Shown: piece by piece, positions 1 through 64,000 of the stretch
Position numbering within the stretch: the first letter of the stretch is position 1
How the letters are laid out: every line of letters starts with the position of its first letter
Virus record (IMG/VR): IMGVR_UViG_3300011441_000007
From: a virus
Direction: 5' to 3' (one strand)
DNA length: 64,000 nt
Notes under the pieces: generated by a model
Seen by the model: only the letters and a program-made list of their open reading frames with translations
The model's database searches: none
What the model was told of the DNA's origin: nothing
Position numbers and translations under genes: made by a program

Positions 1-338
1 TGATACCACATTGGAATACTAACAAGGCCCGTAACTGTTGCAGATTGGCCAGCGAGAAGATCATTGATAAGTGGATTGGTTGTATCCCAAGTAGTTCCGC
101 CCGCTGGATCAACAAGAATATCTATGAGAGTAGCTGTGTTGGTTCCTGTGGTATTGTAATTGAGAAAACCAAACATCATCATTTCAACGTCAAAAGGCAC
201 AGCTGTTAAAAGTGTGCCTGTTGAACCATCAGCATTGGAAGCGCCAGCAGTTACAGCTGTTCCGGGAGTATTAGATGGAGTCCCTGTAAAATTATCAACG
301 TAACGACCCCAAGATGGAGGGTTGAGAAGTAGTGCCAT
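1..338 (-). CDS. hypothetical virion-associated protein; start in window, 3' end runs off the window
   Basis: Minus-strand ORF starting with ATG at 338 (MALLLNPPSWGRYVDNF...), open to the window edge. Gly/Thr/Asn-rich like neighbouring structural genes. Confidence 0.35.
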   Translation of the reverse strand, partial: MALLLNPPSWGRYVDNFTGTPSNTPGTAVTAGASNADGSTGTLLTAVPFDVEMMMFGFLNYNTTGTNTATLIDILVDPAGGTTWDTTNPLINDLLAGQSATVTGLVSIPMWY

Positions 339-347
339 TCATAGCCC

Positions 348-758
348 TTATGGACCGTTATTGTCAGTGAGTGTGAATGTATTGATTGTGATTGACTGAC
401 CAGCTGCAACAACAGCATTATCCAAAGTCATATCCCCACCACCACCTGTGGCAGTTACAGAACCTTGAATATGTTGAGTTGTTCCATCTGTAGCATAGAT
501 ACGAAAGTGTCCGACAGTGCCAGCGGCATCAGCAGAAGCATCCTGCCAAGTGCCAGTCTTTGATTTAGCGCCAGAGCCAGCCGCAGCCATCCAGTCTGAT
601 GGTAAGTTAAGCGTGGCAATAACTGTTCCTGAATCAGCATCAGCAATATTTGTTGGTACGGTGCCAGTACGAAGTTTTAGAACCGCAGAAGTACCGATAG
701 CGGTTTCAATTGCATCAAGCTTGGCATTACGAACAGTTACAGAGTATTTTAATGGCAT
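348..758 (-). CDS. hypothetical structural protein (Gly/Thr/Ala-rich)
   Basis: 136-aa ORF in the same orientation and tightly packed with the tail-fiber-like genes. No recognisable motif. Confidence 0.4.
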   Translation of the reverse strand: MPLKYSVTVRNAKLDAIETAIGTSAVLKLRTGTVPTNIADADSGTVIATLNLPSDWMAAAGSGAKSKTGTWQDASADAAGTVGHFRIYATDGTTQHIQGSVTATGGGGDMTLDNAVVAAGQSITINTFTLTDNNGP

Positions 759-803
759 TTAATATTATCCCTCAAAAAGAGTTTGTTTTATTTGTATTTA
801 GTT

Positions 804-1817
804 TTATGCAGAAACAGCGATAGCTTGACGGAATCCTTTAACGGTTGTATTGTTTGTCGCGCCTGTATATCCCAAAATAAGATGGGTAGTATTTACTGTA
901 GCTGTGAAAGATGCGATATCTGTATTTGTAAAGATTGTCGCATATTCAGTCATATATGCTTGTCCACCAGCATGAATGAGAAGAATTTCGGTTGTTTGAT
1001 AAGCATTTGCTGTGTTATCTTTAATAGATAATTGATACTTTGCAGAACGATAGTCAGCTAGGAAGAAACTATCCAACACAATTTCAGTAAGCACAGATGA
1101 GTTGGCATAAATCTGAGACATACGACCTTCGCCAAAATTCAAAATGTTCAAAGTAAGTGTATTGGCGAGACTGGCGTTGTTTGTGGTTTTATCAAAGACA
1201 AACCCAGATGAGCCTCCAAAAGTCCCAGAATCATTGAATTGAACAGTTGTATTGGAACCAGAAGGCACACCATTACCAGAACCACCAGTTGATGAAATTG
1301 TGATATCAACTGTGTTGTTTGCGACATTATCAACAACAGCAATAGATGTGGTGCCGCCTTGAAGAAAATTAACTCGGGGTCTATCCCCGATATTTACATT
1401 ATTGTTTGCGACAACAACATGCGGATCAAGATTGGAATAAGTTTTACTATTCAAACGGATAAGCGTTGTATTGGCCATAAAGCCAACAGTTGTGTTTCCG
1501 AGTGTGATATTAAGAGCAGTGATTTGTGTTGAGTTGGCAACAGTATTAACGGTAGAGTTACCAAGACTCCAAGTATTTGCAAAAATCGCGAGAGTACCAT
1601 TGGCTTGAACGTTACCGCCTCTAATTACGTTCGCCGCAAAGGTATTTGAAGCAAAAATACCATTGACAAAGCCATTACCTGTAGATACTGAACCATTAGC
1701 AGTAAGGTCTACTGTAACTGCATACTGGTTAGCTAAGTCAATAAGCAGATTGATTTTTGTAAAAACACTAAGGAAGTTTTCAATAGCAGTATTAACGGGA
1801 ACGATAGTAACTGTCAT
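804..1817 (-). CDS. tail-fiber-like protein with Asn-rich GNSTVN repeats
   Basis: 337-aa ORF with repeated GNSTVNTVANST / NTTV motifs. It is a paralog of the 16344..17006 protein, which carries the same repeat. Confidence 0.5.
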   Translation of the reverse strand: MTVTIVPVNTAIENFLSVFTKINLLIDLANQYAVTVDLTANGSVSTGNGFVNGIFASNTFAANVIRGGNVQANGTLAIFANTWSLGNSTVNTVANSTQITALNITLGNTTVGFMANTTLIRLNSKTYSNLDPHVVVANNNVNIGDRPRVNFLQGGTTSIAVVDNVANNTVDITISSTGGSGNGVPSGSNTTVQFNDSGTFGGSSGFVFDKTTNNASLANTLTLNILNFGEGRMSQIYANSSVLTEIVLDSFFLADYRSAKYQLSIKDNTANAYQTTEILLIHAGGQAYMTEYATIFTNTDIASFTATVNTTHLILGYTGATNNTTVKGFRQAIAVSA

Positions 1818-1822
1818 TTAAT

Positions 1823-2038
1823 TTATGTAATCCAGTTCTTTCCTATTGGCCCCAGATGAGAATCTTTGTATTCTAGTGCTACTATTCTTTTTTCCAATTC
1901 TTCTACTCTTTTTTCAAGGCGTCGTCTTTGAAGAATTGCTTCTTTTTGTAATTTATATCGCTCTAATTCATGCTCATTTTTATTTATGATGACTTTTGTA
2001 ATGTCATCTTTTATGAAACCTTCTTTATCAGTTTTCAC
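1823..2038 (-). CDS. small coiled-coil protein
   Basis: 71-aa charged, heptad-like ORF (RRRLEKRVEELEKRIVALE). It overlaps the upstream gene by 4 nt, suggesting translational coupling. Confidence 0.35.
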   Translation of the reverse strand: MKTDKEGFIKDDITKVIINKNEHELERYKLQKEAILQRRRLEKRVEELEKRIVALEYKDSHLGPIGKNWIT

Positions 2039-4776
2039 GCTGTCACTCCAACTGCGCGTATGTCATCAATCTTTGGAACAATATAGTCATTAGGTGATAG
2101 TAAAATAACTTTCAACTGCCATGTATCAAATGTGTCATATTCCACTTTTGTCTGAGAGTAATAACGAGCAACATTATCATTGGTGATGTTCTTGAACACT
2201 TGGAGTGGATAATAAACCTTAGCGATCTTCATACCTGAAGCTACCAGAGAGTTGTTAGAAACTGGTGATTTGATTGTGAGAACAGTGTTGTTGACGATAT
2301 TGTTTACCACAGCAATCATGTAATTAGAATTTGGAAATAGAGGCTGGTAGATTTTCACCAAATCATTTGTCGCTAGATTGGAGGAAAATGTTGTGCCAAC
2401 TCCCACAATGGTTGTATTGTTCAACTCAGTCGCAACCACGCCAGCGAGCAACCCCGAGGTAGGCGTTGCATTTGTGGTATTAGCTGCAAAAGATGTATTT
2501 GGATAAGCAGGGAACCCAAAAGTCATCTCAACCCGATCTTCAGGGTTTGTCAGAGAAGAGAACACACCGATACCATCAGTTTGCTCTAAGAGACTCCAAT
2601 CCTTATCATCAAAAGCTTCTGTATCAGTTGAGTTATGAATACGCGCATAGACTTTGATATCTGTATTTTGGGGGCGATAGGCTTGAATGAAAACAAGTAG
2701 GTCTTCAGCCGATTGACCATTTGCGAAATTGATTTTCGTAGTTACATGCTTAGCAAAAGCATTACCATAATTCGTATGCTCATTTGTATAATCATTATTG
2801 ATATTGTATTTTGCATAGTAAGAATTCAAATCATTGGGAGCAAAAGAACAACCAACGAAGTCATTATTTGAGAATGCATCAATATAGAATGTAGCTGTAT
2901 TAGAAAAATATGTTCCAACAATAGATGTATTCGGAATAGAACCATTTGCATAGCCAATAACGAACTGATTGGAGCGAGAGACGATAGAAGGTTTCTTACC
3001 AGCTATGAAATTATGTAGAATATTGTTTCTAACATCTAGTTCAACTGCGGCTTCTGCAACGGAATCAACAAGCCATGTTCTACCAGAATTGACATTAGCC
3101 GAAGCAATAGAATGGTACAGTGATTTATATTTTAGAGAATACACTGTACCCATTGGATTGTTGATTTTCAAAACAGGAAGCATTTGCTGTGCATCAAAAT
3201 TGACGATTTTGGCAACCTTGAAATAGTTGTTTTGATTCTGGAACTGAGGATAGAGAACCGTATTCACTGTGAAGGAAAGGTTTGCTCCTGTTCCTGTTGA
3301 GTTTTGGGCGCTGCTGTTCTGAACCAAAAATGTAATAGCTGAAGTGTTGACGAATCCAGCGCCGACATTGGAAAAATAAAGAAAGCGAATCGTTCCATTG
3401 GCATAGGTTTCTACATTAGCTTTAGCTTGGTATCCCCCCATAACTTCATTGGGAACAGCCTCAAATCCATTCACCAAAACATAATCTGAGTTAGCATAAG
3501 CCGAACCGCCTGAAACAACGCTATAGGACATGATACAATCATTAACGAAGCGGCAGCTGGAGTTGGCATTTGATTCAGAAAGGACAATCAAATCCTTTGT
3601 ATGACCTGAGATATAAGGACGTGATTTTGAATAGAGCCGCGCTACTGGAGATTTGAAGAAGTAAGCTGCATTGTTAGTAAATGTAAATGCTTCTCTAACA
3701 ATCATAGAGTTATTGGATAGATTTCTAATCATGCGCACATTCACCATATGTGCATTGGGACCATTATGATTCAAACTAACAACTGTGATATATTCAGGAT
3801 ACTCCCCAAACTCAAAGAGCTTAGTAAAATTAAATGTTGTGTTGTCGCTTAGAATATAAGATAGATTTGTATTCACCATCACAGAGTTGTTTGTTACCTG
3901 AACCGTAGCGGGCGTTGCTTTTGATCCAGGATAATAAGGCTGGTGTTGATAAATGAAGTCCCCATAAACAACATCATCATTGAGAGAAGTTTTCTTATCA
4001 AAATAGACATATTCCATTGGATAAGCAGGACAATTGATCCTGATCGTATTGTTTGATAGGATCGTGATGTTATTGGATGTGAGGATGCTAATGAAATTGT
4101 TGTCTAGAATATCATCATTGGCAATGACTGGAACGCCCTCATGACAATAGCGTGCAACCTCTACTTGGAATTTTAGATCAGTGTCATTGACAGGCTTCCA
4201 TGCACTGAGGAGATAATCTAAAGACGGGGCATCTTCCCCTAGAGGGTCTTGATTAGAAGTTTGGTCTGTCCCATCATCTATTGAGGGAAAAGCCACATTA
4301 CTCATAAACAGAAATAGCTTGCCAACATATCGCCCGCTCGGCCCTGGAGAAATGATTGTTGTACCAATCAAATAATCTCCTTCTCTAGAATCCCAAAGTT
4401 GGAAGTCTTCATCACCATCGTATTTGATGATGATAGCATATTCCTGACCTGACTTAACTTTCACATTTCTTTGAAAATCAAAGACTGTTGGGGATACTGC
4501 GGTAGAAGACACATTTATTTCATTATATTCTTTACGTGAAATTTCTTTGGGCCATAGTTGTCCTAGAATGCTGCCTTGATTATCAACCACAGGCACCCCA
4601 AAATATGTAGGAGAGATAAACACTTCTACTCCAGGATTACTGATGCCTGATCTATTACCTGTGATCTTTGGTTTGTTCTTAAAAAACAAAGTAACTTTAG
4701 TTATAGCAATTTCAGCAGCCCGATGAACAAGATCAGGATCAATAAAGAATGTTTGGGCGACGGCAAAACGAGTCAA
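2035..4776 (-). CDS. large virion structural protein (tail fiber / baseplate-associated, 913 aa)
   Basis: Long uninterrupted ORF, Asn/Thr/Ser-rich, co-oriented with the other fiber genes. Confidence 0.55.
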   Translation of the reverse strand: MTRFAVAQTFFIDPDLVHRAAEIAITKVTLFFKNKPKITGNRSGISNPGVEVFISPTYFGVPVVDNQGSILGQLWPKEISRKEYNEINVSSTAVSPTVFDFQRNVKVKSGQEYAIIIKYDGDEDFQLWDSREGDYLIGTTIISPGPSGRYVGKLFLFMSNVAFPSIDDGTDQTSNQDPLGEDAPSLDYLLSAWKPVNDTDLKFQVEVARYCHEGVPVIANDDILDNNFISILTSNNITILSNNTIRINCPAYPMEYVYFDKKTSLNDDVVYGDFIYQHQPYYPGSKATPATVQVTNNSVMVNTNLSYILSDNTTFNFTKLFEFGEYPEYITVVSLNHNGPNAHMVNVRMIRNLSNNSMIVREAFTFTNNAAYFFKSPVARLYSKSRPYISGHTKDLIVLSESNANSSCRFVNDCIMSYSVVSGGSAYANSDYVLVNGFEAVPNEVMGGYQAKANVETYANGTIRFLYFSNVGAGFVNTSAITFLVQNSSAQNSTGTGANLSFTVNTVLYPQFQNQNNYFKVAKIVNFDAQQMLPVLKINNPMGTVYSLKYKSLYHSIASANVNSGRTWLVDSVAEAAVELDVRNNILHNFIAGKKPSIVSRSNQFVIGYANGSIPNTSIVGTYFSNTATFYIDAFSNNDFVGCSFAPNDLNSYYAKYNINNDYTNEHTNYGNAFAKHVTTKINFANGQSAEDLLVFIQAYRPQNTDIKVYARIHNSTDTEAFDDKDWSLLEQTDGIGVFSSLTNPEDRVEMTFGFPAYPNTSFAANTTNATPTSGLLAGVVATELNNTTIVGVGTTFSSNLATNDLVKIYQPLFPNSNYMIAVVNNIVNNTVLTIKSPVSNNSLVASGMKIAKVYYPLQVFKNITNDNVARYYSQTKVEYDTFDTWQLKVILLSPNDYIVPKIDDIRAVGVTA

Positions 4777-4797
4777 ATGATTTTCTCTTTTCTGAAG

Positions 4798-7700
4798 TTA
4801 TCTACTGAATAGATATTTATTAGGCAATATTAATGGAACATCGTCATAGGCTATTGAATTTACACCTTTTAGTTCAAACAGAGCATAAGATGGAACGAAA
4901 TTATACTCATATCCTTCCGAAAGTATTGGATCACCACTGTTACCTATTTGAGTAGTACCAGGAAACTGATATGGAACAGGGAATTGTGGTAATTTAGCAT
5001 TTTTCACCTTATTAAACCACAGATCATCAGGATAGAAGTATATAGTAAGCGAGCCGCCAACATCTGTTACGAGAGGATCACCCAATTGTCCGCCCAAAGG
5101 TTTTACATTTGAGCTTTCTCCAATACCATCCAAAAATAGGTTATGCCTTGTTCTTGGCTTCAAGCCAGTGCATTTCATTTCAATCAGATCAAATGCCCCT
5201 GAATCTGGGGCTGGTGCTCCATTCATCAGGACTTTGATTTTCATAGTGCCCCAATAGATTGTTGGATTGGCATTAGGATCAGGATCAATAATCAAACCAG
5301 TGTTGATAGTAACGTCCATTGGATATCTTAGCATCCACCGATAATAAAGGAAGCCATTACCAGCTACACCTTCAGTCACAAATCTATAGTTGGTGCCAAA
5401 AACTGGATTATGATTAAAGTTCAACTTATTAGTTTTCTCTTGAATCATCCATGTGAGATTGTCTAGATCAAATTGTTCCATAACAGGATCAACAAAGAAA
5501 CGACGTGTATATGGATCAAGTAGCAACGCTCTTGATTCTGCCATAGTAATAGCTTCTTCAGCTACATTATCAGCAACAAGCACATCGTCTTGATAGACTT
5601 TGATATTCGCCCCGCCAGCATATTCCTTGAAAGTCCAAATTGTAGCTTTACCAGCAGATGTAGAAAATTCTAGATTAGAGACATGTCTACATAGTCCTGG
5701 AATAAAGGTCATTCCATCGCCATAATTTACGCCGGTAGTACCAAGATTCCAATCAAAATGACGATAATAGAATATTGAATTGGTCTGTAAAGAGACTTCT
5801 GCGATGCCAGTGTTTGGAGTGGTATTTGGGGTAGTATTTGGATTTGTGTTTGGTTTAGACACAGTTGCATTATTCTGATCAATCAACAAGAAATCAACGT
5901 GGGCTGGTCCAAAGCCGGCAGTAACATGTCGTAGCGGCCAATGAAACCCTGGAGGCACAAGTAAATTACTCTTGAGCATGGGCAAATCATTAGCTGTCAC
6001 AGAATTATTAGCTTGGTCTACAGTTTCAATGCCAGCTGCATATTGTGGATTTTCTATATCAGAGTAAATCGTTGTTGAGAAATCATCAACAAACATACCA
6101 AACTTAAAACGATTCAGAGAACCATCAATAGAGCTTGGAATAATCTTGTTGGTTAAGTTTGTTTCCAGTAGAGAAAGTGATGTATAATATTCTAGGTTCT
6201 CAATACGCCGCTCCAGCTGGCCGATCTTGGCCATATTATAACCACGCGGCTGAGTATATTTGACGCTGGTAATATCTATGATTGGAGTGATAGTATGTTC
6301 TCTAAGACGTGTATTGAGGTTGCGTTCATTCCAAACGCCTGTAGAAATGATTTGGAGAACATCAATGCTCATGTTCTTAGCCACATCGGGATAAGGAGGC
6401 ACATTGATGATCTGAAGTTTTAGAGTGTCTTTGGGTTGGTTGACTTCAAAGCGTTTGGCGGGATCAGCACTTGACATGCCACGAATCACAACAATGTTCT
6501 TATCAGACCCGACAACAATACTGTCAACTCGCCCCATATATTGTTCAATATCGGCTGTAAACAAGCTGTCTGACAGAGGAAACTTCTTATCGTTAGCAGG
6601 ATCAGCGGTATTACCAAAGGAGATTGTATGAACAGGGTTTATTGGGGCTGTAGCTGCATTTGTTGTTGGGGTAGCTGAAGCATTTACTGAAGGCCGAAAG
6701 TCAATGCAATTCAAAAGATCAAAATGCTCGCCTTTGGCTGTATAAAGTTCGGGAACCTCAAAAGAAGCCGCTGCACTTGATAGATTGGCTAGAGGTAATG
6801 AATCCAAACTTGCAATCTGCTCAGAATTAGCAGTATGAAGATAGGCAACTGTATCAAAATAGCCAGCACCAGCTGGAGTAAAGTAATCAAATTCAATAAG
6901 CAGATAATCCGCAGATGCAAGAGAGAGTTCACTTCTTGGTTTTTTGTAAAGGAAACTCAGATCAAAATAGTTCTTGTTTTGGTTATGATCAATATAAAAG
7001 TCATCAGTGACAGCGATACTAGCTGTATTGACTGTGGAATCTCCAATATAAACATTGCGTAGTCTGAAAATATCGGAAACACCAAGGCACCAGGGACCGA
7101 CTGTGTTTGCAGTATTGTTTGCCAGCCTCAATTTCACTAGCTGTGAGCGATTGGCTGTCTTAGAAGTAGAGGTTGCAGCCTGACGTAATATATTGACGCC
7201 AAGGGCTGTGTTTGTGCTTGTGGTGGCATCAAATGTCATGCCGAAGTTGAGTGTTAGAATGTTTCCATTGGCATCAACATTGGCTGTTAGACCGGAGCGA
7301 GGCCCAAAAGGAACAGGGAGATTTTTTGGGAACGTGCGCTTGTAGTTTGTGACAGCGTTGGCAAAGGTGAAAGGCGCTTCAAGAACAAGCATCGTGTTAT
7401 TGACAACAGAAACGACTTTCTTGATATCAAAAACTGTGTTGTTGGGGAAGAAATAGAGATAATCTCCAGCCGCAACATCAGTTAGGAATGTTGTCGCTGT
7501 TCCAATAGCTTGGTTTGATGTGGTATTGACTGTAACGTCGCCAGCATAATTATTAAAAGCAACGAGATTATTTGCAAGAGGCACGACATAAAGCTCTTGC
7601 ATCTGAGAATTAGAAAGAGTTCCGCTATAAGGGAAAAACTCGTTTGGGTTGCCAGCAATAGATTTAGTCAAAATACCATTGTTGCCAGTAGCCGTTGTTT

Positions 7701-9750
7701 GATCAATAGTGCGATAGATATATGTGGCCTGATTGGAGTTTTTTATGGACTCCAAACCTGATTTGAAAACCAGACCATCGTTCTGTTGGCTTGAAACTTT
7801 GGCAATATTGGCTTGTGTTGTCGGATCAAAGCTTAGAATAACGTCAGCAATGCCTTTGTAAGTCCCATCATACCCAATGGCACGAATATCTTTGAAGTTA
7901 CGGCCTGTATCCATAGTAATATCAAATAGATAAAGTCTGTAAATGGCCGCAGGGTCGCCAGCAACACCATCCTCCAGATTCATGGAACGAATGCGTGCTG
8001 TGCCAAACTGTGTTCCGACCGGCGTTGTGTTGCCAGCCTTCACTAAAGCTGTGTTGGAACAAAATCCTTTGGCTGTGTTATAGAGTTGAACCGTGTCGCC
8101 TGTGGAAAACTGAAAGAGCCCCCCGACTTCTTTACAACGCACAAAGGCATCGTAATTCAAGCTGACTTTATGTGTATTAGCAATTTGTGTATCTAGACCT
8201 TTGGGAACATCAATACGGAAGTTGAAATTGGTCTTGACTTTTCTTCCTGAGATGTAGCCAGCGCCAGCGTCCACAACAGCTGTATAAAGCAAACCTTCAT
8301 TTTGCATGTTGGCTGTTGAAACTGTTGTGACAAGGAAAGGATCAAGAACGAAGTTACCAGCGGCATCAAAAGTGCGCTGTGACATTTCATCCCCGATCTT
8401 GGAATAATCAGAGAGTTGGTTTTGTTTATAGGGATTACCATCGTTCCATTCAACAAGCGTGTAGAATTCTGGAGTTTGTTTGGCTTCAACAATATCAAGG
8501 ATTGTGAGAACGGGCGTGAGTTTCAGACGATTGGCGCCGGGCGCATTTTCATCTTCCAACCCGATAGAATTATCCAAAAGCGAAGGATCAATATTGGAAT
8601 CAATAATCTCTTCTACTGTTTGGAAACCAACAGCCACAGCATTAGGAGTTGAAGAATACTTGTCAACGATAACGACTTGATTGGCAACTCTTTCAAAGTA
8701 GCCCTTCTGGAAAATAACACCATTAGAAACACTAAATGCATAACCATTGCCAACCGAATCACCAGCCGCCGCAACTTTGACTTGGGCTAGAAAATTCAAG
8801 GCCGTGAGTTCCAGCGTTGAAAGTCCTGTTGCATTGTTGGGGGAGAAAACTGTTACCGTAGGTAGATAGATATAGCCCACGCCGCGCGAGTTGATGATGA
8901 TTTCTGTGATACGGCCTGAGGAGTTTGTGCGTAAGAATCCCCCAGCGCTAACACCAGCAACCTTGTCAATAATAGCTTCAGCTGTGTTTGCTTCGTTCTT
9001 GATGGAGTCTTCAACAGCGAAAGTCCAGGTATTGGTGTTGGCCGTGTCCGCTGTTAAGTCTTCAATGCGCGGAGAGATATAAAGAATGCTCTGATTGGAA
9101 ACAGCAAGTGTAGATGTATCTATTGAGAGAATTTCAACGTTGGCGCCAGTTATTGGATTGATAATAAATTCACCAGGAGAAAATGTTCCACTTTCATAGC
9201 TGATAACCAAAGCTGAAAGGAAAACTAGACTGTCGCTGTTAGAAAAGCCCAGACCACCATTGTCAATATCAACAGAGAAAATAGAGTTGTTGGAATCATA
9301 GATGGTCAGAAGATCGCCGGGCGTAAAACCTTCGTCTTGTCCTGATGTTCCTGAGTTGATAAGATTGACATAAATCGTTTTCAGATCAGGTGCCGCAGCC
9401 TCAAAGCCATCAACGCTATTAATAACATAAGCCACAAGACCATTGGCGTTGTTCGCAAACATGCCCACATAAAGTGAAGGATCAACTGTTGTTCCTTTTT
9501 GTGTGTTGTCAACAAGTTTCACATAGTTGTAATGCTTATGAAAATTGAAAGAGCAGCCATCAACAATCGTGCCTTGCTTGAAGATGTTCAGGCCGAAACG
9601 CTCAATCTGTGCTTGTACCAGGGTTTGTAGTTGATTGAGTTCGCGGACCTGAACACTTACTCCAGGGCGAAAGAGAATCTTATAGAAATCTTTTTTGGGA
9701 TCGTAATTATCGTTATAGGGACTGATTGAAAGGTCAGTATTAATAGGCAT
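4798..9750 (-). CDS. giant tail-fiber-like structural protein (1650 aa)
   Basis: 4.95-kb ORF with beta-rich Asn/Thr/Gly composition and an internal PNTNPNTTPNTTPNT peptide repeat. The size class matches T4 long-tail-fiber or gp7-type proteins. Confidence 0.55.
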   Translation of the reverse strand: MPINTDLSISPYNDNYDPKKDFYKILFRPGVSVQVRELNQLQTLVQAQIERFGLNIFKQGTIVDGCSFNFHKHYNYVKLVDNTQKGTTVDPSLYVGMFANNANGLVAYVINSVDGFEAAAPDLKTIYVNLINSGTSGQDEGFTPGDLLTIYDSNNSIFSVDIDNGGLGFSNSDSLVFLSALVISYESGTFSPGEFIINPITGANVEILSIDTSTLAVSNQSILYISPRIEDLTADTANTNTWTFAVEDSIKNEANTAEAIIDKVAGVSAGGFLRTNSSGRITEIIINSRGVGYIYLPTVTVFSPNNATGLSTLELTALNFLAQVKVAAAGDSVGNGYAFSVSNGVIFQKGYFERVANQVVIVDKYSSTPNAVAVGFQTVEEIIDSNIDPSLLDNSIGLEDENAPGANRLKLTPVLTILDIVEAKQTPEFYTLVEWNDGNPYKQNQLSDYSKIGDEMSQRTFDAAGNFVLDPFLVTTVSTANMQNEGLLYTAVVDAGAGYISGRKVKTNFNFRIDVPKGLDTQIANTHKVSLNYDAFVRCKEVGGLFQFSTGDTVQLYNTAKGFCSNTALVKAGNTTPVGTQFGTARIRSMNLEDGVAGDPAAIYRLYLFDITMDTGRNFKDIRAIGYDGTYKGIADVILSFDPTTQANIAKVSSQQNDGLVFKSGLESIKNSNQATYIYRTIDQTTATGNNGILTKSIAGNPNEFFPYSGTLSNSQMQELYVVPLANNLVAFNNYAGDVTVNTTSNQAIGTATTFLTDVAAGDYLYFFPNNTVFDIKKVVSVVNNTMLVLEAPFTFANAVTNYKRTFPKNLPVPFGPRSGLTANVDANGNILTLNFGMTFDATTSTNTALGVNILRQAATSTSKTANRSQLVKLRLANNTANTVGPWCLGVSDIFRLRNVYIGDSTVNTASIAVTDDFYIDHNQNKNYFDLSFLYKKPRSELSLASADYLLIEFDYFTPAGAGYFDTVAYLHTANSEQIASLDSLPLANLSSAAASFEVPELYTAKGEHFDLLNCIDFRPSVNASATPTTNAATAPINPVHTISFGNTADPANDKKFPLSDSLFTADIEQYMGRVDSIVVGSDKNIVVIRGMSSADPAKRFEVNQPKDTLKLQIINVPPYPDVAKNMSIDVLQIISTGVWNERNLNTRLREHTITPIIDITSVKYTQPRGYNMAKIGQLERRIENLEYYTSLSLLETNLTNKIIPSSIDGSLNRFKFGMFVDDFSTTIYSDIENPQYAAGIETVDQANNSVTANDLPMLKSNLLVPPGFHWPLRHVTAGFGPAHVDFLLIDQNNATVSKPNTNPNTTPNTTPNTGIAEVSLQTNSIFYYRHFDWNLGTTGVNYGDGMTFIPGLCRHVSNLEFSTSAGKATIWTFKEYAGGANIKVYQDDVLVADNVAEEAITMAESRALLLDPYTRRFFVDPVMEQFDLDNLTWMIQEKTNKLNFNHNPVFGTNYRFVTEGVAGNGFLYYRWMLRYPMDVTINTGLIIDPDPNANPTIYWGTMKIKVLMNGAPAPDSGAFDLIEMKCTGLKPRTRHNLFLDGIGESSNVKPLGGQLGDPLVTDVGGSLTIYFYPDDLWFNKVKNAKLPQFPVPYQFPGTTQIGNSGDPILSEGYEYNFVPSYALFELKGVNSIAYDDVPLILPNKYLFSR

Positions 9751-9760
9751 TTATTAGCTT

Positions 9761-11773
9761 TCAGAAGTTGAAAATGAGTTGGAAAACTTCAGTTTGATTC
9801 TCTTGGCGTTCAATAGCATCCATGTTCTCAAGATAAATGATGACTCCTGTGTTATAAACAAGTTCGGGTAGTAAGGCATTATTTATGAGAGCAATCGCCC
9901 CGGAATTGACGCCCATGACTTCTCTATTTATCTCAAAAATCCCAACTTGGTTAGAAGTATAGATTGTAATATTACCTCCATCAACGATAGCAGTATGCAG
10001 CAAACCATTGGCTGAAGGATCAGACTGAGTAACAATCTCATTCTCTTGGAAGTTATTGAAAGTCAACTCGCCTGTGAATTTATAAAGCTGGATGAAAGTT
10101 TCATAATTCTTGATTACATCATTATGAGAAACTGCATTGATAACAGCTGTTGCGCCAGACTGTAAACCTATAATAAAATCGTCTTTGACCATCTGTTGTG
10201 CTCCGCCAACGTTTGTACAATGAATCAGTGAAGATGTAATAATATGATCAACCCAAGCGCAAGCTAGAGTATTTGCTGTCATAATCTCAATAGTTGAGCA
10301 GGAAAAGAAACCATTCACTGTGAGATTGAAAGCTGTGGCATTTATGACATTATTCACAATGCCAAGTTGGTTTCTTGTAGCGCCATCAGTCAGATATACA
10401 TAATCGTTGGCTGAAAGTCGTTTTGTAAATTGGCCATTGGAAGCTGAAACCATATGTGATGTGGTGTTCATGGTGGCATTCAAACAAATTGAGAATGGAT
10501 TGATCTTCTCTACTTGCTCGCCCACCAGAAACAGACCGACTGTGTTTGCCAGTTCAAAAGCAACGTTAGAAAACTTTGGATTCTTGATAACCCCGACCTG
10601 TTGAAACTTGTTGGTGGTCAGGATCGTATTGAATTCAGAATTGGAAAGCTTCAGGGATATTTCAGCCGCAGACGACATGAGTTCAGCCGCAGCATCATAG
10701 CCATGACCTTTTGGGGGAGAAATAATGGGCCGCAGTTCAGCCGTTCTAGTTACGCCCACAACAGCATTTGCTATCACATTTGCTATCATATAGTTGTAAT
10801 CGGCCCCGCGCTCAAACATTTCAACACGGAAAATACTATTTCCTGAGAGGGAATTCACCAGCGCTCTAGCTTCTGCTTCAACTGTTTCTGAGCCCGAGCC
10901 TGTAATTGCAACGCGCGGATAGATTTCATAAGCCGTGCCATTGAAAGGCTGGATTGGAAACACATCTTCCAGAACGATAAAGTTGCCCGAAGCATTGCAG
11001 AAATAGTTATTGACAGTCATATGCTGACCTGAACCTGGACCAGAAGCCAGATATAAAGAGCAGCCTGTATAAAATCCATTAACCTGGGAAGCAACACTAT
11101 TCACAAGGCGATAAGTCAAGTCATCATCAATACGACAATCCAAGGTGGCGAAAGTTCCAGTAAGATAATTATTGTATCTCAGACCGGGGTTATCAATTTT
11201 GATAACGTCAATGGCACCTACGATAGCTCCATTTGTAACTTCAGTATTTGCAATCACTGGAAAGTATGTACCAGTCTTCCATTTTAATACCCGCGCATTG
11301 GATATAGAATACATATACTTCCAAACATAACCATCACTCGTTCTATAGAAATCAGTATTGGCCCCAGAAATGTCAGCGAAATTTGGTTCAATTGTAGAGT
11401 TGGCATCCATGTTATTGTCTAAGCATTTGAAAACATGATAGAAAGAGGATGCATTGACTACGGCATAGAAGTCTTTTTCTTTGAGTTCCACAAGATCGTC
11501 ATACATATCATAGACTTTATTGGATTCATAAGGAATATGACGAATCATCAAAGCTACGTCTTCTTGTCTTATGCGCTTGCCTTCAATCATGTTGCGCCGC
11601 GCATGGTGCTCAACAAGCTGAATATCTTCTAGAGGCTGTAGTTCTGTATTGGAATGGTTTGTATGATCGGAAATAAAGACATAGTAGGAATCATCAGCAA
11701 AGGACGCAAGAAAGTTTTCAGAGGTTTGGTGTTTCCAATTGTTAGGAATAAGCTGAGTGTTCGTGCTTGACAT
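9761..11773 (-). CDS. virion structural protein (670 aa)
   Basis: Long ORF contiguous with the fiber genes. No specific motif recognised. Confidence 0.5.
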   Translation of the reverse strand: MSSTNTQLIPNNWKHQTSENFLASFADDSYYVFISDHTNHSNTELQPLEDIQLVEHHARRNMIEGKRIRQEDVALMIRHIPYESNKVYDMYDDLVELKEKDFYAVVNASSFYHVFKCLDNNMDANSTIEPNFADISGANTDFYRTSDGYVWKYMYSISNARVLKWKTGTYFPVIANTEVTNGAIVGAIDVIKIDNPGLRYNNYLTGTFATLDCRIDDDLTYRLVNSVASQVNGFYTGCSLYLASGPGSGQHMTVNNYFCNASGNFIVLEDVFPIQPFNGTAYEIYPRVAITGSGSETVEAEARALVNSLSGNSIFRVEMFERGADYNYMIANVIANAVVGVTRTAELRPIISPPKGHGYDAAAELMSSAAEISLKLSNSEFNTILTTNKFQQVGVIKNPKFSNVAFELANTVGLFLVGEQVEKINPFSICLNATMNTTSHMVSASNGQFTKRLSANDYVYLTDGATRNQLGIVNNVINATAFNLTVNGFFSCSTIEIMTANTLACAWVDHIITSSLIHCTNVGGAQQMVKDDFIIGLQSGATAVINAVSHNDVIKNYETFIQLYKFTGELTFNNFQENEIVTQSDPSANGLLHTAIVDGGNITIYTSNQVGIFEINREVMGVNSGAIALINNALLPELVYNTGVIIYLENMDAIERQENQTEVFQLIFNF

Positions 11774-11799
11774 TAGTTTCCTTCAGAAGAAATAAGAAT

Positions 11800-12216
11800 T
11801 TATATCTTATTTATCAGGGGATTTTCAAGGATAGTTCTTAAAGGTTTAGTTTTATTTTCTATACTTTCCCCGCGTGCTTTCAGAGCTTTGTAATTATGAT
11901 AGATGACTTTGCCCTTGTTCTTCCAGTGATCCACAGCGTCAACCCCCACAGCTGTCCCATAGAAGGCCGCTGGTAGGGCGCCAGCCGCCAAAGCTCCCAC
12001 AGCCGCCCCCTTCAAACCCGTGCCTGTGGCGGCCCCTGTGCCAGCTCCAGCGGTAGCCATAGAAAGAGTCCACCCTATCCCTTCAGCAGCACGGTGCCGC
12101 CAACGATCAGAAGAGCGTTGAACATCCCTGTTGTTATTGGCCATCGCGTTGGCTTTTTTGATTCGCTCCCAAGTTGAAAGCGGAGTTGGTTTTGGCGTTC
12201 TTGGTCGTCTTGCCAT
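11800..12216 (-). CDS. glycine-zipper membrane-like protein
   Basis: 138 aa with the segment MATAGAGTGAATGTGLKGAAVGALAAGALPAAFYGTAVG (GxxxG zipper) and basic termini. Confidence 0.5.
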   Translation of the reverse strand: MARRPRTPKPTPLSTWERIKKANAMANNNRDVQRSSDRWRHRAAEGIGWTLSMATAGAGTGAATGTGLKGAAVGALAAGALPAAFYGTAVGVDAVDHWKNKGKVIYHNYKALKARGESIENKTKPLRTILENPLINKI

Positions 12217-12228
12217 TTGTTTTACCTC

Positions 12229-13230
12229 TTAAAAATACCTATGATAAATGTCCCCAAGTCTATGAAGATCGCCATGAGAATTAGAAATATCTTTTTCTAC
12301 ATATTCTCTAGCGTGTAACCAACTTGGATGAGAAGACTTATGTTGAGGACCAAAATGTTTATCCATTATTTGCATAAGACTTTCATGTAAACCTGGACTG
12401 AAGTCTTTGGACAACACAACTCTTAAATTATGATGAATAGCGGCAGCTAAGTCTAGAAAATGTTCTTTAGAACCAGGTTTTCCTTTTTCTAATGATATTG
12501 GTTTCTTGGTTTTGGCAGCATCCATCGCGGCCATGTGATTATGAAACAAACCACCAATACCATGATAATGAGAACGATTGGATATAAGGGAATCAGCTGT
12601 TTGTTTATCAGAAGTATTCATGTTTCTATAGTGTTTAGCAGCTTCATCGTAATCTTGATACATAAAGGCATGGCCAAGCTTATGAAAATGACTTTCAGGA
12701 TTCACATTTAGTCTTTTCAAATCGCGCCCAATTTCTCTATGCACATCCCCAATGGATTCTGTAAAAGAAGATTGTTTCCAATCTTCTGTAATATCTCTGA
12801 GCTTCTTTCTTTTCCTCAGAGAGTGTTTAATTTGACTTACAGTTAAGTTCAAATCGCTGGACATTTTTGGATAGAGGCTTCTGGATCGTGTTTGCATTGA
12901 TTTATACATTGAAATTTCTCTATCCCCGCCGCCTTTTTTGTAGTTCTTGCGGGCGGCTTCAACTTCAGCATCGCGTTTTGTATTCAATGGGCGTCTTTTT
13001 CCAGACTTTAAACCAAGCTTATCTTTATGTTTCGTCAAGAATACTCTAACGGAGCCATGAGCAAGCCCTTCTTTCTTCGCTATATGTTTTCCAGGCAGAC
13101 CATCGCGAATATAGCCTTTCCATCTTTCAATTTTGTCAGCGTCGTTCCAACTTGATCCTTGGGGATTAGCTCTTAAAGCTTCCAGAGAGTTTGGGTGTTT
13201 ACCAGGGCGGTGTTCGCTTTTCTTACGTGG
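12229..13230 (-). CDS. His-rich repeat family protein with N-terminal HTH
   Basis: The ORF is open to 13284. A start at MPRKK (13230) avoids a 61-nt overlap with the upstream gene. It has an HTH-like GLPGKHIAKKEGLAHGSVRVFL and His-rich modules (SHYHGIGGLFHNH, KEHFLDLAAAIHH). Confidence 0.55.
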   Translation of the reverse strand, partial: PRKKSEHRPGKHPNSLEALRANPQGSSWNDADKIERWKGYIRDGLPGKHIAKKEGLAHGSVRVFLTKHKDKLGLKSGKRRPLNTKRDAEVEAARKNYKKGGGDREISMYKSMQTRSRSLYPKMSSDLNLTVSQIKHSLRKRKKLRDITEDWKQSSFTESIGDVHREIGRDLKRLNVNPESHFHKLGHAFMYQDYDEAAKHYRNMNTSDKQTADSLISNRSHYHGIGGLFHNHMAAMDAAKTKKPISLEKGKPGSKEHFLDLAAAIHHNLRVVLSKDFSPGLHESLMQIMDKHFGPQHKSSHPSWLHAREYVEKDISNSHGDLHRLGDIYHRYF

Positions 13231-13768
13231 CATGGAAATTACTGTCCCATATTCTAGGAAAATGTTGGGGATCATCAGTTGCATCCGTCATAACACCTTC
13301 CATGTGAGGCCAAACATGATCATCGTGCTTGAATTTGGATCGGAAGTGAGCTTTTAGTTCATGATGTAGATTAGCAAGCTTCTGAAGATGTGTGGTTTGA
13401 TTCATGTCATCTTTATCTATCCCCAATTGTCGGTATTTGTGAGCTAGTTCAAAGAAATGCTCCTTGGAACCTAATTCTGCCTTGCCCCATGATTTGTTTA
13501 TTCTGTTCTGCCATGTTTTGTGCTGGTCATGATAAAGCTTATGCACATCATGATAATGGGAATGTGCCAATAGATGTGTATTAAATTCATCTTTGGTTCT
13601 AGCATCAGACATATTATAGTGTTTGTTGGCTTCATCCCAATTCTGATAGCGTAAGGCATGAGCGAATGGTTTGGCTTTAGAGGATGTGGCGTTATTTTCA
13701 ATATTCCGGGCGACTTCTCTCCAAACATCGCCAATAGATTCAACAATTTGTCTGAGATTCTTAACCAT
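13223..13768 (-). CDS. His-rich repeat family protein with CTS-like N-terminus (MVKNLRQIVE)
   Basis: 181 aa. It carries the modules AHSHYHDVHKLYHDQHK and KEHFFELAHKYRQ shared with its neighbours. The first 10 aa resemble the T4 internal-protein capsid-targeting sequence and end in I-V-E. Confidence 0.55.
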   Translation of the reverse strand: MVKNLRQIVESIGDVWREVARNIENNATSSKAKPFAHALRYQNWDEANKHYNMSDARTKDEFNTHLLAHSHYHDVHKLYHDQHKTWQNRINKSWGKAELGSKEHFFELAHKYRQLGIDKDDMNQTTHLQKLANLHHELKAHFRSKFKHDDHVWPHMEGVMTDATDDPQHFPRIWDSNFHAT

Positions 13769-15971
13769 TTTTGTGCCGATAATAGATATCTTCTAGTTTG
13801 TCATGATCGCCGCCTGAGTCCATTATCTCTTTATGAACGTCTGCTTGTTTCTTATGATTCTGTTTTGGATAATGAGAAGGGAAATGATATTCCAAATCAC
13901 TAGCATAATTGCCCCATCTTGGAGAATTTATATCATGATAGGAATGAAAGTAACCTGTAGCAAGCTCAATGAAATGCTTACGCTTAGCTGCATGCTCATT
14001 ATTCTCGGGCTCTGCTACTTTGGGTTTGGACCGATTTTCCATATCTGCCATGTGTTGATGAAATTGCCCATGGATATCATGATAATGGGAGTGCAACTTT
14101 AGAAGACCATCAATTAGAGGCCGCGCTCCGGAATTTGATTTGAAGTGATGAGCAGCGGCATCCAGGTTTCCATATTGATAAGCATCATGAAATCCTTTAA
14201 GAGCTTGATGTGTTTGTGGTTCTGTAATTCCGGGGAGAATAGTTTTGATTTTACGCACGACTTCATGACGCGGATCGTTGATGCCTTCAGAAATGCGCTG
14301 TTGTTTCTTCTTAGCTTTATTGGTTTTATTAACAACAACACTGATAAGTTTTTCTGTATGACCTAACTCTTCAGCTGTTTTTGCTCTGAAGTTTCTATGA
14401 ATGTTTCTATATCTATCAAGAGTTCCTATAATCTCAGCATTTCTAGCTGTGTTTCTTGGGCGCTTTTGTCCTTTGGGTTTGTCCCCTCGGCCTAGAGCAT
14501 CTTTATTCTGTGTAATAATGTTGGCAACTGTTTGATAATGATAACCAGTAGCTCGCCCAATCTCTTTAGCAGATTTTCCATCGGCTATATGTTTCTTCCA
14601 GGCTTCAATTTCATGAGGTTTGAGAGTACGTGCTGCTTCATCAATTTCATTGGATTGGGTCATTTCAACAAATGCTGAAAAGCCTCGTTTGGATTGTAGT
14701 TGAAGACTTTCCTTAATATCGTCATAATCAATAACATGACCGCGAACATGCGTCATATTGCGCCAAGCTCTGACTTGGGTGCGATGATTCCCATCCACTA
14801 GGAAATGCTTACCGCTGGCCAATTTAATGAAAACAGGGAACCTTGGCTTGTTCTCGCCCCAAGTGCGCATGATCTTGGCTTTGACAATATGGGAAAAAAC
14901 ATTGGTTTGACCTGAAATAATGGAATCAAGCGGAACATTTGAAATTGGGTAATCTTTTTGGAACAGGCGGCGTCTTGAAGTTTCATGGGCCGCATCTACA
15001 GCATGTTGATGACCTTTGGGATGGAATAGCTTTGCATTGGGAAACTTGATAGCTGTTTTAACAAAGCCCGATGGATTGTTTGGAACAGCATTGGCAACAG
15101 TATCAACCCGCGCCGCTGCTTTCTCTTTGGATAGAATCTTCTTAGCTTCCCCCAATTGAACATTATGAATATAGTCGCTGTATTTGGCTTTTTTCTCTGT
15201 AGATTTGCCCCCGAATTTTTGAATCAAACCTTTCGCTGCTCTTCCTGCGAGTTTATGTCTGTCTTTAGATAATGAATCAAACTCCAGTTGTTTGGGTTTA
15301 ACTCTGGACACAAAACGATGAAGAGTGCTGTTTATATGATGAAGGATTGCTAGTTTATGTTCTCTTGAAACTATGGAATGCTTACCATGTCTTCCATTGA
15401 CTTGATAATCTACATGATATTTCTTAGGTTGATCTGAATATTCTCTAAAAGCAATATCAATCTTATGAGGACCGATTTGAGTGCTATGTTTTACAGCATT
15501 TATATCAGATTCAGGTCTTTTATGTATTTCGCGTTTCCAAGCTTCTTTTATTCCAAATAATTGTTTCCCAACTTTATCGCCGCGCTCCATGCGTTTGTCA
15601 TCAGCAGCCATTTTATCAAGTCTGAGTTTATCACGATGCCAATGTCTGTCATTTGGATGAGGTTTGTAATCTTTATCACCTCCCCCACGCATGTCTCGCA
15701 TTATATGACGCCGAAATACTCTTGATTCTTTGTTAAACTGACCCCATTTGGTTGCAATCGGAGCTTGTGTTAATTTCTCTTTGAAACCAAGTTTACCTTG
15801 TTTGACTTTGCGAGCATGACGCCATTGGTCTAGTTTTGATCCGCCCATAGCACCAGCCATCGTTAAAACCCCGCTGGTATTAATGCCATGTCTGGTTTTC
15901 AAGTAAGCATCGGCCGCAATACCAGCTGTTCCTAAAAGTCCCATTCCAGCATTGCGACGAAATCTACCCAT
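13761..15971 (-). CDS. multidomain protein: Gly-zipper N-term, ParB-like nuclease motif, HTH, C-terminal His-rich repeats
   Basis: 736 aa. The N-terminus is GMGLLGTAGIAADAY...MAGAMGG. The middle has KHFLVDGNHRTQVRAW (ParB/Srx-type DGxHR motif) and an HTH (GKSAKEIGRATGYHYQTVANII). The C-terminus has HSHYHDIHGQFHQHM and KRKHFIELATGYFHSYHD. Confidence 0.6.
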   Translation of the reverse strand: MGRFRRNAGMGLLGTAGIAADAYLKTRHGINTSGVLTMAGAMGGSKLDQWRHARKVKQGKLGFKEKLTQAPIATKWGQFNKESRVFRRHIMRDMRGGGDKDYKPHPNDRHWHRDKLRLDKMAADDKRMERGDKVGKQLFGIKEAWKREIHKRPESDINAVKHSTQIGPHKIDIAFREYSDQPKKYHVDYQVNGRHGKHSIVSREHKLAILHHINSTLHRFVSRVKPKQLEFDSLSKDRHKLAGRAAKGLIQKFGGKSTEKKAKYSDYIHNVQLGEAKKILSKEKAAARVDTVANAVPNNPSGFVKTAIKFPNAKLFHPKGHQHAVDAAHETSRRRLFQKDYPISNVPLDSIISGQTNVFSHIVKAKIMRTWGENKPRFPVFIKLASGKHFLVDGNHRTQVRAWRNMTHVRGHVIDYDDIKESLQLQSKRGFSAFVEMTQSNEIDEAARTLKPHEIEAWKKHIADGKSAKEIGRATGYHYQTVANIITQNKDALGRGDKPKGQKRPRNTARNAEIIGTLDRYRNIHRNFRAKTAEELGHTEKLISVVVNKTNKAKKKQQRISEGINDPRHEVVRKIKTILPGITEPQTHQALKGFHDAYQYGNLDAAAHHFKSNSGARPLIDGLLKLHSHYHDIHGQFHQHMADMENRSKPKVAEPENNEHAAKRKHFIELATGYFHSYHDINSPRWGNYASDLEYHFPSHYPKQNHKKQADVHKEIMDSGGDHDKLEDIYYRHKNG

Positions 15972-16339
15972 TATCGTGGTTCTTTTACCAGCTTGTAGTT
16001 ATCATGGCCGAGTTTACGCTTTGCAACATTATGAGCTTGGGTTGTATCATTATCAAGGAAGCGATCAGCTAAACGCTTGTCGCTGGTCCATTTGTCTTTA
16101 TCGGGCTGAGCAGTATAGGCAAGGTGATGTAGATATTTGCTGCCTGATTTCACAAACAGATGATGTGTTGTGCTAGTTGAGGAAGTTTCAGGTTCAGTAT
16201 TATTACCAATAGAGTCAATAAACTGTTGTTCCTTAGCTGACAAAGCGGTATTAATTTTTTTTGGTTGTTTAGGTTTTGGGGCCATTGTCTCTGGTTCTCT
16301 TCCTAGAATAGATCGGATAAACTGGCGAAAGGACTTCAA
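15971..16339 (-). CDS. small basic protein with CTS-like N-terminus (MKSFRQFIRS...)
   Basis: 122 aa. The N-terminus MKSFRQFI parallels MKTFKQFIDE of 19066..19452. Confidence 0.45.
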   Translation of the reverse strand: MKSFRQFIRSILGREPETMAPKPKQPKKINTALSAKEQQFIDSIGNNTEPETSSTSTTHHLFVKSGSKYLHHLAYTAQPDKDKWTSDKRLADRFLDNDTTQAHNVAKRKLGHDNYKLVKEPR

Positions 16340-16343
16340 TTAA

Positions 16344-17006
16344 TTACACCATTATTCCAACGCGCCGGGGAGTACCAGACGCATCATTCACGATAATATA
16401 GCCAGCGAGTGTTGTTGTGGTGTTGGCAACAAACGTGCCAAACTGCAAAGTTCCTGTGGTTTGAATGAGAGAAGAATTAACTGAAGAGTTGACTGTGCTG
16501 TTTCCAACTTTCAATTGTATGGCAGAAATACTCAAGTTTCCATTGAGAGTAACTATACTGGAGTTCATAAAAGCATTGACTGTGCTGTTACCAACGCCAA
16601 TAGAAATAGAATTGATAGAAAGATTAGCAAAGGAAAGCGTAGAGCTATTCGCAACGGCATTGACTGTTGAGTTTCCAATAGAAAATCCAGTCAGGGATAC
16701 TTGAACATTGAGGCCAAGAGCTAAAGTAGAGCTATTGATAGAAGAATTGACTGTGCTGTTACCAATTCTCAGATGCGTGGAGTTTCCAAAGAGATTAGAA
16801 GATGTGTTACCTAACCAAAGCGAAGTAGCAAAGAACAAACCATCCATTCTTCCGCGAATGATGCTGTTCTCAACATTACCCATGCAGAAGTTGAAGAAAT
16901 TGGAATTGGCATCTGCGCCCCCATCTTCAACTTTAATACGAATGGAGTTGAAAACCGAGGAGTTCGCCCAAACATCTGTGATATCATAGAGAAATGTGTT
17001 AGCCAA
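16344..17006 (-). CDS. tail-fiber-like repeat protein (GNSTVN repeats)
   Basis: 220 aa with at least 5 copies of a G-N-S-T-V-N-[AS]-x-x-N-S-S unit. It is a paralog of 804..1817. Confidence 0.5.
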   Translation of the reverse strand: MANTFLYDITDVWANSSVFNSIRIKVEDGGADANSNFFNFCMGNVENSIIRGRMDGLFFATSLWLGNTSSNLFGNSTHLRIGNSTVNSSINSSTLALGLNVQVSLTGFSIGNSTVNAVANSSTLSFANLSINSISIGVGNSTVNAFMNSSIVTLNGNLSISAIQLKVGNSTVNSSVNSSLIQTTGTLQFGTFVANTTTTLAGYIIVNDASGTPRRVGIMV

Positions 17007-17062
17007 TTAATTTGTGTCCTTTTGTCATAAGTTAGCCGTAAGTCCCGATATTATGTAACATT

Positions 17063-19138
17063 TTAGTCTCTATATGTGATAATTGGGTTTCCAGCCCGAT
17101 CAAATATAATGTCACCTTCATCTCTATCAAACAGCCAATCATTCACACTTGTCTTGGTTGTTATAATCGTCTCATCAATAGTCAAGTTCGCTGCGATTTC
17201 AGTTTGATGCAAAAGCGCGCCAAACATCTGCGTTCCAGCAAAATGCATGACTTGCCGCATGATTTCTTTATATTTATCCAGAGCGATAGAGCTACGAATC
17301 TCATAAGAATACTCCTGATAATAGAAACCATCATAGAGTTTTTTCTGATCGGAGAGAAAACCACCCTTCTCTCTATAATAGCCCGAGCCTTTGCCCTGTT
17401 TGCCAAGAATAGCAACGCCTGTGGTTTCAACGCCTGGATTGGTATTGGAGAAGATCATAACATTCTCCTGCTCAATATAACCAAATCCTGAATCAATGAC
17501 CTGGAGGCCAGCAATAGCTCCGTTGCCAGTCTTCAGCTTGGTTTCTACATCAAAATTCAAACCGACAGCATGCGTGTTTTGATCCACGATCTGTAATTGA
17601 ACATTGGCTTCGGCGCCGGAGTTTTCCCCAACGATAGTAGTTGTTGAGTTGATTGTTGGAATGAAATGCTCATGGACTCGCAACCTTTCCAGGAATAATC
17701 CAGAAGAGTTATTGGTTTTTACGATTCCCCTGGCATTCGTAGCTGCTTGGGTAACAGTTTCTCCAATCTGAAATATACCATCGGGAGTGTCAATTTTTAA
17801 TATAATATCTTCATTGTTGACACCAGCCGTAAGTTGATCATAGATGCGAACATAAGGCGCAATGGAATATTCCCTTCCGGGGTTTATGTTTGTGATTTCA
17901 ACAAGCTTGCCAACAGTTTCAGAAGCATAAGATAAAACAGCAGCCACGAAAGTATTGGTAAGATTAGCAGTAGCATTAGCAGGGAAACCATAAGCTGTAG
18001 CTTCCAAAGGAACAAAAAAGTAATCGCGACAAAGATCAGAATTAACATTTGCTGACTCCGTGAAGATGATATTGTTGACGGATACATTGATAGATGCATC
18101 AATACCTGAAGATATAAAGCGTATTACTGCATTTGTATTTGAAACATTACCAGTAATATAATTGAACTCATTATTAACGAAGGCGCCGCTGATATCAATT
18201 ACAGCTACATCCATTTCAATTTCAGAAAGTATGCCTGTGGTATCTGATGATAAACCTATGATCGTTGCATTTTCCGCGAAGAAACCACGATGGTTGATAA
18301 TTTCCAGAGTCGCGTTGCCGCCCAGAATATTTGAGATATCTGCAATCGTTGCCCGGCCGATAACAGTATTGTTGGCATTGCGCGCTTCAATATTCTCATT
18401 GATTAAAAAGCTACTTGAGGAATTAGAAATATGCAAGGTGCGCTCAGAGCTTGTCGCCATAACATTCGCTGTGGCATATTGATTGACATAAGCATTGGAG
18501 GCGGCTTGGTTTGCAACAATCGCATTGGCTTCAGTGAATATCTGAGCTGAATCCAGATTACCAGAGTAAACGAAGACTTTCAGTTCGCCCGTTGTGGAAT
18601 TGGCCGGCGTGACCTGGAATATCTTACCAAAGCCTTTCTGATCGTTATTGGCATGGTAAGTATAAAGATTGGCGCCGACTTGTGCTGCTAGATTACCTGA
18701 GGCCGAACGATAATTGATAGCGACTTTAGGTTGTGTTATGGTTTCAAACAACTGCCAATAATGTTTCGGGGTAGAATTGGGCTGAAGATTAGCAACAGAC
18801 AAAACAGATTCAGAAATAAGAACGTTGGCGACATTGGAATAAGCATAGCCGAAGTTGATTGGATTGAAGATAATGAGGCCAGCGATATTGAGGACTTCGG
18901 TGATAATAGCCTTGCCGCCGATGCCCTGTAAGCCTGTCAGTTCAACGATATCGCCTTTGGCATAGCCCTCGCCTACACCATCGGAATCAACGACTACACC
19001 TGTCAAGGAACCTGTAATGTAGGGACAAATCTCAATATCAAGAGGAACAGAATTAGATGTCATTATTATAAGGCCGGTGGCATTCCTTTGTGTTTGAAGA
19101 TATAATGTAACACATGCAACGCTTCCATATGATGCCAA
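17063..19138 (-). CDS. virion structural protein (691 aa)
   Basis: Long ORF rich in N/T/S/G, in the structural gene orientation. Confidence 0.5.
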   Translation of the reverse strand: MASYGSVACVTLYLQTQRNATGLIIMTSNSVPLDIEICPYITGSLTGVVVDSDGVGEGYAKGDIVELTGLQGIGGKAIITEVLNIAGLIIFNPINFGYAYSNVANVLISESVLSVANLQPNSTPKHYWQLFETITQPKVAINYRSASGNLAAQVGANLYTYHANNDQKGFGKIFQVTPANSTTGELKVFVYSGNLDSAQIFTEANAIVANQAASNAYVNQYATANVMATSSERTLHISNSSSSFLINENIEARNANNTVIGRATIADISNILGGNATLEIINHRGFFAENATIIGLSSDTTGILSEIEMDVAVIDISGAFVNNEFNYITGNVSNTNAVIRFISSGIDASINVSVNNIIFTESANVNSDLCRDYFFVPLEATAYGFPANATANLTNTFVAAVLSYASETVGKLVEITNINPGREYSIAPYVRIYDQLTAGVNNEDIILKIDTPDGIFQIGETVTQAATNARGIVKTNNSSGLFLERLRVHEHFIPTINSTTTIVGENSGAEANVQLQIVDQNTHAVGLNFDVETKLKTGNGAIAGLQVIDSGFGYIEQENVMIFSNTNPGVETTGVAILGKQGKGSGYYREKGGFLSDQKKLYDGFYYQEYSYEIRSSIALDKYKEIMRQVMHFAGTQMFGALLHQTEIAANLTIDETIITTKTSVNDWLFDRDEGDIIFDRAGNPIITYRD

Positions 19139-19452
19139 GCCGCTGGATGATGATCACGAAACTTACTTATAGCTTCTCCTACATGGCGCATTGAATGTGT
19201 TATTCTTTCATTTTCATTTGGAATTCTCAGGGAATCTCTTGTTTTAACAAATGCATCTGGATTATTTTCATGAGTCCAGTTTATGAAGTGCTTTAGGATT
19301 GCAGCCTTATCCTTAGCCGATGTTGTTTCTTTCTCAGGCGCATTATCTTTATGAAATGCTGGTTTCTTTGGCTGTTCTTCTGGCGCAGGGGCTTTCTTCT
19401 TCCTCCACCACGAGAATATACCTTCATCTATAAATTGCTTGAATGTTTTCAT
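19066..19452 (-). CDS. internal-protein-like packaged protein (CTS MKTFKQFIDE)
   Basis: The N-terminus MKTFKQFIDE|G is nearly identical in pattern to the T4 IPIII CTS MKTYQEFIAE. It is His-rich (HHPAAWHHMEALHVLHY) and contains a KHF motif. Confidence 0.55.
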   Translation of the reverse strand: MKTFKQFIDEGIFSWWRKKKAPAPEEQPKKPAFHKDNAPEKETTSAKDKAAILKHFINWTHENNPDAFVKTRDSLRIPNENERITHSMRHVGEAISKFRDHHPAAWHHMEALHVLHYIFKHKGMPPAL

Positions 19453-19453
19453 T

Positions 19454-19828
19454 TTACTTCCGTTTTGGTCGTCGTTTTAGAGCTTTGTTTATCATATGGA
19501 TATTGTTGTAATGGTAATATAGATCATCAACAACACCAGGATTATGAATTAAACGAGTTGCTAGTTTACCTAGTTTTTCCCCTCGCTCGCCTTTTCTATT
19601 TAATGCTTGCAATTTACGACCAAGAGGGGCAGTTAATGCTACTGTTGCTCTTGAAATAGCTCCTTTTAGTCCTGGAGAATTAACACTGAAATGCTCATTG
19701 TCTCCTTCCCCACTTTTAGCTACACGTTTATTATGATGATTATAAATTTTTTGAGCACGGAGCCAATCCTTATCGCCCCAAGTCTTTCTTATTGATTCAT
19801 TAATGATTTCGCGTAGTTTCTTAGACAA
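19454..19828 (-). CDS. internal-protein-like basic protein (CTS MSKKLREIINE)
   Basis: 124-aa basic protein. Its N-terminus parallels 28029..28505 (MKKLREILTE). Confidence 0.5.
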   Translation of the reverse strand: MSKKLREIINESIRKTWGDKDWLRAQKIYNHHNKRVAKSGEGDNEHFSVNSPGLKGAISRATVALTAPLGRKLQALNRKGERGEKLGKLATRLIHNPGVVDDLYYHYNNIHMINKALKRRPKRK

Positions 19829-20423
19829 TGTTTATTTTCTCCCCCGTTACGAAATTACCAACGATGGTAGAAATATAGATTACATCAATAAATTTACCTT
19901 GGACCGTGCGACGAATAACTCTCTCAACAAACGCTGTTGCCCCCGAAGTCAAGCCAACGATTTGCTTGCCAATGAACTTGATATTATGCTCGGAAAGAGA
20001 AACTTCCAGATATTGGGGAATCACCCACTTGCCATCGGACAATCTGAATATGTCTTCATGGGGAAAGTAGACTTCAGCGCCAACGCCAAAGACCAACTTG
20101 AAAAGAAGATCAACGCCGCGCTCTGTTCCCTTTGAGCGATAAAGATCAAGGGAATGCTTTACGAGGTTTCTGACGTTGGTATGCGATGTGATTGGGATAT
20201 TCTTGAGGTATTTTTCCTTGAAATGGACCAGAAACTCTTCCAAGGATTCATCAATGTCTTTGATTTCAGGGAGACGGCGTGTATACCAGAGAGGATTATT
20301 CGTTTCCTCCAGCCATTCATAATAAGCTTTAACAAAGGCAACGAAAACAGGCCCATCTTCTCTGACATGGGCTGGAAACTGTGATTCAATTAATGGCGAT
20401 AAGAACTTCTCTAATGTATCCAT
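19821..20423 (-). CDS. hypothetical protein (200 aa)
   Basis: Clean ORF between the internal-protein genes. No motif recognised. Confidence 0.45.
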   Translation of the reverse strand: MDTLEKFLSPLIESQFPAHVREDGPVFVAFVKAYYEWLEETNNPLWYTRRLPEIKDIDESLEEFLVHFKEKYLKNIPITSHTNVRNLVKHSLDLYRSKGTERGVDLLFKLVFGVGAEVYFPHEDIFRLSDGKWVIPQYLEVSLSEHNIKFIGKQIVGLTSGATAFVERVIRRTVQGKFIDVIYISTIVGNFVTGEKINIV

Positions 20424-20440
20424 CTATTACTTATTAATAC

Positions 20441-21061
20441 TCATTCTCCTTTTGTAATGGGAACGCTGGTCGTTTTACCTGTTCTAAGTCTGTTCCAATG
20501 CTTAACGAAATGGTTTTGCATATTGGAATCAAGGTGTTTTTTGTAAGCATCATGGACATGGGCTCTGAATACTGGAAGAGCTTGTTCGCCACTCAAATGA
20601 TGTAGGTCAGGATTATCGGAATGCCATTTATTGACAGAAAGTCGTTTTGTTTCTCTACCTCGCATCGTATTCCATTTCTGATATAATGTTCTTTTTGTGG
20701 TGCGCAGGAATTGCTTGATATCCTGTATTTCTTCTTCATCTGATTCATTGACTTTTGGTTTTATGTGCCGGTCATAAACTCCTTCCAATTCATGATCTTC
20801 AGCGTCTACAATACTTGTTCCAATATGACCATGCTGCACATTGAAATGTTTATGAATATGATCGTCTATTTTATCTTGCTCATCCCAACATTTTCTAGCT
20901 TCTCCAGGAGATGGAGCATCACAACCTCTTTGATTCCAATATCTGAAGCTTTTAGCAAGATCAACAAAATGCTTTTTAGAACCAACATATGAGTCTATTG
21001 GTTTTTGTGTAGCTGGAGCAAAATGCTTTCCAAATACATCATCAAATGAATCTCTTGTCAT
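20441..21061 (-). CDS. tandem paralog 1 (MTRDSFDDVFGKHF family), His-rich
   Basis: The N-terminus MT[RK]D.FDD.F.KHFG.P is shared with the next two genes and conserved at DNA level. It has a KHFVDLAKSFRYW motif related to the KEHF.ELA module. Confidence 0.55.
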   Translation of the reverse strand: MTRDSFDDVFGKHFAPATQKPIDSYVGSKKHFVDLAKSFRYWNQRGCDAPSPGEARKCWDEQDKIDDHIHKHFNVQHGHIGTSIVDAEDHELEGVYDRHIKPKVNESDEEEIQDIKQFLRTTKRTLYQKWNTMRGRETKRLSVNKWHSDNPDLHHLSGEQALPVFRAHVHDAYKKHLDSNMQNHFVKHWNRLRTGKTTSVPITKGE

Positions 21062-21432
21062 GGTCGCCCTGTCATGGGCATCTTAGGCAGGACTTTCTTC
21101 AAATACATATCATCTAGTTCTTGGTCGGAATCATTTCTATTTGCTGTGGAATGGACATGAACATAATCGCTGGAAGATAGTTTCTCAGTGAAAATATCAT
21201 GCATTTCCCCATGGGCATCCTCGCAACTCTTCTCATGAAATTTATATTGGGGGGAGCGATCAGGATATTTCTGTTTCTCTACATGATGATAACGAATGTT
21301 CTTGGCGAGATACTTGAAGTGATTTGGCGAACCTGGAATGGTGTTTGTGTCCCACTGCGGCGGACCAGAGTGACTTTGTTGTGGTGTTCCGAAATGCTTA
21401 GCAAAAGCGTCGTCAAATATATCTCTTGTCAT
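21058..21432 (-). CDS. tandem paralog 2 (MTRDIFDDAFAKHF...)
   Basis: Overlaps its neighbours by 4 nt. Shares the N-terminus and an NHFKYLAKNIRYHH motif. Confidence 0.55.
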   Translation of the reverse strand: MTRDIFDDAFAKHFGTPQQSHSGPPQWDTNTIPGSPNHFKYLAKNIRYHHVEKQKYPDRSPQYKFHEKSCEDAHGEMHDIFTEKLSSSDYVHVHSTANRNDSDQELDDMYLKKVLPKMPMTGRP

Positions 21433-21830
21433 GGTAAATGACTTTCTATATCATGGTTGTGCCAAATATCGTGAATGGATTGAGTTGAAAGATGACTGCC
21501 TTTTCTTACACTTCTTCTTATAGTTTCATCTAAGTGATCATAAGCATCATCTGCATCAGAAGAACCCATGTGATTGAAGAAATGGTAATTCAAATCATGA
21601 TGAGCTTGATCTAGTCCAACACTATGAATATCTTGAGTTTGTCTATGACCCGCTGCATCTGAAAATCCTTTGTGATGAAAATGCAGCTTTCGCGCCAGAT
21701 AAGTGAAATGCTCTAAATTACCTGTCTTTCCATGATATTCGCGATAATGATGCTCGGAAGATGAAGGTTCAGAATGTTGTGGTGCTCCGAAATGCTTCCC
21801 AAACACATCATCAAATGCGTCTTTTGTCAT
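21429..21830 (-). CDS. tandem paralog 3 (MTKDAFDDVFGKHF...)
   Basis: Shares the N-terminus and an EHFTYLARKLHFHH motif. His-rich. Confidence 0.55.
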   Translation of the reverse strand: MTKDAFDDVFGKHFGAPQHSEPSSSEHHYREYHGKTGNLEHFTYLARKLHFHHKGFSDAAGHRQTQDIHSVGLDQAHHDLNYHFFNHMGSSDADDAYDHLDETIRRSVRKGSHLSTQSIHDIWHNHDIESHLP

Positions 21831-22140
21831 TAGCCTTTAGTTTCTTTCTAATATCTCTTATGTGATTGATATGCTCAATTGAAGCTCCCCCAAGTGCTCC
21901 AAGCATCATAGGTCCAAACATTTTCCTATCACCTGTAGCTGATGCTGCTACGGCCCCCAAACCAGCACTGACTCCTACCCATGCTCCCGCATCTCTAACA
22001 GCAATTAGACTAGCGTTGAGTTTAGAGCGCAGTCTACCTGTGGAAGTAACAACTTGGCGGTTTTTTACATGATTACGAACATGAATCCCAATAGCTTTTC
22101 CCCAATATTTTTCTTTTAGGATTATTCGCAAAGCTTTCAT
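21811..22140 (-). CDS. glycine-zipper protein with CTS-like N-terminus (MKALRIILKE)
   Basis: GAWVGVSAGLGAVAASATGD...GPMMLGALGGASI is a GxxxG zipper like 11800..12216. The N-terminal 10 aa end in L-K-E. Confidence 0.5.
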   Translation of the reverse strand: MKALRIILKEKYWGKAIGIHVRNHVKNRQVVTSTGRLRSKLNASLIAVRDAGAWVGVSAGLGAVAASATGDRKMFGPMMLGALGGASIEHINHIRDIRKKLKANDKRRI

Positions 22141-22325
22141 TTCTTAGTATTATCTTTGCGATTGCTGATTCTTTTTCTATTAGCATCTTCCATTTCTTTT
22201 CTAACTTCAGGCTTTACTTTATTCTTGATATCATAGAACCTTGATCTGTCGCCAGCATGCATCCATTTGAATTGATGACGTTTTTGTTGCTGCTGTTCAA
22301 GAATAATAAGCCTTAATGTTTTCAT
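22137..22325 (-). CDS. small basic protein, probable start at MKTLRLIILE (CTS-like)
   Basis: The ORF is open to 22367, but the internal Met at 22325 gives a CTS-like N-terminus. Very basic (KRHQFKW...RKRISNRKDNTKK). Confidence 0.4.
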   Translation of the reverse strand: MKTLRLIILEQQQQKRHQFKWMHAGDRSRFYDIKNKVKPEVRKEMEDANRKRISNRKDNTKK

Positions 22326-22600
22326 CGCTTTTCGGCTAGTTCCTTTTTGATTTGTTCCCGAGCCCAAGTTGTATATTCTTTACTCAGTTTCTCATTTGGG
22401 AACTTCTCTAGTAGTTCTTGATATAAAGTAGGATCATCAATACCAATAGTCACGAGAGAACTAATGGTATCTTTGATTCGGACATGATGTTGATCTTTCT
22501 TGTGTATAATATATTCTTTAAGCGATTGTGATTCATGAGCGCAACGTTGACAAAACATCCATATGTCATGATTCGTTTTGGAGAAACGAATATTGCTCAT
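22322..22600 (-). CDS. hypothetical protein (92 aa, Cys/His pairs)
   Basis: ORF with CQRCAHESQ...H...H. Overlaps its neighbours by 4 nt. Confidence 0.35.
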   Translation of the reverse strand: MSNIRFSKTNHDIWMFCQRCAHESQSLKEYIIHKKDQHHVRIKDTISSLVTIGIDDPTLYQELLEKFPNEKLSKEYTTWAREQIKKELAEKR

Positions 22601-22845
22601 GCTACTTCCCCATCCCGATCAAAACAACGCATACCTACCAGTTTATATTTGCTTTTTTTAGAGAACTTAGCTAATTCTTTTTTTGTCATTTTTTGAATTT
22701 CAGCCAAGCCATATTCAATACATCTTTTATCAGAAGTATGGCGAACAGGCACATAAGCTCTAAGCTCCTCATAGCAAGTTTTTTCGGAGTATTGAGCAGG
22801 CTGGACATTGGCTAAACACATTAAAAATACTAACTCTTTGAACAT
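22597..22845 (-). CDS. hypothetical small protein, possible signal peptide
   Basis: 82 aa with a hydrophobic N-terminus MFKELVFLMCLANVQPA. Confidence 0.35.
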   Translation of the reverse strand: MFKELVFLMCLANVQPAQYSEKTCYEELRAYVPVRHTSDKRCIEYGLAEIQKMTKKELAKFSKKSKYKLVGMRCFDRDGEVA

Positions 22846-22849
22846 AATA

Positions 22850-23260
22850 TTACCTTAATACTTTTAATTTACCATCTTTAAGAACACATTTCTTTACAAC
22901 TTCTTTAGAGACTTTGGAAACTTTCTTTTTGGCTGCTTTAGCTGCTTTTAGGGGTTTCTTAGTTTCTTTCTTTGGGGCATGAAGTTGTGTTTCAAAGCCT
23001 GGGGGAACAGGGGTAACGAATTCCTTTGGCTCTGCTTGCGCAACCTTTGATGGTGGTTCTGTTGGCGGTTCTATTTCAGTTGGTTTTGCAACGGGTGGGG
23101 ATACTATAACAACAGGTGGTGTTTCAGAACGAAACTGAGGTGGAATAAAGACTTTTGTTAGAGCAGCTTTTGTTGGATGCCATGGATTGAAATTCAAAGA
23201 ATAACATCCGACACCAATGGCAAGCACAGCAGCAGCAATAGTTGGATAACGTTTTTTCAT
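22850..23260 (-). CDS. lipoprotein with Pro-rich linker and Lys-rich C-terminus (o-spanin/Rz1-like or TonB-like)
   Basis: Signal peptide plus lipobox (AIGVGC), then PPQFRSETPPVVIVSPPVAKPTEIEPPTEPP, then KKPLKAAKAAKKKVSKVSK. RBS AAGGAG 9 nt upstream of the start. Confidence 0.5.
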   Translation of the reverse strand: MKKRYPTIAAAVLAIGVGCYSLNFNPWHPTKAALTKVFIPPQFRSETPPVVIVSPPVAKPTEIEPPTEPPSKVAQAEPKEFVTPVPPGFETQLHAPKKETKKPLKAAKAAKKKVSKVSKEVVKKCVLKDGKLKVLR

Positions 23261-23336
23261 GGTTTAGACTCCTTTTTCGGGTTCTTGTTGATTGTTATTG
23301 TATTTATTCGTTATAAGTTCCAGGTATCTAGCCACA

Positions 23337-23549
23337 TCATTCTTTCTCCCAGATACAAGCGTTTTGCTTCTGGACAAAAGTTTCTGCAACATCTTGATCG
23401 GCTCCGGTTTCATTCATTATTCTGGCTACTATCTCCCAATACCGTAGCGAATAAATCTCAAACTTGCGTGCGAATCTCGGGTCTGGTAGCGGGATCATAG
23501 ATAAGTTTTTGCGCCGTCTCCTCATCATTATGTTCCCGGTATGAGCCAC
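23337..23549 (-). CDS. hypothetical small protein
   Basis: 70-aa ORF. Weak evidence. Confidence 0.3.
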   Translation of the reverse strand: MAHTGNIMMRRRRKNLSMIPLPDPRFARKFEIYSLRYWEIVARIMNETGADQDVAETFVQKQNACIWEKE

Positions 23550-23676
23550 AGACTTTCATTCGGTGCCCAGTTAGTTGGTAAGCGAATAATATATTTTAAT
23601 CCAACTTCAGAAAAGTGAGGATTTCCACTATGATATGGGGATTGACCGGGACAAAAATGCCAAGTTAGGTTATAGA

Positions 23677-24054
23677 TTACCCACATTGTTGATCAGCCGC
23701 TTCTGAGTTTTTAACTGCTTGGTCAAAAAGCGTCAGTATTTCTTCATGGGTTCTTTCAGGTTTATCATTATATTTAACAAGCATACAGTCACTTAATCTA
23801 TTTGGAAACATGGGAAATGCAGACCAATAAGCATCATAAACTTCCTTATGACGATGAGGTGCAATTTCTCTTTGTAATTGATTTCTAGCTGTTTTCAAAG
23901 CACCAACAGCACAAAAACGAAAATTTGTTTCAAAGCTAATATAGTGACCCTTAATCCAATTTTCTGGATGTTCAATCAGCTTGCGAGCATTCTTGATTAT
24001 CGTTGTTCTGAAAGAGTCGGTCATTTTATTTCCTCCCTTTTCAGCGGTTTCCAA
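23677..24054 (-). CDS. KxHW...CxxGA family protein (paralog family member 1)
   Basis: Motifs HPENWIKGHY...FCAVGAL...YNDKPERTHEEILTLFDQA are shared with 31649..32017, 32010..32417 and, more distantly, 55161..55601. It overlaps the upstream DUF2384-like gene by 14 nt. Confidence 0.5.
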   Translation of the reverse strand: METAEKGGNKMTDSFRTTIIKNARKLIEHPENWIKGHYISFETNFRFCAVGALKTARNQLQREIAPHRHKEVYDAYWSAFPMFPNRLSDCMLVKYNDKPERTHEEILTLFDQAVKNSEAADQQCG

Positions 24055-24571
24055 GATAGCGAATGTACTGATCCACTATCTCTAAGTTTCCTTCTAGCAG
24101 CTTTTCTCTGGGTGATTTGTTTCCTAGTTCTGTGGCTTTCTGATCCAGCCAAGATATGATTCCTTTATCCTCTACAAAGAGTCCATAGGCATCACAGAAA
24201 ATGCGCAACAGAAGGCGCATTCTTTTACCTGTATCATCTTGCTCAATTGTATCGCCACGAGTGAATTTACCAAGATAACCAACAGATTCTTCAATCGTCG
24301 TAAAGCCTAACATTGTCGCAATATCAAGATCAGAGAAGTTCCAATCTCGCGCGCAACGTACCAGCAACTTTGGAGCACCATGTTCGGGCTCATGTAATGT
24401 TCTGTTATTTAAGCGATCTATCTCATCACAAAGATCATAAACTAAACGATGAGGTTTATCACTCCAATCATAACCAAGCGACCCCATCTTGCCTTCTCCA
24501 GACAGCGCTTTGCGATAGTCGTCAGTTGTGCTTCCGAACCGCATTGGCATTTTCTTTTTCTCCAAGACCAT
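24041..24571 (-). CDS. Xre-HTH / DUF2384 (MbcA/ParS antitoxin-like) domain protein
   Basis: The C-terminus IISWLDQKATELGNKSPREKLLEGNLEIVDQYIRYLG fits the remembered DUF2384 toxin-binding-domain consensus (WL..pn..Lgg.sPl.ll.t..G...V...L.ri..G). An HTH-like segment lies upstream. The start is set at an internal Met; the ORF is open to 24658. Confidence 0.45.
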   Translation of the reverse strand: MVLEKKKMPMRFGSTTDDYRKALSGEGKMGSLGYDWSDKPHRLVYDLCDEIDRLNNRTLHEPEHGAPKLLVRCARDWNFSDLDIATMLGFTTIEESVGYLGKFTRGDTIEQDDTGKRMRLLLRIFCDAYGLFVEDKGIISWLDQKATELGNKSPREKLLEGNLEIVDQYIRYLGNR

Positions 24572-24728
24572 CTTTGAAGTTTTTAAGAAACGATACAACT
24601 TGTCACGGTAACAGATATCCAAAATGAAATAATGTGGATTTGAACCTCCTGATACCATTCAAAATATCGTAACACAATTTCATGTGCTGTTTCAGGCTCT
24701 AGATAAAGGAGTAGTTTGTGCATTGGTT

Positions 24729-26531
24729 TTAGGCGTTCAGAAACTCTATATCTGCGTTGATGCCCGCTGGCTCAATACCAAGGATTGTGTTCTGAGCAGC
24801 TTTGATATCCATGTCTTTGGGCCGAGCATATATTCTTAGACTACCTTCATCATAGCTGTCAATGATAAAATTCGCTAGTGTGATTTTTCCCATCTTATAA
24901 TCAATAGTTCCAATATTTCGTATTGTTGTATAGTTCTTTCCATCATTCTTTACAATGCGAACCACACCATTACCATCATCTGCTAAAGTTACTACTTGAC
25001 CATTAAAGCGAAAAGCAGAAGACCTAATGGTAGTTAAATCATCAATTGAATAAGTGTTTTCGGAATGAGAGAAAGAATCATCCAGTTCAGTTGCAAAGTT
25101 TACTACCATATTTTGAGGTGTTGCAAGTAATGGAGTAGTTTTCTTATAGATTTCTAGTTTCGTAATATTAGAAATGATAGAAGGATCAACTGAATTGATG
25201 ATATCTATTAGTGTAGAAGATCGCAAAACAACATTGAAGTTATTGAGTGATTCAAGATGATAATCATTGATTGCTGAAACAACGATGGTTCTGATGTTCT
25301 CTTCTGAGATGCTAGAAATATTGATATTATAGCGAACTAAAGTATCAACTAAAACATAAGTGAATTCAGGTTGAACAAAGATAGGTTTAATTGATAGATT
25401 GCAACGCCGTTTGAGGAAGTTGTAATATTCAGTCTTTTTGGAATCGGGAAGACCATCAGTATCAGCAATGTCAACTGAAACGAAGATTTTACCAAAGCGC
25501 GGAGGGTCCACATCTTCTCCCCCGAAAACTGCAACCGCTGTAATTTCTGGAAACTTCTCTCTCAAGAGGACTTCAGCATCTTGAGCAATGACAAGCCTTT
25601 CTTGAACTTGGAAATGACGAGGGGCAATGAATTTAATGGACTCATTCGTTTCAGGGTCAGAACCACCAGAAGAAATAGACACAATTTGCACATTTGGGGA
25701 ATTTGTGAGTTCCCCCGAAATGCCAGTCGGATCAAAGTTAATTGTGAAATGTCGTGCTCCAGCAGCTTTTGGGCCTTTAGTAACACGATAATCAAGAATA
25801 ACTGTTGAACTGGCTTTAGGTTTTTGACCAATTATACCATTACCAAAAAGAACTTCATAGAAACCAGCTTCGGAAGCCTGTAGAAAGAAGACTTTAGAAG
25901 TTGCGCCCAAATCTAAGAGCGTTGTGGCTAGAGTATATTTCTGACCAATACTTGAATTATCCTCAAAGACAACTACCGAAAGACTTTCAGTGTCAACATT
26001 TTTATTGGTAATTCTGAATCTTTCATTTTCAATATTATGAGTAATGACATAGGAATCTTTCAAATAAACTCCCTCATATATATCTGTTTCAAAAGAGAAA
26101 GATGTATTTGGAGATGCAACTATGATTGTTTCAGGAATAGAAAAAATAAATGATTCATTTTTAATAAGAGTAGAGAAAGAGGAGCCCTTAGGTACGATGT
26201 AGGGCTGAGTTTCGCTTGTAGCCTCAAATGTGACGGTTATAGTGGCCTTTGGTGAGCGAGCCGAGCGGGCCGTATAGTTCAAATCCTTGGCATGGGAAAG
26301 GATAGAATCACGAAGTTGAGCAGAATCCAGAAAAGACTCGGCAACGTTCATGTTTAGATAGAAAGCATTCTTTTGGGTATTGATGGCAAGAAGGTCCAAA
26401 AGCACAGCCATGGCCGAACCTTCAAAATCATAGTCTTTGAAAATAGATTGATTCCTAAGGAATGTCTTAAGAGCATTTCTTTGTAGATCAAAATCTAGAT
26501 CAATGAGATTTAGAGAACTATTAGATGGCAT
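24729..26531 (-). CDS. baseplate wedge protein, gp6 / baseplate-J-like
   Basis: 600-aa ORF immediately downstream of the gp25-like gene (conserved gp25-gp6 synteny). Size is comparable to T4 gp6. Confidence 0.55.
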   Translation of the reverse strand: MPSNSSLNLIDLDFDLQRNALKTFLRNQSIFKDYDFEGSAMAVLLDLLAINTQKNAFYLNMNVAESFLDSAQLRDSILSHAKDLNYTARSARSPKATITVTFEATSETQPYIVPKGSSFSTLIKNESFIFSIPETIIVASPNTSFSFETDIYEGVYLKDSYVITHNIENERFRITNKNVDTESLSVVVFEDNSSIGQKYTLATTLLDLGATSKVFFLQASEAGFYEVLFGNGIIGQKPKASSTVILDYRVTKGPKAAGARHFTINFDPTGISGELTNSPNVQIVSISSGGSDPETNESIKFIAPRHFQVQERLVIAQDAEVLLREKFPEITAVAVFGGEDVDPPRFGKIFVSVDIADTDGLPDSKKTEYYNFLKRRCNLSIKPIFVQPEFTYVLVDTLVRYNINISSISEENIRTIVVSAINDYHLESLNNFNVVLRSSTLIDIINSVDPSIISNITKLEIYKKTTPLLATPQNMVVNFATELDDSFSHSENTYSIDDLTTIRSSAFRFNGQVVTLADDGNGVVRIVKNDGKNYTTIRNIGTIDYKMGKITLANFIIDSYDEGSLRIYARPKDMDIKAAQNTILGIEPAGINADIEFLNA

Positions 26532-26548
26532 TTATGTTTAGAAACTCC

Positions 26549-26968
26549 TTAACGCAATAAGCTCACAGTGACATTGACAGAAAAAGTTTGATTGGGGATG
26601 TTTACAGATGTGAAAACAACAATGATAGTGTAAGTGTGTTGAATTGAATGCGGTGTAACTTCAACAGCAAGAAGATTGATTCTTGGCTCTAGTTTTAAGC
26701 TGGTTTCAACTGTTCTTTGTATGATACTTTCTGAACCTTTATCCATCATCTCAAATAAAGAGTTCTTTATTTTGGACCCTAAAAGCGGATGATAAGGACG
26801 TTCAGTGAAAGTTGTTAGAATCAAGTTCTTTATGGATTGCTTAATGGACTCTTCATTTGTGACACGCGCCAGCAATCCAGTAATTGGATGCATTGAGAAA
26901 TCAAGCATAAAATCAGAGTATAACTCTAATTGTTTTTCAGAAAATGTAAACTTATCTGCGCGGGTCAT
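26549..26968 (-). CDS. baseplate wedge protein gp25 / GPW family
   Basis: 139 aa; MHPITGLLARVTNEESIKQSIKNLILTTFTERPYHPLLGSKIKNSLFE matches the GPW/gp25 lysozyme-like family signature (I..I...L.T..GER...P.fG). Confidence 0.8.
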   Translation of the reverse strand: MTRADKFTFSEKQLELYSDFMLDFSMHPITGLLARVTNEESIKQSIKNLILTTFTERPYHPLLGSKIKNSLFEMMDKGSESIIQRTVETSLKLEPRINLLAVEVTPHSIQHTYTIIVVFTSVNIPNQTFSVNVTVSLLR

Positions 26969-27009
26969 TTTTGTCCTGTTTTTCTTTGTATTTAGATGAA
27001 AAATTCATG

Positions 27010-27038
27010 TTGACAAGAAATAGAAACACGGTTAATGA
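27010..27038 (+). promoter_or_regulatory. candidate sigma70-like promoter (TTGACA-N17-TAATGA) in divergent intergenic region
   Basis: Perfect -35 TTGACA at 27010-27015. The -10 is weak. It is followed by an AGAGAGG...CCTCTCT stem and a GGAGG RBS before the 27182 start. Confidence 0.3.
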
Positions 27039-27181
27039 TGATATGCCTGCTTTTCAGTTGTTCGTTTTTCTACTCCTTTTTGGGCAACTGGATGGGTGTC
27101 AGGCGTCCTGTGTCGGGGAGAGAGAGGTTAGCGCAGAACCGCTGGCCTCTCTTTCTTTCGCAAACAAATGGAGGAATGAAT

Positions 27182-27526
27182 ATGTCATTTCAAAATCCTG
27201 AAATAAAGACATTTGAGGAAATTAAACGTCCATCTATAAGCACGTTTGAAGAAGCAATAAAATATTTAAGAATGTTTGCACAAGATTTCCCATGGGTAGT
27301 TCATATGGGTTACAAAGTTGATGACAACAATCCTGATGTAATGAAAGGTCGTTATTATATTGGTATGAATATATCTAAAGAAACACGAGTTTATATATTT
27401 GACACGGAAGCTGCGAAAACTCGTGAACTAAAAAACAGCAGATCATTTAAGGATGGTTGGCCTCCAGAAATGATAACCAAAAAGCCTGATTTTATGGCTA
27501 TTGTGCGTGAAATGGTAAGGAGATAA
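27182..27526 (+). CDS. hypothetical protein (114 aa)
   Basis: ATG at 27182 preceded by GGAGG at 7-nt spacing. The longer 27035 start lies inside the promoter/leader region. Confidence 0.45.
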   Translation: MSFQNPEIKTFEEIKRPSISTFEEAIKYLRMFAQDFPWVVHMGYKVDDNNPDVMKGRYYIGMNISKETRVYIFDTEAAKTRELKNSRSFKDGWPPEMITKKPDFMAIVREMVRR

Positions 27527-27532
27527 AATGCC

Positions 27533-27742
27533 ATGAAAACTTTCATAGGGGTTGTCATTTATGTTAATATGATTGCTATAACTGTCGTGTTAGCGGGGCG
27601 TGAATATGGTCCACCTATTGAATCAGGTCAAGGTAAATTACAAGAATATCTGGCATATAGTGAATGTCGGCGCGAATTACCCTTCAAAGGAATATTCTGG
27701 CCTATCTATTGGACCTATCGTTTTTGGGATAAAGTTCTTTAG
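27533..27742 (+). CDS. small membrane protein
   Basis: 69 aa with a TM segment FIGVVIYVNMIAITVVLAG. Confidence 0.3.
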   Translation: MKTFIGVVIYVNMIAITVVLAGREYGPPIESGQGKLQEYLAYSECRRELPFKGIFWPIYWTYRFWDKVL

Positions 27743-28032
27743 TCATCCATCTTACAATAATCATTTGCCGCAGCTGGATCGGGAGCATGCACAATCACGG
27801 GGATTCCCGCGATAAAAACTGTGTGCCCTGTGTTGATCAACTGTCCATTACCATGCGTGCAAACATCACCTCTTACAGCCCATAGTTTGGAATTCACAAA
27901 AACTGAAGACTGACCGATAACAATTGTTTTTGCTCCACAAACTCTTGAATGCCCATGAAGATGATCCATTTTGGAATAGCAAAATGTGTTGTCAGAACCT
28001 TGTGCAGTTTTTGGATTGCAATGTAAACTCAT
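27739..28032 (-). CDS. PAAR-repeat spike tip protein
   Basis: 97 aa with PAAR-like motifs (AVRGDVCTHGNG; IAGIPVIVHAPDPAAAND) and Cys/His residues for Zn. Its stop overlaps the start of 27533..27742 on the opposite strand. Confidence 0.75.
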   Translation of the reverse strand: MSLHCNPKTAQGSDNTFCYSKMDHLHGHSRVCGAKTIVIGQSSVFVNSKLWAVRGDVCTHGNGQLINTGHTVFIAGIPVIVHAPDPAAANDYCKMDD

Positions 28033-28505
28033 AATCCTGGCTTCCTATTCCAACTTTTCTGTTGAACTTTCATGCGTCCGCCTCTTGCTTTGAATGACGC
28101 AAGCCCGCCTTGTTGTTTGTGATGACTAATAATATCTCTTGCTATAGATGATGTTTTTCTTAGGCGCGGTACATAGTTTCCAGGTTTGCGATTGTAATTG
28201 GCTTGCCCGCCCCCGCCTGTTTTGAACACACCAAGGGGAGTTTGTACTGGAATATTACCTTTCATAGATTGACGAAGCATTGTCATTTTTGGATTGTTAT
28301 ACAGTCCAATTTTTTGATATACGGATTGTTTCATCGCTCCTAGATTATAGTATTTTCTAGGAAGACCAGCGCGTAATCTCTTGAAAACACTTTTTTTAAG
28401 ACCAGTAAGACCAATAGCTTTGTTTGTAGAAATACCAATATGTCTCATTGGCGAAATATTAGTGCCTAAAAATCCTTCTGTTAGTATTTCTCTAAGTTTT
28501 TTCAA
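28029..28505 (-). CDS. basic internal-protein-like protein (CTS MKKLREILTE)
   Basis: 158 aa, highly basic and Gly-rich. The N-terminal 10 aa end in L-T-E like the T4 CTS. Confidence 0.5.
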   Translation of the reverse strand: MKKLREILTEGFLGTNISPMRHIGISTNKAIGLTGLKKSVFKRLRAGLPRKYYNLGAMKQSVYQKIGLYNNPKMTMLRQSMKGNIPVQTPLGVFKTGGGGQANYNRKPGNYVPRLRKTSSIARDIISHHKQQGGLASFKARGGRMKVQQKSWNRKPGL

Positions 28506-28512
28506 TGTAATT

Positions 28513-28641
28513 TTATGCTATCCAAAGAAGTGTTATTGTAACTGCCATAAAGAAGGATACTTGTATGGCGACCGAAACGTCACTTCCTGTTTTCTTGAAA
28601 AAATAAAAGAAGAACAGGTAAACGCCCAGAAACAATAGCAT
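28513..28641 (-). CDS. small hydrophobic ORF (about 42 aa) directly downstream of a TATAAATA motif
   Basis: MLLFLGVYLFFFYFFKK...VSFFMAVTITLLWIA has two hydrophobic stretches. AGGA lies 5 nt upstream and a T4-late-type TATAAATA (28658-28665, minus) just upstream. Confidence 0.25.
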   Translation of the reverse strand: MLLFLGVYLFFFYFFKKTGSDVSVAIQVSFFMAVTITLLWIA

Positions 28642-28657
28642 ATATCCTAGCATTATT

Positions 28658-28665
28658 TATTTATA
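28658..28665 (-). promoter_or_regulatory. T4 late-promoter-type motif TATAAATA
   Basis: Exact 8-mer on the minus strand, upstream of the small ORF and the CTS protein gene. Confidence 0.35.
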
Positions 28666-28736
28666 AAGACAAAGCAATAAGCTGAGATTCTGCCTTAGAT
28701 TTGCCATAATAGTAGATGTTAGATGTGAGAATAACC

Positions 28737-28767
28737 CCATACACATCCAGAAACATGATGTGTATGG
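28737..28767 (+). promoter_or_regulatory. perfect 11-bp inverted repeat CCATACACATC-N9-GATGTGTATGG upstream of REC gene
   Basis: Seen directly. It lies about 50-70 nt upstream of the REC start, with GATGT(T/G) half-site-like direct repeats just upstream at 28716-28730. Confidence 0.45.
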
Positions 28768-28813
28768 AATCATACTTACGATTGCCGCAATGATGATGGA
28801 TGGTTGAAAGAGA

Positions 28814-29233
28814 GTGTGGGGAAAGAAGGGATCAATGAAACTTCGTGGTGAAACTGTGCTCATCGTAGAAGATGAGCCCATAATCGCTTTGGAAATTCAT
28901 GCCATCGCCAGTGAGGACGGCGCCAGCGTGATTGCTGCGCTATCTTGTAAAGAGGCAAAAAAAATGGCTACATCCTGTGATATTTCAGTTGCAATCCTTG
29001 ATGTCAGATTGGATAACGAGGATTGCACGGAATTGATTTGCCATCATTTAAGAGCGCGAAAAATACCTTTCATGTTCTACACTGGTTTTAATAAACATGA
29101 GATAATGTCAATGTGGCCAGATGTTCCAGTTATTGAGAAACCGGCTTCACAAACTTTAATTTTGGAAGGAATGCGGCAATTGTTGTTTTCCAAAAAGGTT
29201 AACGCAAACAGAACACAAAAGGAGCAAGTCTGA
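28814..29233 (+). CDS. stand-alone response-regulator receiver (REC/CheY-like) domain protein
   Basis: VLIVEDEPIIALEI...AILDVRLDN...FMFYTGF...IEKPAS carries all the conserved REC residues (acidic pair, phospho-Asp, Thr, Lys). It is the only plus-strand gene in a minus-strand block and looks slightly GC-richer. An alternative start lies at 28835. Confidence 0.7.
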   Translation: MWGKKGSMKLRGETVLIVEDEPIIALEIHAIASEDGASVIAALSCKEAKKMATSCDISVAILDVRLDNEDCTELICHHLRARKIPFMFYTGFNKHEIMSMWPDVPVIEKPASQTLILEGMRQLLFSKKVNANRTQKEQV

Positions 29234-29530
29234 TGGGCTGATCTTGTTCACATCATTAGAGAGTCTGTAGGGAAAATACCCTGAGACTTCTAATCCAGCT
29301 GCAATCAATTCGGAACAGAACCAAGAGTCATCTGCGCGCCAATCCCTATTAGCGGCATATGCAATCAAAGACCAATAATCATATTTCTTTCCACATTGTT
29401 CATAGAGAAAGTCATAAAAATCGTCATGAATTCTTTTTGTCGTTGGTAAATAAACGATTTTTTTGCGCCGGAATGGCATATAGTTTGATGGTCGCACACA
29501 AACACCACTCCAAGGTCTTGCACCAAGCAA
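29156..29530 (-). CDS. YiiX/YaeF-like permuted papain-fold (peptidase C92 / DUF830) protein; possibly frameshifted or non-ATG start
   Basis: EQCGKKYDYWSLIAYAANRDWRADDSWFCSELIAAG resembles E. coli YiiX (GKPYDFSFSW.DDRQYCSEVV). The conserved region (GSLIISFGTHGWAAHVD) extends upstream of the TTG start to a TAA with no in-frame ATG. A 53-aa ATG ORF sits in another frame just upstream (29683..29838). Confidence 0.4.
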   Translation of the reverse strand: MLGARPWSGVCVRPSNYMPFRRKKIVYLPTTKRIHDDFYDFLYEQCGKKYDYWSLIAYAANRDWRADDSWFCSELIAAGLEVSGYFPYRLSNDVNKISPSDLLLLCSVCVNLFGKQQLPHSFQN

Positions 29531-29841
29531 ATCACCATTGGAGTTAACGACAGCATCAACGTGTGCTGCCCAGCCATGTGTTCCAAAACTGATTATTAAT
29601 GATCCTGGAGTAAATTCAGCAGCAAATTGAAGAACTATTTCGTGTATTTTATTTTCCCCTTTCTTATCCCTTTTTAGTAAATATTTTTACATCACGCCCC
29701 AATAATGAAACGTAATGAATGCGTTTTCCTAACTTGTGATCAAACTTAGTTGTCGTTCCTGGAATCCTTTTCCATATCCTGCTTATCCAGCATAGAGGAG
29801 GTATTGTTTCACCACGCATCCGCATTTGTATTTATTCTCCC

Positions 29842-30423
29842 TCAGTTGCAAGAGCACGTAAAGAAGTTTATGCCTTTATCTTCTATTTTCGTGCCTGTTA
29901 CCTTTTCATAGTGTTCCCAAAAGATTTTCGGGGTGTAGTCTCCTTCATATCTTCCACCCTCACAAAGATATTCACCATGTTTTATTCGGTCTTCAGCAAC
30001 CTCCATTATTCTTTCATAAGAAAGCCCATGAGATGAAGCAAAATCTTCAAGCCATCGTTCACTAAAGGTTTTATCATCAACCGGACCAAAAGCTGGATGT
30101 TCCCAAACGTGTTTCAGAGATGTAACTGTTTTGGGATAAAGAAATAAGAAGCACCATTGCCCTTTATCTATGGAATGTTCTAGATAAGGATCAATGATAC
30201 CAATAAAAGATGTTGGTTTGGCGAAGACAGTTGTAATGTCTCCTATTCTTCCAAATCCTACATGTTGTCCTGGAAAAAGTCGCTCGCCAGCTTGTACAGA
30301 AGCAAGAGCGACATGTATTGCGTCTTTTTCAACTGGAGCTTCAAGAATTTTACCAATAAGAGAATGTGCATCCGTCATTTTCTCATGATCCTCAGTCTTT
30401 TTGGTTTTGGCTTCTTCCGCCAT
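29842..30423 (-). CDS. hypothetical protein (193 aa)
   Basis: Clean ORF. No motif recognised. Confidence 0.45.
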   Translation of the reverse strand: MAEEAKTKKTEDHEKMTDAHSLIGKILEAPVEKDAIHVALASVQAGERLFPGQHVGFGRIGDITTVFAKPTSFIGIIDPYLEHSIDKGQWCFLFLYPKTVTSLKHVWEHPAFGPVDDKTFSERWLEDFASSHGLSYERIMEVAEDRIKHGEYLCEGGRYEGDYTPKIFWEHYEKVTGTKIEDKGINFFTCSCN

Positions 30424-30620
30424 TCGCGGATTGCTTCAGCGAGTAGCCATATCGTATAGATTGTTAAGAAAGGAATTGCAAGCCAAAAGATGATACGATT
30501 CTGAAAAAATTCAACGAAATCTACAGTAGAAAGACTCTCAAATAGATCAAAGACGAAAGAAGTGCACAAAATAGCCCAAACGGAAAGACCAGTTACAATG
30601 AGTGCTTTCCGTATGTGCAT
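30375..30620 (-). CDS. holin-like small membrane protein (2 TMDs, charged C-terminus)
   Basis: MHIRKALIVTGLSVWAILCTSFVF...IIFWLAIPFLTIYTIWLLAEAI...KKPKPKRLRIMRK. It starts just after the endolysin stop. The longer frame, open to 30767, overlaps the endolysin 3' end. Confidence 0.45.
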   Translation of the reverse strand: MHIRKALIVTGLSVWAILCTSFVFDLFESLSTVDFVEFFQNRIIFWLAIPFLTIYTIWLLAEAIREWRKKPKPKRLRIMRK

Positions 30621-30633
30621 TTGGTTCCACCTT

Positions 30634-31446
30634 TTATTGGACCCATTCTTTTGCCAGTTGTTCGGCTGTTCCGGGATAGCTGTTGATATCACATGGTCCA
30701 GCTTTGTCTTCCTTTTTCTTGCCAGCGATTCCAGGGATAAGGTGTGGTAGTGGTCCATAGCGTCCATCCGTAAACTGCCAGAGCCAATAGTTGTCCCATG
30801 TTATGGGAACAACTGCTTTAGGTCCATACTGAGCAACCCAGAGGCGATGTAGAGCTAAAAACTCATCTTTAGTTTTTCCAAGTTTTTCCTTTATAAGACT
30901 GCCTGAATAAAGAACTGGTCTTTGGCCTGTTCTTTCATAGACTTGTTTCAAGAATTCTTTTGCCTGAGAAAGCGACATTGTTCCGCCGCTTGTTGTATTT
31001 GGCTCATAATCCAAGCAAAGTAGAGTTCTTTTACCATTAGCCTCATAGTCAACAGTTTTTAAGAAATTAATGACTTGGCGAGAAACGCTGCCAGCATCAC
31101 CGAAATGGTAAGCGCCAACGAGAAGTCCAGCAGCAATAGCTTCTTTTCTTCGGGCGGTAAACGTCTTGTCCACATAGCCTATTCCTTGTGTTGACTTCAG
31201 AATCACTCCCACAATACCAGCTTTCTTTATTTCAACAAAAGAACGAACTACATTGTGGTGTGATAAGTCTAGAACTAAAGGATTAACCTTTGTATGGTCT
31301 TTCTTAACTTCTACAACCACTGGAGGCGGTGCTGGTGTGGGAACAGGTGGTGTAGGTGTTGGCACAGCTATAACAGGTTCAGGTTTGTTGTCAACCCCTG
31401 AAAATGCTTTAACTATATCTTTTATTAAGTCAATGAAAGTAGGCAT
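30634..31446 (-). CDS. GH25-family lysozyme (endolysin / muramidase)
   Basis: Motifs LVLDLSHHN, GAYHFGD and LWVAQY...WQFTDGRYGP match the GH25 signature (D-x-S-x-x-Q; AYHF; WQYT). The N-terminus has a Pro-rich linker. RBS AGGAG upstream. Confidence 0.75.
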   Translation of the reverse strand: MPTFIDLIKDIVKAFSGVDNKPEPVIAVPTPTPPVPTPAPPPVVVEVKKDHTKVNPLVLDLSHHNVVRSFVEIKKAGIVGVILKSTQGIGYVDKTFTARRKEAIAAGLLVGAYHFGDAGSVSRQVINFLKTVDYEANGKRTLLCLDYEPNTTSGGTMSLSQAKEFLKQVYERTGQRPVLYSGSLIKEKLGKTKDEFLALHRLWVAQYGPKAVVPITWDNYWLWQFTDGRYGPLPHLIPGIAGKKKEDKAGPCDINSYPGTAEQLAKEWVQ

Positions 31447-31569
31447 TTTTTCTCCTAAAGATGTAAAGTGTTTATTAAGTCAATCATAATAACCAAAAAG
31501 AGGACTAATACCAAAAAAAGGATAAACAGACAAAACAATTGCCCAACTCCTTTGATGTTATTCCTCTAT

Positions 31570-31577
31570 TATTTATA
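31570..31577 (-). promoter_or_regulatory. T4 late-promoter-type motif TATAAATA upstream of the endolysin gene
   Basis: Exact 8-mer on the minus strand about 124 nt upstream of the endolysin ATG. Confidence 0.3.
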
Positions 31578-31586
31578 AGAAGTGAC

Positions 31587-31615
31587 TTGACAAAAAGGCT
31601 GTTACGATATATTAA
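31587..31615 (+). promoter_or_regulatory. sigma70-like promoter TTGACA-N17-TATTAA
   Basis: Perfect -35 with 17-nt spacer and a 4/6 -10. It is followed by GGAAGAGG and the ATG at 31649. Confidence 0.45.
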
Positions 31616-31648
31616 TGGCTGAGTCTTATGGAAGAGGTAAACTCGTAA

Positions 31649-32017
31649 ATGACCCGCACCGAAATCTTACAAAAGACCAGAGAAATCCTTGCTGATGAAA
31701 AGCATTGGACTCAAAAAGCTTTCGTCATAACAAAGTTTAATGAAGGAAAACCGTTTTTTGTCTGTTGTCTTATGGGAGCCATGAATATGGCAATTGCCGA
31801 TAGCTATGCGCTATCGGTTAAGGGTCATCAAGAAGCGCAAGTTATATTGTTAAACATTATTAAGAAAAAATATGTCAAAGGCTATGCTAGTCTTATACCT
31901 TTTAATGATGACGAAGAACGCACCCATTTAGATATTATAGAATTGTTGGATGAGGGAATTGTAAAGTCCCTTGCAATGAACCATGATGAAGCTGCGAAGG
32001 AGAACCACAATGTCTGA
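31649..32017 (+). CDS. KxHW...CxxGA family protein (paralog 2)
   Basis: Has EKHWTQKAFV...FFVCCLMGAMNMAI...FNDDEERTHLDIIELLDEG. Confidence 0.5.
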   Translation: MTRTEILQKTREILADEKHWTQKAFVITKFNEGKPFFVCCLMGAMNMAIADSYALSVKGHQEAQVILLNIIKKKYVKGYASLIPFNDDEERTHLDIIELLDEGIVKSLAMNHDEAAKENHNV

Positions 32018-32417
32018 CCGCAAAATCTCGGAACGCACAAAAGTCCTGATGTGCGCCAAGAAGCTTATCAGTAAAGAGGAGCATTGGACTAAACACGCTT
32101 CATTTAGAACCGAATCTGGTCACACCGTAATAAGGAGGCTTGAAGATATAGTTTCATATTGTATGTCTGGTGCTATACAGAGAGCACATGGTTGGAATAC
32201 ATCATCTTATAATTGTAATGAAGCTATGGAAACATTTCGTTTTGTAGCAAACATTATGATACTACCAATAGCCACATTCAACGACAATCATAATACAACT
32301 CATACTGATGTGTTGAGAAAGTTTGATGAACTTATTGGACTTTCTTTAGCTGATGATCAAAAAACGGAGGGGAACCATGCAGGAACCAAAGTATTCGCGG
32401 CGGCAAACCATTGTTAA
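32010..32417 (+). CDS. KxHW...CxxGA family protein (paralog 3)
   Basis: Start at MSDRK. Has EEHWTKHASF...YCMSGAIQRA...FNDNHNTTHTDVLRKFDEL. Overlaps the previous gene by 8 nt. Confidence 0.5.
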   Translation: MSDRKISERTKVLMCAKKLISKEEHWTKHASFRTESGHTVIRRLEDIVSYCMSGAIQRAHGWNTSSYNCNEAMETFRFVANIMILPIATFNDNHNTTHTDVLRKFDELIGLSLADDQKTEGNHAGTKVFAAANHC

Positions 32418-32700
32418 GTTCCATGATCTTCATAGCTGGAATTGGGAAGAAATCGCAGAACTACTATTAATGAACAAACGAGACGTTCAGAATGCCTATT
32501 GGAAAGCAAAACATCCTGAACAAACAAAAGCACAATTAGAACGTTGGCGCCAAAGCCATCATGAGTATATGATAAAATATGGCGGGAACTGGAGGAGAAC
32601 GAACCGAGTAAAACGACGGATGCATGAAAAAACCTATCGCGACAAAAAACGCATGAAACGGAAATATGGAGGAATCTATGCCACGCGATATGCTACTTGA
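32377..32700 (+). CDS. small basic HTH-like DNA-binding protein
   Basis: WNWEEIAELLLMNKRDVQNAYWKAK is HTH-like. The C-terminus is very basic. Confidence 0.4.
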   Translation: MQEPKYSRRQTIVKFHDLHSWNWEEIAELLLMNKRDVQNAYWKAKHPEQTKAQLERWRQSHHEYMIKYGGNWRRTNRVKRRMHEKTYRDKKRMKRKYGGIYATRYAT

Positions 32701-32762
32701 GGCCGAAGTTCTAGAAAAAGCAGATCACTCACACTATCAACAAATTTAAGGAGCGCGATCTA

Positions 32763-32924
32763 ATGATTCCGCCATGGGTTGAAATGACTGCATTGGGTCT
32801 GATTATGATGGCAGCTGTCGTATTTCTTTTCTTTTGGGGTCGTAGTATGTGGTTGTTCCCAAAAGAGCATCAGCAAATCAAAGAGCGGGCTTTGTCTACT
32901 TCACGGGAAGAACAAAAAGGATAA
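32763..32924 (+). CDS. small membrane ORF (53 aa)
   Basis: MIPPWVEMTALGLIMMAAVVFLFFWG... preceded by AAGGAG. Below the ORF-track size cut-off. Confidence 0.25.
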   Translation: MIPPWVEMTALGLIMMAAVVFLFFWGRSMWLFPKEHQQIKERALSTSREEQKG

Positions 32925-33038
32925 AATAGGCCGCGACTACAAAAATCACCATGACGCCCCAATCACGGAGCCATTCAGGGCCTTGAATGGTGAATGGCTC
33001 AAAGATTGTGCGTGAGCGTAGTTTGAACCATCTTCTTC

Positions 33039-33266
33039 TCATGTTTTATATTTCCTTATTGATGGTAAACTGTCTCTATTGCGCCGTTGTTTCTCTTGTA
33101 AATCGGATAGTTCAAGCTCTGGTCCATAAACCGCTAAGACGTTCCATAAACCCGCTTCCCCTTTCAAAACAATCCTCGCCCCCATTTTAGCTCCACGCTT
33201 TTCAATCCATCCTACCGTGCGCTGGCCATCCTGCTCAAACAAACACTGTAAGTGAGGATTCTTCAT
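33039..33266 (-). CDS. hypothetical small protein
   Basis: 75-aa ORF contiguous with the gene cluster. Confidence 0.35.
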   Translation of the reverse strand: MKNPHLQCLFEQDGQRTVGWIEKRGAKMGARIVLKGEAGLWNVLAVYGPELELSDLQEKQRRNRDSLPSIRKYKT

Positions 33267-33269
33267 ACG

Positions 33270-33842
33270 TTACTCCTTCTTTCTGGCAACGAACCTACTA
33301 TTTTCATATTCAGGCCGATAGTTATTTCCCCACTTATCTCCAGTATGCAGTGTGAGACGCCCACGGAATAACCCCCCAAGGATTCCAGGCCCCATGTGTT
33401 GCATCTCAATATCTGAGTGTTGCTGGAGAATTCGCCAAGTCTCGCGGCCTCCCTTAGTCTGTATATCAGATGAGTGTAAAGTCAAGTTGTGATTTGGGTG
33501 TGTGATCAGATGGTGATAAAATTCATGAGCCTTGATAGATGCACCTTTTCGGCCGCGCAATTCATTTACTTTCAAAATACCGTTTTTCTCAAATCCATTT
33601 ACATGCATATCAACCTTCTTTGTTTTTGGGTTGAAAGCTGAATAACTTCTCACTCTGATACCTTTACAGAAAATTTGATGCCCAGATGGCATAGTTGACA
33701 TAGGTTTATTCCAACGCCAAAGATTTATACCACTATCATTGTCTCTGAAGGTATGTGTATCTCTTGACACATTCTTATCATTCATTGGATAAGGTGTTTC
33801 AAGTAAAAATTCTTTGAAGCGAAGGATTAATTTGGTCATCAT
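33270..33842 (-). CDS. His-containing protein with CTS-like N-terminus (MTKLILRFKEFLLE)
   Basis: The N-terminus ends L-L-E. Contains AHEFYHHLITHPNHN. Confidence 0.45.
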   Translation of the reverse strand: MMTKLILRFKEFLLETPYPMNDKNVSRDTHTFRDNDSGINLWRWNKPMSTMPSGHQIFCKGIRVRSYSAFNPKTKKVDMHVNGFEKNGILKVNELRGRKGASIKAHEFYHHLITHPNHNLTLHSSDIQTKGGRETWRILQQHSDIEMQHMGPGILGGLFRGRLTLHTGDKWGNNYRPEYENSRFVARKKE

Positions 33843-34375
33843 TATGGATTCATTGAAATGATGCCAGCTTTAATAGTATGTGTTCCACCAGTTTCAGTTG
33901 TTAAATTACCAGCAACTTTTAGATTCATGTTGCCTTTTACATTCATATTGTGATTTCCTTTAACGCCAGTATACATATCCCCAGCGACAGCAACTTTGGC
34001 GTTTCCCCCAACAATTACGTTAGTATGACCACCAGTCACGCTATCAGAATCTCCCCTAACGGTAATTATTGTGCCACCATTATTATTTTCTCGTTTATGC
34101 CCATGGCCTTTTTTATCCTCATTCTCATCAATCGTAATCGTTACGCCCCCTTTATTATATTGTTGATAGTTTCCAACAGTAAGCTCAACTTTACGACCAT
34201 CGGGAGAGATTTCAATATATGTTCCCTTTTTATGAGCGAACCGAATGCGTTCTTTTCCTGGAGTGTTATCAACATGAAACTCATGCCCAGCTTCAGTTAA
34301 CCAAGCTTGGTTAAAAGGATACTTTGATTCATATGACGTTTTAGCAATACGTGTCTTTTTATCTTTACCGGCCAT
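33842..34375 (-). CDS. central spike beta-helix needle protein (gp5 C-terminal-like)
   Basis: Gly/Val/Asn repeat segments (VIVGGNAKVAVAGDMYTGVKGNHNMNVKGNMNLKVAGN) typical of a triple beta-helix. PAAR and hub genes lie nearby. Confidence 0.45.
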   Translation of the reverse strand: MAGKDKKTRIAKTSYESKYPFNQAWLTEAGHEFHVDNTPGKERIRFAHKKGTYIEISPDGRKVELTVGNYQQYNKGGVTITIDENEDKKGHGHKRENNNGGTIITVRGDSDSVTGGHTNVIVGGNAKVAVAGDMYTGVKGNHNMNVKGNMNLKVAGNLTTETGGTHTIKAGIISMNP

Positions 34376-34376
34376 T

Positions 34377-34766
34377 TTATTCTATTTCCTGCTCCAATTG
34401 TTCTAATTCTTCTTCTAGTAATTTAATTGTTCTTCTAATCTCTTCTTCAGCTGCAATGAGTTCTGGTGTCTGTGGATCAATAGCTAACATTTCTTCTAAC
34501 ATTTTCCGAAGTCTTTCCAACTCAGCTTTTATTTCTTCAATTCTTTTTTTCTTCGCCGTATTATTTTGATTAGGGGGGTTTGAAAAAGCTTGAGCTACTT
34601 CAGACATCATACTTGCAAGATTACCAGCCCCAACAGCTTGTTCCATTGTTGGATTTCCACTAGATTCTCTTAAACTCTTAACTAAATCTAAAGCTTTCTT
34701 AATAGAGCCTGAGACATTATCAGGGGTTTTAGCCTTTGTAAAATCTGTAGCAGACTTCTTACTCAC
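34377..34766 (-). CDS. acidic coiled-coil protein
   Basis: The C-terminus KKKRIEEIKAELERLRKMLEEM...LLEEELEQLEQEIE is a heptad coiled coil. Confidence 0.4.
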   Translation of the reverse strand: MSKKSATDFTKAKTPDNVSGSIKKALDLVKSLRESSGNPTMEQAVGAGNLASMMSEVAQAFSNPPNQNNTAKKKRIEEIKAELERLRKMLEEMLAIDPQTPELIAAEEEIRRTIKLLEEELEQLEQEIE

Positions 34767-34892
34767 TTACCTATTTTTCCTCTAATAAATTTTTTCCAAC
34801 ATCTTTTACAAAGAAATCGTGTAAAAGACTCGCCTGGATATCTCAAGTTATAATATCTAGTTGTAGGTTTATCACAATAATAACAATCAACA

Positions 34893-35453
34893 TCAAGCGT
34901 AAGCATACTCGGCAATGGAATGATTTTGTTTTTCATCTTCATCTACTTCTTTTCCCTTTTTCTTTCCATAGGGGTTCTCACTTTTCTTTTTCCCATAGTC
35001 TGTTACACTTTCTTGATCATAGTCTTTTTTGTCAGAGGCATAACGAAAGTCGCCGCCTCCTTTTTCTTTGTCGCGGGAATGACGATTCAAGTCATGTTTG
35101 CGACCTTGTTGATTTAGTTCCCCTTCACCTTTTTGATCCTCACCAGATTTACCGATTGAGCCTATAATCATAGGTTTTTGTTGATCACCATCAAGATAAA
35201 ACCCAATCATATAAGAATTTTCTGTAGCACCTGTGAGCGGTCCACCAAGGCCACCGTCTTGGGGATTTGTGCCAGGGCCAATCATTCTAGCCCAATGCAA
35301 TTGATCGTCTGGGATGCCTCCCTTGTCGTCCTGATAGCCTACAGCCCGCACACGTAGGCGGCCAGCCTGTTCTGGATCACCCTTGCGATCTACAACTTGT
35401 AAAATAACGTGACGGCCGGCGCCACCATATGCACTCTTAGATGGATGTGCCAT
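34893..35453 (-). CDS. baseplate hub/spike OB-fold protein (gp5 N-terminal / gpV-like)
   Basis: VILQVVDRKGDPEQAGRLRVRAVGYQDD...IPDDQLHWARMIGP matches the Phage_base_V / gp5 OB-domain pattern (GRVRVR motif). The C-terminus is a charged low-complexity tail. Confidence 0.55.
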   Translation of the reverse strand: MAHPSKSAYGGAGRHVILQVVDRKGDPEQAGRLRVRAVGYQDDKGGIPDDQLHWARMIGPGTNPQDGGLGGPLTGATENSYMIGFYLDGDQQKPMIIGSIGKSGEDQKGEGELNQQGRKHDLNRHSRDKEKGGGDFRYASDKKDYDQESVTDYGKKKSENPYGKKKGKEVDEDEKQNHSIAEYAYA

Positions 35454-36341
35454 TTATTGTATTCTTCCTCCTCGTCTTCTAAATGGAAGGAAGAATTGAC
35501 GATATGTTCCTCTTCCTTCTCTTTCATCGTGTGGAATTTCTGGTTTTGGATGCGGTTTATTTAGGGGTCCGCCTGAAAGTCTTTGTTGCATTATTTTTCT
35601 AATATGAGGATCATGATCATGGACCATATGTTGAATGGTGTGAGGCTCAGCATAAGATGCGACATGCGCTCTAACGGAAGGATCAGGATCGTCTGAAAAA
35701 TGATGTAATTTGATACCAGCATCATATAGATGATCATGCACCTCTTTAGTATAATGTGTATCATCATGGTCTGTTCCTGGAATATGATAATTTAGAGTGT
35801 GTTTGGTTCCATAAGAATGTAAATGATAGATATGTCCTAATCTATCCGAAGCTTTTGGAAGAGATTTAATATGATGAATAAGCTCATCATGAGACATTCT
35901 TACTAATTTATGAGAAGGACGCTTCCATTGTTCATCAAATCCTGTATGAGGAATATTTTCCATTTTCTCATGCCATTCTGGAGGCATTTCATGAGATGAT
36001 AAAGCACCTTGGGTTTGTGTTTCATGATCCTCCACATGATGTTGCACCCAATGCTGTGTTCTTTCATTATCATGATGAATTACAAACAAATTTCCATCTC
36101 TTAGATAATCATGAGCATTTCCAGTTGATCTATTAGGAGTATTTGTGCACCAGTTTTTTCCTTGCCCAAAATCATAGCAAGCTTGTGGTGTTTTCATATG
36201 ATAGATTTTCACATTTGACTCAGAATGAACCAAATCGGCTCCTGGATGTTTCAATTCAATACTTCCATCTGGATTAGCCAAATAATGATCTAATGTTCGT
36301 TTTGACATAGATTCATAAAGATATTCTAGAAACGTTATCAT
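35454..36341 (-). CDS. His-rich protein with CTS-like N-terminus (MITFLEYLYE)
   Basis: 295 aa, extremely His-rich (HHDNERTQHWVQHHVEDHE; HIYHLHSYGTKH; HMVHDHDPHIRK). The N-terminus ends L-Y-E. Confidence 0.5.
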   Translation of the reverse strand: MITFLEYLYESMSKRTLDHYLANPDGSIELKHPGADLVHSESNVKIYHMKTPQACYDFGQGKNWCTNTPNRSTGNAHDYLRDGNLFVIHHDNERTQHWVQHHVEDHETQTQGALSSHEMPPEWHEKMENIPHTGFDEQWKRPSHKLVRMSHDELIHHIKSLPKASDRLGHIYHLHSYGTKHTLNYHIPGTDHDDTHYTKEVHDHLYDAGIKLHHFSDDPDPSVRAHVASYAEPHTIQHMVHDHDPHIRKIMQQRLSGGPLNKPHPKPEIPHDEREGRGTYRQFFLPFRRRGGRIQ

Positions 36342-37534
36342 CTATTTCCTCTTGCGCAATTCATTGTTGTTGTAGCTTGAACTGATTTATTTACCAATTG
36401 CAACTCATGACAAACTTCAGTTACAAGATATTGTCCTGACATATCTGAACTACCATACCCATCAAAATCACCCATCGGTGGCAACAGATTCAATTGTACC
36501 CCTTTTCCAACAGTAACATACATCCCAGATTGAACAGGAACTTTCACACGCATCATTGGACCATTTTGAAACAAGGCGGAAGAAAAGCGTTCTTGAGGGC
36601 TCTTTTGGTTAGGATCAACAGAAGTTGGTTGTTGCGCCCCATCCATTACACCATAATTAGGAAACCCACCTAGCTTACCTCCAATACCTGGAATGCTCCC
36701 AAGAATTGACCCCATACTTTTAGCTTGAATCTTATCAATAACTCTGTTCTTTGTGCGCATGTCAAAGATAGATTGTCCAGCCCCTTGCGCGCCGGATACC
36801 GCGTCTGTTCCGCCACGTCCTTTATCATCAACATTAGCTTCAGCAACAATAATAACGTTTCTTTCTCTTAGAATATCTATAGGCCAAGACGCCCCAAGGG
36901 TTTGAATCTGATTAAACGTTTCTTGAATACCCATTGTAGCAAACAACGTTTCCAAAGGAGAAAGAACATGTTGCTTGGCGTCCTTGAAAAACATACAGTT
37001 ACCAGAGCTACCAAAATTACAATGCTTCTTTATATCATCAATAGCTTTGAAGGGTTTCACAGCCGATTTAATGTATCCTTCTTTTGAAATAGGGCCATTG
37101 GAAGGCTGCTTAATATTTAAAGACCCTCCAATATATTGATTAAAAATTTGTGAAATAGCTGCTGTTGCTGGAATATTTTTAAAAGAATTTTGTACAAGGT
37201 TCTTTTTATCACTGTAATATTCTGCGCCAATCAACTCAATAGTATAACGTACCGTGCGCGGACTTTTGCTTGTTTTTTGGCCATGAACAGAAAAAACATA
37301 AAGTGTCGTTTCATAAATTTTTGGCTCATCGCAATCCCAAGCAAATGAACACGGCTCACCGCCTCTGAGATTCATGTTCTCAACGATATTGTTATTATCC
37401 TCCACAATTAGTTTGGCTGTGTGATAAGGTTTATAGATACTTTCATAGATAGAAAGAGATTGAAGTTGAGGAAGAATATTCCATCCATTTAGATGGAAAG
37501 AACGAATATTAACCTGAATTGGAAAATCTGTCAT
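36338..37534 (-). CDS. baseplate hub protein (gp27-like, tentative)
   Basis: 398 aa (T4 gp27 is 391 aa). It lies between the gp53-like and gp5-OB-like genes. Assigned by size and synteny only. Confidence 0.35.
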   Translation of the reverse strand: MTDFPIQVNIRSFHLNGWNILPQLQSLSIYESIYKPYHTAKLIVEDNNNIVENMNLRGGEPCSFAWDCDEPKIYETTLYVFSVHGQKTSKSPRTVRYTIELIGAEYYSDKKNLVQNSFKNIPATAAISQIFNQYIGGSLNIKQPSNGPISKEGYIKSAVKPFKAIDDIKKHCNFGSSGNCMFFKDAKQHVLSPLETLFATMGIQETFNQIQTLGASWPIDILRERNVIIVAEANVDDKGRGGTDAVSGAQGAGQSIFDMRTKNRVIDKIQAKSMGSILGSIPGIGGKLGGFPNYGVMDGAQQPTSVDPNQKSPQERFSSALFQNGPMMRVKVPVQSGMYVTVGKGVQLNLLPPMGDFDGYGSSDMSGQYLVTEVCHELQLVNKSVQATTTMNCARGNR

Positions 37535-37537
37535 GGT

Positions 37538-38416
37538 TTATTCTTGTAGTTTCTTCCGGCGCTCTTCAATTAAAGGCATAGTAAATCTGCTATCAATCAG
37601 ATAGATATTCTTGTTGTTTTCATTACGTTCTCTTTCCCAATCATAATAATATGTTGGACTCCAATAAACGAATTCTTCATCTGGAATAACTTTATCTAGA
37701 ATATCCTGGTTAATTACATTCGCAAAAGCATTAGAGGAAAGACCAGTTAGTGTTTGGTTTGCGGATGTATTGCCTGTGATATGCTGAATCTTTACGACAG
37801 AAGAGTTAGCTATAATAATTTCTCCGTTTCCTACTGTAGCCGTTGTGGCAGCATTTTTGACTAGAACACGCTCACCATTAGAGAAACTTGTATTTCCATT
37901 TAGAGTAATTTCCAAACGAACAAGTTGATTGGTATTAATAATCCAATCTTCAGGTCGGCGTCTATAATGAAGTATCTTTGTTCCTTTACCAAAATGAGCA
38001 GTATAATATTTTTTCAAAGCCTCTGGTAGGATATTTTCATAGTGAGAAACTGGAATCTCCTTGGTATCATCAGGCCAATTGATCGCATAATGTCTTACTT
38101 TTTGTTGTGATTCCTCAATAGAACCATACTTTTTCTTGAGAAATTCATTAAACTCATCGTCAGAGAGATACCAATCGTAATAAGGATCAAGGATGCCATT
38201 AGCTAAGAAGATTAGCCATTCCAGATAAGAATCGTTATAATAGGCATAAGATAGCACATCTGGACGCATATTATGCTTAATTTCATGAGGATAGAAGAGA
38301 ACAGGGCGACCGGAAATATTTGGGTTTAGCGCAATATTTTTAGTTATATCCACACACTGAAGTTGATCATCGCCATATTCAATTTTTGGCATTCGGGAAA
38401 AATAAAATTCAGCCAT
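37538..38416 (-). CDS. baseplate wedge protein gp53-like
   Basis: YLEWLIFLANGILDPYYDWYLSDDEF resembles remembered T4 gp53 (YWVLLMCNDNYDPYYGWITSQE). Confidence 0.45.
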   Translation of the reverse strand: MAEFYFSRMPKIEYGDDQLQCVDITKNIALNPNISGRPVLFYPHEIKHNMRPDVLSYAYYNDSYLEWLIFLANGILDPYYDWYLSDDEFNEFLKKKYGSIEESQQKVRHYAINWPDDTKEIPVSHYENILPEALKKYYTAHFGKGTKILHYRRRPEDWIINTNQLVRLEITLNGNTSFSNGERVLVKNAATTATVGNGEIIIANSSVVKIQHITGNTSANQTLTGLSSNAFANVINQDILDKVIPDEEFVYWSPTYYYDWERERNENNKNIYLIDSRFTMPLIEERRKKLQE

Positions 38417-38424
38417 TTATGACA

Positions 38425-39348
38425 TTATTCCCCAAAATCAGAAGGTGGTTCCCCAACAAATGGGGCTGATCGCGCGCTAGTATCGCGTGGATTATTATTG
38501 TCTTTAAAATCTCCAGCGAGCCAGTATTCTAGTTCAAGAAACTGCATCTGAATTTCCAGACCTTCTGGGGCATTACCATTCCCATCTCCGCTTGTGCCGC
38601 CCGTGAGTTTCGTCTGATTAGATTCACGATAAAACGCAGCCTGTCCTCCCGGTGTATAGTTAACAACAAAATTTTCTAAAACAGCAGGCTTGAATTTATA
38701 CATATATTGCGAGTTGGGGTGAATTTCAGGAAAGAATACTTTTGGAAATTTGAACCAAGAAAGTAATCCTAAACCAAAAAGACTTGCAACAGTAATATCT
38801 GGAGACATAGAATTATTTAACAGTAAAACAATTTGTTGTAAAGACCTGGCTTCAGCAGGATTCTTTGGAGAAACACGCCAACTCAATTGGTATCTTTTAT
38901 ATTTCGGACCTTTAAGGAAAATAGTTAGAATACTATTTGGACTATAACCTAGTTTTGATCTAGCTATGTTTATATCTGTAAGAGAAATAGCCCCAGATAA
39001 CACTTGATTTAATGGTTGCTCTTCATAATCTACGATATGGTTATCAATTAGACCTATAGGTAAAGGTAATCTAATTATCTTTTCTGGGTTCATTTGTATT
39101 CTACTTGAAATTGGTCCATCATCTCCAGAAATCAAATCTCGTTGATACTGCGAAACAATCAATTGAAAATAATATTTTGGAAGATCGCCTGGATATTGAA
39201 AGTAATCCGTAGAATTAATCTTTTGAAATCTCTCATCTATAAGACTTGTTGGAGATTGAGGTGGATCGTTGAAGCTTCCATTGTTCCACCAAGGCTGAAG
39301 TGGCGATATAGTAGTATTTGCGTTTGATAAACCGGGAGTTGTTGCCAT
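38425..39348 (-). CDS. baseplate-associated structural protein (307 aa)
   Basis: ORF heading the minus-strand baseplate block. No motif. Confidence 0.4.
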   Translation of the reverse strand: MATTPGLSNANTTISPLQPWWNNGSFNDPPQSPTSLIDERFQKINSTDYFQYPGDLPKYYFQLIVSQYQRDLISGDDGPISSRIQMNPEKIIRLPLPIGLIDNHIVDYEEQPLNQVLSGAISLTDINIARSKLGYSPNSILTIFLKGPKYKRYQLSWRVSPKNPAEARSLQQIVLLLNNSMSPDITVASLFGLGLLSWFKFPKVFFPEIHPNSQYMYKFKPAVLENFVVNYTPGGQAAFYRESNQTKLTGGTSGDGNGNAPEGLEIQMQFLELEYWLAGDFKDNNNPRDTSARSAPFVGEPPSDFGE

Positions 39349-39397
39349 AAAGGTTCCTAAATAATCAGTGTTTCTTGGTATTTAGTATAGGAATCAG

Positions 39398-39916
39398 ATG
39401 CCCAAACGGGGAGAACAACGAGTCATCTATGAGAAGAACAGCAGCCATTTTTACAAAGGGCTGTTCAAACCTCGTAATCCCAAGAAATATAGAGGAAATG
39501 CTAAGAACATAGTTTTTAGAAGTCATTGGGAACTAGAATACATGCGCATGCTAGATGAAAAGGATAATTGTATTTCCTGGGCCTCGGAAGAGTTCTCAAT
39601 CAAGTATTATCATCCGATCAAACTCTGTTATAAACGCTACTTTCCTGATTTTTTTGTTGAAATGCGCCAGAAAGATGGTAAAATATTCAAAGCGATTGTA
39701 GAAATCAAGCCGGCTAACCAAATCGCACAGCCAAAACGAAAAAAGAACGGCAAGATGCAAAGATTCATCTATGAGAGTATGACTTTTGCAGTGAATCGGG
39801 CGAAATGGGAAGCGGCAGTAAAGTTCTGCAAGGAGCATAAATTAAAATTCTATGTGGTAACCAAGGATAATAAAGAACAATTTGTCCTATTGAATGAGGA
39901 ACAACTACACTTATGA
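39398..39916 (+). CDS. PD-(D/E)xK nuclease-fold protein, head-completion-nuclease (gp4)-like
   Basis: PDFFVEM...AIVEIKP fits a PD-ExK motif. Positioned next to baseplate genes as in T4-like phages. AGGA RBS. Confidence 0.4.
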   Translation: MPKRGEQRVIYEKNSSHFYKGLFKPRNPKKYRGNAKNIVFRSHWELEYMRMLDEKDNCISWASEEFSIKYYHPIKLCYKRYFPDFFVEMRQKDGKIFKAIVEIKPANQIAQPKRKKNGKMQRFIYESMTFAVNRAKWEAAVKFCKEHKLKFYVVTKDNKEQFVLLNEEQLHL

Positions 39917-40098
39917 CCATGAAAAGAATTGATCCTGTAACAGGAATAGAAACAGAAATAAATGAAACTACATTGTTCCAAGATTTGAAAGCTCTTCGGG
40001 GTATAGACCCAATTCAAACTTTGATTGAGATTCTAATAACTTATGATTTAACTCCTGAAGAAATGGATGAAATTATAGAGAGATTCAAGCGTTATTAA
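39913..40098 (+). CDS. small hypothetical protein (61 aa)
   Basis: Translationally coupled (ATGA overlap) between two genes. Confidence 0.35.
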   Translation: MTMKRIDPVTGIETEINETTLFQDLKALRGIDPIQTLIEILITYDLTPEEMDEIIERFKRY

Positions 40099-40736
40099 TG
40101 CCTAATCCTTTTATTGACCAACTTAAAAGACTAGCTGCTTCTATTGGTATCACCAATCAAAACTCTTGGGCCGCGCGTAAATGGTTTCAATCCATGGCGC
40201 AGCGCGTTGTTACTATGGATGGTAACGCATATATGCAATCTCAACCAGATCGTCTTATGAAATCAAGAAGCTTGAATCAATCAATGATTGGGAAGATGGT
40301 TATGTATTATTATGATCCGAAAACAAAAGAAAAACTCCCTTATTATGATAAGTTTCCTTTAGGATTTGTTGTAGATATGGCGCCAAAAGGACATTATATG
40401 ATAAATCTACATTATCTTTCTCCTTTTCAAAGAGCTAGATTATTTGATGCTCTTTATCAAGGCACTTTACAAAATGCTGGAACTGAAAAACAAAAATTGA
40501 AGATTTCTTATGGAATCTTGAAAGGTGCAACTAAATTCCAAGCTTATAAACCATGCTTCAAGCGTTATTTGAATAACCATGTTCGCTCCCGTTATCTTGT
40601 TGTTGATCCAGCTGATTGGGGAACAGTTATGATGCTGCCTCTAGCACGCTTTGAGCGCGGCGGTAAAGGGGGCGGCACGGTCGGTTCCCCCATCTCACAA
40701 ACCAAAGTTTGGTCCGAATCTAGAAAGAAGTTTTAA
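40098..40736 (+). CDS. baseplate hub-associated protein (212 aa)
   Basis: ORF in the hub/tube block. No motif recognised. Confidence 0.4.
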   Translation: MPNPFIDQLKRLAASIGITNQNSWAARKWFQSMAQRVVTMDGNAYMQSQPDRLMKSRSLNQSMIGKMVMYYYDPKTKEKLPYYDKFPLGFVVDMAPKGHYMINLHYLSPFQRARLFDALYQGTLQNAGTEKQKLKISYGILKGATKFQAYKPCFKRYLNNHVRSRYLVVDPADWGTVMMLPLARFERGGKGGGTVGSPISQTKVWSESRKKF

Positions 40737-40742
40737 GTAAAT

Positions 40743-41447
40743 ATGGCGCGAGAAGGTTTCAATATCCAGGAATTCAAATCTACTGTTGAAAATCGTGGAA
40801 TACAAAAGAATAACAAATTTCTCGTTAAGTTTTTTATACCTCCATTAATGAGAGAAAGTATTTCGTCTCAAATGGGAGGTAATCAAGTGCAATTGGCTCA
40901 AAAGGCAAGCAAAGAAATGCAATTTTGGTGCGATACAGCTGTGTTGCCTGGAATCCAACTTTCATTACGACAAGTTATAAGATATGGCTATGGTCCAATT
41001 GAAAAAAAACCGTTTGCTCCACTTTTCAATGATGTCACTTTCACAGTTATGCAAGATCAAAAAAATATAAATTGGTCTTGGTTTCATTCTTGGCTAAGCA
41101 CTGTTGTTCTTTGGGATGCCAGACGTGGTATTCTAGGAAGCCCTGAGCAAAAGATAAAGCCTTTTGAGATTTTCTATAAAGAAGATTATATAGTTGATCT
41201 AGATGTTACCTGTTTTAATGATATGGGCAATCCTGTCACACGCATCGTTTTACGTCAAGCCTATCCTTTCACAATGGGAGATTTACCTTTGAATTGGGCA
41301 GATAATAATACATTTATGAAAATGCCAATTTCTTTTACATTCCATGATTGGTATTGGGCTCCATTTCCAGAAAATGAAATGCTGCCTATTCCAACACCAG
41401 CCCCGAACCCTGATGTGAGTGGCGACCCTCCAACACCCCTGAAATAA
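40743..41447 (+). CDS. tail tube family protein (gp19/gp48/gp54-like), baseplate tube
   Basis: NKFLVKFFIPP...QFWCDTAVLPGIQL...NDVTFTVMQDQ parallels T4 gp19 (NLFQVEISYLG...FQCKATALPAGIV...DDWTVTVMNDE). Confidence 0.55.
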   Translation: MAREGFNIQEFKSTVENRGIQKNNKFLVKFFIPPLMRESISSQMGGNQVQLAQKASKEMQFWCDTAVLPGIQLSLRQVIRYGYGPIEKKPFAPLFNDVTFTVMQDQKNINWSWFHSWLSTVVLWDARRGILGSPEQKIKPFEIFYKEDYIVDLDVTCFNDMGNPVTRIVLRQAYPFTMGDLPLNWADNNTFMKMPISFTFHDWYWAPFPENEMLPIPTPAPNPDVSGDPPTPLK

Positions 41448-41463
41448 AAACTAAGGAGATATT

Positions 41464-42168
41464 ATGCTACCTAAAATTACAACCCCAACTTCCAAAATCA
41501 AAATCCCAAGCACAGGTAAGACTGTTTCTGTGCGTCCGTTCCTTGTGAAAGAGGAAAAGATTCTGTTGATGGCCAAACAATCTGGAACCTATACAGATAT
41601 ACTAACTTCAATCAAACAAGTTGTGACCAATTGTCTTCTTGAAAAAATAGATGTTAATAAGCTTGCGCTATTTGATGTTGAATATCTGTTTCTCAAGCTA
41701 CGTTCCATTTCTGTCAATAATATCGTCAAAGTCACATACAAAGACAACGAAGATCAAAAAGAATATCCTTTTGAAATTGACTTGGATAAAATAGAAATCA
41801 AATTCCCTGATAAAGTAGAGAAAGTTATTGTTTTGAATGACGAATACTCTCTACTAATGAAATGGCCAGAAGCTTCTCTTTATTCAGAAAAGGAAGTTCA
41901 ATCTGACGATCCAGCATTGAATATTGAATTCTTTCTTGCTAATACCATTGATAAGATTTGTCAAGGTGATAAGATGATTGATTTGAAAATGGCATCCAAA
42001 CAAGAAATCACAGAATTTATTGAAGGTATTCCAGCAAAGGCTTATGAGCAAATCAAAGAGTTTTGGAATACTATACCTAAATTACATTATGAAATCAAGT
42101 ATACAAATGCCAATGGAACAGAAAGAAGTATTGTCATGGAGAAGTTGACCGATTTTTTTACTTTTTAA
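41464..42168 (+). CDS. baseplate hub subunit-like protein (234 aa)
   Basis: Sits between the tube-like gene and the tape-measure-like gene. No motif. Confidence 0.4.
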   Translation: MLPKITTPTSKIKIPSTGKTVSVRPFLVKEEKILLMAKQSGTYTDILTSIKQVVTNCLLEKIDVNKLALFDVEYLFLKLRSISVNNIVKVTYKDNEDQKEYPFEIDLDKIEIKFPDKVEKVIVLNDEYSLLMKWPEASLYSEKEVQSDDPALNIEFFLANTIDKICQGDKMIDLKMASKQEITEFIEGIPAKAYEQIKEFWNTIPKLHYEIKYTNANGTERSIVMEKLTDFFTF

Positions 42169-42323
42169 TGACGCATAATAGTCTAGAGAACTATTATCGC
42201 ACTAATTTTATGATGACTTTTTACCATCATTATGCTTTGAGTGACGTAGAGAATATGTTGCCTTATGAACTGAACATATATTCCGATATGATAAAAGAAG
42301 CACTCAATAGTAAGAAATAAAGA

Positions 42324-45300
42324 ATGGCAGGACCAGTAATTTTAGGGAGACTTTTAGCCGGTGCCGGAGGATTAGCCAAAGACGCAGCTCAACTCGGCGC
42401 CGCTACATTTATGAGCAATCATGGAGGCTTGATTGGTCAGGCCGCAACCATGAAACTTTTAGGTCACCAGTGGAAGGATATCGGCAAGACCATGGCCGTT
42501 GGTATTGCCTATCAAACTTTTGGGCGAAGTGGTGTTGTTGGTGATTTGATTATGCTTGGTATCATGGCTAACCTGACACGTCAAAATCTCAAAGGTATTG
42601 AAGATGAAATAAAAAAAGTTGAAGTCACTAGGATTGATCCAAAGACTGAAACTAAAGATATCCTTGGCATTATCCAAAAGATTGATAAGAAGCATGTTGA
42701 GTCCGCGAATCAGATTCGGCAAACGATGCAGAAAACTAATACTTTCTTTTTCAAAAAAACTGAAGAACATACTAAGGGATTTGAAAGAGCGAAGAAGCAG
42801 TTTATTCAGCATCAACAGCATTTAGATAGACTTGATAAAAGAATTCAAGAATTAACAAAACTTGCACACCTTACTGGAGCACAAAAACAATCTACACCGT
42901 TACAACAATCGGTTTATAATCAAAATCAAATAACACATAAATCGCCTGTTATTGATGCTGAGTTTGAAGAAATAGGTGTAATAAGACAACTAACTGGCGG
43001 CGGAAGCTCAAAAGGCGCTCATAAGATGCTTCCAAGCCCACAAACAATGTCTAAGTTTCGTGAAAACATTACAAAAGAAATATTTGAAAAACCCATGCAA
43101 ATGGGCGGCGGCTCTTTACAAATGCTTCAAGGGTTTATTGGGAAACTTGTTGGAGGTTTACCGTTAGCTATTCTTGGGGCTGTTGCTGGCACGATTGGAG
43201 GCGCAATAGCTGGTGGAATAGCTGGAGGCAGAGGCAGAGGAGGTGGCGATTTACCTAAGCAAGTTGATTGGACTCCTGATTATTTTAATCTAAGAGTAAC
43301 AAGTAATATCCATATTGAAAGCCGTAAGGATATAGTAATCAGAGGACGAAATGTAACGATTAGAGCCGATGATACGCTTAGATTAATTGGAAGAAATATT
43401 ATTGGAGTTCCTGGAACTGCTGGAACTGGAGGCGGCGGCAGCGGATCAGGATTAAACACTACACATACTCCCGGTAAAATTGGAAGTGGTGTTGGTCAAG
43501 GTATGATTGGAGAGCCTGATAATCGTTCCCGTTTTCAAGCCATGCAAGATAGAATATTTAAGAGACAACCGGGCGCAGCACCAGATACCAGTGTTCCCGG
43601 CACGTCAACACCTGGAAGCACGCCAACTCCTCAAGGCCATTTACCATCCCCAAGAATAGGTGGATCACAGTATAATATTCCTGGATATACACCACAACCT
43701 AGTTTTCCTGAAGGACCAATGACGCCTGGAAAATCATTACAAAGAGGTAATTCCCCATTTTCTGGAATAGGAACACCCTCTACTCCTTCAATAGATTATG
43801 GTCAAGGATCACAAGTTCCTGGATTTATGGGAAGGCAACCAGTGATGCCTGGAACACAAGGAGGAATCGGATTTCAAACTCCTACAATGCAAACTGGTCC
43901 TTTAACAGGAAATGAGTCTGGAAAAATTGATCCTGTCGCTTTTTATCATAGAATGAAAGAGAAAGTTGCAAACGATCCAAAAGTTTTGGGGCATGTGCCA
44001 GAATGGGGACCGAAGGTAGGAATTACTACTGGAAGTGCGCATGAATGGGCGCGTTTTTGGACAATGACTCAACAACAAGAATCAGGACATAGACAAGCAA
44101 AAGTAAACCCAGATGGTAGTCTAGCAAGATTTCCAACAACTCCAGCTGGTGAACAATCCTATGGTCCTGGACAATTCAAACCTGGAGAATATGGATTAAA
44201 AACTTGGGCAGATGTTAATAATCCAGAAAAGGTCATGGACGCCTATTTGAATACTGTGAAAAAAGGTAAAACTCATGCTTATTTTGGTTCTCTACAACGT
44301 CCTCATGAAATTACACAACATGGTGCATGGTTTGATAAACTAGATATTAGTAACCAACAAGCACCTATCATGAAAATGGCGCCTCATGAACCATCTTCAT
44401 GGGGAAGAAATGTAGATTTTGGTCAATCAACTCCAAAATCACTGTTACCTGAGGGTGTTCAACCATCAGCCGGCCCCTGGCGTAATTTTCATGGTGGACC
44501 AGATCAACAAGCTCCTTCTCCATTTTCATTACAAAAAGATTTATCAGAGCGTGCACCAGAAAAAGGACTTGGAAATAAAGTTCCGAGTGCTACTAAAGTG
44601 TTAAGTGGAACTAATTATACAGAGAAATATCCTTCAAATACAGAACGATTCTTTCATTCAGCTGGAAATATACAAGGTGTTGATCCTCGTCTAATTCAGT
44701 CAATGCGCGAAGCGTCTAAAGATTTGCCGGCCGGTTATCGTGTTCAAATGATTTCGGGAAAAGATTCACGTAATACTGGCACAACAAACCATCCAAGTGG
44801 TATTGCTGCTGATGTTGTTATCTATGATGATAAAGGAAGAGCATTAACTAATCTTGGAGGTCAAACATATCAAGGTTCTCATAGTCATCCAGCAACAAAT
44901 GAAGGATCATTTGGAATGTATGAGAAATACTATCATTCCATTCGTGAAAGAGTGAAGAAAGACTATCCTGACGAAACACTACTCTGGGGTGGTGGATTCA
45001 CTAGCGGTGCTAAAAATGACAAAATGCATTACCAATTTTTACGTCGTGGTTTAGCAGGATCATCCCAAGGTTCTGGTGCTTACAATCCAATAACAGGTCT
45101 TGATCCTCGTTATCAAGATCATGCTCCTGATAAAAGTAATATGAGTCCTGATCAAATCAAGGAATATCAGGCTTTGGTTCGGAAACGGATGCAAGATACA
45201 ACAAAATCAGATGAAATTGCAAAAGCTCAAAGAAAATCTGATTTATATAATAGATATAGAAAAGAAACAGGGCAACAACCATCACTTCCTGGAATGACTG

Positions 45301-46328
45301 GAAAAGAGACAGAAACCAGTGCTTATAAAGCGTGGGAAAGTAAACAACTACCTCCCGGAGTATCATTGGAAGGTGATGGATTACGTGTTCCTGGGCAACC
45401 AGATGCAACTAGATCAGATAGCCCAACTATAAGCACTGGCAATCCAGATACTAGATTCTATAAAGATGGGTCTGTAGGAAACAGAATTATTGAAGAACAA
45501 AGAGATATATTAAATAGAGCTAGAGATACTTCTGAATCTCCTAGACCATGGGAACCAGGAAAAAATCCAGACGAAACAAAATCTCTTCCTGGAATAATTG
45601 AAGGAACAAACCATCCAATGGATAAAGTTCCTTATGCTAATCCTTTTCATTCTGATTCAAAAATTCCCGATATAACAGCTATTCCAAAAGAAGAAGGTTC
45701 TCTTAAAGATGTTAATCCTCTTTTCCAACAATTTACAACTTGGGAACAGCGACGTGAAGAGATATATAAAAAAGAGCGCATTCAAGAGCAAGCTAAAGCT
45801 GAAGGTATTGCAGCGGCAAGGCGAATTGAAAGCCTTGCCAAAGGATGGAGGCCAGGAGAAAGACCATCTGATAAGCTTGAAATTCGTGCTAAAGAACCGA
45901 CTAGCAAAGAATTAAGTGCTTGGCGTGAAAAAGAAGGCAAACAATTTGGAAAAGATGTTAGAGATTCAATTGCTAGAATGCGTGCTGATCCTGAAGGTTA
46001 TTCTAATATCATGGATAGTCATGAAAAACAAGCTAAATCTATCACAAAAAATGATTTACGATTTTCTCCTTCAAAGAATCCATCTACTGATGATCTTAAA
46101 CCACCTGAGTCTACATATGAAGAGAAAAAAGAAGATGAGAACATTACCAAACCTTCATCAGAAGAATTGAACAAACGAATTGACAGAAGAATAGAAACGT
46201 CCGATGCTAAGGACGATGCTGCTGACATTAAAGACCCACGACATAACCCAGAGGAGGCACCGGCCGGCGTAGCAGATAACGGGTATGGTAAATCTAGACA
46301 AGGGAACCTACCAAATGCATCGGACTGA
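42324..46328 (+). CDS. tape-measure / gp29-like protein with SLT-like and peptidase M15-like (LAS) domains
   Basis: 1334 aa. N-terminal Gly-rich hydrophobic segments (LAILGAVAGTIGGAIAGGIAGG). A mid-region TQQQESGH...GPGQF is SLT-like. NHPSGIAADVVIYD is an H-x6-D LAS/M15 zinc motif (SxHxxGxAxD), and WGGGFTSG...MHYQF follows it. Confidence 0.55.
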   Translation: MAGPVILGRLLAGAGGLAKDAAQLGAATFMSNHGGLIGQAATMKLLGHQWKDIGKTMAVGIAYQTFGRSGVVGDLIMLGIMANLTRQNLKGIEDEIKKVEVTRIDPKTETKDILGIIQKIDKKHVESANQIRQTMQKTNTFFFKKTEEHTKGFERAKKQFIQHQQHLDRLDKRIQELTKLAHLTGAQKQSTPLQQSVYNQNQITHKSPVIDAEFEEIGVIRQLTGGGSSKGAHKMLPSPQTMSKFRENITKEIFEKPMQMGGGSLQMLQGFIGKLVGGLPLAILGAVAGTIGGAIAGGIAGGRGRGGGDLPKQVDWTPDYFNLRVTSNIHIESRKDIVIRGRNVTIRADDTLRLIGRNIIGVPGTAGTGGGGSGSGLNTTHTPGKIGSGVGQGMIGEPDNRSRFQAMQDRIFKRQPGAAPDTSVPGTSTPGSTPTPQGHLPSPRIGGSQYNIPGYTPQPSFPEGPMTPGKSLQRGNSPFSGIGTPSTPSIDYGQGSQVPGFMGRQPVMPGTQGGIGFQTPTMQTGPLTGNESGKIDPVAFYHRMKEKVANDPKVLGHVPEWGPKVGITTGSAHEWARFWTMTQQQESGHRQAKVNPDGSLARFPTTPAGEQSYGPGQFKPGEYGLKTWADVNNPEKVMDAYLNTVKKGKTHAYFGSLQRPHEITQHGAWFDKLDISNQQAPIMKMAPHEPSSWGRNVDFGQSTPKSLLPEGVQPSAGPWRNFHGGPDQQAPSPFSLQKDLSERAPEKGLGNKVPSATKVLSGTNYTEKYPSNTERFFHSAGNIQGVDPRLIQSMREASKDLPAGYRVQMISGKDSRNTGTTNHPSGIAADVVIYDDKGRALTNLGGQTYQGSHSHPATNEGSFGMYEKYYHSIRERVKKDYPDETLLWGGGFTSGAKNDKMHYQFLRRGLAGSSQGSGAYNPITGLDPRYQDHAPDKSNMSPDQIKEYQALVRKRMQDTTKSDEIAKAQRKSDLYNRYRKETGQQPSLPGMTGKETETSAYKAWESKQLPPGVSLEGDGLRVPGQPDATRSDSPTISTGNPDTRFYKDGSVGNRIIEEQRDILNRARDTSESPRPWEPGKNPDETKSLPGIIEGTNHPMDKVPYANPFHSDSKIPDITAIPKEEGSLKDVNPLFQQFTTWEQRREEIYKKERIQEQAKAEGIAAARRIESLAKGWRPGERPSDKLEIRAKEPTSKELSAWREKEGKQFGKDVRDSIARMRADPEGYSNIMDSHEKQAKSITKNDLRFSPSKNPSTDDLKPPESTYEEKKEDENITKPSSEELNKRIDRRIETSDAKDDAADIKDPRHNPEEAPAGVADNGYGKSRQGNLPNASD

Positions 46329-47655
46329 TGGCAATCTGAAAATTGTGATTTGTCCAAGTAGAACAAGTCACATCTTTGGGCCGCAAAAAAAAAGCGGACT
46401 TTCAACCTCTAATACACTTCTCCTAACAACGCTGGCAACTGGTGTCTGTCTTTGTTCTCCAGCTGCAATTTCAGCGATTCATAGAGAAGTATTTGTTATG
46501 CCTGGAAAGTTAACAGGCGATGATGTGCGCGCGGGCAAGACCAGTTGGTTTGGCCAATATGGTTATGGAAAATACCGTGATGGTATGAATAACCATGTCT
46601 GGCGCGACAGAGGAGACAATGGGCAGACAGCTTCAGGAATGCCTCAAACTACTCCTGGAATTGCTTTGCCTACCAGAAAGCATCTAAAACATTGGTTTGA
46701 AGTAGAATTGAAAGGGAAAAAATATACAGTTCAACAAACTGATGTTGGACCAGCGAAATGGACAGGACGAAAAATTGATATAAATGCGCCGCTGGCAGAT
46801 ATGGCTGGCTGGACTCCAAAAAACTTCCCAACTGATTCTGTTGTCAAGTATCGCTATCTTGGGCCTCCTGGAAAAATGCCCCAACAAGATTTGCCGGCTA
46901 ACGTTGCCGGTGTAACTGCGCCCAAACTAGCGTTACTGGAAAAGCAAAAGCAATCAGTTGATCTAGCCGAAAAGGCTGTGACAGCTGGAATGGGTAAACA
47001 ACATATTGATGACATGAACCTTGGGCTTCCGCCTCCAGTTCCCAAAGTGAAAACCCTGAAGGATATTCCAGCAAAGATTGTTGGTAAGATTCCTTATGGA
47101 ATGCATCCGGTCATTCTAAAAAGCATGACCGAAGCAAGTAAGTTGCTCCCAGATGGATGGAACGTTCGCTTTGATAATGCGAAACGTAATCATTCCTCTG
47201 TTGGAAGCCGTTCTTATCATATTAAAGAGGATCAGTATGGAGCGCTCGCCGTTGATATCCAGTTAATTAACAATGGGAAAAAACTCCCTATGTTGCAGAG
47301 TCCTAAACACTTTGCGGTATATCGGGACTTCATGCACTATACGAAAAAATTACAATACGAACTATTCCCTGATTATCGCGGGCGCGGGCGATGGGGTGGT
47401 TACTTCACGTCTGGTGTGTCTCAAGACTTGATGCACTACGATCTAGGACCGGAGCGCGGCACACAAGCCGGCAATTGGGAGAAGGGGCTAAAATCGGGCT
47501 ACAGACACTTCGGGCTCCCTGGCGACGTGGGCAAGGGGATGGGCACGCTCGCCGGTTTCAGCCTACCCATGCCGATCCCGCCTGAGATGCGCACGGCCTC
47601 AATTGACTTCGTGCGCGAGGGCAGGATGGGTGGTAGACGACATTCGCGCAGGTAA
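46315..47655 (+). CDS. peptidoglycan hydrolase: RlpA-like DPBB domain + peptidase M15-like domain
   Basis: GKTSWFGQYGYG...GQTASGMP...PGIALP...KYTVQQTDVGP matches the RlpA/DPBB pattern. The C-terminus SYHIKEDQYGALAVD...WGGYFTSGVSQDLMHYDLG is paralogous to the M15 motif of the previous gene. AAGGGA RBS. The last 270 nt are markedly GC-rich. Confidence 0.5.
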   Translation: MHRTDGNLKIVICPSRTSHIFGPQKKSGLSTSNTLLLTTLATGVCLCSPAAISAIHREVFVMPGKLTGDDVRAGKTSWFGQYGYGKYRDGMNNHVWRDRGDNGQTASGMPQTTPGIALPTRKHLKHWFEVELKGKKYTVQQTDVGPAKWTGRKIDINAPLADMAGWTPKNFPTDSVVKYRYLGPPGKMPQQDLPANVAGVTAPKLALLEKQKQSVDLAEKAVTAGMGKQHIDDMNLGLPPPVPKVKTLKDIPAKIVGKIPYGMHPVILKSMTEASKLLPDGWNVRFDNAKRNHSSVGSRSYHIKEDQYGALAVDIQLINNGKKLPMLQSPKHFAVYRDFMHYTKKLQYELFPDYRGRGRWGGYFTSGVSQDLMHYDLGPERGTQAGNWEKGLKSGYRHFGLPGDVGKGMGTLAGFSLPMPIPPEMRTASIDFVREGRMGGRRHSRR

Positions 47656-47679
47656 CAACCCGCACCTTACTTGCGCGAT

Positions 47680-47737
47680 CCGACTGACAGGGAGCCCTGC
47701 GTTACCCCCCAAGCCCTGTCAGTCGGACTTTTTTTCC
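47680..47737 (+). terminator. rho-independent terminator
   Basis: 13-bp stem CCGACTGACAGGG/CCCTGTCAGTCGG followed by ACTTTTTTT, 25 nt after the stop. Confidence 0.6.
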
Positions 47738-48034
47738 TTTCGTGTTAGCTTTTTCTCTTTACGCCAGTTTACAAGTTGGCCTCTATAGAGCCGTACACCT
47801 TTCCCATGTAATAGAATATGTTGAGGGTGCGCATTTAGCCATTCTCTCAACCACCTTGCGTGATTTGATCGCCTTTCTCCCATGCATCAACTCCCGGTCC
47901 TTTCATCTCAACAGGTCCGAATTTTTCTCTTTCTTTTTCTTGCTCTTCCCGAACGATAGCGCATAGATGGCTACAGTTTCCTTTACAGACTGCATTTAAA
48001 TCTACGCGGCATTTCAGAGTCACAGATTCTTTAT

Positions 48035-48646
48035 TCATGTCTTCACCGATGAATCTGAAGCTGCCTGTGCGACTTGCGTGTCTTTATCTACTTTTAAATC
48101 TTTGAAATGGCGCCAAGCGATGGCATCATATATCTTACCCAGACGCCTAACCACAAAATCAACAAAGTCAGTGATCAGGTCTGAGAAGACATACCAAAAC
48201 ATACTGGCCCACCAAAGAACGATCCATGTCATAAACTTTCTTTTGTTTTGAAGAGCAATAGGAACATACTGTTCATATTTTGGTATTGGGTAGTTGGGAG
48301 TTTGTGGGTCTTTATTTACATTCCAACGAGCAACCCTTTCTATTTCTATATTATATTTTTTTCGGTTTTCGGCACCATATCGGTCCCATTTAAACATACT
48401 CCAAAGGATGCCAACTAAAATATAACAAACGGCATATACCAAAACCAGAGTTAGATTAGCCCAAGCAAAAGTAATAACATTTACGCCATGGAAAAACCAA
48501 AGAGCAACTGCTCCGATTACGAGTGGAAAAAAGGCAAATTCAGGTTTTTCAAATTCAGCCAAAATAATAGCGACAGCTAAAATAAAGAATATTGCAAGCC
48601 AAGCGAGGATGCCTAAAGCAAATAATGCGACGATAGGTTCAAACAT
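48035..48646 (-). CDS. polytopic membrane protein (203 aa)
   Basis: Four or more hydrophobic helices (IVALFALGILAWLAIFFILAVAIILA; LVIGAVALWFF; LTLVLVYAVCYILVGILW; WIVLWWASMFWYVF). Confidence 0.5.
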   Translation of the reverse strand: MFEPIVALFALGILAWLAIFFILAVAIILAEFEKPEFAFFPLVIGAVALWFFHGVNVITFAWANLTLVLVYAVCYILVGILWSMFKWDRYGAENRKKYNIEIERVARWNVNKDPQTPNYPIPKYEQYVPIALQNKRKFMTWIVLWWASMFWYVFSDLITDFVDFVVRRLGKIYDAIAWRHFKDLKVDKDTQVAQAASDSSVKT

Positions 48647-48667
48647 AATACTTTCTCCTATTTGAGG

Positions 48668-48994
48668 TTAGGTTTGTTTGCGGATGATAAGGTAATCAAC
48701 CCGCTTTTTTTCTTTGGTACGGTAGTTTTTAACTTTACTTTTCAAATAAATGCGTAATTTAGCATCATCCCATTCAACGATATTGGACACTTCCCGGATG
48801 ATTTTGTATTTTTCATTATCAAAAATGTTGTTGCCGGTATCTGTGAAAAATTCTTTTATTTCTTTCTCAATTTGTTTAAGGTGACGTAAACGGGCACGAG
48901 TTTGAATAAAAATATCAATAATTTCGTCCAGTGAAGCGCCATCTAGCTTATGCCGTAGCGAGTAGTCTCGCGAAGTTCTTACGCGCTCTTGCAT
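48668..48994 (-). CDS. hypothetical protein
   Basis: 108-aa charged ORF. Confidence 0.35.
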   Translation of the reverse strand: MQERVRTSRDYSLRHKLDGASLDEIIDIFIQTRARLRHLKQIEKEIKEFFTDTGNNIFDNEKYKIIREVSNIVEWDDAKLRIYLKSKVKNYRTKEKKRVDYLIIRKQT

Positions 48995-49166
48995 CCCCGT
49001 GATCCTTCAGTTTTAGGAGTTCCCCAGAATGGAAGCGTAGCACATGTCGGATGTAGACTTCAACCGACATTTCATACTTGGCTGCAAGAAAACGAAGGTC
49101 TTTCATATCCTCCGCATCCATCTCTAGTTTAAGATGGACTTTAGATATGTTTAATTTCTTTTTCAT
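48948..49166 (-). CDS. ribbon-helix-helix (CopG/Arc-like) candidate
   Basis: From MKKKLNISKVHLKLEMDAEDMKDLRFLAAKYEMSVEVYIRHVL: a beta-strand plus two helices typical of RHH proteins. The ORF is open to 49190. Confidence 0.35.
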   Translation of the reverse strand: MKKKLNISKVHLKLEMDAEDMKDLRFLAAKYEMSVEVYIRHVLRFHSGELLKLKDHGDARARKNFARLLATA

Positions 49167-49173
49167 GGTTCTA

Positions 49174-49542
49174 CTACTCCTGATAGACATAATATGGCAT
49201 TCCTCCTGGGAGCGCTGCCCACATGGCTTTTGGTAGGCAAAGCTTTACTTTACCAGCTGCCATACCTAATAGAAACAATTGAGACATTGTTTGATGTAGT
49301 CCTGTCCATTGCTCATCGTTTCTATCTTGACATGCAGCTAGAAAGGAGCATCCACCTCCACCAGATTGACGGAATGAATCTGGTAATCCATCCAGCATTT
49401 TGATAATCTGCTCTTCTTTACCTTTCACATTCAATAAAGCATCAAAAACAATTCCTTCCACTTTTACAGCATCTTTGTCTTCTGGATTCCGAAGACAGCT
49501 TTCAAAAAGCTCTACAACTTCGGTTGGATTGATCAGTGGCAT
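49174..49542 (-). CDS. hypothetical protein
   Basis: 122-aa ORF. Confidence 0.4.
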   Translation of the reverse strand: MPLINPTEVVELFESCLRNPEDKDAVKVEGIVFDALLNVKGKEEQIIKMLDGLPDSFRQSGGGGCSFLAACQDRNDEQWTGLHQTMSQLFLLGMAAGKVKLCLPKAMWAALPGGMPYYVYQE

Positions 49543-49543
49543 A

Positions 49544-49744
49544 TCATTCCTCCGTTCTAATCACGGCAACTAAACGATAGTTATCCGGTCTGCCGCTTTG
49601 TTGGGTATGGGTGTTTACATAGGCTTCAGCTTCCTCTTTAGTAAACTCATAAGGCAAGCCTCCAGTAGGCTTTACCTTAGCCCAATGCCTATTACTCAAT
49701 TTCACTTCTACATTGTATTTCATCACACTTCTCTCAATTTCCAA
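49544..49744 (-). CDS. hypothetical small protein
   Basis: 66-aa ORF, tightly packed. Confidence 0.35.
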   Translation of the reverse strand: MEIERSVMKYNVEVKLSNRHWAKVKPTGGLPYEFTKEEAEAYVNTHTQQSGRPDNYRLVAVIRTEE

Positions 49745-49905
49745 GATTTTTGCATGGCAGCAATTACTCCAGATACAATAAACGTCTCATACCAATATGA
49801 AGGATAACCACCTTTATGGGCAGCTTTTACTTTATCACAATTTTCGTTCCATTGTTTTTCTGTTTTGGAACTTGTCATTAATTTGATTACTTCATCTTTT
49901 GTCAT
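49723..49905 (-). CDS. hypothetical small protein
   Basis: 60-aa ORF. Confidence 0.3.
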   Translation of the reverse strand: MTKDEVIKLMTSSKTEKQWNENCDKVKAAHKGGYPSYWYETFIVSGVIAAMQKSWKLREV

Positions 49906-50161
49906 TTTTTTTCTCTTTTACCAGCCTAATTGTATCAAGGTGGACATGATAATAACCATAACCCTCAAAACAAACAATGCTATGATTGGGGCCGAATGGT
50001 CTAGACTTGCCAACCTTTCCGATACTTCCCTTTGGTATCGGAACCATATGTTCTCCGCGCGAATGTTCCTTTACCAAACACACCATTTTACCGGGTATTT
50101 GTTTCGGTTTCCGCACGACACGGAGTTTGGACGCATAGTCTATGAAACTCATGTGGTTCAT
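49892..50161 (-). CDS. hypothetical protein
   Basis: 89-aa ORF. Confidence 0.35.
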   Translation of the reverse strand: MNHMSFIDYASKLRVVRKPKQIPGKMVCLVKEHSRGEHMVPIPKGSIGKVGKSRPFGPNHSIVCFEGYGYYHVHLDTIRLVKEKKNDKR

Positions 50162-50175
50162 TGTGCCGTTTAGTT

Positions 50176-50279
50176 GTGGACCGGGGCAATCCCCTGTCTG
50201 CGATGGGTTGTCCAGCCGGCCCGTGTGTGAGGCTTACCCAGAGAACCCGAATATGGGGAAAGGAGCATCCCCGGTCCAC
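50176..50279. other. GC-rich long inverted repeat (GTGGACCGGGG ... CCCCGGTCCAC, 82-nt spacer): candidate structured RNA
   Basis: 11-bp perfect arms seen directly, in a GC-rich noncoding stretch between genes. Confidence 0.35.
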
Positions 50280-50287
50280 AATTCCTT

Positions 50288-50446
50288 TCAGCTGTTGAGG
50301 ACGATGGCAGCGATCAGCGTCACTACAATCACGGCAACCGATAATAGAGCAGTTATCCCGATCTTATCGGACTCGCGTAAGTGCCGCAACGTATACACAT
50401 CATCAACACCTCGGTTGAAGTGTCGTCTGTCAAACCTTTTTACCAT
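50288..50446 (-). CDS. small C-terminal-TM protein (52 aa), toxin-like or holin-like
   Basis: MVKRFDRRHFNRGVDDVYTLRHLRESDKIGITALLSVAVIVVTLIAAIVLNS with a strong SD GAAGGAGG 4 nt upstream. Below the ORF-track cut-off. Confidence 0.35.
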   Translation of the reverse strand: MVKRFDRRHFNRGVDDVYTLRHLRESDKIGITALLSVAVIVVTLIAAIVLNS

Positions 50447-50594
50447 CGGAACCTCCTTCTAAAGTCCAGCCCATTCCGTCTAGAATCATATCCCAAATCA
50501 TCCCCATATGATATTGGAAATGGGCACCATATATCTTGACACCAATGTTATTAGCCAGTTGTAGATGTATCAGGATTTTTTGAGCATCAGACAT
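50430..50594 (-). CDS. small ORF (54 aa) overlapping the start of the TM ORF
   Basis: MSDAQKILIHLQLANNIGVKIYGAHFQYHMGMIWDMILDGMGWTLEGGSDGKKV. Its 3' end contains the SD of the downstream ORF. Confidence 0.25.
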   Translation of the reverse strand: MSDAQKILIHLQLANNIGVKIYGAHFQYHMGMIWDMILDGMGWTLEGGSDGKKV

Positions 50595-50703
50595 TAGCCT
50601 GCTCCATATCTGCCGACTGAGATACCAGTGCCGCGCACTTGATTGCGATAAGTCGCATGATGAAACTTGCCTGCGGACCGCAATGCTTTAAGTTCCACAA
50701 TGG

Positions 50704-51471
50704 TCATGACACGTTTCCGATCACGCCTTGGCGGCCAACTTGAGCGTCCTGGCGCAAGGCTACGTTGTTACCAGCTTCCTGCCCAGCGGCATAAGCGTTC
50801 TGGTCCTTAATCCTCTTGATAGATTGGCCTCCAGACGTGATATTGTGTGTCTGAGAGAGTTTGGCAAAGATGGACGTTACAACGTCATTCCGAATCACCA
50901 TCAGGGCATTGCGCGAGGGAACGGCAGCGGTGCGCTCTTTGATGATTTCTTCCAGCCGCTCATTAATCCGATCAGCCATTCCGATCAGAAAAGACGCGCG
51001 CAGTTTCCGACCATGAGCAACACCACGGTTTTTGTGAAGATAGCTGGCAAACTCAGTTTCCATGGCAATGCGAATCATATCGGTCATGGCATGGGCGAAT
51101 TCCGTATCAGTTTCCGAACCCAAATAAATAAGTTCTCCGCCGTCACCATTATTATTGAATCTCATGGTCCAAACTTTGCAATCAAAAAACGTCGCAATCG
51201 TCACAATGCAATCATGAACCTCATGAAAAGAACGACGACGCTTGGAACCACGCACATAACCTTTCTTGCCGCGCATCCCATAACGTTCCGCACGCACCTC
51301 ATTTTCAATGTCGGTATAGGTTAGATCGTAGTCGGCCATAAGTTTGCCAGCTAATGCAGCGGCATTCATAGCTTCGCCTTCTGTCGCGCCGCGCTCAACT
51401 GTTAATGATAGGAGCGCACGAATACGCTTCTTAATCTGTTCTCTTTTTGTGCTGTTTGAATCGGTCATCAC
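50704..51471 (-). CDS. DUF2786-like N-terminal domain protein (phage/plasmid family)
   Basis: REQIKKRIRALLSLTVERGATEGEAMNAAALAGKLMADYDL fits the DUF2786 consensus (kIrkLLala...neaEA..A...A.eLm.ky.l). Lies in a GC-rich island. Confidence 0.5.
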   Translation of the reverse strand: MMTDSNSTKREQIKKRIRALLSLTVERGATEGEAMNAAALAGKLMADYDLTYTDIENEVRAERYGMRGKKGYVRGSKRRRSFHEVHDCIVTIATFFDCKVWTMRFNNNGDGGELIYLGSETDTEFAHAMTDMIRIAMETEFASYLHKNRGVAHGRKLRASFLIGMADRINERLEEIIKERTAAVPSRNALMVIRNDVVTSIFAKLSQTHNITSGGQSIKRIKDQNAYAAGQEAGNNVALRQDAQVGRQGVIGNVS

Positions 51472-51550
51472 ACGGGCCTTTCAGTTGGGTAGTTTGCTCA
51501 AGACATACCCTAGACTAAATAAAGTCCCATGTCTAATCACATCTTTGTGA

Positions 51551-51790
51551 TCAATGTTTCGTCTCATTTTTTTCAGCCATTTCTTCCATTTCTTTTAGAA
51601 TTTCTTGATACATTTTTTTTGTTTCTTCAATAATATTTTCAGAATCATGTTCAAGAATAATCCTTACAATATCAGATATGGTTTTTGGAACAATATCATT
51701 CAAAGCTTCAATTGTAAGTTTATTTTCTCTCTCTAAATTATGTGCTAGTTTCATAATAATCAAAAAAATGAGGGTGCAGCCCACATCCAT
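51551..51790 (-). CDS. hypothetical acidic protein
   Basis: Start at MDVGC. The ORF extends to 51922, but its 5' part overlaps the next gene and shifts composition. Confidence 0.3.
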   Translation of the reverse strand: MDVGCTLIFLIIMKLAHNLERENKLTIEALNDIVPKTISDIVRIILEHDSENIIEETKKMYQEILKEMEEMAEKNETKH

Positions 51791-51864
51791 ATCGGAAGCA
51801 GACTGCCCCTGAATTTGGCCAGCAATTCTGGAAGCTAATTCCAGTTGCTTCTGCGATAGAAACT

Positions 51865-52287
51865 TCAATTGGATTTGGGCCTCAAGACGAATTCCATTCC
51901 CATGGCATCGGCTATGGCGCACGTTGTTGTCATATAGGGGCCATAGACATAATACATATACTTTCCGCCCCGACCGTAATTGAGAAAACGGTCCACCGTA
52001 TTTTTGCTGATTGAGCAGGCCGGCGTGGAATTGATTTTCTTGGTGATTTCTTTTGTTGTTGTTTTCAAATGAATGTTGCGGCGAGCTAATTCGTCTTGAA
52101 CATCGCGGACCATTTTCTTGTATTTGTTTGTGTCCTTGAAAGTCCGTCTTGGAATGTCGTGTTGGGATGGCGGTTGATGTTGGTTTTTTTTGACACGGTA
52201 TGTGGTGACAGCTTCATTCTGCTTGAGCATGGTATTCTCCACTTGGGCGTTGGTATTGATTCCCCGATAGGCTTTAGGTTTAGTCAA
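51865..52287 (-). CDS. hypothetical protein (140 aa)
   Basis: ORF in the GC-rich island. Confidence 0.35.
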   Translation of the reverse strand: MTKPKAYRGINTNAQVENTMLKQNEAVTTYRVKKNQHQPPSQHDIPRRTFKDTNKYKKMVRDVQDELARRNIHLKTTTKEITKKINSTPACSISKNTVDRFLNYGRGGKYMYYVYGPYMTTTCAIADAMGMEFVLRPKSN

Positions 52288-52577
52288 AACAGGTTAACGG
52301 GAAGAGGGCATTTGGGGAAAGCTAAGCTGTGCAGGATATACGCCAAACCACCTGGAGGCTCCCGGAGGTCTTCCCGGAGTTTTAGAGATGGTTGTGTACC
52401 GATTCGCGCGAACCTCTTCCCGCCCCTGCCTGAATCTCACATTGCACACCTCCAATAGCTTGGAACATAGAAGGAGACGAGTGGACGCTACCATGATCGG
52501 TTGACAATAGCAAGCCCCTTCCTACCATCCTTCATGAAAAAGATGCAAGGTGAAAGAACCCCAAACAAAGTCCCCTA

Positions 52578-52606
52578 TTGACAAGCCATTGTTTTGTCTC
52601 TATATA
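52578..52606 (+). promoter_or_regulatory. sigma70-like promoter TTGACA-N17-TATATA for the H-NS-like gene
   Basis: Perfect -35 with a 17-nt spacer. GGAGAAG and the ATG at 52639 follow. Confidence 0.45.
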
Positions 52607-52638
52607 GAGTGCTCTGTTCCAACTCTGGAGAAGTCCGT

Positions 52639-53004
52639 ATGAACAAGAATGACATAGAGAGGTTTGTGAAGCTGGCGAAAGGCGCCGATCTTGCTGCTCT
52701 GGATAGCGCTCTTGAGCAGCTAACTGGCATCGCGGAAGAGATGCGAGTGAAAGAACGTGAAGGACTGAAGGAAAACATTGAGGCCATGGCAGCTAGGGCC
52801 GGCACCAGCATTGCCGAGCTTTATGGCAAGGTCAAAGCTCCTGGCGTCCGCGCTGCCAAATACCGCAACCCTGCCAATCTGTCTCAAACCTGGACCGGCG
52901 CCGGCCGTATGCCGGGCTGGATGACAGAAGCCAAAACGAAAGGAATCGACCCCGAAACATTCAAGATCAAGGATGTAGCGGCGGCAGAAGCCGAAACCGA
53001 ATAA
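52639..53004 (+). CDS. H-NS family nucleoid-associated / xenogeneic-silencer-like protein
   Basis: The C-terminus KYRNPANLSQTWTGAGRMPGWM matches the H-NS DNA-binding motif (TWTGQGRTP core; the KYRNP.N...TW.G.GR.PGW form recalled from alpha/beta-proteobacterial H-NS/HvrA/BpH3-like proteins). The N-terminus is a predicted coiled coil. Start taken at MNKND downstream of the promoter. Confidence 0.7.
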   Translation: MNKNDIERFVKLAKGADLAALDSALEQLTGIAEEMRVKEREGLKENIEAMAARAGTSIAELYGKVKAPGVRAAKYRNPANLSQTWTGAGRMPGWMTEAKTKGIDPETFKIKDVAAAEAETE

Positions 53005-53029
53005 ACAACAATCCGTCACAGCTGCCATA

Positions 53030-53076
53030 AAAAAGGGTGCTTCCTTTTTAATCCGGGAAGCACCCTTTCTTTTTCT
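53030..53076. terminator. bidirectional rho-independent terminator
   Basis: Stem GGGTGCTTCC/GGAAGCACCC flanked by A5 on the 5' side and TTTCTTTTTC on the 3' side, between convergent genes. Confidence 0.6.
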
Positions 53077-53110
53077 AAACAAGGCTTGGTTTTCTGTGTT
53101 TAGAAAAAAA

Positions 53111-53971
53111 TTATTGATTAACTAATTTCTGAAACAGGCTTACAGTTTTTTGATGCTCATCGTCTGTTTCATCAACATCAAAAGGAGGAGCATCATCAAC
53201 CACAGCTGATGTTACTCGTTTTCCAGTTGTTCCTAGAACACGATCCAAACGCGCTTTTAGATCATCATATGTTTTGAAGTTCTTTCCAGATAGAAATTCC
53301 TGAAGAGAATATTCCTGATTCCAAATCTTCTCTAGTTCCTCATCGTTTTCAGTAAGAGGAGAAGGTGGTTTCACAAACTCTGATTGATCATAGTTCCGAT
53401 AACCTTCAACCGTACAGATTTTCAGACGCAATGGAACACCCGCCCAAAAATCAAAAGGATTGATTGGTGGTTCATCTGGAAACTGCGGAATCATTAGGTT
53501 GTTAAGTTTATCAAAGATTTTCTTACCATAACGGAACAAGAAAACTTTACCTTCGTTTTCAGGATGTGCGATATCCTTCATAACTAGGACATTAGAAATA
53601 TATGTTAGCTTGCGCTTTTGTTTACGGGCGACTTCCTTATCGGAATCTAAACCGCTATTCCAAAGAACGGAATTGTGCTCGCTAACAGGATCAGGTTTGC
53701 CAAGTGTAGTTAGAGAGTTTTCAATATACCAACTGCCAGTTTTGCCTTGAAAAGAGTGGGACCAAATGCGGACAAAAGGAACCTCTTCCCCTTTGGGTGC
53801 TGGTAGGAAACGAATTACAGCATAACCATTTCCAGCTTTGTCAACATCAGGATACCAAATCCTGTCATCTTCAACGAATTTTGGGGCAGCTTGTTTTTGA
53901 AGTTCGGTAGTAAGAGTTTCTAAAGATTTTTCTCTGTTATTCTTTAGGTCTAAGAAAGATGTAATAGTCAT
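53111..53971 (-). CDS. ssDNA-binding protein gp32
   Basis: [14 protein letters not shown] and [20 protein letters not shown] match T4 gp32 ([34 protein letters not shown]). Acidic C-terminal tail. Cys residues of the T4 Zn site are absent. Confidence 0.85.
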   Translation of the reverse strand: [286 protein letters not shown]

Positions 53972-54006
53972 ATATTCGTATTTTTCTCCTGTTTTATTAT
54001 TTGTTT

Positions 54007-54014
54007 TGTTTATA
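54007..54014 (-). promoter_or_regulatory. late-promoter-like TATAAACA 36 nt upstream of the gp32 ATG
   Basis: 7/8 match to T4 late TATAAATA on the minus strand, with appropriate spacing. Confidence 0.35.
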
Positions 54015-54134
54015 TGTTTTTGGCGGCCGGATCAGGTCGCGAATCTGAATCTCCCAGCTAAAAACTTCTTCCGAAGTCTCTGCTCTACTAGGGCTTTACT
54101 TTAAGCTATCCAGCCATGTTTGTATTTAGACAAC

Positions 54135-54494
54135 TTATGTCAAGTTTATACCATAAATTCCAGCAATCGCTTCCTCAATGTTATTGTAAATCACCACGCC
54201 ATTAATTTCTGTGATATAAGATACTTTTTTGTTTTCCAAAATTGTGGCCGAGCGTTTGTTATCTACATCAATCAAAACATTTCCTACAATAGTCGTAAAA
54301 CCAGCTTTTCTGGCAAGATCAGTCATAAATTTTATATCGTAATCTCGCCACCAATCACGTAATTGTAAAATAGAATAAATGGAACGAAAAGCCTCAGATG
54401 GCCCATGCGTCAGTTCCCTAACATTCAACTTCAACGACAAGCTTGAAACAGGGATTGCCAAGAGCGAAATGGTAAATGTGCGACGGTTTATCAT
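54135..54494 (-). CDS. hypothetical protein with N-terminal signal/TM
   Basis: MINRRTFTISLLAIPVSSLS... Confidence 0.4.
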   Translation of the reverse strand: MINRRTFTISLLAIPVSSLSLKLNVRELTHGPSEAFRSIYSILQLRDWWRDYDIKFMTDLARKAGFTTIVGNVLIDVDNKRSATILENKKVSYITEINGVVIYNNIEEAIAGIYGINLT

Positions 54495-54600
54495 TCATCT
54501 GCTCCATGGCATGGTTTGTTTAGTTCTTTTTGAGTTGGTTTATTCCTTACTGCTATAATCCCACATTTGATACAATAACGCCAGTTCAGAAAATGTCCAC

Positions 54601-55164
54601 TCAATTTGTGTGGTTTTCCTTTTGCCATCGGTTGATGATCATTTCTCTGAACTTTGACCAATCATACTTGATAAACGGCGCATACTTCTTGAGACGCGAC
54701 ATATAGAGAGGATTGTTCAGATTGAGATTATAATACTCCCAAATCTGTAGCTTGTCAACTAGAATTGTTATTGTTTCGGGAGAAATTTCTTTTCGTGTAT
54801 AGAGTTCTTGAATATATGGCAATCTTCCACCAGATGGTTGAAAATTGGTATCTAAATCTTGTTGTAGTTTACCCAAATCTTCTTTGAATACATAGGCCAA
54901 GGATTGTTGCCGGCGCTGCCAATCCAAATATCTATCTTCCGTCATATCTCTTATCCAACGGTCCTTATCAATGAGATTCGCTAGAAGAAAATTATGTGGG
55001 TCTTTATGCTTGGAAAGTTTTTGAAATGTGAATTTTTCTGGTCGCTTCTCAAATGAGGATGGGGATGCATTTATCTTTCCATTGTATTTAAAATAATCGT
55101 AAGCCTCATGATTGAAGTGTTGTTTCAAAGCGAGATAATCAACATATATCTCAAAGGAGTTCAT
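54601..55164 (-). CDS. helicase loader gp59
   Basis: YDYFKYNGKINASPSSFEKRPEKFTFQKLSKHKD parallels T4 gp59 (YDVIKYNWCMRVSDAAYQKRRDKYFFQKLSEKYK). Adjacent to gene 32 as in T4. Confidence 0.6.
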   Translation of the reverse strand: MNSFEIYVDYLALKQHFNHEAYDYFKYNGKINASPSSFEKRPEKFTFQKLSKHKDPHNFLLANLIDKDRWIRDMTEDRYLDWQRRQQSLAYVFKEDLGKLQQDLDTNFQPSGGRLPYIQELYTRKEISPETITILVDKLQIWEYYNLNLNNPLYMSRLKKYAPFIKYDWSKFREMIINRWQKENHTN

Positions 55165-55601
55165 AGTTCTAGCCGAACTTTCCCTTTTTTTATGAGTTTA
55201 GCGATTTCAGGAAACGGCACACTGGTATCGTTTGCATCAACTAGGCTGAATAATGCCTCATTATCATCGCTTGTATTTACTATTGATAAAATCAGCATAC
55301 CATTGTTATCAGCAAATCCAAGCCACTTCCTTACTTCATATGGTAACACTCCGGTAAGCTTTTGACCATTGGAGCCAATGTAATAATAAACGCCGCTAGT
55401 AGTATCCTTTCTCTTTCCGAGGTTAATTCCGTTCTCCATTGCCAATTCACAGGCAACTCCTAAACAGCAATAATACATAGTTTTTTCTTCTTCATAACAC
55501 AGGTATCTTCTACCTTGTTTGAATCTATTTGATTCCAAAGCATCAGCTAACAGTTTACGATTAGCTGCTGTTTCTTTCTTTGTATATTCTGTTCTGTTCA
55601 T
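55161..55601 (-). CDS. diverged member of the KxHW...CxxGA family (paralog 4)
   Basis: RYLCYEEEKTMYYCCLGVACELA and a C-terminal SDDNEALFSLVDA echo the family motifs. Confidence 0.35.
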   Translation of the reverse strand: MNRTEYTKKETAANRKLLADALESNRFKQGRRYLCYEEEKTMYYCCLGVACELAMENGINLGKRKDTTSGVYYYIGSNGQKLTGVLPYEVRKWLGFADNNGMLILSIVNTSDDNEALFSLVDANDTSVPFPEIAKLIKKGKVRLEL

Positions 55602-56005
55602 GTGTTTGTTTCATCCCATGGACGCGGATAGTTGTTGATATAGGCAAAGGCTTCCACATTTTCTGGCATATGCTCTATATGCCCGCGAGCAAACGCCACA
55701 TAACCTACCCAAGGTTGTTCATTTCTGATTAACGTTCTGACGAATTTGTTCATGCTGGCGCCTGTGGTCCAAACATCATCCACAATCAGCCATGTGGGTG
55801 CCCCAACGGTCACATAAGGCAAGAAAGCATCCCGCAGAGCCCAGCCGCCTGAAGGAACGCCATAGACCTGTCCAAACGCCCCAATCTTCACATGAGACGT
55901 ATGAGCGATGCAATCCCAATCCTCTTTTGTGAGGGCATCACACTCTATCTTCCAATCCAGCAACAAGCCGGCAGCGGAAGTGAATTGTCCAAGTTTGAAA
56001 AGCAT
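55598..56005 (-). CDS. phosphoribosyltransferase (type I PRTase) domain protein
   Basis: The PRPP-binding motif TWLIVDDVWTTGASM matches VLIVDDVLTTGGT. Confidence 0.55.
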   Translation of the reverse strand: MLFKLGQFTSAAGLLLDWKIECDALTKEDWDCIAHTSHVKIGAFGQVYGVPSGGWALRDAFLPYVTVGAPTWLIVDDVWTTGASMNKFVRTLIRNEQPWVGYVAFARGHIEHMPENVEAFAYINNYPRPWDETNT

Positions 56006-56235
56006 CAGTCTTCCTCTATTTCAACAAGACCAGTTAGATTCACCGCATAACAAGGTAACAGAATGCCGCCAAGTCCAGGTGCACAACAATGGATTTCTTG
56101 TTGAGGATAATCGCTTATTACTTTATGAATAAATGTGGCGCGGCGGCCATGACTATTACACCACCAAAGCTCTCCAGATTCATCGCGCCAATATTTTACT
56201 TCTGGAGGATGGCGATTATTATCATCCATCAGCAA
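56005..56235 (-). CDS. hypothetical small Cys-containing protein
   Basis: 76-aa ORF. Confidence 0.3.
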   Translation of the reverse strand: MLMDDNNRHPPEVKYWRDESGELWWCNSHGRRATFIHKVISDYPQQEIHCCAPGLGGILLPCYAVNLTGLVEIEED

Positions 56236-56549
56236 GCCTTACAAGCAGCTTCATAATATTCATTTTTATAAATTTTCAAAGATGATCCATCAAGACTTAA
56301 TTCTAATATCATATCCTTATTGCGAACTTTGATAGATTGTTGTTCATGAATATTTATTAAACATATATCATTCTTGTATTTCAAACAATCATCTATTTCT
56401 TTTTTTCTTTGTTCCTCAGTTTCAATTTGTTTAGAATAACCTCCACCATTTAAAGAAATAAGACTTACGCTCACCCAAAAAGGTAATGTAGCTGTGCGCA
56501 TATAAGAGCGAGCCGTCAGAGCATCAGTGAAAGGACCATATGATTTCAT
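56229..56549 (-). CDS. hypothetical protein
   Basis: 106-aa ORF. Confidence 0.35.
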   Translation of the reverse strand: MKSYGPFTDALTARSYMRTATLPFWVSVSLISLNGGGYSKQIETEEQRKKEIDDCLKYKNDICLINIHEQQSIKVRNKDMILELSLDGSSLKIYKNEYYEAACKAC

Positions 56550-56800
56550 ATCGGGAGCCTGCTTGTTTTCTTCTTGATGAGGTTTAGGTTTTCAGCCTCT
56601 ATTTCCAACTGCGATTTGATCACATCGTTCTTACTCACGATTTCCGCCAAAACCTCAATCTCAATACCTGACACTTGAGCATAGTGCACAATACCATCAA
56701 TGTAAGAAATACCATTGGCCTTCACCAATTTTTCTATTTCTTTGATTACATTATTAGAGAGATTAAATCTATCTAAATCAACATCACTTTTCACTTTCAA
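56546..56800 (-). CDS. hypothetical small protein
   Basis: 84-aa ORF. Confidence 0.3.
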   Translation of the reverse strand: MKVKSDVDLDRFNLSNNVIKEIEKLVKANGISYIDGIVHYAQVSGIEIEVLAEIVSKNDVIKSQLEIEAENLNLIKKKTSRLPI

Positions 56801-57254
56801 ATCTTTCTAAAGCTATCAACGCTTCTTCAACTGAAGGAAAACACCCAATATGTATTTGTTTTTTGTTTACTGTTTTTTGAACCCGAAATGTGCGAGTGCT
56901 GCCACATACCGGATGAATATTGGAAGGTAGCTTGCATTTTCGTCTTGATACCTTTCGATTCTCATTTTGGGCAGACTTGGTTACTTCTCGCAAGTTATCC
57001 CATCTGTTATCGTCCGGTATGCGATTTTTATGATCTATTTCATATCCTAATTTTGGCCAACTTCCAGTCATCCAAAACCAAATGATATTAGCTTCCTGGT
57101 GCTGTTTTCCGTTCCATCTGACATAACGATATCCGGTTTGTTTATGGCGAAACCCAGCCCTATCACCAGCTTTTATTCTTCCGCCAGCATTTCTAATCCA
57201 ATATAATTTACCATTATCTGGATTATATGTCAACCATTCTTTTATATTCTTCAT
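56784..57254 (-). mobile_element. free-standing HNH homing endonuclease with AP2-like DNA-binding domain
   Basis: GKLYWIRNAGGRIKAGDRAG...GYRYVRWNGKQHQEANIIWFWMTG is AP2-like. YEIDHKNRIPDDNRWDNLREVT is the HNH motif (HNH_3). The arrangement is typical of T4-family Mob-type endonucleases. Confidence 0.65.
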
Positions 57255-57595
57255 TTATCTATAAGCATAAGCTCCATGTCTACTTCCGAAATAATATCTT
57301 GAGCGTTAGGCTGCACTCCATAAAACAGAGCGAGTGCAACACAAAACTCCTTATAAATTTGTGGGCGTGTTGCACTTCGGCGCGGTGCTTTTTCATACCG
57401 CTCAACAAAAGTGTCTTTCAGAAGTTGCAGCTTATCTAGCCACACTTTATGTTGGCCGATTGTTGTGGATCGTTGTTCCATTAGTGACATTTGGTTTTCT
57501 CTTCCCCTTTTATTCTTCAAGAAGACATTCAATAGATGCCTTGAGAGATTCAAGGTCGCCTTGTGCTTCCTCAATCCCATCCTTGGTATCATCAT
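57251..57595 (-). CDS. hypothetical protein
   Basis: 114-aa ORF. Start uncertain. Confidence 0.3.
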   Translation of the reverse strand: MMIPRMGLRKHKATLNLSRHLLNVFLKNKRGRENQMSLMEQRSTTIGQHKVWLDKLQLLKDTFVERYEKAPRRSATRPQIYKEFCVALALFYGVQPNAQDIISEVDMELMLIDK

Positions 57596-57740
57596 CCTCT
57601 ACTTCATCAAGATTGATGGTTTCAAGTTTTTCAAACGCCTGTTGTAGAAGAGCTTGCGTTTCCTTGACGATCTTAGTTTGGTCTTCATTCATTGGCTTTC
57701 CCCTTTCAGATACCACCATGATAGTGTCTGACTTCATCAA
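57510..57740 (-). CDS. small acidic protein
   Basis: 76-aa ORF rich in D/E (EVEDDDTKDGIEEAQGDLESL). Confidence 0.3.
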   Translation of the reverse strand: MMKSDTIMVVSERGKPMNEDQTKIVKETQALLQQAFEKLETINLDEVEDDDTKDGIEEAQGDLESLKASIECLLEE

Positions 57741-58173
57741 AGCCTTCTTCTAAGGTCGGCATTTGGAATTCTGCCAGATAATAATCACGGCTTCGTTTTC
57801 GCTTAGCCAAATTTTCCCTACTATCCCAATAATCCTTTGTCGGATGAGGAAAAACGTATATGGTCTTTCTATATCCAGAATCAATAAACAAATCAAGTAG
57901 AATCTTGCGATCAGTTGAAAAAATATTCAGATCGTCTATGACAATTTTCCGGTTACGACTGATTGCATATTTTATGTCTCTCTCCACTTGCCTTTTAATA
58001 AATGAAGTAAGCTCATCATGGACAACACTAATATCTTCTCCACACATTGTTCCAATTTTTTCCGCAATAGCATGGCCGGAGATATAGTTGTAATCAAATT
58101 GATCAAATGAATTTTCACCAAACTTTGTCTTACCGGAATATGGGATTCCGCACAGAAAATATACTAAAGACAT
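57706..58173 (-). CDS. P-loop NTPase / kinase-like protein
   Basis: Walker A CGIPYSGKT near the N-terminus; 155 aa. Confidence 0.45.
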   Translation of the reverse strand: MSLVYFLCGIPYSGKTKFGENSFDQFDYNYISGHAIAEKIGTMCGEDISVVHDELTSFIKRQVERDIKYAISRNRKIVIDDLNIFSTDRKILLDLFIDSGYRKTIYVFPHPTKDYWDSRENLAKRKRSRDYYLAEFQMPTLEEGFDEVRHYHGGI

Positions 58174-58309
58174 CTATAGTAACTCCATTATGAATATGCA
58201 AAAATATATAAGCTGCAACTAAAGAGATAATAACCAAAACAATAGATATAAGGGTCACAATTATACAAACACCACTAATTTCAAAGACCGGATGATAGAC
58301 CCTTTTCAT
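58130..58309 (-). CDS. small membrane ORF (59 aa) starting 5 nt after the tRNA CCA
   Basis: MKRVYHPVFEISGVCIIVTLISIVLVIISLVAAYIFLH... The GGAG of the tRNA 3' end is positioned like an SD. It overlaps the downstream gene start. Confidence 0.25.
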   Translation of the reverse strand: MKRVYHPVFEISGVCIIVTLISIVLVIISLVAAYIFLHIHNGVTIDVFSIFSVRNPIFR

Positions 58310-58313
58310 GGTT

Positions 58314-58389
58314 TGGCTCCTCAGGTAGGAATCGAACCTACAACCTCCACCTTAACAGGGTGTCTCTCTACCAATTGAGATACTGAGGA
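58314..58389 (-). tRNA. tRNA-Asn (anticodon GTT), CCA encoded
   Basis: Manual fold: acceptor TCCTCAG/CTGAGGA, D-arm TCTC-AATTGGTA-GAGA, anticodon loop CTGTTAA, T-arm GTAGG-TTCGATT-CCTAC, discriminator G, then CCA. One A·G mismatch closes the anticodon stem. Confidence 0.75.
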
Positions 58390-58501
58390 ATACAAAAGGC
58401 TTCCCGCCGAGTGATCAGTTCGGACACCATGTTGATTCATGGCTGACTGTTGGCCTGCTTTAGGCAGAGCAGTTTCGGGAAGAATCCTGATCATTCTCTA
58501 C

Positions 58502-59428
58502 TTAGTTTCCTGCTTGACGACGGGGCACGACTCCTTTTTCATCCACATTCATAAAGGGCACCGTGTTTGACAGCATGGTTGCTGGTAGAGCCCCATTCCA
58601 GTTCAGAGCCTTCGTATACTCTACCAATTGAGCAGCAGCGGCCAGAGCATCGTTCTTGGCTTTGATCGCTGTAGCTTCGGCCTTACCACGCATTTCTATG
58701 GCTTTGGCATCGGCAACTGCCAGAGCCAGTTTTGAGTCAGCTTCACCGTTGGCTTTGGTAACGGCTGTTTCTGCCTTCTTACGCTCTTGCTGTAGTTCTT
58801 GCTCGCGTGTTTCAACATTGGCCTTAGCAGAAGCCGCAGTATCTACTGCTTGTTGGAAGGTTTTGGAATATTCCAGGTTTGGCATCTGAAAATCCGTTAC
58901 CTCAACACCCAGCGTTTTTGCTTCTTCGGCAACGACATTTTTTATCTTATCGCACAATTCGCCGCGATGGGAAGCAACGTTTTGGGTATTTACTTTACCC
59001 ATTTCTCGCTTCAGACGATCCAAAACAATAGCCTGGAGCCGTTGTTTGTAGTCCTGTGCGTTCCGCCAAACGAAAGTGATTCTTTCTTCGTTCTTTGGAA
59101 CACGATAAAAGAGCTTATACCAAACATCCACTTCTTGGTTATCAATAGTAAATGTATTGGCTTTCTCCTTATTGGACATTTCTTGAATGTCGGTTCGGAT
59201 GAAATTCGCAGAGTGCACCCCTGGAATCTTAAAGTGCAATCCAGGTGCCATATTCACACTTTGAATCTGACCTAAACGAGTTAGAACAACAACTTCATAT
59301 TCTTCAATCGTATAGTACGTTGTGAAGAATAGAATTAGACCTAGAACACCAAAAATTCCTGTTAAGACGAGCTTCAACATGTTACCATTCTCCTGTTTTT
59401 CTTCTTTTGGTTTTTTGCGAGGAGGCAT
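58502..59428 (-). CDS. SPFH / Band-7 (prohibitin/HflC-like) membrane protein
   Basis: An N-terminal TM (LKLVLTGIFGVLGLILFF), an SPFH-like core, and a C-terminal Ala/Glu/Lys coiled coil (AKANVETREQELQQERKKAETA...). Moderately GC-rich. Confidence 0.65.
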   Translation of the reverse strand: MPPRKKPKEEKQENGNMLKLVLTGIFGVLGLILFFTTYYTIEEYEVVVLTRLGQIQSVNMAPGLHFKIPGVHSANFIRTDIQEMSNKEKANTFTIDNQEVDVWYKLFYRVPKNEERITFVWRNAQDYKQRLQAIVLDRLKREMGKVNTQNVASHRGELCDKIKNVVAEEAKTLGVEVTDFQMPNLEYSKTFQQAVDTAASAKANVETREQELQQERKKAETAVTKANGEADSKLALAVADAKAIEMRGKAEATAIKAKNDALAAAAQLVEYTKALNWNGALPATMLSNTVPFMNVDEKGVVPRRQAGN

Positions 59429-59528
59429 CTTCTTCTTTCTTAGTTATTCGTTCAAAATCACGGTAGACAAGTATAATAAAAAATGCCAAACAAAGTATAA
59501 ATAAAATAACTGCTAAACCAATCATTCC
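59386..59528 (-). CDS. small TM ORF (47 aa) overlapping the SPFH start
   Basis: MIGLAVILFILCLAFFIILVYRDFERITKKEED... with AAGGAG 6 nt upstream. Confidence 0.3.
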
Positions 59529-59534
59529 ATCTCC

Positions 59535-59816
59535 TTATCCTGTTTCTTTGTTAAATTTGGCTGACACAGCACCATGAAGACCGCTTTCTATGATTTCTTT
59601 TTGCCAAAAATCTGGCATTCTTCCACCATAAGAACGCTTCACCTTGTTGGAGTTTTCATCCCAATCAAATTGCGACCGGGATGATTTCATTAGCACGATG
59701 ACCTCACGGATAGAGAGAGGAGTCAGCGGGGTTCCCATAGGTTGTCCTTTCAGCCTTTGGATTACATAATCTACATCATTTTCTAGGTCTTGTAAAGCAG
59801 TATGTTGATTGCTCAT
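59535..59816 (-). CDS. hypothetical protein
   Basis: 93-aa ORF. Confidence 0.35.
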   Translation of the reverse strand: MSNQHTALQDLENDVDYVIQRLKGQPMGTPLTPLSIREVIVLMKSSRSQFDWDENSNKVKRSYGGRMPDFWQKEIIESGLHGAVSAKFNKETG

Positions 59817-60151
59817 TTATTTCTTTTCTCTCGTTTCTTTCTAGATTCTTCTCCCATTTTCACCCCCATCGCAAATGCTTCTACATCTGTGATTTTATTT
59901 TCAGTGACCTTTCCAAAGAAAGGATGTTCGCAATCAAAGAGTCGTTCAACCCGCTCCCTTGTATCATCAGTATAGTAGCCAGCAAAATATCCAAGATTGG
60001 ATTTCTGAATAGAGATACATTCTTCTCTTGATTTTCCAGATATCTTCACACAATTCTCCACCAACGCCTCAAAATATTGTTTGGCGTCTTCGGGCTCGGT
60101 GATTTTCATTGCCACCATATAGATTTGTTTATTTGGATCAAATGGGGTCAT
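59813..60151 (-). CDS. hypothetical protein
   Basis: 112-aa ORF. Overlaps its neighbour by 4 nt. Confidence 0.35.
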   Translation of the reverse strand: MTPFDPNKQIYMVAMKITEPEDAKQYFEALVENCVKISGKSREECISIQKSNLGYFAGYYTDDTRERVERLFDCEHPFFGKVTENKITDVEAFAMGVKMGEESRKKREKRNK

Positions 60152-60153
60152 TT

Positions 60154-60351
60154 TTATTTCCTCAGAATTTTTTCTTCTGGGGGCATACAGATAGCATCTT
60201 TAATATCTTGAGTTTCAATGCGCCCATTCCATGGATAACTGTCTCTGATTGCATTCGCCGCTTCTTGACATTTATCTTGTGAGAAGAAGTAAATGTGGTG
60301 AGTTTTTGAAGGTGAATGTATCGTTAGACTGATGTATAGTAAGGTCCACAT
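60154..60351 (-). CDS. hypothetical small protein
   Basis: 65-aa ORF. Confidence 0.3.
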   Translation of the reverse strand: MWTLLYISLTIHSPSKTHHIYFFSQDKCQEAANAIRDSYPWNGRIETQDIKDAICMPPEEKILRK

Positions 60352-60369
60352 TTGTTCCCTCCTTTTTTT

Positions 60370-60822
60370 TTAGGTGCAGAAGTTGCCACCACCAGGTCGG
60401 CCCCGGCCGCCTTGCATTCCCCTCTGAGCCACTTTTAAAAAAGAATCTTCATCGTATTCTATAATAACTTTCTGAGCAAGATATATATCCCAACATGGTA
60501 CACCTGGAACAATAGCACAATACTTGTTACCATTATCTATACATTGTATGTTCATACTTACACAGTTTGTATTAATACGATAAATCATTCCTGTTCTGCT
60601 ACCTTTTACAAGAAAATAACAGTATGTTTCAACCGACTTCTGTTGTTCTGGAGTAAGATGTGAAGTTAATAATAGTTTCGCTTTCTTTAGTATTCTTTTT
60701 TGAACGCGATTTGGATTAGATGCATCATAAATCTCAGCTATTATCCAAAAAAGAATACAACCGCATATTATTAAAAGAACGGCGCAACCAAAAATCCGAA
60801 TAGCATAACCAATAAACTCCAT
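60370..60822 (-). CDS. membrane-anchored protein with Gly/Arg-rich C-terminus
   Basis: N-terminal TM (AIRIFGCAVLLIICGCILFWIIAEI). The C-terminus is GMQGGRGRPGGG. Confidence 0.4.
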   Translation of the reverse strand: MEFIGYAIRIFGCAVLLIICGCILFWIIAEIYDASNPNRVQKRILKKAKLLLTSHLTPEQQKSVETYCYFLVKGSRTGMIYRINTNCVSMNIQCIDNGNKYCAIVPGVPCWDIYLAQKVIIEYDEDSFLKVAQRGMQGGRGRPGGGNFCT

Positions 60823-60886
60823 TAGCTACCCAAACGAATATCCCTCCTAGCCTTGTGAGCTAGGAGGGAGTATCCCCTTTCCGTTT

Positions 60887-61853
60887 TTAGTTGCTGCTAC
60901 CTGCTTTTGCCATCTCTGTTGCCAGTGCCATGGCCTTCAACTTCTTGCCTCTGTTGGCACCATACCAGTTGCTATTGAGGCGGGTTTCCGGGTTGCGGCC
61001 GATCACATGATCCAGGGTGAAAGTGACCGCATTGAAAGGTTGCCACCATGTTCCCTCTCCAAGTTCGGCGCCCGGTTGATTGGTGAGCGCCAGCGTGGCC
61101 ATCTCAGCCGCCCTAGAAATCTTCCTCTCGCTCTTCTCAGACACGGGGAAGATGGCATCAAAATAAGCCTTGACTTCCGCGTCTGTGAAACGCTTGCTGG
61201 CAAGGAATGCGGCAACTTCCTTATACTGGTCTGCACGGACATTGGCAAGCCCCATGGCCTCTTGTGCAGCACCCACATCAAAAGGTTTGGAGTGATTGAG
61301 GCGGACTTCATAATCCGCCTTTTCCCGCAAGCCCATCATGATTGTGTTTTCGCAGACAACGCGGGTTGCAATCAAGCGGATATCAACACGCTTACCATAG
61401 ATATGGGGATTAGAGAAGAGTAGATATTTGCGAAAAGTGTCTTTTCCTTTGAGGATAGAAAAATCACCTTCCAATCTGGCCAGCATCCAGATATGGGAGC
61501 CGCCATTCAAGGCGCCGGCCGTATCCATCTTGGCATGGCCTTCCACAACAAAGTCATGAAAAAAGTCGGCCACTGATTGATTTTGAACTGGATTCCATTC
61601 CTTGGAAGTCGTGCAGAATTCTTTCATGTCAGACTTGCGGACCAACGCCTCATCCATAGAGCGAAAGACCTTATCGCTGTTTGGATCGCCATAGAACAGC
61701 GGCATCTTTTCCACTTCCCAATCCAGCCCAGCCGCGATCAGCATTTCTTTGGCTGACAGGTCGTTAGAAACCTTGGTGCCAAGCCGATGCCAAGGCGTCT
61801 CGCCGGCATATGCCATCGCTGCCTTGCCACGGATCATTTCAAGATTGTGTGAC
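60887..61853 (-). CDS. conserved hypothetical protein (possibly DUF932-like phage/plasmid family)
   Basis: Start at MSHNLEM with an AAGGAG RBS. The ORF is open to 62173, but the upstream part looks non-coding. GC-rich. The family assignment is a guess from its size and composition. Confidence 0.35.
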
Positions 61854-62039
61854 ATTTCCAACTCCTTAGTTTGGTGAACGTCTCTGATGTATGAAAGATA
61901 GGGCATATCTAGAGTGAAGTCAAGTGCCTTGTAAAAATAATTTGTAGAACGTTGTTCACGTTCACGGAACGTTTGTTCATTGTTTGTTCCCGTTTTGTTC
62001 TCATCGCACAAAATGTGCCTGTGTGAGTTCCTACTTTGT

Positions 62040-62300
62040 TTAGGGCAGCTTGCTTTGCACGTTTGGGTCGTATTTCGCACTGAACATAAGCTTCGGATAC
62101 CGCGCGAATGGTTTATTATAACATTCAAATATTTTCTCTGTATGATTGTAATGAGCTTTGCCATAGGTAGCAAAGCATCTATCTGTTTGTTCCTGGAGCC
62201 AAATCATTTCTGGATTTTTTGCACAACTTGTTAATAACATTATCGCGCAAAAAATACAAATCCCAATCCAAACGAAAGTCAAAATTTTGAAAGTCATTTT
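62040..62300 (-). CDS. small lipoprotein
   Basis: MTFKILTFVWIGICIFCAIMLLTSC gives a signal peptide with an LTSC lipobox. GAGGAAAT RBS. Confidence 0.45.
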   Translation of the reverse strand, partial: KMTFKILTFVWIGICIFCAIMLLTSCAKNPEMIWLQEQTDRCFATYGKAHYNHTEKIFECYNKPFARYPKLMFSAKYDPNVQSKLP

Positions 62301-62473
62301 ATTTCCTCTCTGCCAATAAATGGTCCACCATAGATACATCTCCCATGAAACTCTTTAGGAGTTTTGGAATCTGCAACATAAATCCAACATTGCCGACAAA
62401 ATTCACATTTACCGCGCTCTATTATAAGTCCATTGTCTGTTCGTTTTTTAGAAGAATTTTGAGATACTTTCAT
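62297..62473 (-). CDS. small Cys-rich (zinc-ribbon-like) ORF
   Basis: A 59-aa ORF with CEFCRQC...C. Its stop overlaps the downstream start (ATGA). Confidence 0.25.
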
Positions 62474-62476
62474 ATA

Positions 62477-62809
62477 TCAAACATTTGACGGTCTTCTTCC
62501 TACAATATCATAAACAGCTTGCATACAATCCACTTTTGGTTCTGGCTTGAAAATACCGCACTGAAACCCTTTAGAATTGCGGTATTTTATACATGCAGTT
62601 ATATTTTCTTGTGTTTTCATTGCAATAATCATCATCGTATCTGTTACCGATGCATAAGCTTGATTATCATCTTCAAATTTATCATATGGTGTAGTTACAC
62701 CACTCCAGCAAGCATAAGGATAGATTGTCTTGATTTTATCCAATATCCAATTATAATTATCCTGATACTTTACATCAGGAACGAACCCAGCTAATGTATT
62801 ATTTACCAT
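62477..62809 (-). CDS. paralog A with conserved C-terminus ...DCMQAVYDIVGRRP
   Basis: 110 aa. The C-terminal 14 aa are nearly identical to those of the next gene. Confidence 0.4.
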   Translation of the reverse strand: MVNNTLAGFVPDVKYQDNYNWILDKIKTIYPYACWSGVTTPYDKFEDDNQAYASVTDTMMIIAMKTQENITACIKYRNSKGFQCGIFKPEPKVDCMQAVYDIVGRRPSNV

Positions 62810-63117
62810 GGACGCCTCCCGATGATATCATAGACGGCTTGCATATAATCCGTCTTTGAGTTAACGAAATCTGGCCAAGATATACCTATAAGATTCTTAT
62901 TCCCCCTACAATGATGATAATCTCTATCGCGGTTCATACTACTTTTATAGGCCCATAAGCGCACACCAACAGCAATATTGGCAGAAATACTAACATCGCC
63001 TGTTTTTCTATCACGATCATCCTGATCACTTAATTCTATCCATAATAAATATGGATATTCCTTCTCATGTTCCTTGAGCCATTGAACGTTTCTTTTATGG
63101 TCTTCTGTCTGTTTCAT
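62803..63117 (-). CDS. paralog B with conserved C-terminus ...DYMQAVYDIIGRRP
   Basis: Start taken at MKQTEDHK. The longer ORF would overlap the membrane protein gene. Confidence 0.4.
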   Translation of the reverse strand: MKQTEDHKRNVQWLKEHEKEYPYLLWIELSDQDDRDRKTGDVSISANIAVGVRLWAYKSSMNRDRDYHHCRGNKNLIGISWPDFVNSKTDYMQAVYDIIGRRPW

Positions 63118-63125
63118 ATTGGTTC

Positions 63126-63398
63126 TCACATGCTGGCAAAAAGATAAACAGAGGCCAACACCACACCTATACCGCCAAGAATGCGTATCGTCCACCACAA
63201 CATTGGAGGAGTTACTAATGCATAAGTAGCAACTCCAGACCAAACCATAATGAAAAACCAATATTCTAATTGTATTCGTTTTCCATATGAAAAGTTTTCA
63301 TTGTAATAGTTACCAAAAACATTGAATAGAAAGCTCCCAAACATAAAACCGAAGACAACTCCAACAGCAATACCATAGATAAAAAGAAACGTGCTCAT
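63126..63398 (-). CDS. small polytopic membrane protein
   Basis: 90 aa with three hydrophobic helices. Confidence 0.45.
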   Translation of the reverse strand: MSTFLFIYGIAVGVVFGFMFGSFLFNVFGNYYNENFSYGKRIQLEYWFFIMVWSGVATYALVTPPMLWWTIRILGGIGVVLASVYLFASM

Positions 63399-63616
63399 AT
63401 CTCTGCTCCTAGAGGCTTGAATTCTTCTTTGACGACTGTAAATTCCCCATCAATACAGAAGTTATGTTGAGCCAATAATTGTTTTTCAAAATAACAATGA
63501 GGATGATATACAACAGTTACATTAGAATTCATGAGAGAAAGCGTTTCTGTTGGGTAGTTTGGTTTGAGAAAAAATATGTGATGCTTGCAGTGATGACAGC
63601 GCAGAAGCCACTTCAT
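63395..63616 (-). CDS. small Cys/His-rich protein
   Basis: From MKWLLRCHHCKHH...HPHC. The ORF is open to 63712 through a GC-rich stretch. Confidence 0.35.
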   Translation of the reverse strand: MKWLLRCHHCKHHIFFLKPNYPTETLSLMNSNVTVVYHPHCYFEKQLLAQHNFCIDGEFTVVKEEFKPLGAEI

Positions 63617-63752
63617 ATGATTTCTCCCCGGTGTTATGGCTAAGAGTAATGTGAGACGGCGCTTGACAAGTCTACCGCAGTTCAGCTGTGCTTGAGGGTA
63701 ACCGACAGGCACCGCCCCACGATTGGAAGCTTAACTTAGACTACTAGGAGAA

Positions 63753-64000
63753 GTCAACTCGTTTTTTTATCGGCTTTGAATTTTATACCATATCTTTTGA
63801 TGAAGTCTCTATAGCGTTTATAGAGTCCATATTCGCGGCCATGTGCGTCAATTTCCCAAGGCCAATCAAAATAGTCTAATTTTGTTTCGTTTGTAAACTT
63901 ACGTTTCCATTTGGTGAGTGTCATACCTTTCTTTGTATAGGTATTTCCTAACTCGCCTTTCGCAAACTGCTTGCAGTGAACTAATTCATGAGCTAATGCA
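63753..64000 (-). CDS. SprT-like zinc metallopeptidase domain protein; C-terminal part in window, start beyond the window end
   Basis: ALAHELVHCKQF contains an HExxH motif in a SprT-like context. Confidence 0.4.

Follow-up and report, generated by a model that had tools for sequence, protein, structure and literature searches.

Phage proteins that are injected with the DNA act ahead of phage gene expression and govern the first minutes of infection, and to our knowledge T4 Ip1-3 and Alt are the only ones among them with known targets. The 64,000 nucleotides of viral DNA analysed here (the window) raise the question of how large such a protein set may become in a single phage, as a series of its ORFs begin with closely similar peptides that recall the capsid-targeting sequence (CTS) of the T4 internal proteins. 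We consider it likely that these tagged ORFs encode T4-type internal (prohead-core) proteins with an N-terminal capsid-targeting peptide of about 10 to 17 residues.

Tagged ORFs and their genomic setting

The window belongs to a soil myovirus, known from metagenomes alone, that is a distant member of the T4 superfamily and whose gp6 is 37% identical to that of Caulobacter phage Cr30. It carries the T4-superfamily genes gp6, gp8, gp25, gp5, gp53, gp59, gp32 and gp33, and the DNA of the cluster has no megablast match among 50,697 phage records. Nine tagged ORFs, all on the minus strand, have the coordinates and N-termini listed for them in the first-pass annotation (Table 1). That annotation had counted at least ten, without giving the tenth, and had placed the set between 12229 and 22367; this span holds six of the nine, and the ORFs at 28029-28505, 33270-33842 and 35454-36341 lie outside it. 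Several were rightly described there as very basic or His-rich, with Lys and Arg reaching 31% and His 16%. Three ORFs start with TTG (at 19828, 16339 and 28505), where in each case no earlier start is available behind the preceding in-frame stop; this dependence on TTG is a point against the internal-protein reading. The two lengths of 15971-16339, 122 and 104 aa, reflect a difference between the JGI and ENA gene callers, and a mutation was ruled out.

Table 1. Tagged ORFs and neighbouring features of the window. A CTS protein is an ORF that starts with the tag; a slash marks the predicted cleavage position.
Feature	Position	Strand	Remarks
gp8-like baseplate wedge subunit	9761..11773	-	Downstream border of expanded region
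Gly/Ala-rich basic protein	11800..12216	-	138 aa; CTS-like PLRTILE/NPLINKI near C-terminus
334-aa protein, no N-terminal CTS	12229..13233	-	HTH-like N-terminal half, then His-rich module
CTS protein, MVKNLRQIVE/SIGDVWR	13223..13768	-	181 aa; founder of His-rich all-alpha module family
736-aa multidomain protein	13761..15971	-	Gly-zipper N-terminus, weak HTH match, C-terminal His-rich module
Probable CTS protein, MKSFRQFIRSILGREPE	15971..16339	-	122 aa from TTG; IPI-like long leader
C-terminal fragment of baseplate wedge protein	17063..19138	-	666 aa as called; same protein as 19821..20423
CTS protein, MKTFKQFIDE/G	19066..19452	-	128 aa; basic, 9% His; no [LI]xE in mature part
CTS protein, MSKKLREIINE/S	19454..19828	-	124 aa; TTG start; very basic, 23% K+R
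N-terminal fragment of baseplate wedge protein	19821..20423	-	200 aa; PF23786
Three His-rich paralogues	20441..21830	-	206, 124, 133 aa; N-terminus MT[KR]D.FDD.F.KHFG common; no CTS
CTS protein, MKALRIILKE/K	21811..22140	-	109 aa; Gly/Ala-rich, glycine-zipper-like
CTS protein, MKTLRLIILE/Q	22137..22325	-	62 aa; 31% K+R
gp6-like baseplate wedge subunit	24729..26531	-	Upstream border of expanded region; phage placement marker
CTS protein, MKKLREILTE/G	28029..28505	-	158 aa; TTG start; Gly- and Arg/Lys-rich, acidic residues almost absent; immediately upstream of PAAR gene
CTS protein, MMTKLILRFKEFLLE/TP	33270..33842	-	190 aa; GNAT-fold core ~45-150; immediately downstream of gp5 beta-helix gene
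CTS protein, MITFLEYLYE/S	35454..36341	-	295 aa; His-rich, 12.5%; between gp27-like and gp5-OB genes

The tagged genes are located in the baseplate, hub, neck and terminase modules and not near head genes. Two of them, 19066..19452 and 19454..19828, sit within a baseplate wedge gene that is split in the window and encodes one polypeptide in relatives. Overlaps of 100%, 100% and 99.9% identity join the window to a contig with neck, terminase, sheath and tube genes (L138), and further tagged ORFs of the same phage lie just beyond the window (L137 4547, L137 7518, L138 8083 and possibly L149 742). As predicted from these sequences, the expansion numbers nine or more members within the window and about 13 in roughly 95 kb, so that the earlier estimate of three times as many as in T4 is, if anything, too low for the whole genome.

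This setting invites a different reading, in which the peptide is a signal for the baseplate hub, for the tail-tube lumen, as in T6SS-effector-like tail-tip cargo near VgrG/PAAR, or for the host membrane. Three tagged genes (35454-36341, 33270-33842 and 28029-28505) directly flank the gp27, gp5 and PAAR genes, and the main cluster lies amid baseplate wedge genes; the hydrophobic residues of the peptide, at i, i+3 and i+4, have amphipathic-helix spacing, and some members contain glycine-zipper-like segments. However, the same type of tag stands on ORFs of the neck and terminase modules, so that genomic position does not predict destination, and the ip genes of T4 are likewise encoded apart from its head genes. 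The peptide also fits the T4 head-targeting tag at positions defined by experiment, and neither a tail nor a membrane signal explains why it ends in a gp21 motif that the mature parts avoid. We therefore regard a tail or membrane signal as improbable, and the fit to the head-targeting tag that argues for internal proteins is described next to its protease motif below.

Resemblance to the T4 tag and avoidance of its cleavage site

Mutagenesis of the T4 CTS has established that targeting depends on residues 4 and 7 and processing on residues 8 and 10 (PMC9026906). An Asp at position 10 of the T4 tag prevents processing and leaves targeting intact. All four of these positions are occupied as in T4 (hydrophobic, hydrophobic, I/L and E) in seven of the nine candidates, and the gp21 processing motif, with I/L at position 8 (P3) and Glu at position 10 (P1), is present in eight, the exception being 15971-16339. 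Canonical spacing or a clean cleavage site is missing in two of the nine, which counts against the internal-protein reading. In 13223-13768 the motif spacing is one residue shorter; 15971..16339, the weakest member, shows the motif's targeting half and no clean L/I-x-E. Hydrophobic residues at both P7 and P4 relative to the Glu were found in 8 of 11 tagged ORFs from adjacent contigs of the same phage, from relatives and among family homologues. The consensus here is shifted towards K-K-L-R-E-I-[IL]-x-E.

A strict regular expression gave 19 six-frame matches in the 64 kb, six of them at the extreme N-terminus of long minus-strand ORFs. The very loose pattern [FILMVY][FILMVY]xE was not significantly enriched (P=0.10), so the signal resides in the full motif, and the loose-motif test gave way to scoring against the T4 IPIII CTS, a reference independent of the window. 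The T4 sequences quoted in the first-pass annotation were checked and are correct. On this scale 5 of 104 genes have N-termini scoring at least 16 against 0.46 expected, an enrichment of about tenfold, and eight score at least 14 (0.87 expected). The top-scoring N-terminus, MKTFKQFIDE of 19066..19452, comes nearest to the T4 CTS, with a BLOSUM score of 29, and 15971..16339 is second best in the window with 21. A PSSM trained on the tags themselves is circular for its training set and served only in the search for new members, of which Cr30 (50 kb), L133 and L143 yielded none. Sites for the T4 late promoter TATAAATA show no enrichment (three against 3.9 expected), which also speaks against the internal-protein reading.

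Starts of the form M-K-K/T are frequent in AT-rich phage genes. This, the unenriched loose motif and the paralogy of some members favour an incidental likeness, in which paralogy, Lys-rich gene-start bias and chance would combine with no common function. Such a coincidence is very improbable. The enrichment is tenfold on an external reference, the tag is common to unrelated cargo, and its nucleotide sequences differ in their codons, which places the likeness at the peptide level; the Glu of the tag is kept in homologues at 31% identity, and a specific depletion of [LI]xE, to which we now turn, cannot come from start-codon context.

The strongest new evidence for the capsid-cargo reading is this depletion. 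Across 12 CTS proteins the mature parts have no [LI]xE sites against 8.1 expected (P<=0.0005), whereas the control motifs in the same proteins are undepleted ([LI]xD, 13 against 11 expected; Ex[LI], 10 against 8). No depletion of [LI]xE was found in the 74 other genes of the window (151 against 134 expected) or in non-CTS proteins nearby (12 against 11.8). In relatives the depletion is weaker (4 against 7.7 expected, P=0.10), a point against the internal-protein reading. In T4, the mature proteins IPI*, IPII* and IPIII* have no [LI]xE each and the scaffold protein gp22 has 16 against 5.7 expected.

These figures bear on whether the tagged proteins could instead be parts of the prohead core or scaffold that are degraded and expelled like T4 gp22, gp67 and gp68 and never injected. 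T4 core proteins do carry CTS-like starts (MLKEQLIAE in gp22, MLLIPETHELVLE in gp68 and MEGLIE in gp67), and in a relative of the phage, L146, the portal and protease genes are separated by six ORFs instead of the two of T4. Cleavage sites abound, however, in those T4 core proteins that are degraded, as gp22 illustrates, whereas in the candidates the tag is followed by none, which is the single-cut pattern of internal proteins. Variation among close relatives and disruption in population variants are a poor fit to essential assembly factors, and some candidates have enzyme-like or DNA-binding domains. A core or scaffold role is for these reasons unlikely.

The first-pass annotation had suggested looking for a gp21-type prohead protease elsewhere in the genome. 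The window holds no head genes, and none were found near gp6 homologues in the fetched loci. In L146, which is 77-86% identical in nucleotides to L138, the portal, Peptidase_S77, T4_CASP and gp23 lie downstream of the tube gene. A contig from the sample series of the window, L149, likewise encodes Peptidase_S77 at 2021-2881 (E=4.7e-26; the match to S80 reaches only E=0.0065), gp22 at 2920-3981 and gp23; its protease starts MKLITE/V, resembling T4 Alt (MELITE/L). The search for a protease thus succeeded in both contigs, but L149 is not joined to the window by overlap. That the two belong to one genome is inferred from the sample series, from composition (GC 0.395; tetranucleotide correlation of 0.93 with the window) and from parallel divergence, L149 being 81-85% identical in nucleotides to L146. 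The contig walk ended inside the tail-tube gene, where scans of IMG/VR and JGI gave the same 17.5-kb contig alone, and no contig overlapping the start of L149 was found. A first IMG/VR profile scan for gp21, made with poor patterns, missed the lineage, and two gp21 candidates chosen by cluster size (P0090 and P0091) belong to other phages.

Cargo domains and variability

None of the candidates has a significant Pfam or PHROG match, or homology to the mature parts of T4 IPI, IPII and IPIII. Such homology is not needed for membership, since T4 Ip1-3 share the leader alone and nothing else (PMC12373910). Most cargo domains fall into mutually dissimilar families, and some members are paralogues. 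For 33270-33842 a GNAT fold was recovered, with a conserved G-R-K-G-[AS] at a predicted beta-strand/helix junction; the canonical Q/R-x-x-G-x-G/A spacing is not matched and there is no Pfam GNAT match. The family of this protein comprises only four clusters among 5.8e9 proteins, and the protein has a paralogue outside the window. Other cargo includes a predicted DNA-binding protein with a LuxR-type HTH, His-rich helical modules, among them one with HSHYHD[IV]H, and low-complexity proteins that are very basic. Together with the Alt-like ADP-ribosyltransferase of a relative, the predicted enzyme-like and DNA-binding cargo would fit a role in host takeover, which the first-pass annotation had suggested alongside anti-defence.

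In the module family founded by 13223-13768 the Glu at position 10 is nearly invariant. The AF2 model of this protein has a pLDDT of 81 (81-90 in the domain), while tag residues 1-9 are disordered with a pLDDT of 41, which places the tag outside the folded domain. No significant structural neighbour of the His-rich module was found in the PDB (best Foldseek E=1.3). A paralogous module, 39% identical (E=7e-15), ends the 334-aa protein 12229..13233, where an internal CTS-like site, RKKLRDITE/DW, stands at residue 150 ahead of it; this protein has the appearance of a fusion or, possibly, a polyprotein. The adjacent 736-aa protein, 13761..15971, is another possible polyprotein on the same kind of sequence pattern, with KKQQRISE/G preceding its C-terminal His-rich module and six [LI]xE sites, several of them at apparent domain borders. 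No relatives of it were found in IMG/VR, and a ParB-like nuclease domain proposed from its 'DGNHR' was not supported, as the segment has no Pfam match and no PDB sequence match. The CTS-like site near the C-terminus of 11800..12216 has a precedent in T4 Alt, which is processed by gp21 at its C-terminus (PMC5694885). The place of the three His-rich paralogues at 20441..21830 in the CTS system is uncertain.

The tag changes less than what it is attached to. Tag and Glu are kept in homologues that are 31-44% identical, in two unrelated families. CTS orthologues from the relative L013 are 66% identical for 28029-28505 (MKKLREILDE/S in L013) and 70% for 35454-36341, while gp6 is 92% identical. The sets of CTS proteins differ between L013 and a second relative, L012, and 21811..22140 is disrupted in population variants by a 146-nt deletion (L002) or an indel of about 35 nt (L004, L008 and L010). 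By these comparisons the CTS genes appear variable and dispensable in the manner of T-even ip genes, which are reportedly polymorphic (work attributed to Repoila et al. 1994 and Mullaney & Black 1996), and the cargo, judged by sequence, is unrelated from member to member and fast evolving. Directly after gp6, L012 encodes an ADP-ribosyltransferase of PF03496, the Pfam family of the packaged T4 Alt; it has 288 aa and starts MKKLRHIVPK, with no E at position 10. No such tagged ORFs occur in 50 kb of structural genes of Cr30, so that the expansion is lineage-specific; this too counts against the internal-protein reading.

Proposed route of delivery and comparison with known systems

The interpretation of the tagged ORFs as capsid-targeted internal proteins, as the first-pass annotation had proposed, gains support from the placement of the phage in the T4 superfamily, the conservation of the tag in remote homologues and the avoidance of the gp21 motif in mature parts. 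The CTS genes would be co-expressed with the structural genes around them, and during prohead assembly the tag would dock each protein to a gp22-type scaffolding core. A gp21-type prohead protease would then cleave after the Glu of the [L/I]-x-E that ends the tag; the mature protein would survive the protease because it has no further such sites, stay whole in the head among the DNA and be ejected into the host together with the genome. From docking and cleavage to retention, injection and an effect on the host, we infer each step. On this view the phage probably delivers an exceptionally large and novel protein set, packaged and injected together with its DNA, and the locus represents the known T4 internal-protein system, greatly expanded within one lineage.

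A bolder possibility, about which we are doubtful, is that the capsid delivers a regulatory and enzymatic toolkit, that the 334-aa and 736-aa proteins are polyproteins cut at RKKLRDITE/DW and KKQQRISE/G, and that CTS cassettes split the baseplate gene. If so, LuxR-type HTH factors, GNAT-fold enzymes, His-rich modules and membrane-active glycine-zipper proteins would be injected, delivery would go beyond a few restriction inhibitors, and CTS genes would be insertable cassettes that can interrupt even a baseplate gene and leave it usable.

On the internal-protein reading, the tag-and-cut loading system of T4 would persist across a vast evolutionary span that reaches soil phages, and may expand to a dozen or more cargo proteins, supplying new and mostly orphan families (GNAT-fold, HTH and His-rich modules). 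An N-terminal tag with no [L/I]-x-E elsewhere may serve as a sequence-only predictor of injected effectors, usable on thousands of T4-like metagenomic genomes, and the variants found here suggest new tags by which T4-type capsids could be loaded with foreign proteins. Ip1-3 of T4 act as inhibitors of GmrSD, a role that may not extend to the candidates.

The internal proteins of T4 and the ip genes of T-even phages have been reviewed (PMC3012670, PMC9026906, PMC12373910). Like the candidates, T4 internal proteins have a tag of about ten residues, hydrophobic at 4 and 7 with I/L-x-E at 8-10, and are small, often basic, mutually unrelated, variable and dispensable, with a mature part free of gp21 sites. 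The T4 genome has a gp21-family protease and a gp22-type scaffold, which were found here in the unjoined L149 and the relative L146. T4 has three internal proteins, and all T-evens about ten together (PMC12373910), whereas at least 9-13 are predicted per genome here. Unlike their T4 counterparts, the genes are dispersed over the baseplate, hub, neck and terminase modules, with two splitting a baseplate gene, and the cargo has folded enzyme-like domains, HTH domains and His-rich modules. T4 Alt is a head-delivered enzyme cut by gp21 at I/L-T-E, and the GNAT-fold CTS proteins would be an analogous packaged enzyme; the window itself has no ADP-ribosyltransferase, and the putative activity is GNAT acyl transfer and not ADP-ribosylation.

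The ejection proteins of phiKZ-like phages (phiKZ, 201phi2-1 and SPN3US) are also numerous and internal to the head, with N-terminal propeptides that an S80 prohead protease related to gp21 removes by cutting after Glu, and they include paralogue families and enzymes (PMC5694885). In contrast to the L/I-x-E found here, their motif is A/S/G-x-E, and the protease match here is to S77 and not S80. The phiKZ-like propeptides are long and varied, whereas the candidates have in common a single ten-residue tag.

The phage and its tagged reading frames

T4 core genes in the window comprise gp6, gp8, gp25, gp53, a split gp5, PAAR, gp59, gp32 and gp33, the coactivator of late transcription. Identity of the gp6 homologue is 37% with Caulobacter phage Cr30 and 36% with the Sinorhizobium phiM12 group. 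No nucleotide match to a deposited phage was found, and near-identical copies recur in many assemblies of soil metagenomes. Together these features place the phage in the T4 superfamily, as a distant and uncultured member.

The gp5 gene (33842-35453, minus strand) is divided into an OB-domain ORF (34893-35453) and a beta-helix ORF (33842-34375) without a lysozyme domain, with a coiled-coil ORF and a small Cys-rich ORF between them. Midway through the baseplate/hub module, a stand-alone response-regulator receiver-domain gene (PF00072; 28835-29233, plus strand) is encoded on the opposite strand, and an H-NS-like gene (PF00816; 52639-53004, plus strand) adjoins gp32 (53111-53971) and gp59 (54601-55164). 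The segment 46000-54000, which starts at the end of ORFs of 1334 and 456 aa and spans a block of small ORFs, has a G+C content of 0.44-0.46 against 0.36-0.42 elsewhere in the window. A single tRNA-Asn (GTT; 58314-58389, minus strand) lies amid small early-type genes.

The first-pass annotation claimed at least ten ORFs beginning with a capsid-targeting sequence (tag) of T4 type. It listed nine, and all nine exist with the expected N-termini. Near-identical metagenome contigs, with genes called independently, yield the same products except for 15971-16339, which one pipeline begins 18 codons downstream; all copies share the same DNA there. No significant Pfam or PHROG match was obtained for any of the nine.

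Positions and N-termini of the tagged ORFs
Coordinates	Strand	N-terminus	Start
13223-13768	-	MVKNLRQIVE	
15971-16339	-	MKSFRQFIRSILGREPE	TTG
19066-19452	-	MKTFKQFIDE	
19454-19828	-	MSKKLREIINE	TTG
21811-22140	-	MKALRIILKE	
22137-22325	-	MKTLRLIILE	
28029-28505	-	MKKLREILTE	TTG
33270-33842	-	MMTKLILRFKEFLLE	
35454-36341	-	MITFLEYLYE	

The T4 tag quoted earlier for IPIII was borne out by the T4 genome, where IPII and IPIII both begin MKTYQEFIAE/A (the slash marks the predicted gp21 cut after Glu), IPI begins MKTFKEFTSTTTPVSTITE/A, Alt MELITELFDE and gp24 MAKINELLRE/S. A strict pattern gave 19 six-frame matches in the window, six of them at the very start of long ORFs on the minus strand. Enrichment of a very loose pattern in the window was not significant (P=0.10), and N-termini were therefore scored against a reference independent of the window, the IPIII tag. 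Among all 104 predicted N-termini of the window, five genes scored at least 16 and eight at least 14, against 0.46 and 0.87 expected from internal positions; the highest score, 29, belongs to 19066-19452. As reported where PMC9026906 cites Mullaney & Black 1996, T4 mutagenesis places targeting in tag residues 4 and 7 and processing in residues 8 and 10. At the corresponding positions, seven of the nine candidates carry two hydrophobic residues, then I/L, then E; two are atypical members. The tags are encoded by differing codons, which points to constraint on the peptide and not on a repeated DNA.

The prohead protease locus

The gp21-type protease that the first-pass annotation proposed to look for elsewhere in the genome was found in a relative (contig L146) and on contig L149. 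Because no head genes were found in the window, contigs were walked leftwards through L094 (100% identical to the window over 2699 nt), L137 (100% to L094 over 1051 nt) and L138 (99.9% to L137 over 2543 nt). The walk gained genes for the neck, terminase, sheath and tube, ordered as in Cr30; no continuation was found past the contig end, which falls inside the tube gene. A search with the sheath protein recovered a relative at 88% identity on the 90-kb L146, whose DNA is 77-86% identical to L138 and which encodes, 3' of the tube gene, a portal, six ORFs, a 292-aa Peptidase_S77 protein, a T4_CASP scaffold and gp23.

The L146 protease in turn recovered L149, from sample 3300011445, which also holds the genes of the window. 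L149 is 81-85% identical to L146 at the nucleotide level; its genes include those for a Peptidase_S77 protein of 286 aa (E=4.7e-26), a scaffold of gp22 type and gp23. Its GC is 0.395 compared with 0.401 for the window, and its tetranucleotide correlation with the window is 0.93. No overlap bridging L149 and L138 was found, so that we strongly infer, rather than demonstrate, that this protease locus and the window belong to the same genome. The L149 protease begins MKLITE/V, a start much like that of T4 Alt, for which a cut at ITE-6 is reported (PMC5694885).

Past the S77 domain, both proteases (L146 18016-18894; L149 2021-2881) continue for about 70 further residues at the C-terminus; this extension differs between the two phages and is His-rich in L146. 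The six ORFs between portal and protease in L146, where T4 has only gp67 and gp68, include a papain-like cysteine peptidase (Peptidase_C1, 258 aa; 15964-16740).

Tag conservation and cleavage-site avoidance

Among 5.8 billion proteins, the family of 33270-33842 is represented by only four clusters. Homologues at 41% and 31% identity begin MKKFKQWLSE/SP and MIKSFKKFILE/MP, and a paralogue in L138 begins MKRLRAIIPLSE/TP; the tag Glu and the Pro two residues later are invariant. A set of 1.84 billion proteins contains eight representative clusters of the His-rich family to which 13223-13768 belongs, and members with the N-terminal region begin K-x-L-R-x-I-[IV]-x-E/S-[IV]-[GN]-D, the Glu being nearly invariant. 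In an AlphaFold model of 13223-13768 the domain is all-alpha (mean pLDDT 81) and residues 1-9, at pLDDT 41, are disordered, so that the tag is modelled as an appendage and not as part of the fold.

Proteins that are located in the prohead and survive a protease cutting after [L/I]-x-E should avoid this motif in their mature parts. In the mature parts of 12 tagged proteins, nine from the window and three from L137 and L138, no [LI]xE was observed where composition-preserving shuffles gave 8.1 (P<=0.0005) and where the rate in the window's other genes would give about 17. Eight neighbouring untagged proteins hold 12 (11.8 expected) and 74 other window genes 151 (134 expected). Control motifs are not depleted in the tagged set ([LI]xD, 13 vs 11; Ex[LI], 10 vs 8; [LI]xQ, 4 vs 6.9). 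T4 IPI*, IPII* and IPIII* each have none (0.7-1.1 expected), and the degraded T4 scaffold gp22 has 16 (5.7 expected). In tagged proteins of relatives there are 4 against 7.7 expected (P=0.10). Such avoidance is a prediction of T4-type internal proteins; it is predicted neither if the N-terminal peptide is a tail or membrane signal nor if its likeness to the T4 tag is due to chance.

Cargo, placement and comparison with T4

The cargo domains are mostly unrelated to each other, and several tagged proteins are very basic and of low complexity. One, in L137 (7518-8063; MMKFKQFLNE/G), carries an HTH of GerE/LuxR type that passes the Pfam threshold, and 33270-33842 is assigned to GNAT on a model built from four aligned sequences. 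No structural neighbour was found in the PDB for the His-rich module, which has the motifs HSHYHD[IV]H and GSKEHF. Untagged proteins of 334 aa (12229-13233) and 736 aa (13761-15971) both end in a module of the 13223-13768 type, preceded by a degenerate internal tag (RKKLRDITE/DW and KKQQRISE/G, respectively); the few [LI]xE sites in these two proteins coincide with apparent domain borders. We speculate that both are fusions, or else polyproteins that would be cut in the prohead. A basic, Gly/Ala-rich protein of 138 aa (11800-12216, minus strand) carries a tag-like PLRTILE/NPLINKI at its C-terminus instead of its N-terminus; in T4 Alt, gp21 also trims the C-terminus (PMC5694885).

Three tandem His-rich paralogues (20441-21830, minus strand), noted alongside 13844-14230 and 15112-15477 of the relative L013, lack the tag but share a different, strongly conserved N-terminus, MT[KR]D.FDD.F.KHFG, and an HF..LA motif in common with the His-rich module family. 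This N-terminus could be a second kind of signal.

The wedge genes gp6, gp7-like and gp8 are contiguous in Cr30, where no tagged ORF was found in 50 kb of structural genes. In the relative L012 (gp6 64% identical) three ORFs lie between gp6 and the next wedge gene, and in L013 (gp6 92% identical) the ORF set is partly different. A baseplate wedge protein that L012 (836 aa) and Cr30 (768 aa) each encode in one ORF is cleanly split in the window (17063-20423, minus strand) near residue 200 into two intact ORFs (19821-20423 and 17063-19138); the gap holds two of the tagged genes, 19454-19828 and 19066-19452. Other tagged ORFs occur among the neck genes, with one neck gene on either side, and in the interval from the terminase small-subunit gene to gp15. 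Identity between orthologues is 66-70% for cargo, compared with 92% for gp6, 88% for sheath and 87% for protease. In near-identical population variants (L002, L004, L008, L010), 21811-22140 has lost 146 nt (window 21875-22021) in one variant and has an indel of about 35 nt in three others, reducing its product from 109 to 48 or 76 aa, which argues that this gene is dispensable or decaying. The pattern fits fast-evolving, dispensable, insertable accessory genes, as T-even ip loci have likewise been described (PMC3012670, PMC12373910).

In the proposed mechanism, which is that of T4 internal proteins and Alt, the tag would dock each protein onto the scaffolding core, a gp21-type protease would then remove it, and the protein would be ejected together with the DNA (PMC5694885, PMC9026906). 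The L012 ORF directly after gp6 encodes an ADP-ribosyltransferase (PF03496, E=4.7e-16) of the same Pfam family as T4 Alt (E=5.8e-36). T-even phages have many unrelated Ips recognised by their leader, "at least 10" in all (PMC12373910), and the tag has been suggested as a possible general protein-loading route of T4-like phages (PMC9026906). New here are the evolutionary distance spanned by the conserved tag, the number of tagged proteins per genome, the types of cargo, the placement of tagged genes inside structural modules and the signature of [LI]xE avoidance.

What the first reader, a model, noticed from the sequence alone, without database searches (positions are those of the whole stretch)
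13761..15971. 736-aa fusion of Gly-zipper, ParB-like nuclease motif, HTH and His-rich repeats
Residues around KLASGKHFLVDGNHRTQVRAW carry the DGxHR core of the ParB/sulfiredoxin nuclease-like fold. About 60 aa later, GKSAKEIGRATGYHYQTVANII is a textbook HTH. The N-terminus has GxxxG glycine-zipper segments and the C-terminus has the His-rich repeat module. A DNA-binding or DNA-nicking protein that looks membrane-interacting and sits among putative packaged proteins is an unusual architecture. One possibility is a DNA-end or ejection-associated factor.
Basis: partly seen in the sequence, partly recalled or inferred. Interest (0 to 1): 0.7.

Follow-up and report, generated by a model that had tools for sequence, protein, structure and literature searches.

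The report
Fused T4-type internal head protein cargo
This 736-residue phage gene strings together five small modules, including a ParB/sulfiredoxin-like fold and a DNA-binding helix-turn-helix, that elsewhere occur as separate proteins carrying the tag phage T4 uses to load proteins into its head for injection, and every joint keeps the head protease's cutting motif, so it is probably an injected multi-tool that may be cut into pieces.

Summary
The ORF (13761..15971, minus strand, 736 aa) is real and is kept intact in three metagenomic relatives.

**Domains**
- The DGNHR segment belongs to a minimal ParB/sulfiredoxin fold. Pfam misses it. A family profile hits SbnI and ParB in the PDB (E 0.002 and 0.005), and the AlphaFold model hits sulfiredoxin, Noc, ParB and SbnI.
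- The HTH is real and bipartite.
- The "glycine zipper" is weak: one GxxxG and no membrane-like hydrophobicity.
- The His-rich part is a paralogous all-helical module of unknown fold, not an internal repeat.

**New context**
- The host is a divergent T4-like myovirus. The gene sits in a lineage-specific insert between the gp7-like and gp8-like baseplate genes.
- Free-standing homologues of three modules (GNAT-like, ParB-like, His-rich) start with a leader equivalent to the T4 capsid targeting sequence. A matrix trained on those leaders picks IPIII, IPII and IPI out of 801 starts in T4.
- Five of the six (L/I)xE prohead-protease motifs in the ORF lie at module junctions (shuffle P about 3e-4).

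**Best reading** (confidence 0.5): a polyvalent internal-head-protein fusion that is packaged, probably cleaved, and injected. It is a new variant of a known kind.

The parts
13761..15971 (-). Whole ORF, 736 aa, pI 10.0. Five-module polyvalent protein.
15543..15971 (-). Module 1, aa 1-143. Arg/Lys-rich (23%) with Gly/Ala-rich segments at aa 8-26 and 33-45. No capsid-targeting leader. Ends ...QLFGIKE143|AW.
   Evidence: It has one GxxxG, a maximum KD19 of 0.79 and a leader-matrix score below 7 bits. It was not modelled.
15147..15542 (-). Module 2, aa 144-275. Truncated GNAT-fold domain (four strands, helix, strand, helix, two strands; no alpha1-alpha2 arm). Ends ...NVQLGE275|AKK.
14709..15146 (-). 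Module 3, aa 276-421. Helical lead-in plus a minimal ParB/sulfiredoxin-fold domain (core aa about 340-421). Ends ...DYDDIKE421|SL.
14781..14795 (-). DGNHR motif (aa 393-397), aligned with DGvHR of SbnI and GERR of ParB. This is the phosphate-binding loop of the fold.
14637..14708 (-). Linker, aa 422-445, bounded by IKE421| and IDE445|. It is shorter in P0004.
   Evidence: pLDDT is below 50 in model 2.
14286..14636 (-). Module 4, aa 446-562. Bipartite HTH: HTH-1 at aa about 452-488, then a basic RPRNT linker, then HTH-2 at aa about 530-550. Ends ...QQRISE562|GIN.
   Evidence: Pfam HTH_38 at E 2e-4, below the cut-off, plus HTH_23, HTH_28, HTH_29 and GerE. The profile against the PDB hits the two-HTH protein 2lvs at E 0.007 across both halves. 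Model 2 shows a three-helix bundle. The module is paralogous to aa 51-170 of ORF 12229..13284.
13764..14285 (-). Module 5, aa 563-736. His-rich (12%) all-helical module of unknown fold. Invariant positions include E-x-I-x-D, SH and HF.
   Evidence: Alignments A6 and A7. Model pLDDT is 80-90 for most of the module. There is no PDB sequence or fold match. Only two further family members were found.
13223..13768 (-). Downstream paralogue, 181 aa. A free-standing His-rich module with the 10-residue leader MVKNLRQIVE|S. That leader holds its only (L/I)xE site.
12229..13284 (-). Downstream paralogue, 351 aa. Bipartite HTH plus His-rich module, 29% identical to aa 454-733 of the 736-aa ORF.
   Evidence: (E 3e-25).
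11800..12216 (-). 138-aa basic protein with a true glycine zipper (GAGTGAATG and others; KD19 1.49).
15971..16339 (-). Upstream 122-aa ORF starting MKSFRQFIRS. The leader is CTS-like (14.0 bits) but lacks Glu10.
19066..19452 (-). 128-aa ORF starting MKTFKQFIDE|G. It has the best capsid-targeting-like leader in the window (26 bits) and lies between the two gp7-like pieces.

Best explanation
The gene encodes a polyvalent cargo protein of a divergent T4-like myovirus. It concatenates five modules: a basic Gly/Ala-rich N-terminal region, a truncated GNAT fold, a minimal ParB/sulfiredoxin fold, a bipartite HTH, and a His-rich helical module.

**Shown**
- The five-module anatomy.
- Three of the modules (GNAT-like, ParB-like, His-rich) occur in related uncultured phages as separate 114-200 aa proteins whose first ten residues are equivalent to the T4 capsid targeting sequence.
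- The gene lies in a tightly packed same-strand run with the baseplate genes gp7 and gp8.
- (L/I)xE followed by a small residue is conserved at every module junction and is nearly absent elsewhere.

**Inferred**
- The protein is made late and enters the prohead.
- The gp21-type prohead protease cuts it after Glu143, 275, 421, 445 and 562 into IP-sized basic fragments.
- The fragments stay with the DNA and are injected with it.
- In the new host the ParB/Srx fragment binds a nucleoside triphosphate through its DGNHR loop and the HTH fragment binds DNA. They act on incoming or host DNA or on host defences.
- The GNAT-like and His-rich fragments are further effectors or decoys of unknown target.
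For: **Context**
- gp25, gp6, a split gp7, gp8, gp53, gp48, gp2, gp26 and gp32 homologues are present.
- The gp6 homologue matches 2361 T4-type phage records. The nearest are Cr30, phiM12, Melnitz and HTVC008M at 34-37% identity.
- In Cr30, gp7 and gp8 are adjacent, so window 11.8-17.0 kb is an insert.

**Modules**

**Leaders**
- 35 of 57 homologues start with aromatic-4, aromatic-7, aliphatic-8, Glu-10.
- The T4 CTS is MKTYQEFIAE (PMC8442874). Its targeting determinants are at residues 4 and 7, its processing determinants at 8 and 10, and gp21 cuts after L/I-x-E (PMC9026906).
- A matrix built only from the metagenomic leaders scores the T4 CTS at 15.6 bits. Over 801 ATG starts in T4 nt 1-100000 it ranks gp61.1, IPIII, IPII and IPI first. 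The next score is -0.2.

**Junction motifs**
- o736 has 6 (L/I)xE sites, 5 of them at junctions. P0002 has 5 of 5 at junctions and P0003 has 4 of 4. P0004 has one in its leader, three at junctions and two elsewhere.
- In shuffles, P(at least 5 in junction zones) is 2.8e-4 and P(all four zones hit) is 2e-4.
- Across orthologues the middle residue varies while L/I and E are kept.

**Other support**
- The protein has pI 10.0, and every module except the near-neutral His-rich one (pI 7.2) is at pI 10-10.8, like the highly basic T4 IPs.
- The same DGNHR subfamily sits in giant proteins carrying Hydrolase_2, InPase and SNF2-type helicase domains. These are phage-type polyvalent proteins (PMC5512222).
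- P1 DdrB, a ParB/Srx-domain protein, is head-packaged (PMC5512222). Alt-family genes sit beside baseplate genes in T4-like phages.
Against: - The 736-aa protein has no capsid-targeting leader of its own. Its junctions keep only the tripeptide, not the targeting residues.
- The total number of (L/I)xE sites is not enriched: 6 observed against 4.2 +/- 1.9 expected. Only their placement is unusual, and the junction zones were defined after seeing the data.
- No head genes or prohead protease lie in the window, so the protease's presence and specificity in this lineage are assumed from T4-superfamily core-gene knowledge.
- There are no virion proteomics for this lineage. No homologue exists in any cultured phage record.
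- The one homologue contig examined (L004) is not obviously T4-like.
- All ParB/Srx and HTH statistics are marginal to moderate (E 1e-2 to 1e-3).
- The T4 late-promoter octamer is not enriched in the window.
- The biochemical activity of every module is unknown.
Confidence: 0.5

Rival explanations
1. The protein is a single uncleaved chain, a ParB-like DNA-nicking or DNA-end-binding ejection protein. Its HTH positions it on DNA and its glycine-rich N-terminus engages the membrane during DNA entry.
For: - A ParB/Srx fold and an HTH are present in one chain in the canonical ParB order.
- The protein is basic.
- It lies in the structural operon.
- Some ParB/Srx domains are DNases (PMC5512222).
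- The protein lacks a capsid-targeting leader.
Against: - The N-terminus has one GxxxG and KD19 of 0.79, which is not membrane-like.
- The domain is the minimal Srx core, without ParB box III or a ParB-type HTH.
- Protease-type motifs separate the ParB and HTH modules in all orthologues.
- The modules exist separately with head-targeting leaders.
- A gp2 DNA end protector is already encoded at 40098..40736.
Confidence: 0.2
2. The protein is a baseplate- or tail-associated protein, either structural or carried in the tail lumen. It would be expressed and assembled with the wedge proteins that flank its gene.
For: - The gene lies between the gp7-like and gp8-like genes on the same strand with minimal gaps.
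- The position is the same in relatives L001-L003.
- Neighbouring small ORFs have glycine-zipper segments like those of some tail and pilot proteins.
Against: - Cr30 has no gene between gp7 and gp8, so the insert is not part of the conserved baseplate.
- The domain content is enzyme-like and DNA-binding, not structural.
- Homologues and neighbours carry head-targeting leaders.
- T4 ipI lies within a few kb of baseplate genes, and Alt-family genes are reported beside baseplate genes in T4-like phages, although both products are head-packaged.
Confidence: 0.12
3. The protein is an intracellular late regulator or DNA-binding protein that is never packaged. This is the sense of the JGI label "CsgD family transcriptional regulator" on P0004.
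For: - HTH hits to LuxR/GerE, sigma-70 region 4 and IS-transposase type HTHs.
Against: - The HTH is about 15% of the protein.
- The modular relatives have capsid-targeting leaders.
- The gene is in the late structural operon.
- The conserved junction motifs have no role in this model.
Confidence: 0.1
4. The protein is a canonical ParB-type partition or CTP-dependent DNA clamp protein for phage genome segregation.
For: - The order ParB fold then HTH resembles ParB. H. pylori ParB is hit at E 0.005.
Against: - TIGR00180, Noc and ParB_N models are far below their cut-offs even in the closest family members. They do not hit the window protein at all.
- The domain ends straight after the last strand of the Srx core.
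- The HTH is of another type.
- The family is dominated by roughly 150-200 aa proteins in which it is the only recognised domain.
- The context is a lytic-type T4-like structural operon.
Confidence: 0.03

Closest known systems
T4 internal proteins IPI, IPII, IPIII (capsid targeting sequence plus gp21 cleavage)
   Same: - The host is a T4-superfamily phage.
- Free-standing homologues of the modules carry a leader equivalent to MKTYQEFIAE. A matrix from those leaders retrieves the three T4 IPs.
- The proteins are basic, sequence-hyperdiverse, and share only the leader.
- L/I-x-E followed by a small residue is the processing motif.
   Different: - The 736-aa protein has no N-terminal leader.
- It is four to eight times larger than an IP.
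- It contains five modules with internal cleavage-type sites.
- None of its folds (GNAT-like, ParB/Srx, double HTH, His-rich) has been described for T4 IPs in the papers read here.
- Packaging has not been demonstrated.
Polyvalent proteins of phages and conjugative elements (Iyer et al. 2017, PMC5512222), including phage P1 DdrB
   Same: - Several unrelated effector-type domains sit in one polypeptide encoded among late or structural genes.
- The ParB/Srx, GNAT and HTH domain classes are all in that repertoire.
- The predicted life history is the same: packaged, processed into units, injected.
- The same DGNHR subfamily occurs in giant polyvalent proteins.
   Different: - No zincin-like MPTase or other peptidase domain was found. 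Processing would be done in trans by the prohead protease at (L/I)xE junctions.
- Only one family member (P0041) gives a faint DdrB-ParB Pfam hit at E 0.11.
- The GNAT-like domain lacks the alpha1-alpha2 arm.
Minimal ParB/Srx-fold proteins: sulfiredoxin, SbnI/SerK serine kinases, short single-domain phage ParB-CTPase-fold proteins (PMC12704722)
   Same: - The core is about 85 aa with the G-x-H/R-R phosphate loop. These are the best fold and profile matches.
- Roughly 100-aa single-domain versions are reported as common in phages.
   Different: - The motif is DGNHR. Asn sits where Srx has its catalytic Cys and ParB has Glu.
- There is no SbnI/SerK C-terminal domain.
- Nucleotide preference and activity are unknown.
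Canonical ParB / Noc / KorB CTP-dependent DNA clamps
   Same: - The N-terminal fold is followed by an HTH.
   Different: - No box III, no ParB-type HTH, no C-terminal dimerisation domain and no ParA.
- A probable cleavable linker lies between the fold and the HTH.
T4 Alt (head-packaged, injected ADP-ribosyltransferase)
   Same: - A large (about 76 kDa) non-IP cargo that lacks the IP-type leader, is trimmed by gp21 and is injected.
- Its gene family is associated with baseplate genes in T4-like phages.
   Different: - Alt is a single enzyme trimmed at its ends, not a chain of modules with internal sites.
- There is no sequence or fold relation.

Membership tests
ParB/sulfiredoxin (ParB/Srx) fold superfamily | Conserved phosphate-binding loop (GxxR / DGxHR) after the central strand | tested here: met
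   DGNHR is at aa 393-397. G and H are invariant and D, N and R nearly so in 25 domain copies. HMMER aligns the motif to DGvHR of SbnI and GERR of ParB.
ParB/sulfiredoxin (ParB/Srx) fold superfamily | Significant sequence-profile or fold match to solved members | tested here: met
ParB/sulfiredoxin (ParB/Srx) fold superfamily | Pfam ParB-clan model above the gathering score on the protein itself | tested here: not met
   There is no ParB-type hit on the 736-aa protein at E up to 1. Only family members give hits, mostly sub-threshold: ParB_N, ParBc_2, DUF6551 and ddrB-ParB. PF23719 scores 33.5 bits against a cut-off of 27 on a divergent copy in P0005.
Canonical ParB partition / CTPase clamp | Full CTPase domain with box III, ParB-type HTH and C-terminal dimerisation domain (TIGR00180-type architecture) | tested here: not met
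   There is no TIGR00180 or Noc hit on the window protein. The best family member scores 19 bits against a cut-off of 58. The domain ends after the last Srx strand. The HTH matches HTH_38, GerE and two-HTH proteins instead.
Canonical ParB partition / CTPase clamp | Partner ParA ATPase and parS site | not tested
   Only the larger window ORFs were scanned. None of those scanned was ParA-like.
T4-type internal head proteins | N-terminal capsid targeting sequence (about 10 aa, hydrophobic at 4 and 7, L/I at 8, E at 10) | tested here: not met
   The o736 N-terminus MGRFRRNAGM does not score, and no internal 10-mer exceeds 6.5 bits. The feature is met by the free-standing homologues of three modules (35 of 57) and by window ORFs 19066..19452 and 35454..36341.
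T4-type internal head proteins | gp21-type cleavage motif L/I-x-E followed by a small residue | tested here: met
   Sites are at E143|A, E275|A, E421|S, E445|A and E562|G, all at module junctions. They are conserved in P0002 to P0004. Actual cleavage was not tested.
T4-type internal head proteins | Presence in the mature head and injection with DNA | not testable with these tools
   This needs virion proteomics on a cultured member of the lineage.
Polyvalent proteins (Iyer et al. 2017) | Two or more unrelated effector-type domains in one polypeptide, encoded with late or structural phage genes | tested here: met
   GNAT fold, ParB/Srx, double HTH and the His-rich module. The gene lies inside the baseplate operon.
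Polyvalent proteins (Iyer et al. 2017) | Embedded processing peptidase (MPTase), frequent but not obligatory | tested here: not met
   No peptidase family appears in Pfam, PHROGs or NCBIfam, and none appears in the two models.
GNAT acetyltransferases | GNAT core fold | tested here: met
GNAT acetyltransferases | N-terminal beta1-alpha1-alpha2 arm and the Q/R-x-x-G-x-G/A acetyl-CoA pyrophosphate loop | tested here: inconclusive
   The model has four consecutive strands and no alpha1-alpha2. By inspection of A4 the loop before the long helix is variable. The semi-conserved Gly there is His in the window copy (REHKLAIL). No Pfam GNAT hit was found. No cofactor docking was done.
Transmembrane glycine zipper | (G/A/S)xxxGxxxG pattern within a membrane-length hydrophobic segment | tested here: not met
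   The N-terminus has one GxxxG and no extended pattern. The maximum KD19 is 0.79. No Gly-zipper Pfam hit was found.

The most novel reading that the evidence does not exclude
The gene encodes an internal-protein polyprotein. One late translation product is taken into the prohead and cut by the prohead protease at five conserved (L/I)xE junctions. This yields five separate injected effectors: a basic Gly-rich peptide, a GNAT-like protein, a ParB/Srx NTP-binding protein, a double-HTH DNA binder and a His-rich protein. It would be a polyprotein strategy for phage cargo that uses the capsid maturation protease instead of an embedded peptidase. It would also define new fold classes of T4-type internal proteins.
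Probability: 0.35. Interest if true: 0.75.

Novelty: new variant of a known kind. Interest (0 to 1): 0.62.

Why it matters
T4 internal proteins are the classic example of injected anti-defence cargo. Their diversity outside the coliphages is almost uncharted, because they share nothing but a ten-residue leader.

This locus offers three things.

- **A detection method.** A leader matrix trained on uncultured-phage proteins cleanly retrieves the T4 IPs. The leader can therefore be used to mine injected proteins in distant T4-like phages.
- **New fold classes of candidate injected proteins.** These are a minimal ParB/Srx fold, a truncated GNAT fold, a double HTH and a novel His-rich module.
- **A concrete, testable case.** Several such cargoes appear to be fused into one gene and separated again by the capsid protease.

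If confirmed, it would link the polyvalent-protein concept to the T4 prohead-protease pathway. It would also give candidate reagents for protein delivery by T4-type capsids.

Tried and rejected
**Searches on the protein itself**
- Pfam, PHROGs and NCBIfam gave only sub-threshold HTH hits.
- phmmer of aa 277-557 against PDB sequences found nothing meaningful.
- tblastn and megablast against 50,697 GenBank phage records gave no match. Two small homologues also gave none.

**Searches for relatives**
- Word-indexed searches with profiles A3 and A7 added only a few members.
- Contigs of two small homologues (L004-L006) were short and uninformative about phage type.

**The C-terminal half**
- The fold search gave no significant match. 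The His-rich module remains of unknown fold, and the second HTH was modelled as a low-confidence long helix.

**Ideas tested and dropped**
- The T4 late-promoter octamer TATAAATA is not enriched: 3 found against 3.9 expected.
- I expected the internal junctions to retain a full capsid-targeting sequence. The matrix scan showed they do not, and only the (L/I)xE tripeptide is kept.
- The apparent leader of ORF 12229..13284 (MIPNIFLE) lies in a 53-62 nt overlap with the upstream gene and may not be translated, so it was not used as evidence.
- The canonical ParB reading was rejected (see the membership test).
- HD-domain and metal-enzyme ideas for the HSHYHD segment have no tool support.
Full report
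**1. The observation**

Its start overlaps the stop of the upstream ORF in a TAATG arrangement.

- The quoted ParB-like segment is at aa 383-403, with DGNHR at aa 393-397.
- The quoted HTH is at aa 465-486.
- The last 174 residues are 12% His.

The protein is not a chance ORF. The identical sequence is on record from three contigs. Orthologues of 93% and 84% identity keep it as one reading frame. A fourth protein, P0004 (750 aa), is 59% identical over the central 300 residues.

Two details of the observation do not hold up.

- The N-terminus has a single GxxxG and no extended zipper. Its most hydrophobic 19-residue window scores only 0.79 on the Kyte-Doolittle scale. The real glycine zipper is in the 138-aa ORF two genes downstream.
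- The His-rich part shows no internal repeat in self-BLAST. It is one module that recurs in the next two ORFs.

**2. Genomic context**

The window is part of a divergent T4-superfamily myovirus.

- It encodes homologues of gp25, gp6, gp7 (split in two), gp8, gp53, gp48, gp2, a tube protein, gp26 and gp32.
- The gp6 homologue matches 2361 T4-type phage records. The nearest are Caulobacter phage Cr30, the Sinorhizobium phiM12 group, Methylophilales phage Melnitz and Pelagibacter phage HTVC008M, at only 34-37% identity.
- In Cr30 the gp7-like and gp8-like genes are adjacent.
- Here about 5 kb (11.8-17.0 kb) is inserted between them, on the same strand and with almost no intergenic space. It holds a 220-aa NST-repeat protein, a 122-aa ORF, the 736-aa ORF, a 181-aa ORF, a 351-aa ORF and a 138-aa ORF.
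- Relatives L001-L003 carry P0004 in the same position.

**3. Anatomy of the protein**

An exhaustive HMMER search of 1.84 billion representatives gave 58 hits.

- One group matched query aa about 140-270.
- A second group matched aa about 330-420.
- A few hits matched the C-terminal half.

- About 35 free-standing proteins of 114-170 aa share this domain.
- An AlphaFold2 model of aa 137-430, built with 57 sequences, has mean pLDDT 83.7.
- This part folds as four strands, a long helix, a strand, a helix and two strands.
- It lacks the alpha1-alpha2 arm, and the window copy does not keep the glycine of the pyrophosphate loop. Catalytic competence is therefore open.

*aa 340-421.*
- Twenty-five aligned copies share V-P-L..(T/S)xQ..V....P.P.....G.H...DGNHR....R......I.G.V.D, with G and H invariant.
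- Extra divergent copies in P0004 (DGLHR) and P0005 (DGHHR, twice) bridge to classical ParB-like nuclease motifs.
- The family profile hits SbnI over the whole domain at E 0.002, with DGvHR aligned, and H. pylori ParB at E 0.005. The search covered 177,635 PDB sequences.
- Members of the family give weak hits to ParB_N, ParBc_2, DUF6551, ddrB-ParB, parB_part, Noc and SerK models.
- The ParB/Srx fold is therefore supported by three independent lines, each of moderate strength. Pfam fails on the protein itself.
- The domain is the minimal Srx-like core. It stops right after the last strand and has no ParB box III.

*aa 446-562.*
- This module is a bipartite HTH.
- Pfam HTH_38 reaches E 2e-4 on the excised module, below the cut-off. 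HTH_23, HTH_28, HTH_29 and GerE also appear.
- A five-sequence profile matches the two-HTH protein 2lvs at E 0.007 across both halves.
- Model 2 shows a three-helix bundle for HTH-1.

*aa 563-736.*
- This His-rich module is all-helical, with pLDDT 80-90 over most of its length.
- It has no sequence or fold relative in the PDB.
- Only a handful of family members exist.

*Paralogy with the downstream genes.*
- aa 454-733 is paralogous to aa 51-350 of the 351-aa ORF (29% identity, E 3e-25).
- aa 555-674 is paralogous to the 181-aa ORF.
- P0004 combines two ParB-like copies, two HTH modules and one His-rich module. The modules are evidently shuffled between genes.

**4. The decisive lead: the leaders**

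The small homologues of the GNAT-like domain, the ParB-like domain and the His-rich module are unrelated to one another. Yet nearly all start with the same ten residues, for example MKTFKQFVAE, MKSFLQFLNE, MISFRQFLDE, MKTYKEFLLE and MIRFKQFLINE. Thirty-five of 57 fit aromatic-4, aromatic-7, aliphatic-8, Glu-10 exactly.

This matches what is published for T4.

- Residues 4 and 7 direct targeting and residues 8 and 10 direct processing. The prohead protease gp21 cuts after L/I-x-E (PMC9026906).
- T4 internal proteins are a hyperdiverse set of injected anti-defence proteins that share only this leader (PMC3012670).

I turned the resemblance into a test. I built a position matrix from 33 metagenomic leaders only and scored every ATG start with at least 50 codons in T4 nt 1-100000 (801 starts).

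| Rank | T4 gene | Score (bits) |
|---|---|---|
| 1 | gp61.1 | 23.9 |
| 2 | IPIII | 15.6 |
| 3 | IPII | 15.6 |
| 4 | IPI | 10.0 |
| 5 | next best | -0.2 |

- In the window the same matrix picks ORF 19066..19452 (26 bits), ORF 35454..36341 (17.9 bits) and the upstream neighbour at 15971..16339 (14 bits).
- A second, related leader type occurs on the 181-aa ORF (MVKNLRQIVE|S), on ORF 19454..19828 and on several proteins in L002.
- The insert between gp7 and gp8 is therefore best read as an internal-protein locus.

**5. The 736-aa protein itself**

It has no such leader. No internal 10-mer scores above 6.5 bits. I had expected full leader remnants at the junctions, and that expectation failed.

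What the junctions do keep is the processing tripeptide.

- The protein contains only six (L/I)xE sites. Five sit exactly where one module ends and the next begins: IKE143|A, LGE275|A, IKE421|S, IDE445|A and ISE562|G.
- In alignments these residues line up with positions 8-10 of the leaders of the free-standing homologues.
- P0002 has five sites, all at junctions. P0003 has four, all at junctions.
- P0004 has one in its N-terminal leader, three at junctions and two elsewhere.
- Across orthologues the middle residue varies while L/I and E persist.

Statistics from composition-preserving shuffles:

| Measure | Value |
|---|---|
| Observed number of sites | 6 |
| Expected number of sites | 4.2 +/- 1.9 |
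| P(five or more sites in the four junction zones, 13% of the length) | 2.8e-4 |
| P(all four zones hit) | 2e-4 |
| P(one or fewer sites outside the zones) | 0.10 |

- The count is ordinary, but the placement is not.
- The zones were drawn from homology boundaries, but after I had seen the sites. The figures are therefore indicative only.
- Four of the five sites fall in coil or low-confidence segments of the models.

**6. Mechanism**

*Shown.*
- The module anatomy.
- The folds of three modules.
- The T4-type leaders on the free-standing relatives of three modules.
- The T4-like context.
- The operon position.
- The conserved junction motifs.
- The basic charge: pI 10.0 overall, and 10-10.8 for every module except the His-rich one (pI 7.2).

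*Inferred.*
- Late co-expression with the baseplate genes.
- Incorporation into the prohead.
- Cleavage by the gp21-type protease into IP-sized fragments of 143, 132, 146, 24, 117 and 174 residues.
- Retention with the DNA.
- Injection.

*Possible roles in the cell.*
- The ParB/Srx fragment would bind a nucleoside triphosphate at its DGNHR loop. Solved relatives use the same loop for ATP or CTP. Phage versions bind ATP, CTP or GTP (PMC12704722). Some are DNases (PMC5512222).
- The double-HTH fragment would bind DNA.
- Whether these two act on phage DNA, on host DNA or on defence systems cannot be told from sequence.

**7. Comparison with known systems**

- The closest concept is the polyvalent protein of Iyer et al. 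(PMC5512222). These are multi-domain proteins of phages and conjugative elements, encoded among late genes, packaged, processed and injected.
- ParB/Srx domains (phage P1 DdrB, which is head-packaged), GNATs and HTHs are all in their repertoire.
- The same DGNHR subfamily occurs inside two giant proteins, P0022 (6336 aa) and P0029 (5279 aa).
- The N-terminal half of P0022 carries a cell-wall hydrolase, the polyvalent-specific InPase and an SNF2-type helicase.
- That paper also notes that Alt-family genes sit beside baseplate genes in T4-like phages although Alt is head-packaged. This removes the main objection from gene position.

The differences here are these.

- No embedded peptidase was found.
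- Processing would be done in trans by the capsid protease at sites inherited from the leaders of formerly separate internal proteins.
- The folds are new for T4-type internal proteins.
- No paper in the searchable library links capsid targeting sequences with ParB domains.

**8. Verdict**

The thing is a new variant of a known kind: a polyvalent, internal-protein-type cargo. The polyprotein reading is plausible but unproven.

The main weaknesses are these.

- The protein has no leader of its own.
- No head or protease genes lie in the window.
- There is no cultured relative.
- The remote-homology statistics are only moderate.

Noticed in passing
window 17063..20423 (minus strand): The gp7-like baseplate wedge gene is split into two ORFs. 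ORF 19821..20423 matches phrog_17744 positions 6-200, and ORF 17063..19138 matches positions 205-740. Two small leader-bearing ORFs lie between them, at 19454..19828 (MSKKLREIINE) and 19066..19452 (MKTFKQFIDE). Relatives L001-L003 show the same split (200 aa, 125 aa, 77 aa, 664 aa).
   Followed up: partly
L008 18966..19130 (phage T4 NC_000866, gene 61.1): T4 gp61.1, a 54-aa hypothetical protein in the early primase region, starts MKTFKEFIKE. It scores 23.9 bits on the leader matrix, higher than the T4 internal proteins themselves. Whether it is packaged is unknown to me.
   Followed up: no
window 35454..36341 (minus strand): This 295-aa ORF has a capsid-targeting-like start, MITFLEYLYE|S (17.9 bits). 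It lies next to a phrog_350 tail protein and the gp53 homologue. It has no PHROG match.
   Followed up: partly
window 16344..17006 (minus strand); L002 4627..5457: This 220-aa protein is built of reiterated GNSTVN(A/S)x(I/V)NS(S/T) units and is nearly free of charged residues. It sits between the gp7-like gene and the internal-protein-like cluster. It may be a fibre or beta-helix protein. The homologue in L002 is 276 aa.
   Followed up: no
window 20441..21061 (minus strand): This is another His-rich 206-aa ORF, just upstream of the gp7-like N-terminal piece. It suggests that His-rich proteins are a theme of this region.
   Followed up: no
window 40098..40736 (plus strand): This is a gp2-type DNA end protector homologue (phrog_429, E 1e-44). 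The phage already has the classical T4 DNA-end factor.
   Followed up: partly
window 2035..9750 (minus strand): Two giant ORFs of 1650 aa and 913 aa lie downstream of gp8. They match phrog_358 and Pfam DUF4815 and are of unknown function.
   Followed up: no
window 12229..13284 versus 13223..13768: The first ATG of the 351-aa ORF overlaps the end of the 181-aa ORF by 62 nt. A later Met (MPRKK..., nt 13236) would reduce the overlap to 14 nt. The true start is uncertain.
   Followed up: no
L002 5720..6427 and 6429..6734, 9765..10286: In the relative carrying P0004, glycine-zipper modules come in several forms. One has its own leader (MKPLREILNE|KYW...). Another is fused upstream of an internal full leader (...LSFKEFLSE|AFRG) in a 235-aa protein. 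That protein is a second example of an N-terminal Gly-rich region placed ahead of an internal-protein module.
   Followed up: partly
proteins P0005, P0022, P0029: P0005 (528 aa) carries three ParB/Srx copies, two of DGHHR type and one of DGNHR type. P0022 (6336 aa) and P0029 (5279 aa) are GC-rich giant polyvalent proteins that carry the DGNHR subfamily near their C-terminal third.
   Followed up: partly
window, whole: The T4 late-promoter octamer TATAAATA occurs only 3 times, against 3.9 expected. None lies in the baseplate or internal-protein region. This lineage may use a different late-promoter consensus.
   Followed up: partly

Follow-up and report, generated by a model that had tools for sequence, protein, structure and literature searches.

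Antitoxins of RES-type toxin-antitoxin (TA) modules, i.e., NatR (P. aeruginosa NatRT), MbcA (M. tuberculosis MbcTA), ParS, P. putida Xre (Xre-RES), and VPA0769, share a two-domain fold in which an HTH is joined to a DUF2384 domain. Orphan antitoxins are also found on phages, e.g., T4 Dmd, which is directed against RnlA and LsoA. In T4-like phages, AdfN (gp30.3) is an orphan antitoxin that serves in counter-defence against DarTG1 (PMC11257639), and chimalliviruses are reported to encode a DarG-like antitoxin (PMC13309987). Iyer et al. (2022; PMC9503650) state that prokaryotic immune systems make use of RES-clade ARTs, and they note complete RES-HTH TA modules on phages.

Here we describe a gene, X, on a 64-kb stretch of viral DNA (64,000 nucleotides; "the window" hereafter), whose C-terminal module (X-C) is predicted to have the two-domain fold of the RES-type antitoxins. 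Unlike NatR, MbcA, ParS, Xre, and VPA0769, X has no RES partner in the window, lies on a virulent T4-like phage beside baseplate genes, carries an extra N-terminal module (N-module) of ~50 aa, and scores by itself below Pfam and NCBIfam cut-offs. It resembles Dmd, AdfN, and the DarG-like protein in being an antitoxin homolog or mimic that occurs without a toxin in a variable accessory region of a lytic (T4-like) phage; however, it is of the Xre/DUF2384 type rather than of the Dmd or NADAR/macrodomain types, and neutralization would be by binding and not enzymatic. With the phage RES-HTH modules of Iyer et al. it shares the presence of a RES-type antitoxin on a phage genome, but those modules carry a RES toxin, whereas X does not and the gene downstream of it, A, is unrelated to RES. 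Gene A belongs to DUF6197 (Pfam PF19698; phrog_762), a family that is named in a single genome announcement in the literature searched, where PF19698 and phrog_762 are named in none.

Genomic setting and limits of gene X

The window derives from a novel T4-like myovirus. Its gp6 baseplate-wedge protein, a 600-aa ORF (24729..26531, minus strand), is 37% identical to the counterpart in Caulobacter phage Cr30 and is neighboured by a gp25-like wedge gene and a GH25 endolysin gene. Megablast of the 11 kb around the locus gave no DNA-level match to GenBank phages, and several metagenomes were found to contain identical or near-identical contigs. By correspondence with one identical contig (L005), the phage also encodes, near the baseplate genes, a response-regulator receiver domain as a stand-alone protein (PF00072) and a protein with faint PAAR similarity; the window has a single tRNA gene:

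28835..29233, plus strand: receiver-domain protein (via L005)
27739..28032, minus strand: PAAR-like protein (via L005)
58314..58389, minus strand: tRNA-Asn (GTT), the sole tRNA of the window

An indel-prone accessory island lies 3' of gp6, and X is its first gene. Comparison of window positions 23300..24730 with L001 5632..6760, L109, and L111 revealed an indel hotspot just downstream of gp6, in which an HNH_3 endonuclease gene, 96-aa and 69-aa membrane ORFs, and a tRNA-Cys have been gained or lost while the genes flanking it are still 92-96% identical among near-identical phages. One relative contig has the HNH gene between gp6 and X. The parts of X are as follows:

24041..24550, minus strand: gene X, 169 aa (MPMRFGS start); ORF for a homolog of Xre-HTH/DUF2384 (RES-type) antitoxins that has an N-terminal addition
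24404..24550, minus strand: N-terminal module of X, ~50 aa, GSTTDDYRKAL.GEG..GSLGYDWSDKPHRLVYDLC; recurs in proteins with unrelated flanks and is lacking in the sister-phage ortholog
24041..24403, minus strand: X-C, residues 86-205 of the 205-aa ORF; Xre-like HTH and DUF2384 toxin-binding domain

An alternative ATG at 24571 would extend X to 176 aa. Since a relative with 96% identity (L111) has this ATG in another reading frame, X most likely begins at 24550 (MPMRFGS), the start from which the L109 and L111 orthologs are also called. The N-terminal module is 59-77% identical to segments of three other proteins (P0003-P0005), in which it occupies differing positions between unrelated flanks, and it also resembles a hypothetical protein of Microcystis phage Mae-JY02. 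Searches of Pfam and PHROG gave no match to it, and from these comparisons it looks like a mobile domain. The module has the consensus TTDDYRKA..GEG..GSLGYxWSDKPHRLVYDLC, and one of its occurrences is at L118 2501..2602. In a sister phage, the ortholog of X (P0002; 67% identity) is a stand-alone X-C of 124 aa, and a 69-aa membrane ORF takes the place of the N-terminal module. An exhaustive search for close homologs of X returned its own cluster and this sister-phage ortholog only, and a pattern scan of IMG/VR returned two contigs, both from these same phages.

X-C and the RES-type antitoxins

As a single sequence, X scored 15.0 bits (E = 0.024) against PF09722, which has a gathering cut-off of 24.5 bits, and it was likewise far under the cut-offs of TIGR02293 (E = 0.004) and NF049845 (E = 0.028); all three weak scores fall in the same region of the protein. 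The sister-phage ortholog reached 22.9 bits (E = 9e-5) against PF09722. When 1.84 billion representative proteins were searched exhaustively with an HMM profile built from X-C and P0002, 36 proteins were added at E <= 1e-3 (38 relatives in all). In the alignment of this family (37 sequences), PF09722 was matched by 30 members (best 2e-8) and the Xre-like HTH model PF20432 by four. Searched against PDB sequences, the family profile matched 6gw6_B (E = 2e-4), 8gug_B, and 8qnl_A, which are Xre, VPA0769, and NatR, while X-C as a single sequence matched nothing meaningful there. An AlphaFold2 model of X-C (pLDDT 93.8, pTM 0.86) was compared with the PDB using Foldseek, and the best 11 matches were to NatR, MbcA, VPA0769, and P. 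putida Xre; alignment to NatR extended over the full length (~120 columns) with a TM-score of 0.71-0.75. The model predicts that X-C is a complete Xre-HTH and DUF2384 antitoxin fold. Since the PF09722 matches of the family, the profile matches to PDB antitoxins, and the predicted fold all agree, we assign X to DUF2384 despite its own sub-threshold score. The original prediction that the gene 5' of the ORF at 23677 ends in a DUF2384 domain preceded by an HTH is thereby borne out; an HMM search with X alone did not reach threshold, and it is the family profile and transitive search that place X in DUF2384/Xre.

The nearest cellular relatives of X are linked to RES toxins: in each of the four sampled (P0029, P0030, P0033, and P0035), a RES gene (PF08808) lies 0-4 nt downstream. 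By tblastn and HMM search, no RES homolog was found within the 64-kb window, which is part of the phage genome, and the gene downstream of X is a DUF6197 gene and not RES. Since X lacks a RES partner in the window, it appears from sequence to be an orphan antitoxin that was captured out of a RES-Xre module of cellular origin. It is an antitoxin homolog without a toxin, carried by a virulent phage and under selection.

The RES-linked operons of these cellular relatives had two further features. An extra gene lies directly 5' of the antitoxin gene and abuts or overlaps its start in every contig examined; where complete, it encodes 235-240 aa with no Pfam or PADLOC match. In addition, the Xre proteins carry an extra N-terminal extension of ~100 aa. 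Such loci possibly represent a RES system of three genes. No long-form antitoxin of this subfamily turned up when IMG/VR was scanned with a pattern. Examples are the following:

L015 1779..3745: RES-linked cellular locus with the extra 5' gene
L016 511..2462: RES-linked cellular locus with the extra 5' gene
L010, L012, L013, and L014: further loci of this kind

PADLOC defence-system models matched neither X nor A-D, and they matched neither a RES neighbour nor the gene 5' of the antitoxin in the cellular operons.

Short relatives of X-C, DUF2384-like proteins of 100-102 aa, were observed at a conserved position between Toprim/AAA_25 primase-helicase and DEAD/ResIII helicase genes. The contigs are phage-like (Dam, CHAP), and one neighbouring gene contains an intein:

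L113 4001..4309: short X-C relative
L116 4001..4303: short X-C relative

Near these proteins in contigs of the L113/L116 type no RES gene was found, which shows that orphan copies recur in phages, and their replication-module setting keeps a regulatory role of the HTH open. X itself could conceivably be a phage transcription factor, in which the Xre HTH regulates phage or host genes and DUF2384 is reused for oligomerization or sensing with no toxin involved. The X-C model contains the whole HTH domain, Xre-RES antitoxins bind DNA (PDB 9r35), and the short X-like proteins in replication modules are not in an obvious anti-defence context. However, conservation among X and its relatives is highest in the toxin-binding DUF2384 half (W-L...P...G...V), four residues are inserted in the HTH region of X compared with the family, and no operator-like repeat was noted around X, where signals are no commoner than chance. 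We consider a purely regulatory X unlikely.

To assess selection, we compared X with its orthologs. The dN/dS of X was 0.16 against a close relative (L109) and 0.27 against the sister phage, with gp6 (0.06) as the reference; X is under purifying selection. These values bear on a further alternative, that X has no function and is what remains of a captured RES-Xre module after loss of the toxin, hitch-hiking in a variable island. Such a fate would be in keeping with an island that freely gains and loses an HNH gene, membrane ORFs, and tRNA-Cys, and in which A can be truncated, and with the rarity of X itself. However, the X ORF is intact in three diverged lineages, its dN/dS is low, residues near-invariant in the X-C family are all kept, and the C-terminal module persists where the N-terminal module and A have been lost. 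A relic is thus quite improbable.

DUF6197 genes and the X-A junction

Four ORFs of the window had been predicted to form a paralog family:

23677..24024, minus strand: gene A, DUF6197, 115 aa; PF19698, 48.5 bits, E = 1e-12
31649..32017, plus strand: gene B, DUF6197, 122 aa; PF19698, 50.5 bits, E = 3e-13; orthologs P0009 (99%) and P0012 (69%)
32010..32417, plus strand: gene C, DUF6197, 135 aa; PF19698, 42.4 bits, E = 1e-10; orthologs P0010 (94%) and P0011 (81%)
55161..55601, minus strand: ORF D, 146 aa; phrog_18067; not DUF6197; upstream of a gp59-like helicase-loader gene

A, B, and C passed the Pfam gathering threshold of PF19698 (24.6 bits), all matched phrog_762, and gave significant pairwise BLASTP scores at 23-29% mutual identity (A-B, E = 3e-8, 23%; B-C, E = 1e-8, 25%). 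Judged by these scores, the window holds three DUF6197 members whose relationship is real and far beyond chance. Their shared core of W, C-x2-GA, ND, and H is that of DUF6197; in an alignment of 25 DUF6197 sequences, W23, C38, N86, and D87 were invariant and G41, A42, H93, and D101 nearly so, and the core motif residues of A are kept in its orthologs. A shared motif of the KxHW...CxxGA type had been proposed; the core stands, but the quoted pattern is approximate, since ENW replaces xHW in A and the C-terminal (I/V)L.LFD.A is matched only loosely by B and C. The three genes are otherwise indistinguishable from DUF6197 at large, and what sets them apart is the presence of three such diverged copies in one T4-like genome. 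DUF6197 is helical, without a known fold, and in BFVD the predicted fold recurs in many phage proteins, the named ones all "uncharacterized." The family is large and widespread in phages and is often multi-copy. The junction of B and C is an 8-nt overlap, from the ATG of C to the stop of B (ATGTCTGA), with an AAGGAG ribosome-binding site 5' of C, so that B and C are coupled to each other, without an antitoxin-like neighbour; a pattern scan of IMG/VR for relatives of B found none. Tandem DUF6197 arrays of two to four copies, comparable to B-C, are common in other phage and prophage loci:

L062 3992..5588: tandem DUF6197 array
L067 3914..6311: tandem DUF6197 array
L079, L038, L055, L070, and L089: further tandem DUF6197 arrays

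ORF D was rejected as a fourth member of the family. It had no Pfam match, its BLASTP score was insignificant (E = 0.33), the HMM of 25 DUF6197 sequences gave E = 9.5, and the hhalign probability was 0.9%; a jackhmmer profile of D matched no DUF6197 protein, and PHROG places D in phrog_18067 and A-C in phrog_762. At the level that sequence comparison can detect, D appears unrelated to A-C, and the predicted family of four is reduced to A, B, and C. ORF D overlaps each of its neighbours by 4 nt (the gp59-like helicase loader at 54601..55164 and a 135-aa ORF at 55598..56005), contains a conserved YCCLGVACE motif, and has a sister-phage ortholog that is 62-65% identical.

Around X/A and B/C, promoters and terminators did not exceed the shuffled expectation, and the T4 late-promoter motif TATAAATA was not enriched. 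An exact 10-mer, GTTACGATAT, followed a few bases on by AATGG, occurs upstream of both X (24664..24673, minus strand) and B (31601..31610, plus strand); from the size of the window we estimate a chance expectation of ~0.1 exact copies. Since the related loci that we scanned, among them the regions 5' of X in the sister phage and L111, lack the 10-mer, it was not regarded as a regulatory element.

The ORF at 23677 had also been predicted to overlap the 3' end of X by 14 nt and, in the slot normally occupied by a RES toxin, possibly to form with X a novel TA-like or anti-TA pair. The stop codon of X is TGA 24043..24041 and the start of A is ATG 24024, the latter being the start used by gene callers in five public contigs, where A is 115 aa. 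Between them lies a spacer:

24025..24040, minus strand: 16-nt spacer between the X stop and the A ATG, AAAGGGAGGAAATAAA; strong Shine-Dalgarno, with a GGGAGG ribosome-binding site

Given this spacer and its strong Shine-Dalgarno, X and A do not overlap, and the 14-nt overlap was a longest-ORF artefact in which A had been extended to an in-frame upstream TTG at 24054.

If X and A were nevertheless a pair, the DUF2384 domain of X would bind the DUF6197 protein A in place of RES. The two genes are co-directional and 16 nt apart, an arrangement that five identical public contigs share with the window, and the order of antitoxin and then partner is that of RES-Xre modules; however, their linkage is not conserved across genomes. 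Among 85 independent DUF6197 loci taken from IMG/VR and GTDB genomes, none had a DUF2384-like ORF (X-C profile) or a RES ORF within 4 kb, and Pfam scans found PF09722 in 0 of 81 upstream and 0 of 82 downstream neighbours. The neighbours were instead accessory genes of varied kinds (HNH, endonuclease VII, methylases, Cro, YdaS, Lar, and Tad2-like), and the paralogs B and C also lack such a partner. Phages with 92-96% identity to the window have a membrane (TM) ORF of 96 aa interposed between X and A, and it is to this ORF that A is coupled, its ATG overlapping the ORF's stop (ATGA). In the sister phage, X-C is kept and is followed by tRNA-Cys and then by a remnant of A, residues 62-113 only (41% identity), which lacks the W/C/GA half.

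The predicted structure and the evolution of A also argue against a pair. A is predicted to be a small helical protein without an ART/RES fold. Its dN/dS was 1.05 and 0.87 against its orthologs (L112 and L109), values based on small counts that do not separate diversifying from relaxed selection. With X constrained and A near neutral, there is no sign of co-evolution between them. A TA-like or anti-TA pair is very improbable, and the predicted TA gene order stands only as an antitoxin gene followed by a small gene, without overlap; its appearance is due to chance adjacency in an indel hotspot and longest-ORF extension. A broader version, in which the DUF2384 of X was re-targeted from RES to DUF6197, X and A, joined in some relatives by the 96-aa membrane ORF, form a phage TA-like or effector-regulator module, and DUF6197 is a new partner class for Xre/MbcA/ParS antitoxins, is scarcely probable. 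The fast evolution of A and the frequent multi-copy state of DUF6197 suggest a role in host interaction or counter-defence.

Probable role of X

The reading that we prefer, and hold as a whole with moderate confidence, is that X is a captured orphan antitoxin that blocks RES toxins in counter-defence from within an indel-prone island, that A is an independent DUF6197 accessory gene and not a toxin, and that D is unrelated. Taken alone, X probably acts in counter-defence as a decoy for host RES toxins, a role suggested by its fold, homology, the RES linkage of its relatives, and its orphan status under selection. X would be produced during infection, and its DUF2384 domain would bind and block a host RES-domain, NAD+-degrading toxin that otherwise would abort the infection, in parallel with the phage orphan antitoxins Dmd and AdfN, while A would act as a separate accessory gene beside it. 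The original prediction had offered as its second alternative an anti-RES DUF2384 protein beside a small family with another role, and this fits all that was found (the X-C fold, the four RES-linked relatives of four, the window without RES, and purifying selection), the function being one that we infer. A decoy of this kind would be expected to act early; however, X is oriented like the late structural genes and has no recognizable early promoter, and X alone is under the Pfam and NCBIfam thresholds. In the literature searched, no direct demonstration of RES-Xre modules defending against phage was found.

The X-A locus also shows that longest-ORF extension and adjacency in an indel hotspot can mimic TA gene order. 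Since DUF6197 is uncharacterized, its three diverged copies here, one with a dN/dS of ~1, could serve as test material. If X neutralizes host RES toxins, Xre/DUF2384 would join the short list of antitoxins captured by lytic phages (Dmd, AdfN, and DarG mimics), and X would be indirect evidence that RES-Xre NAD+-degrading modules are natural abortive-infection defences.
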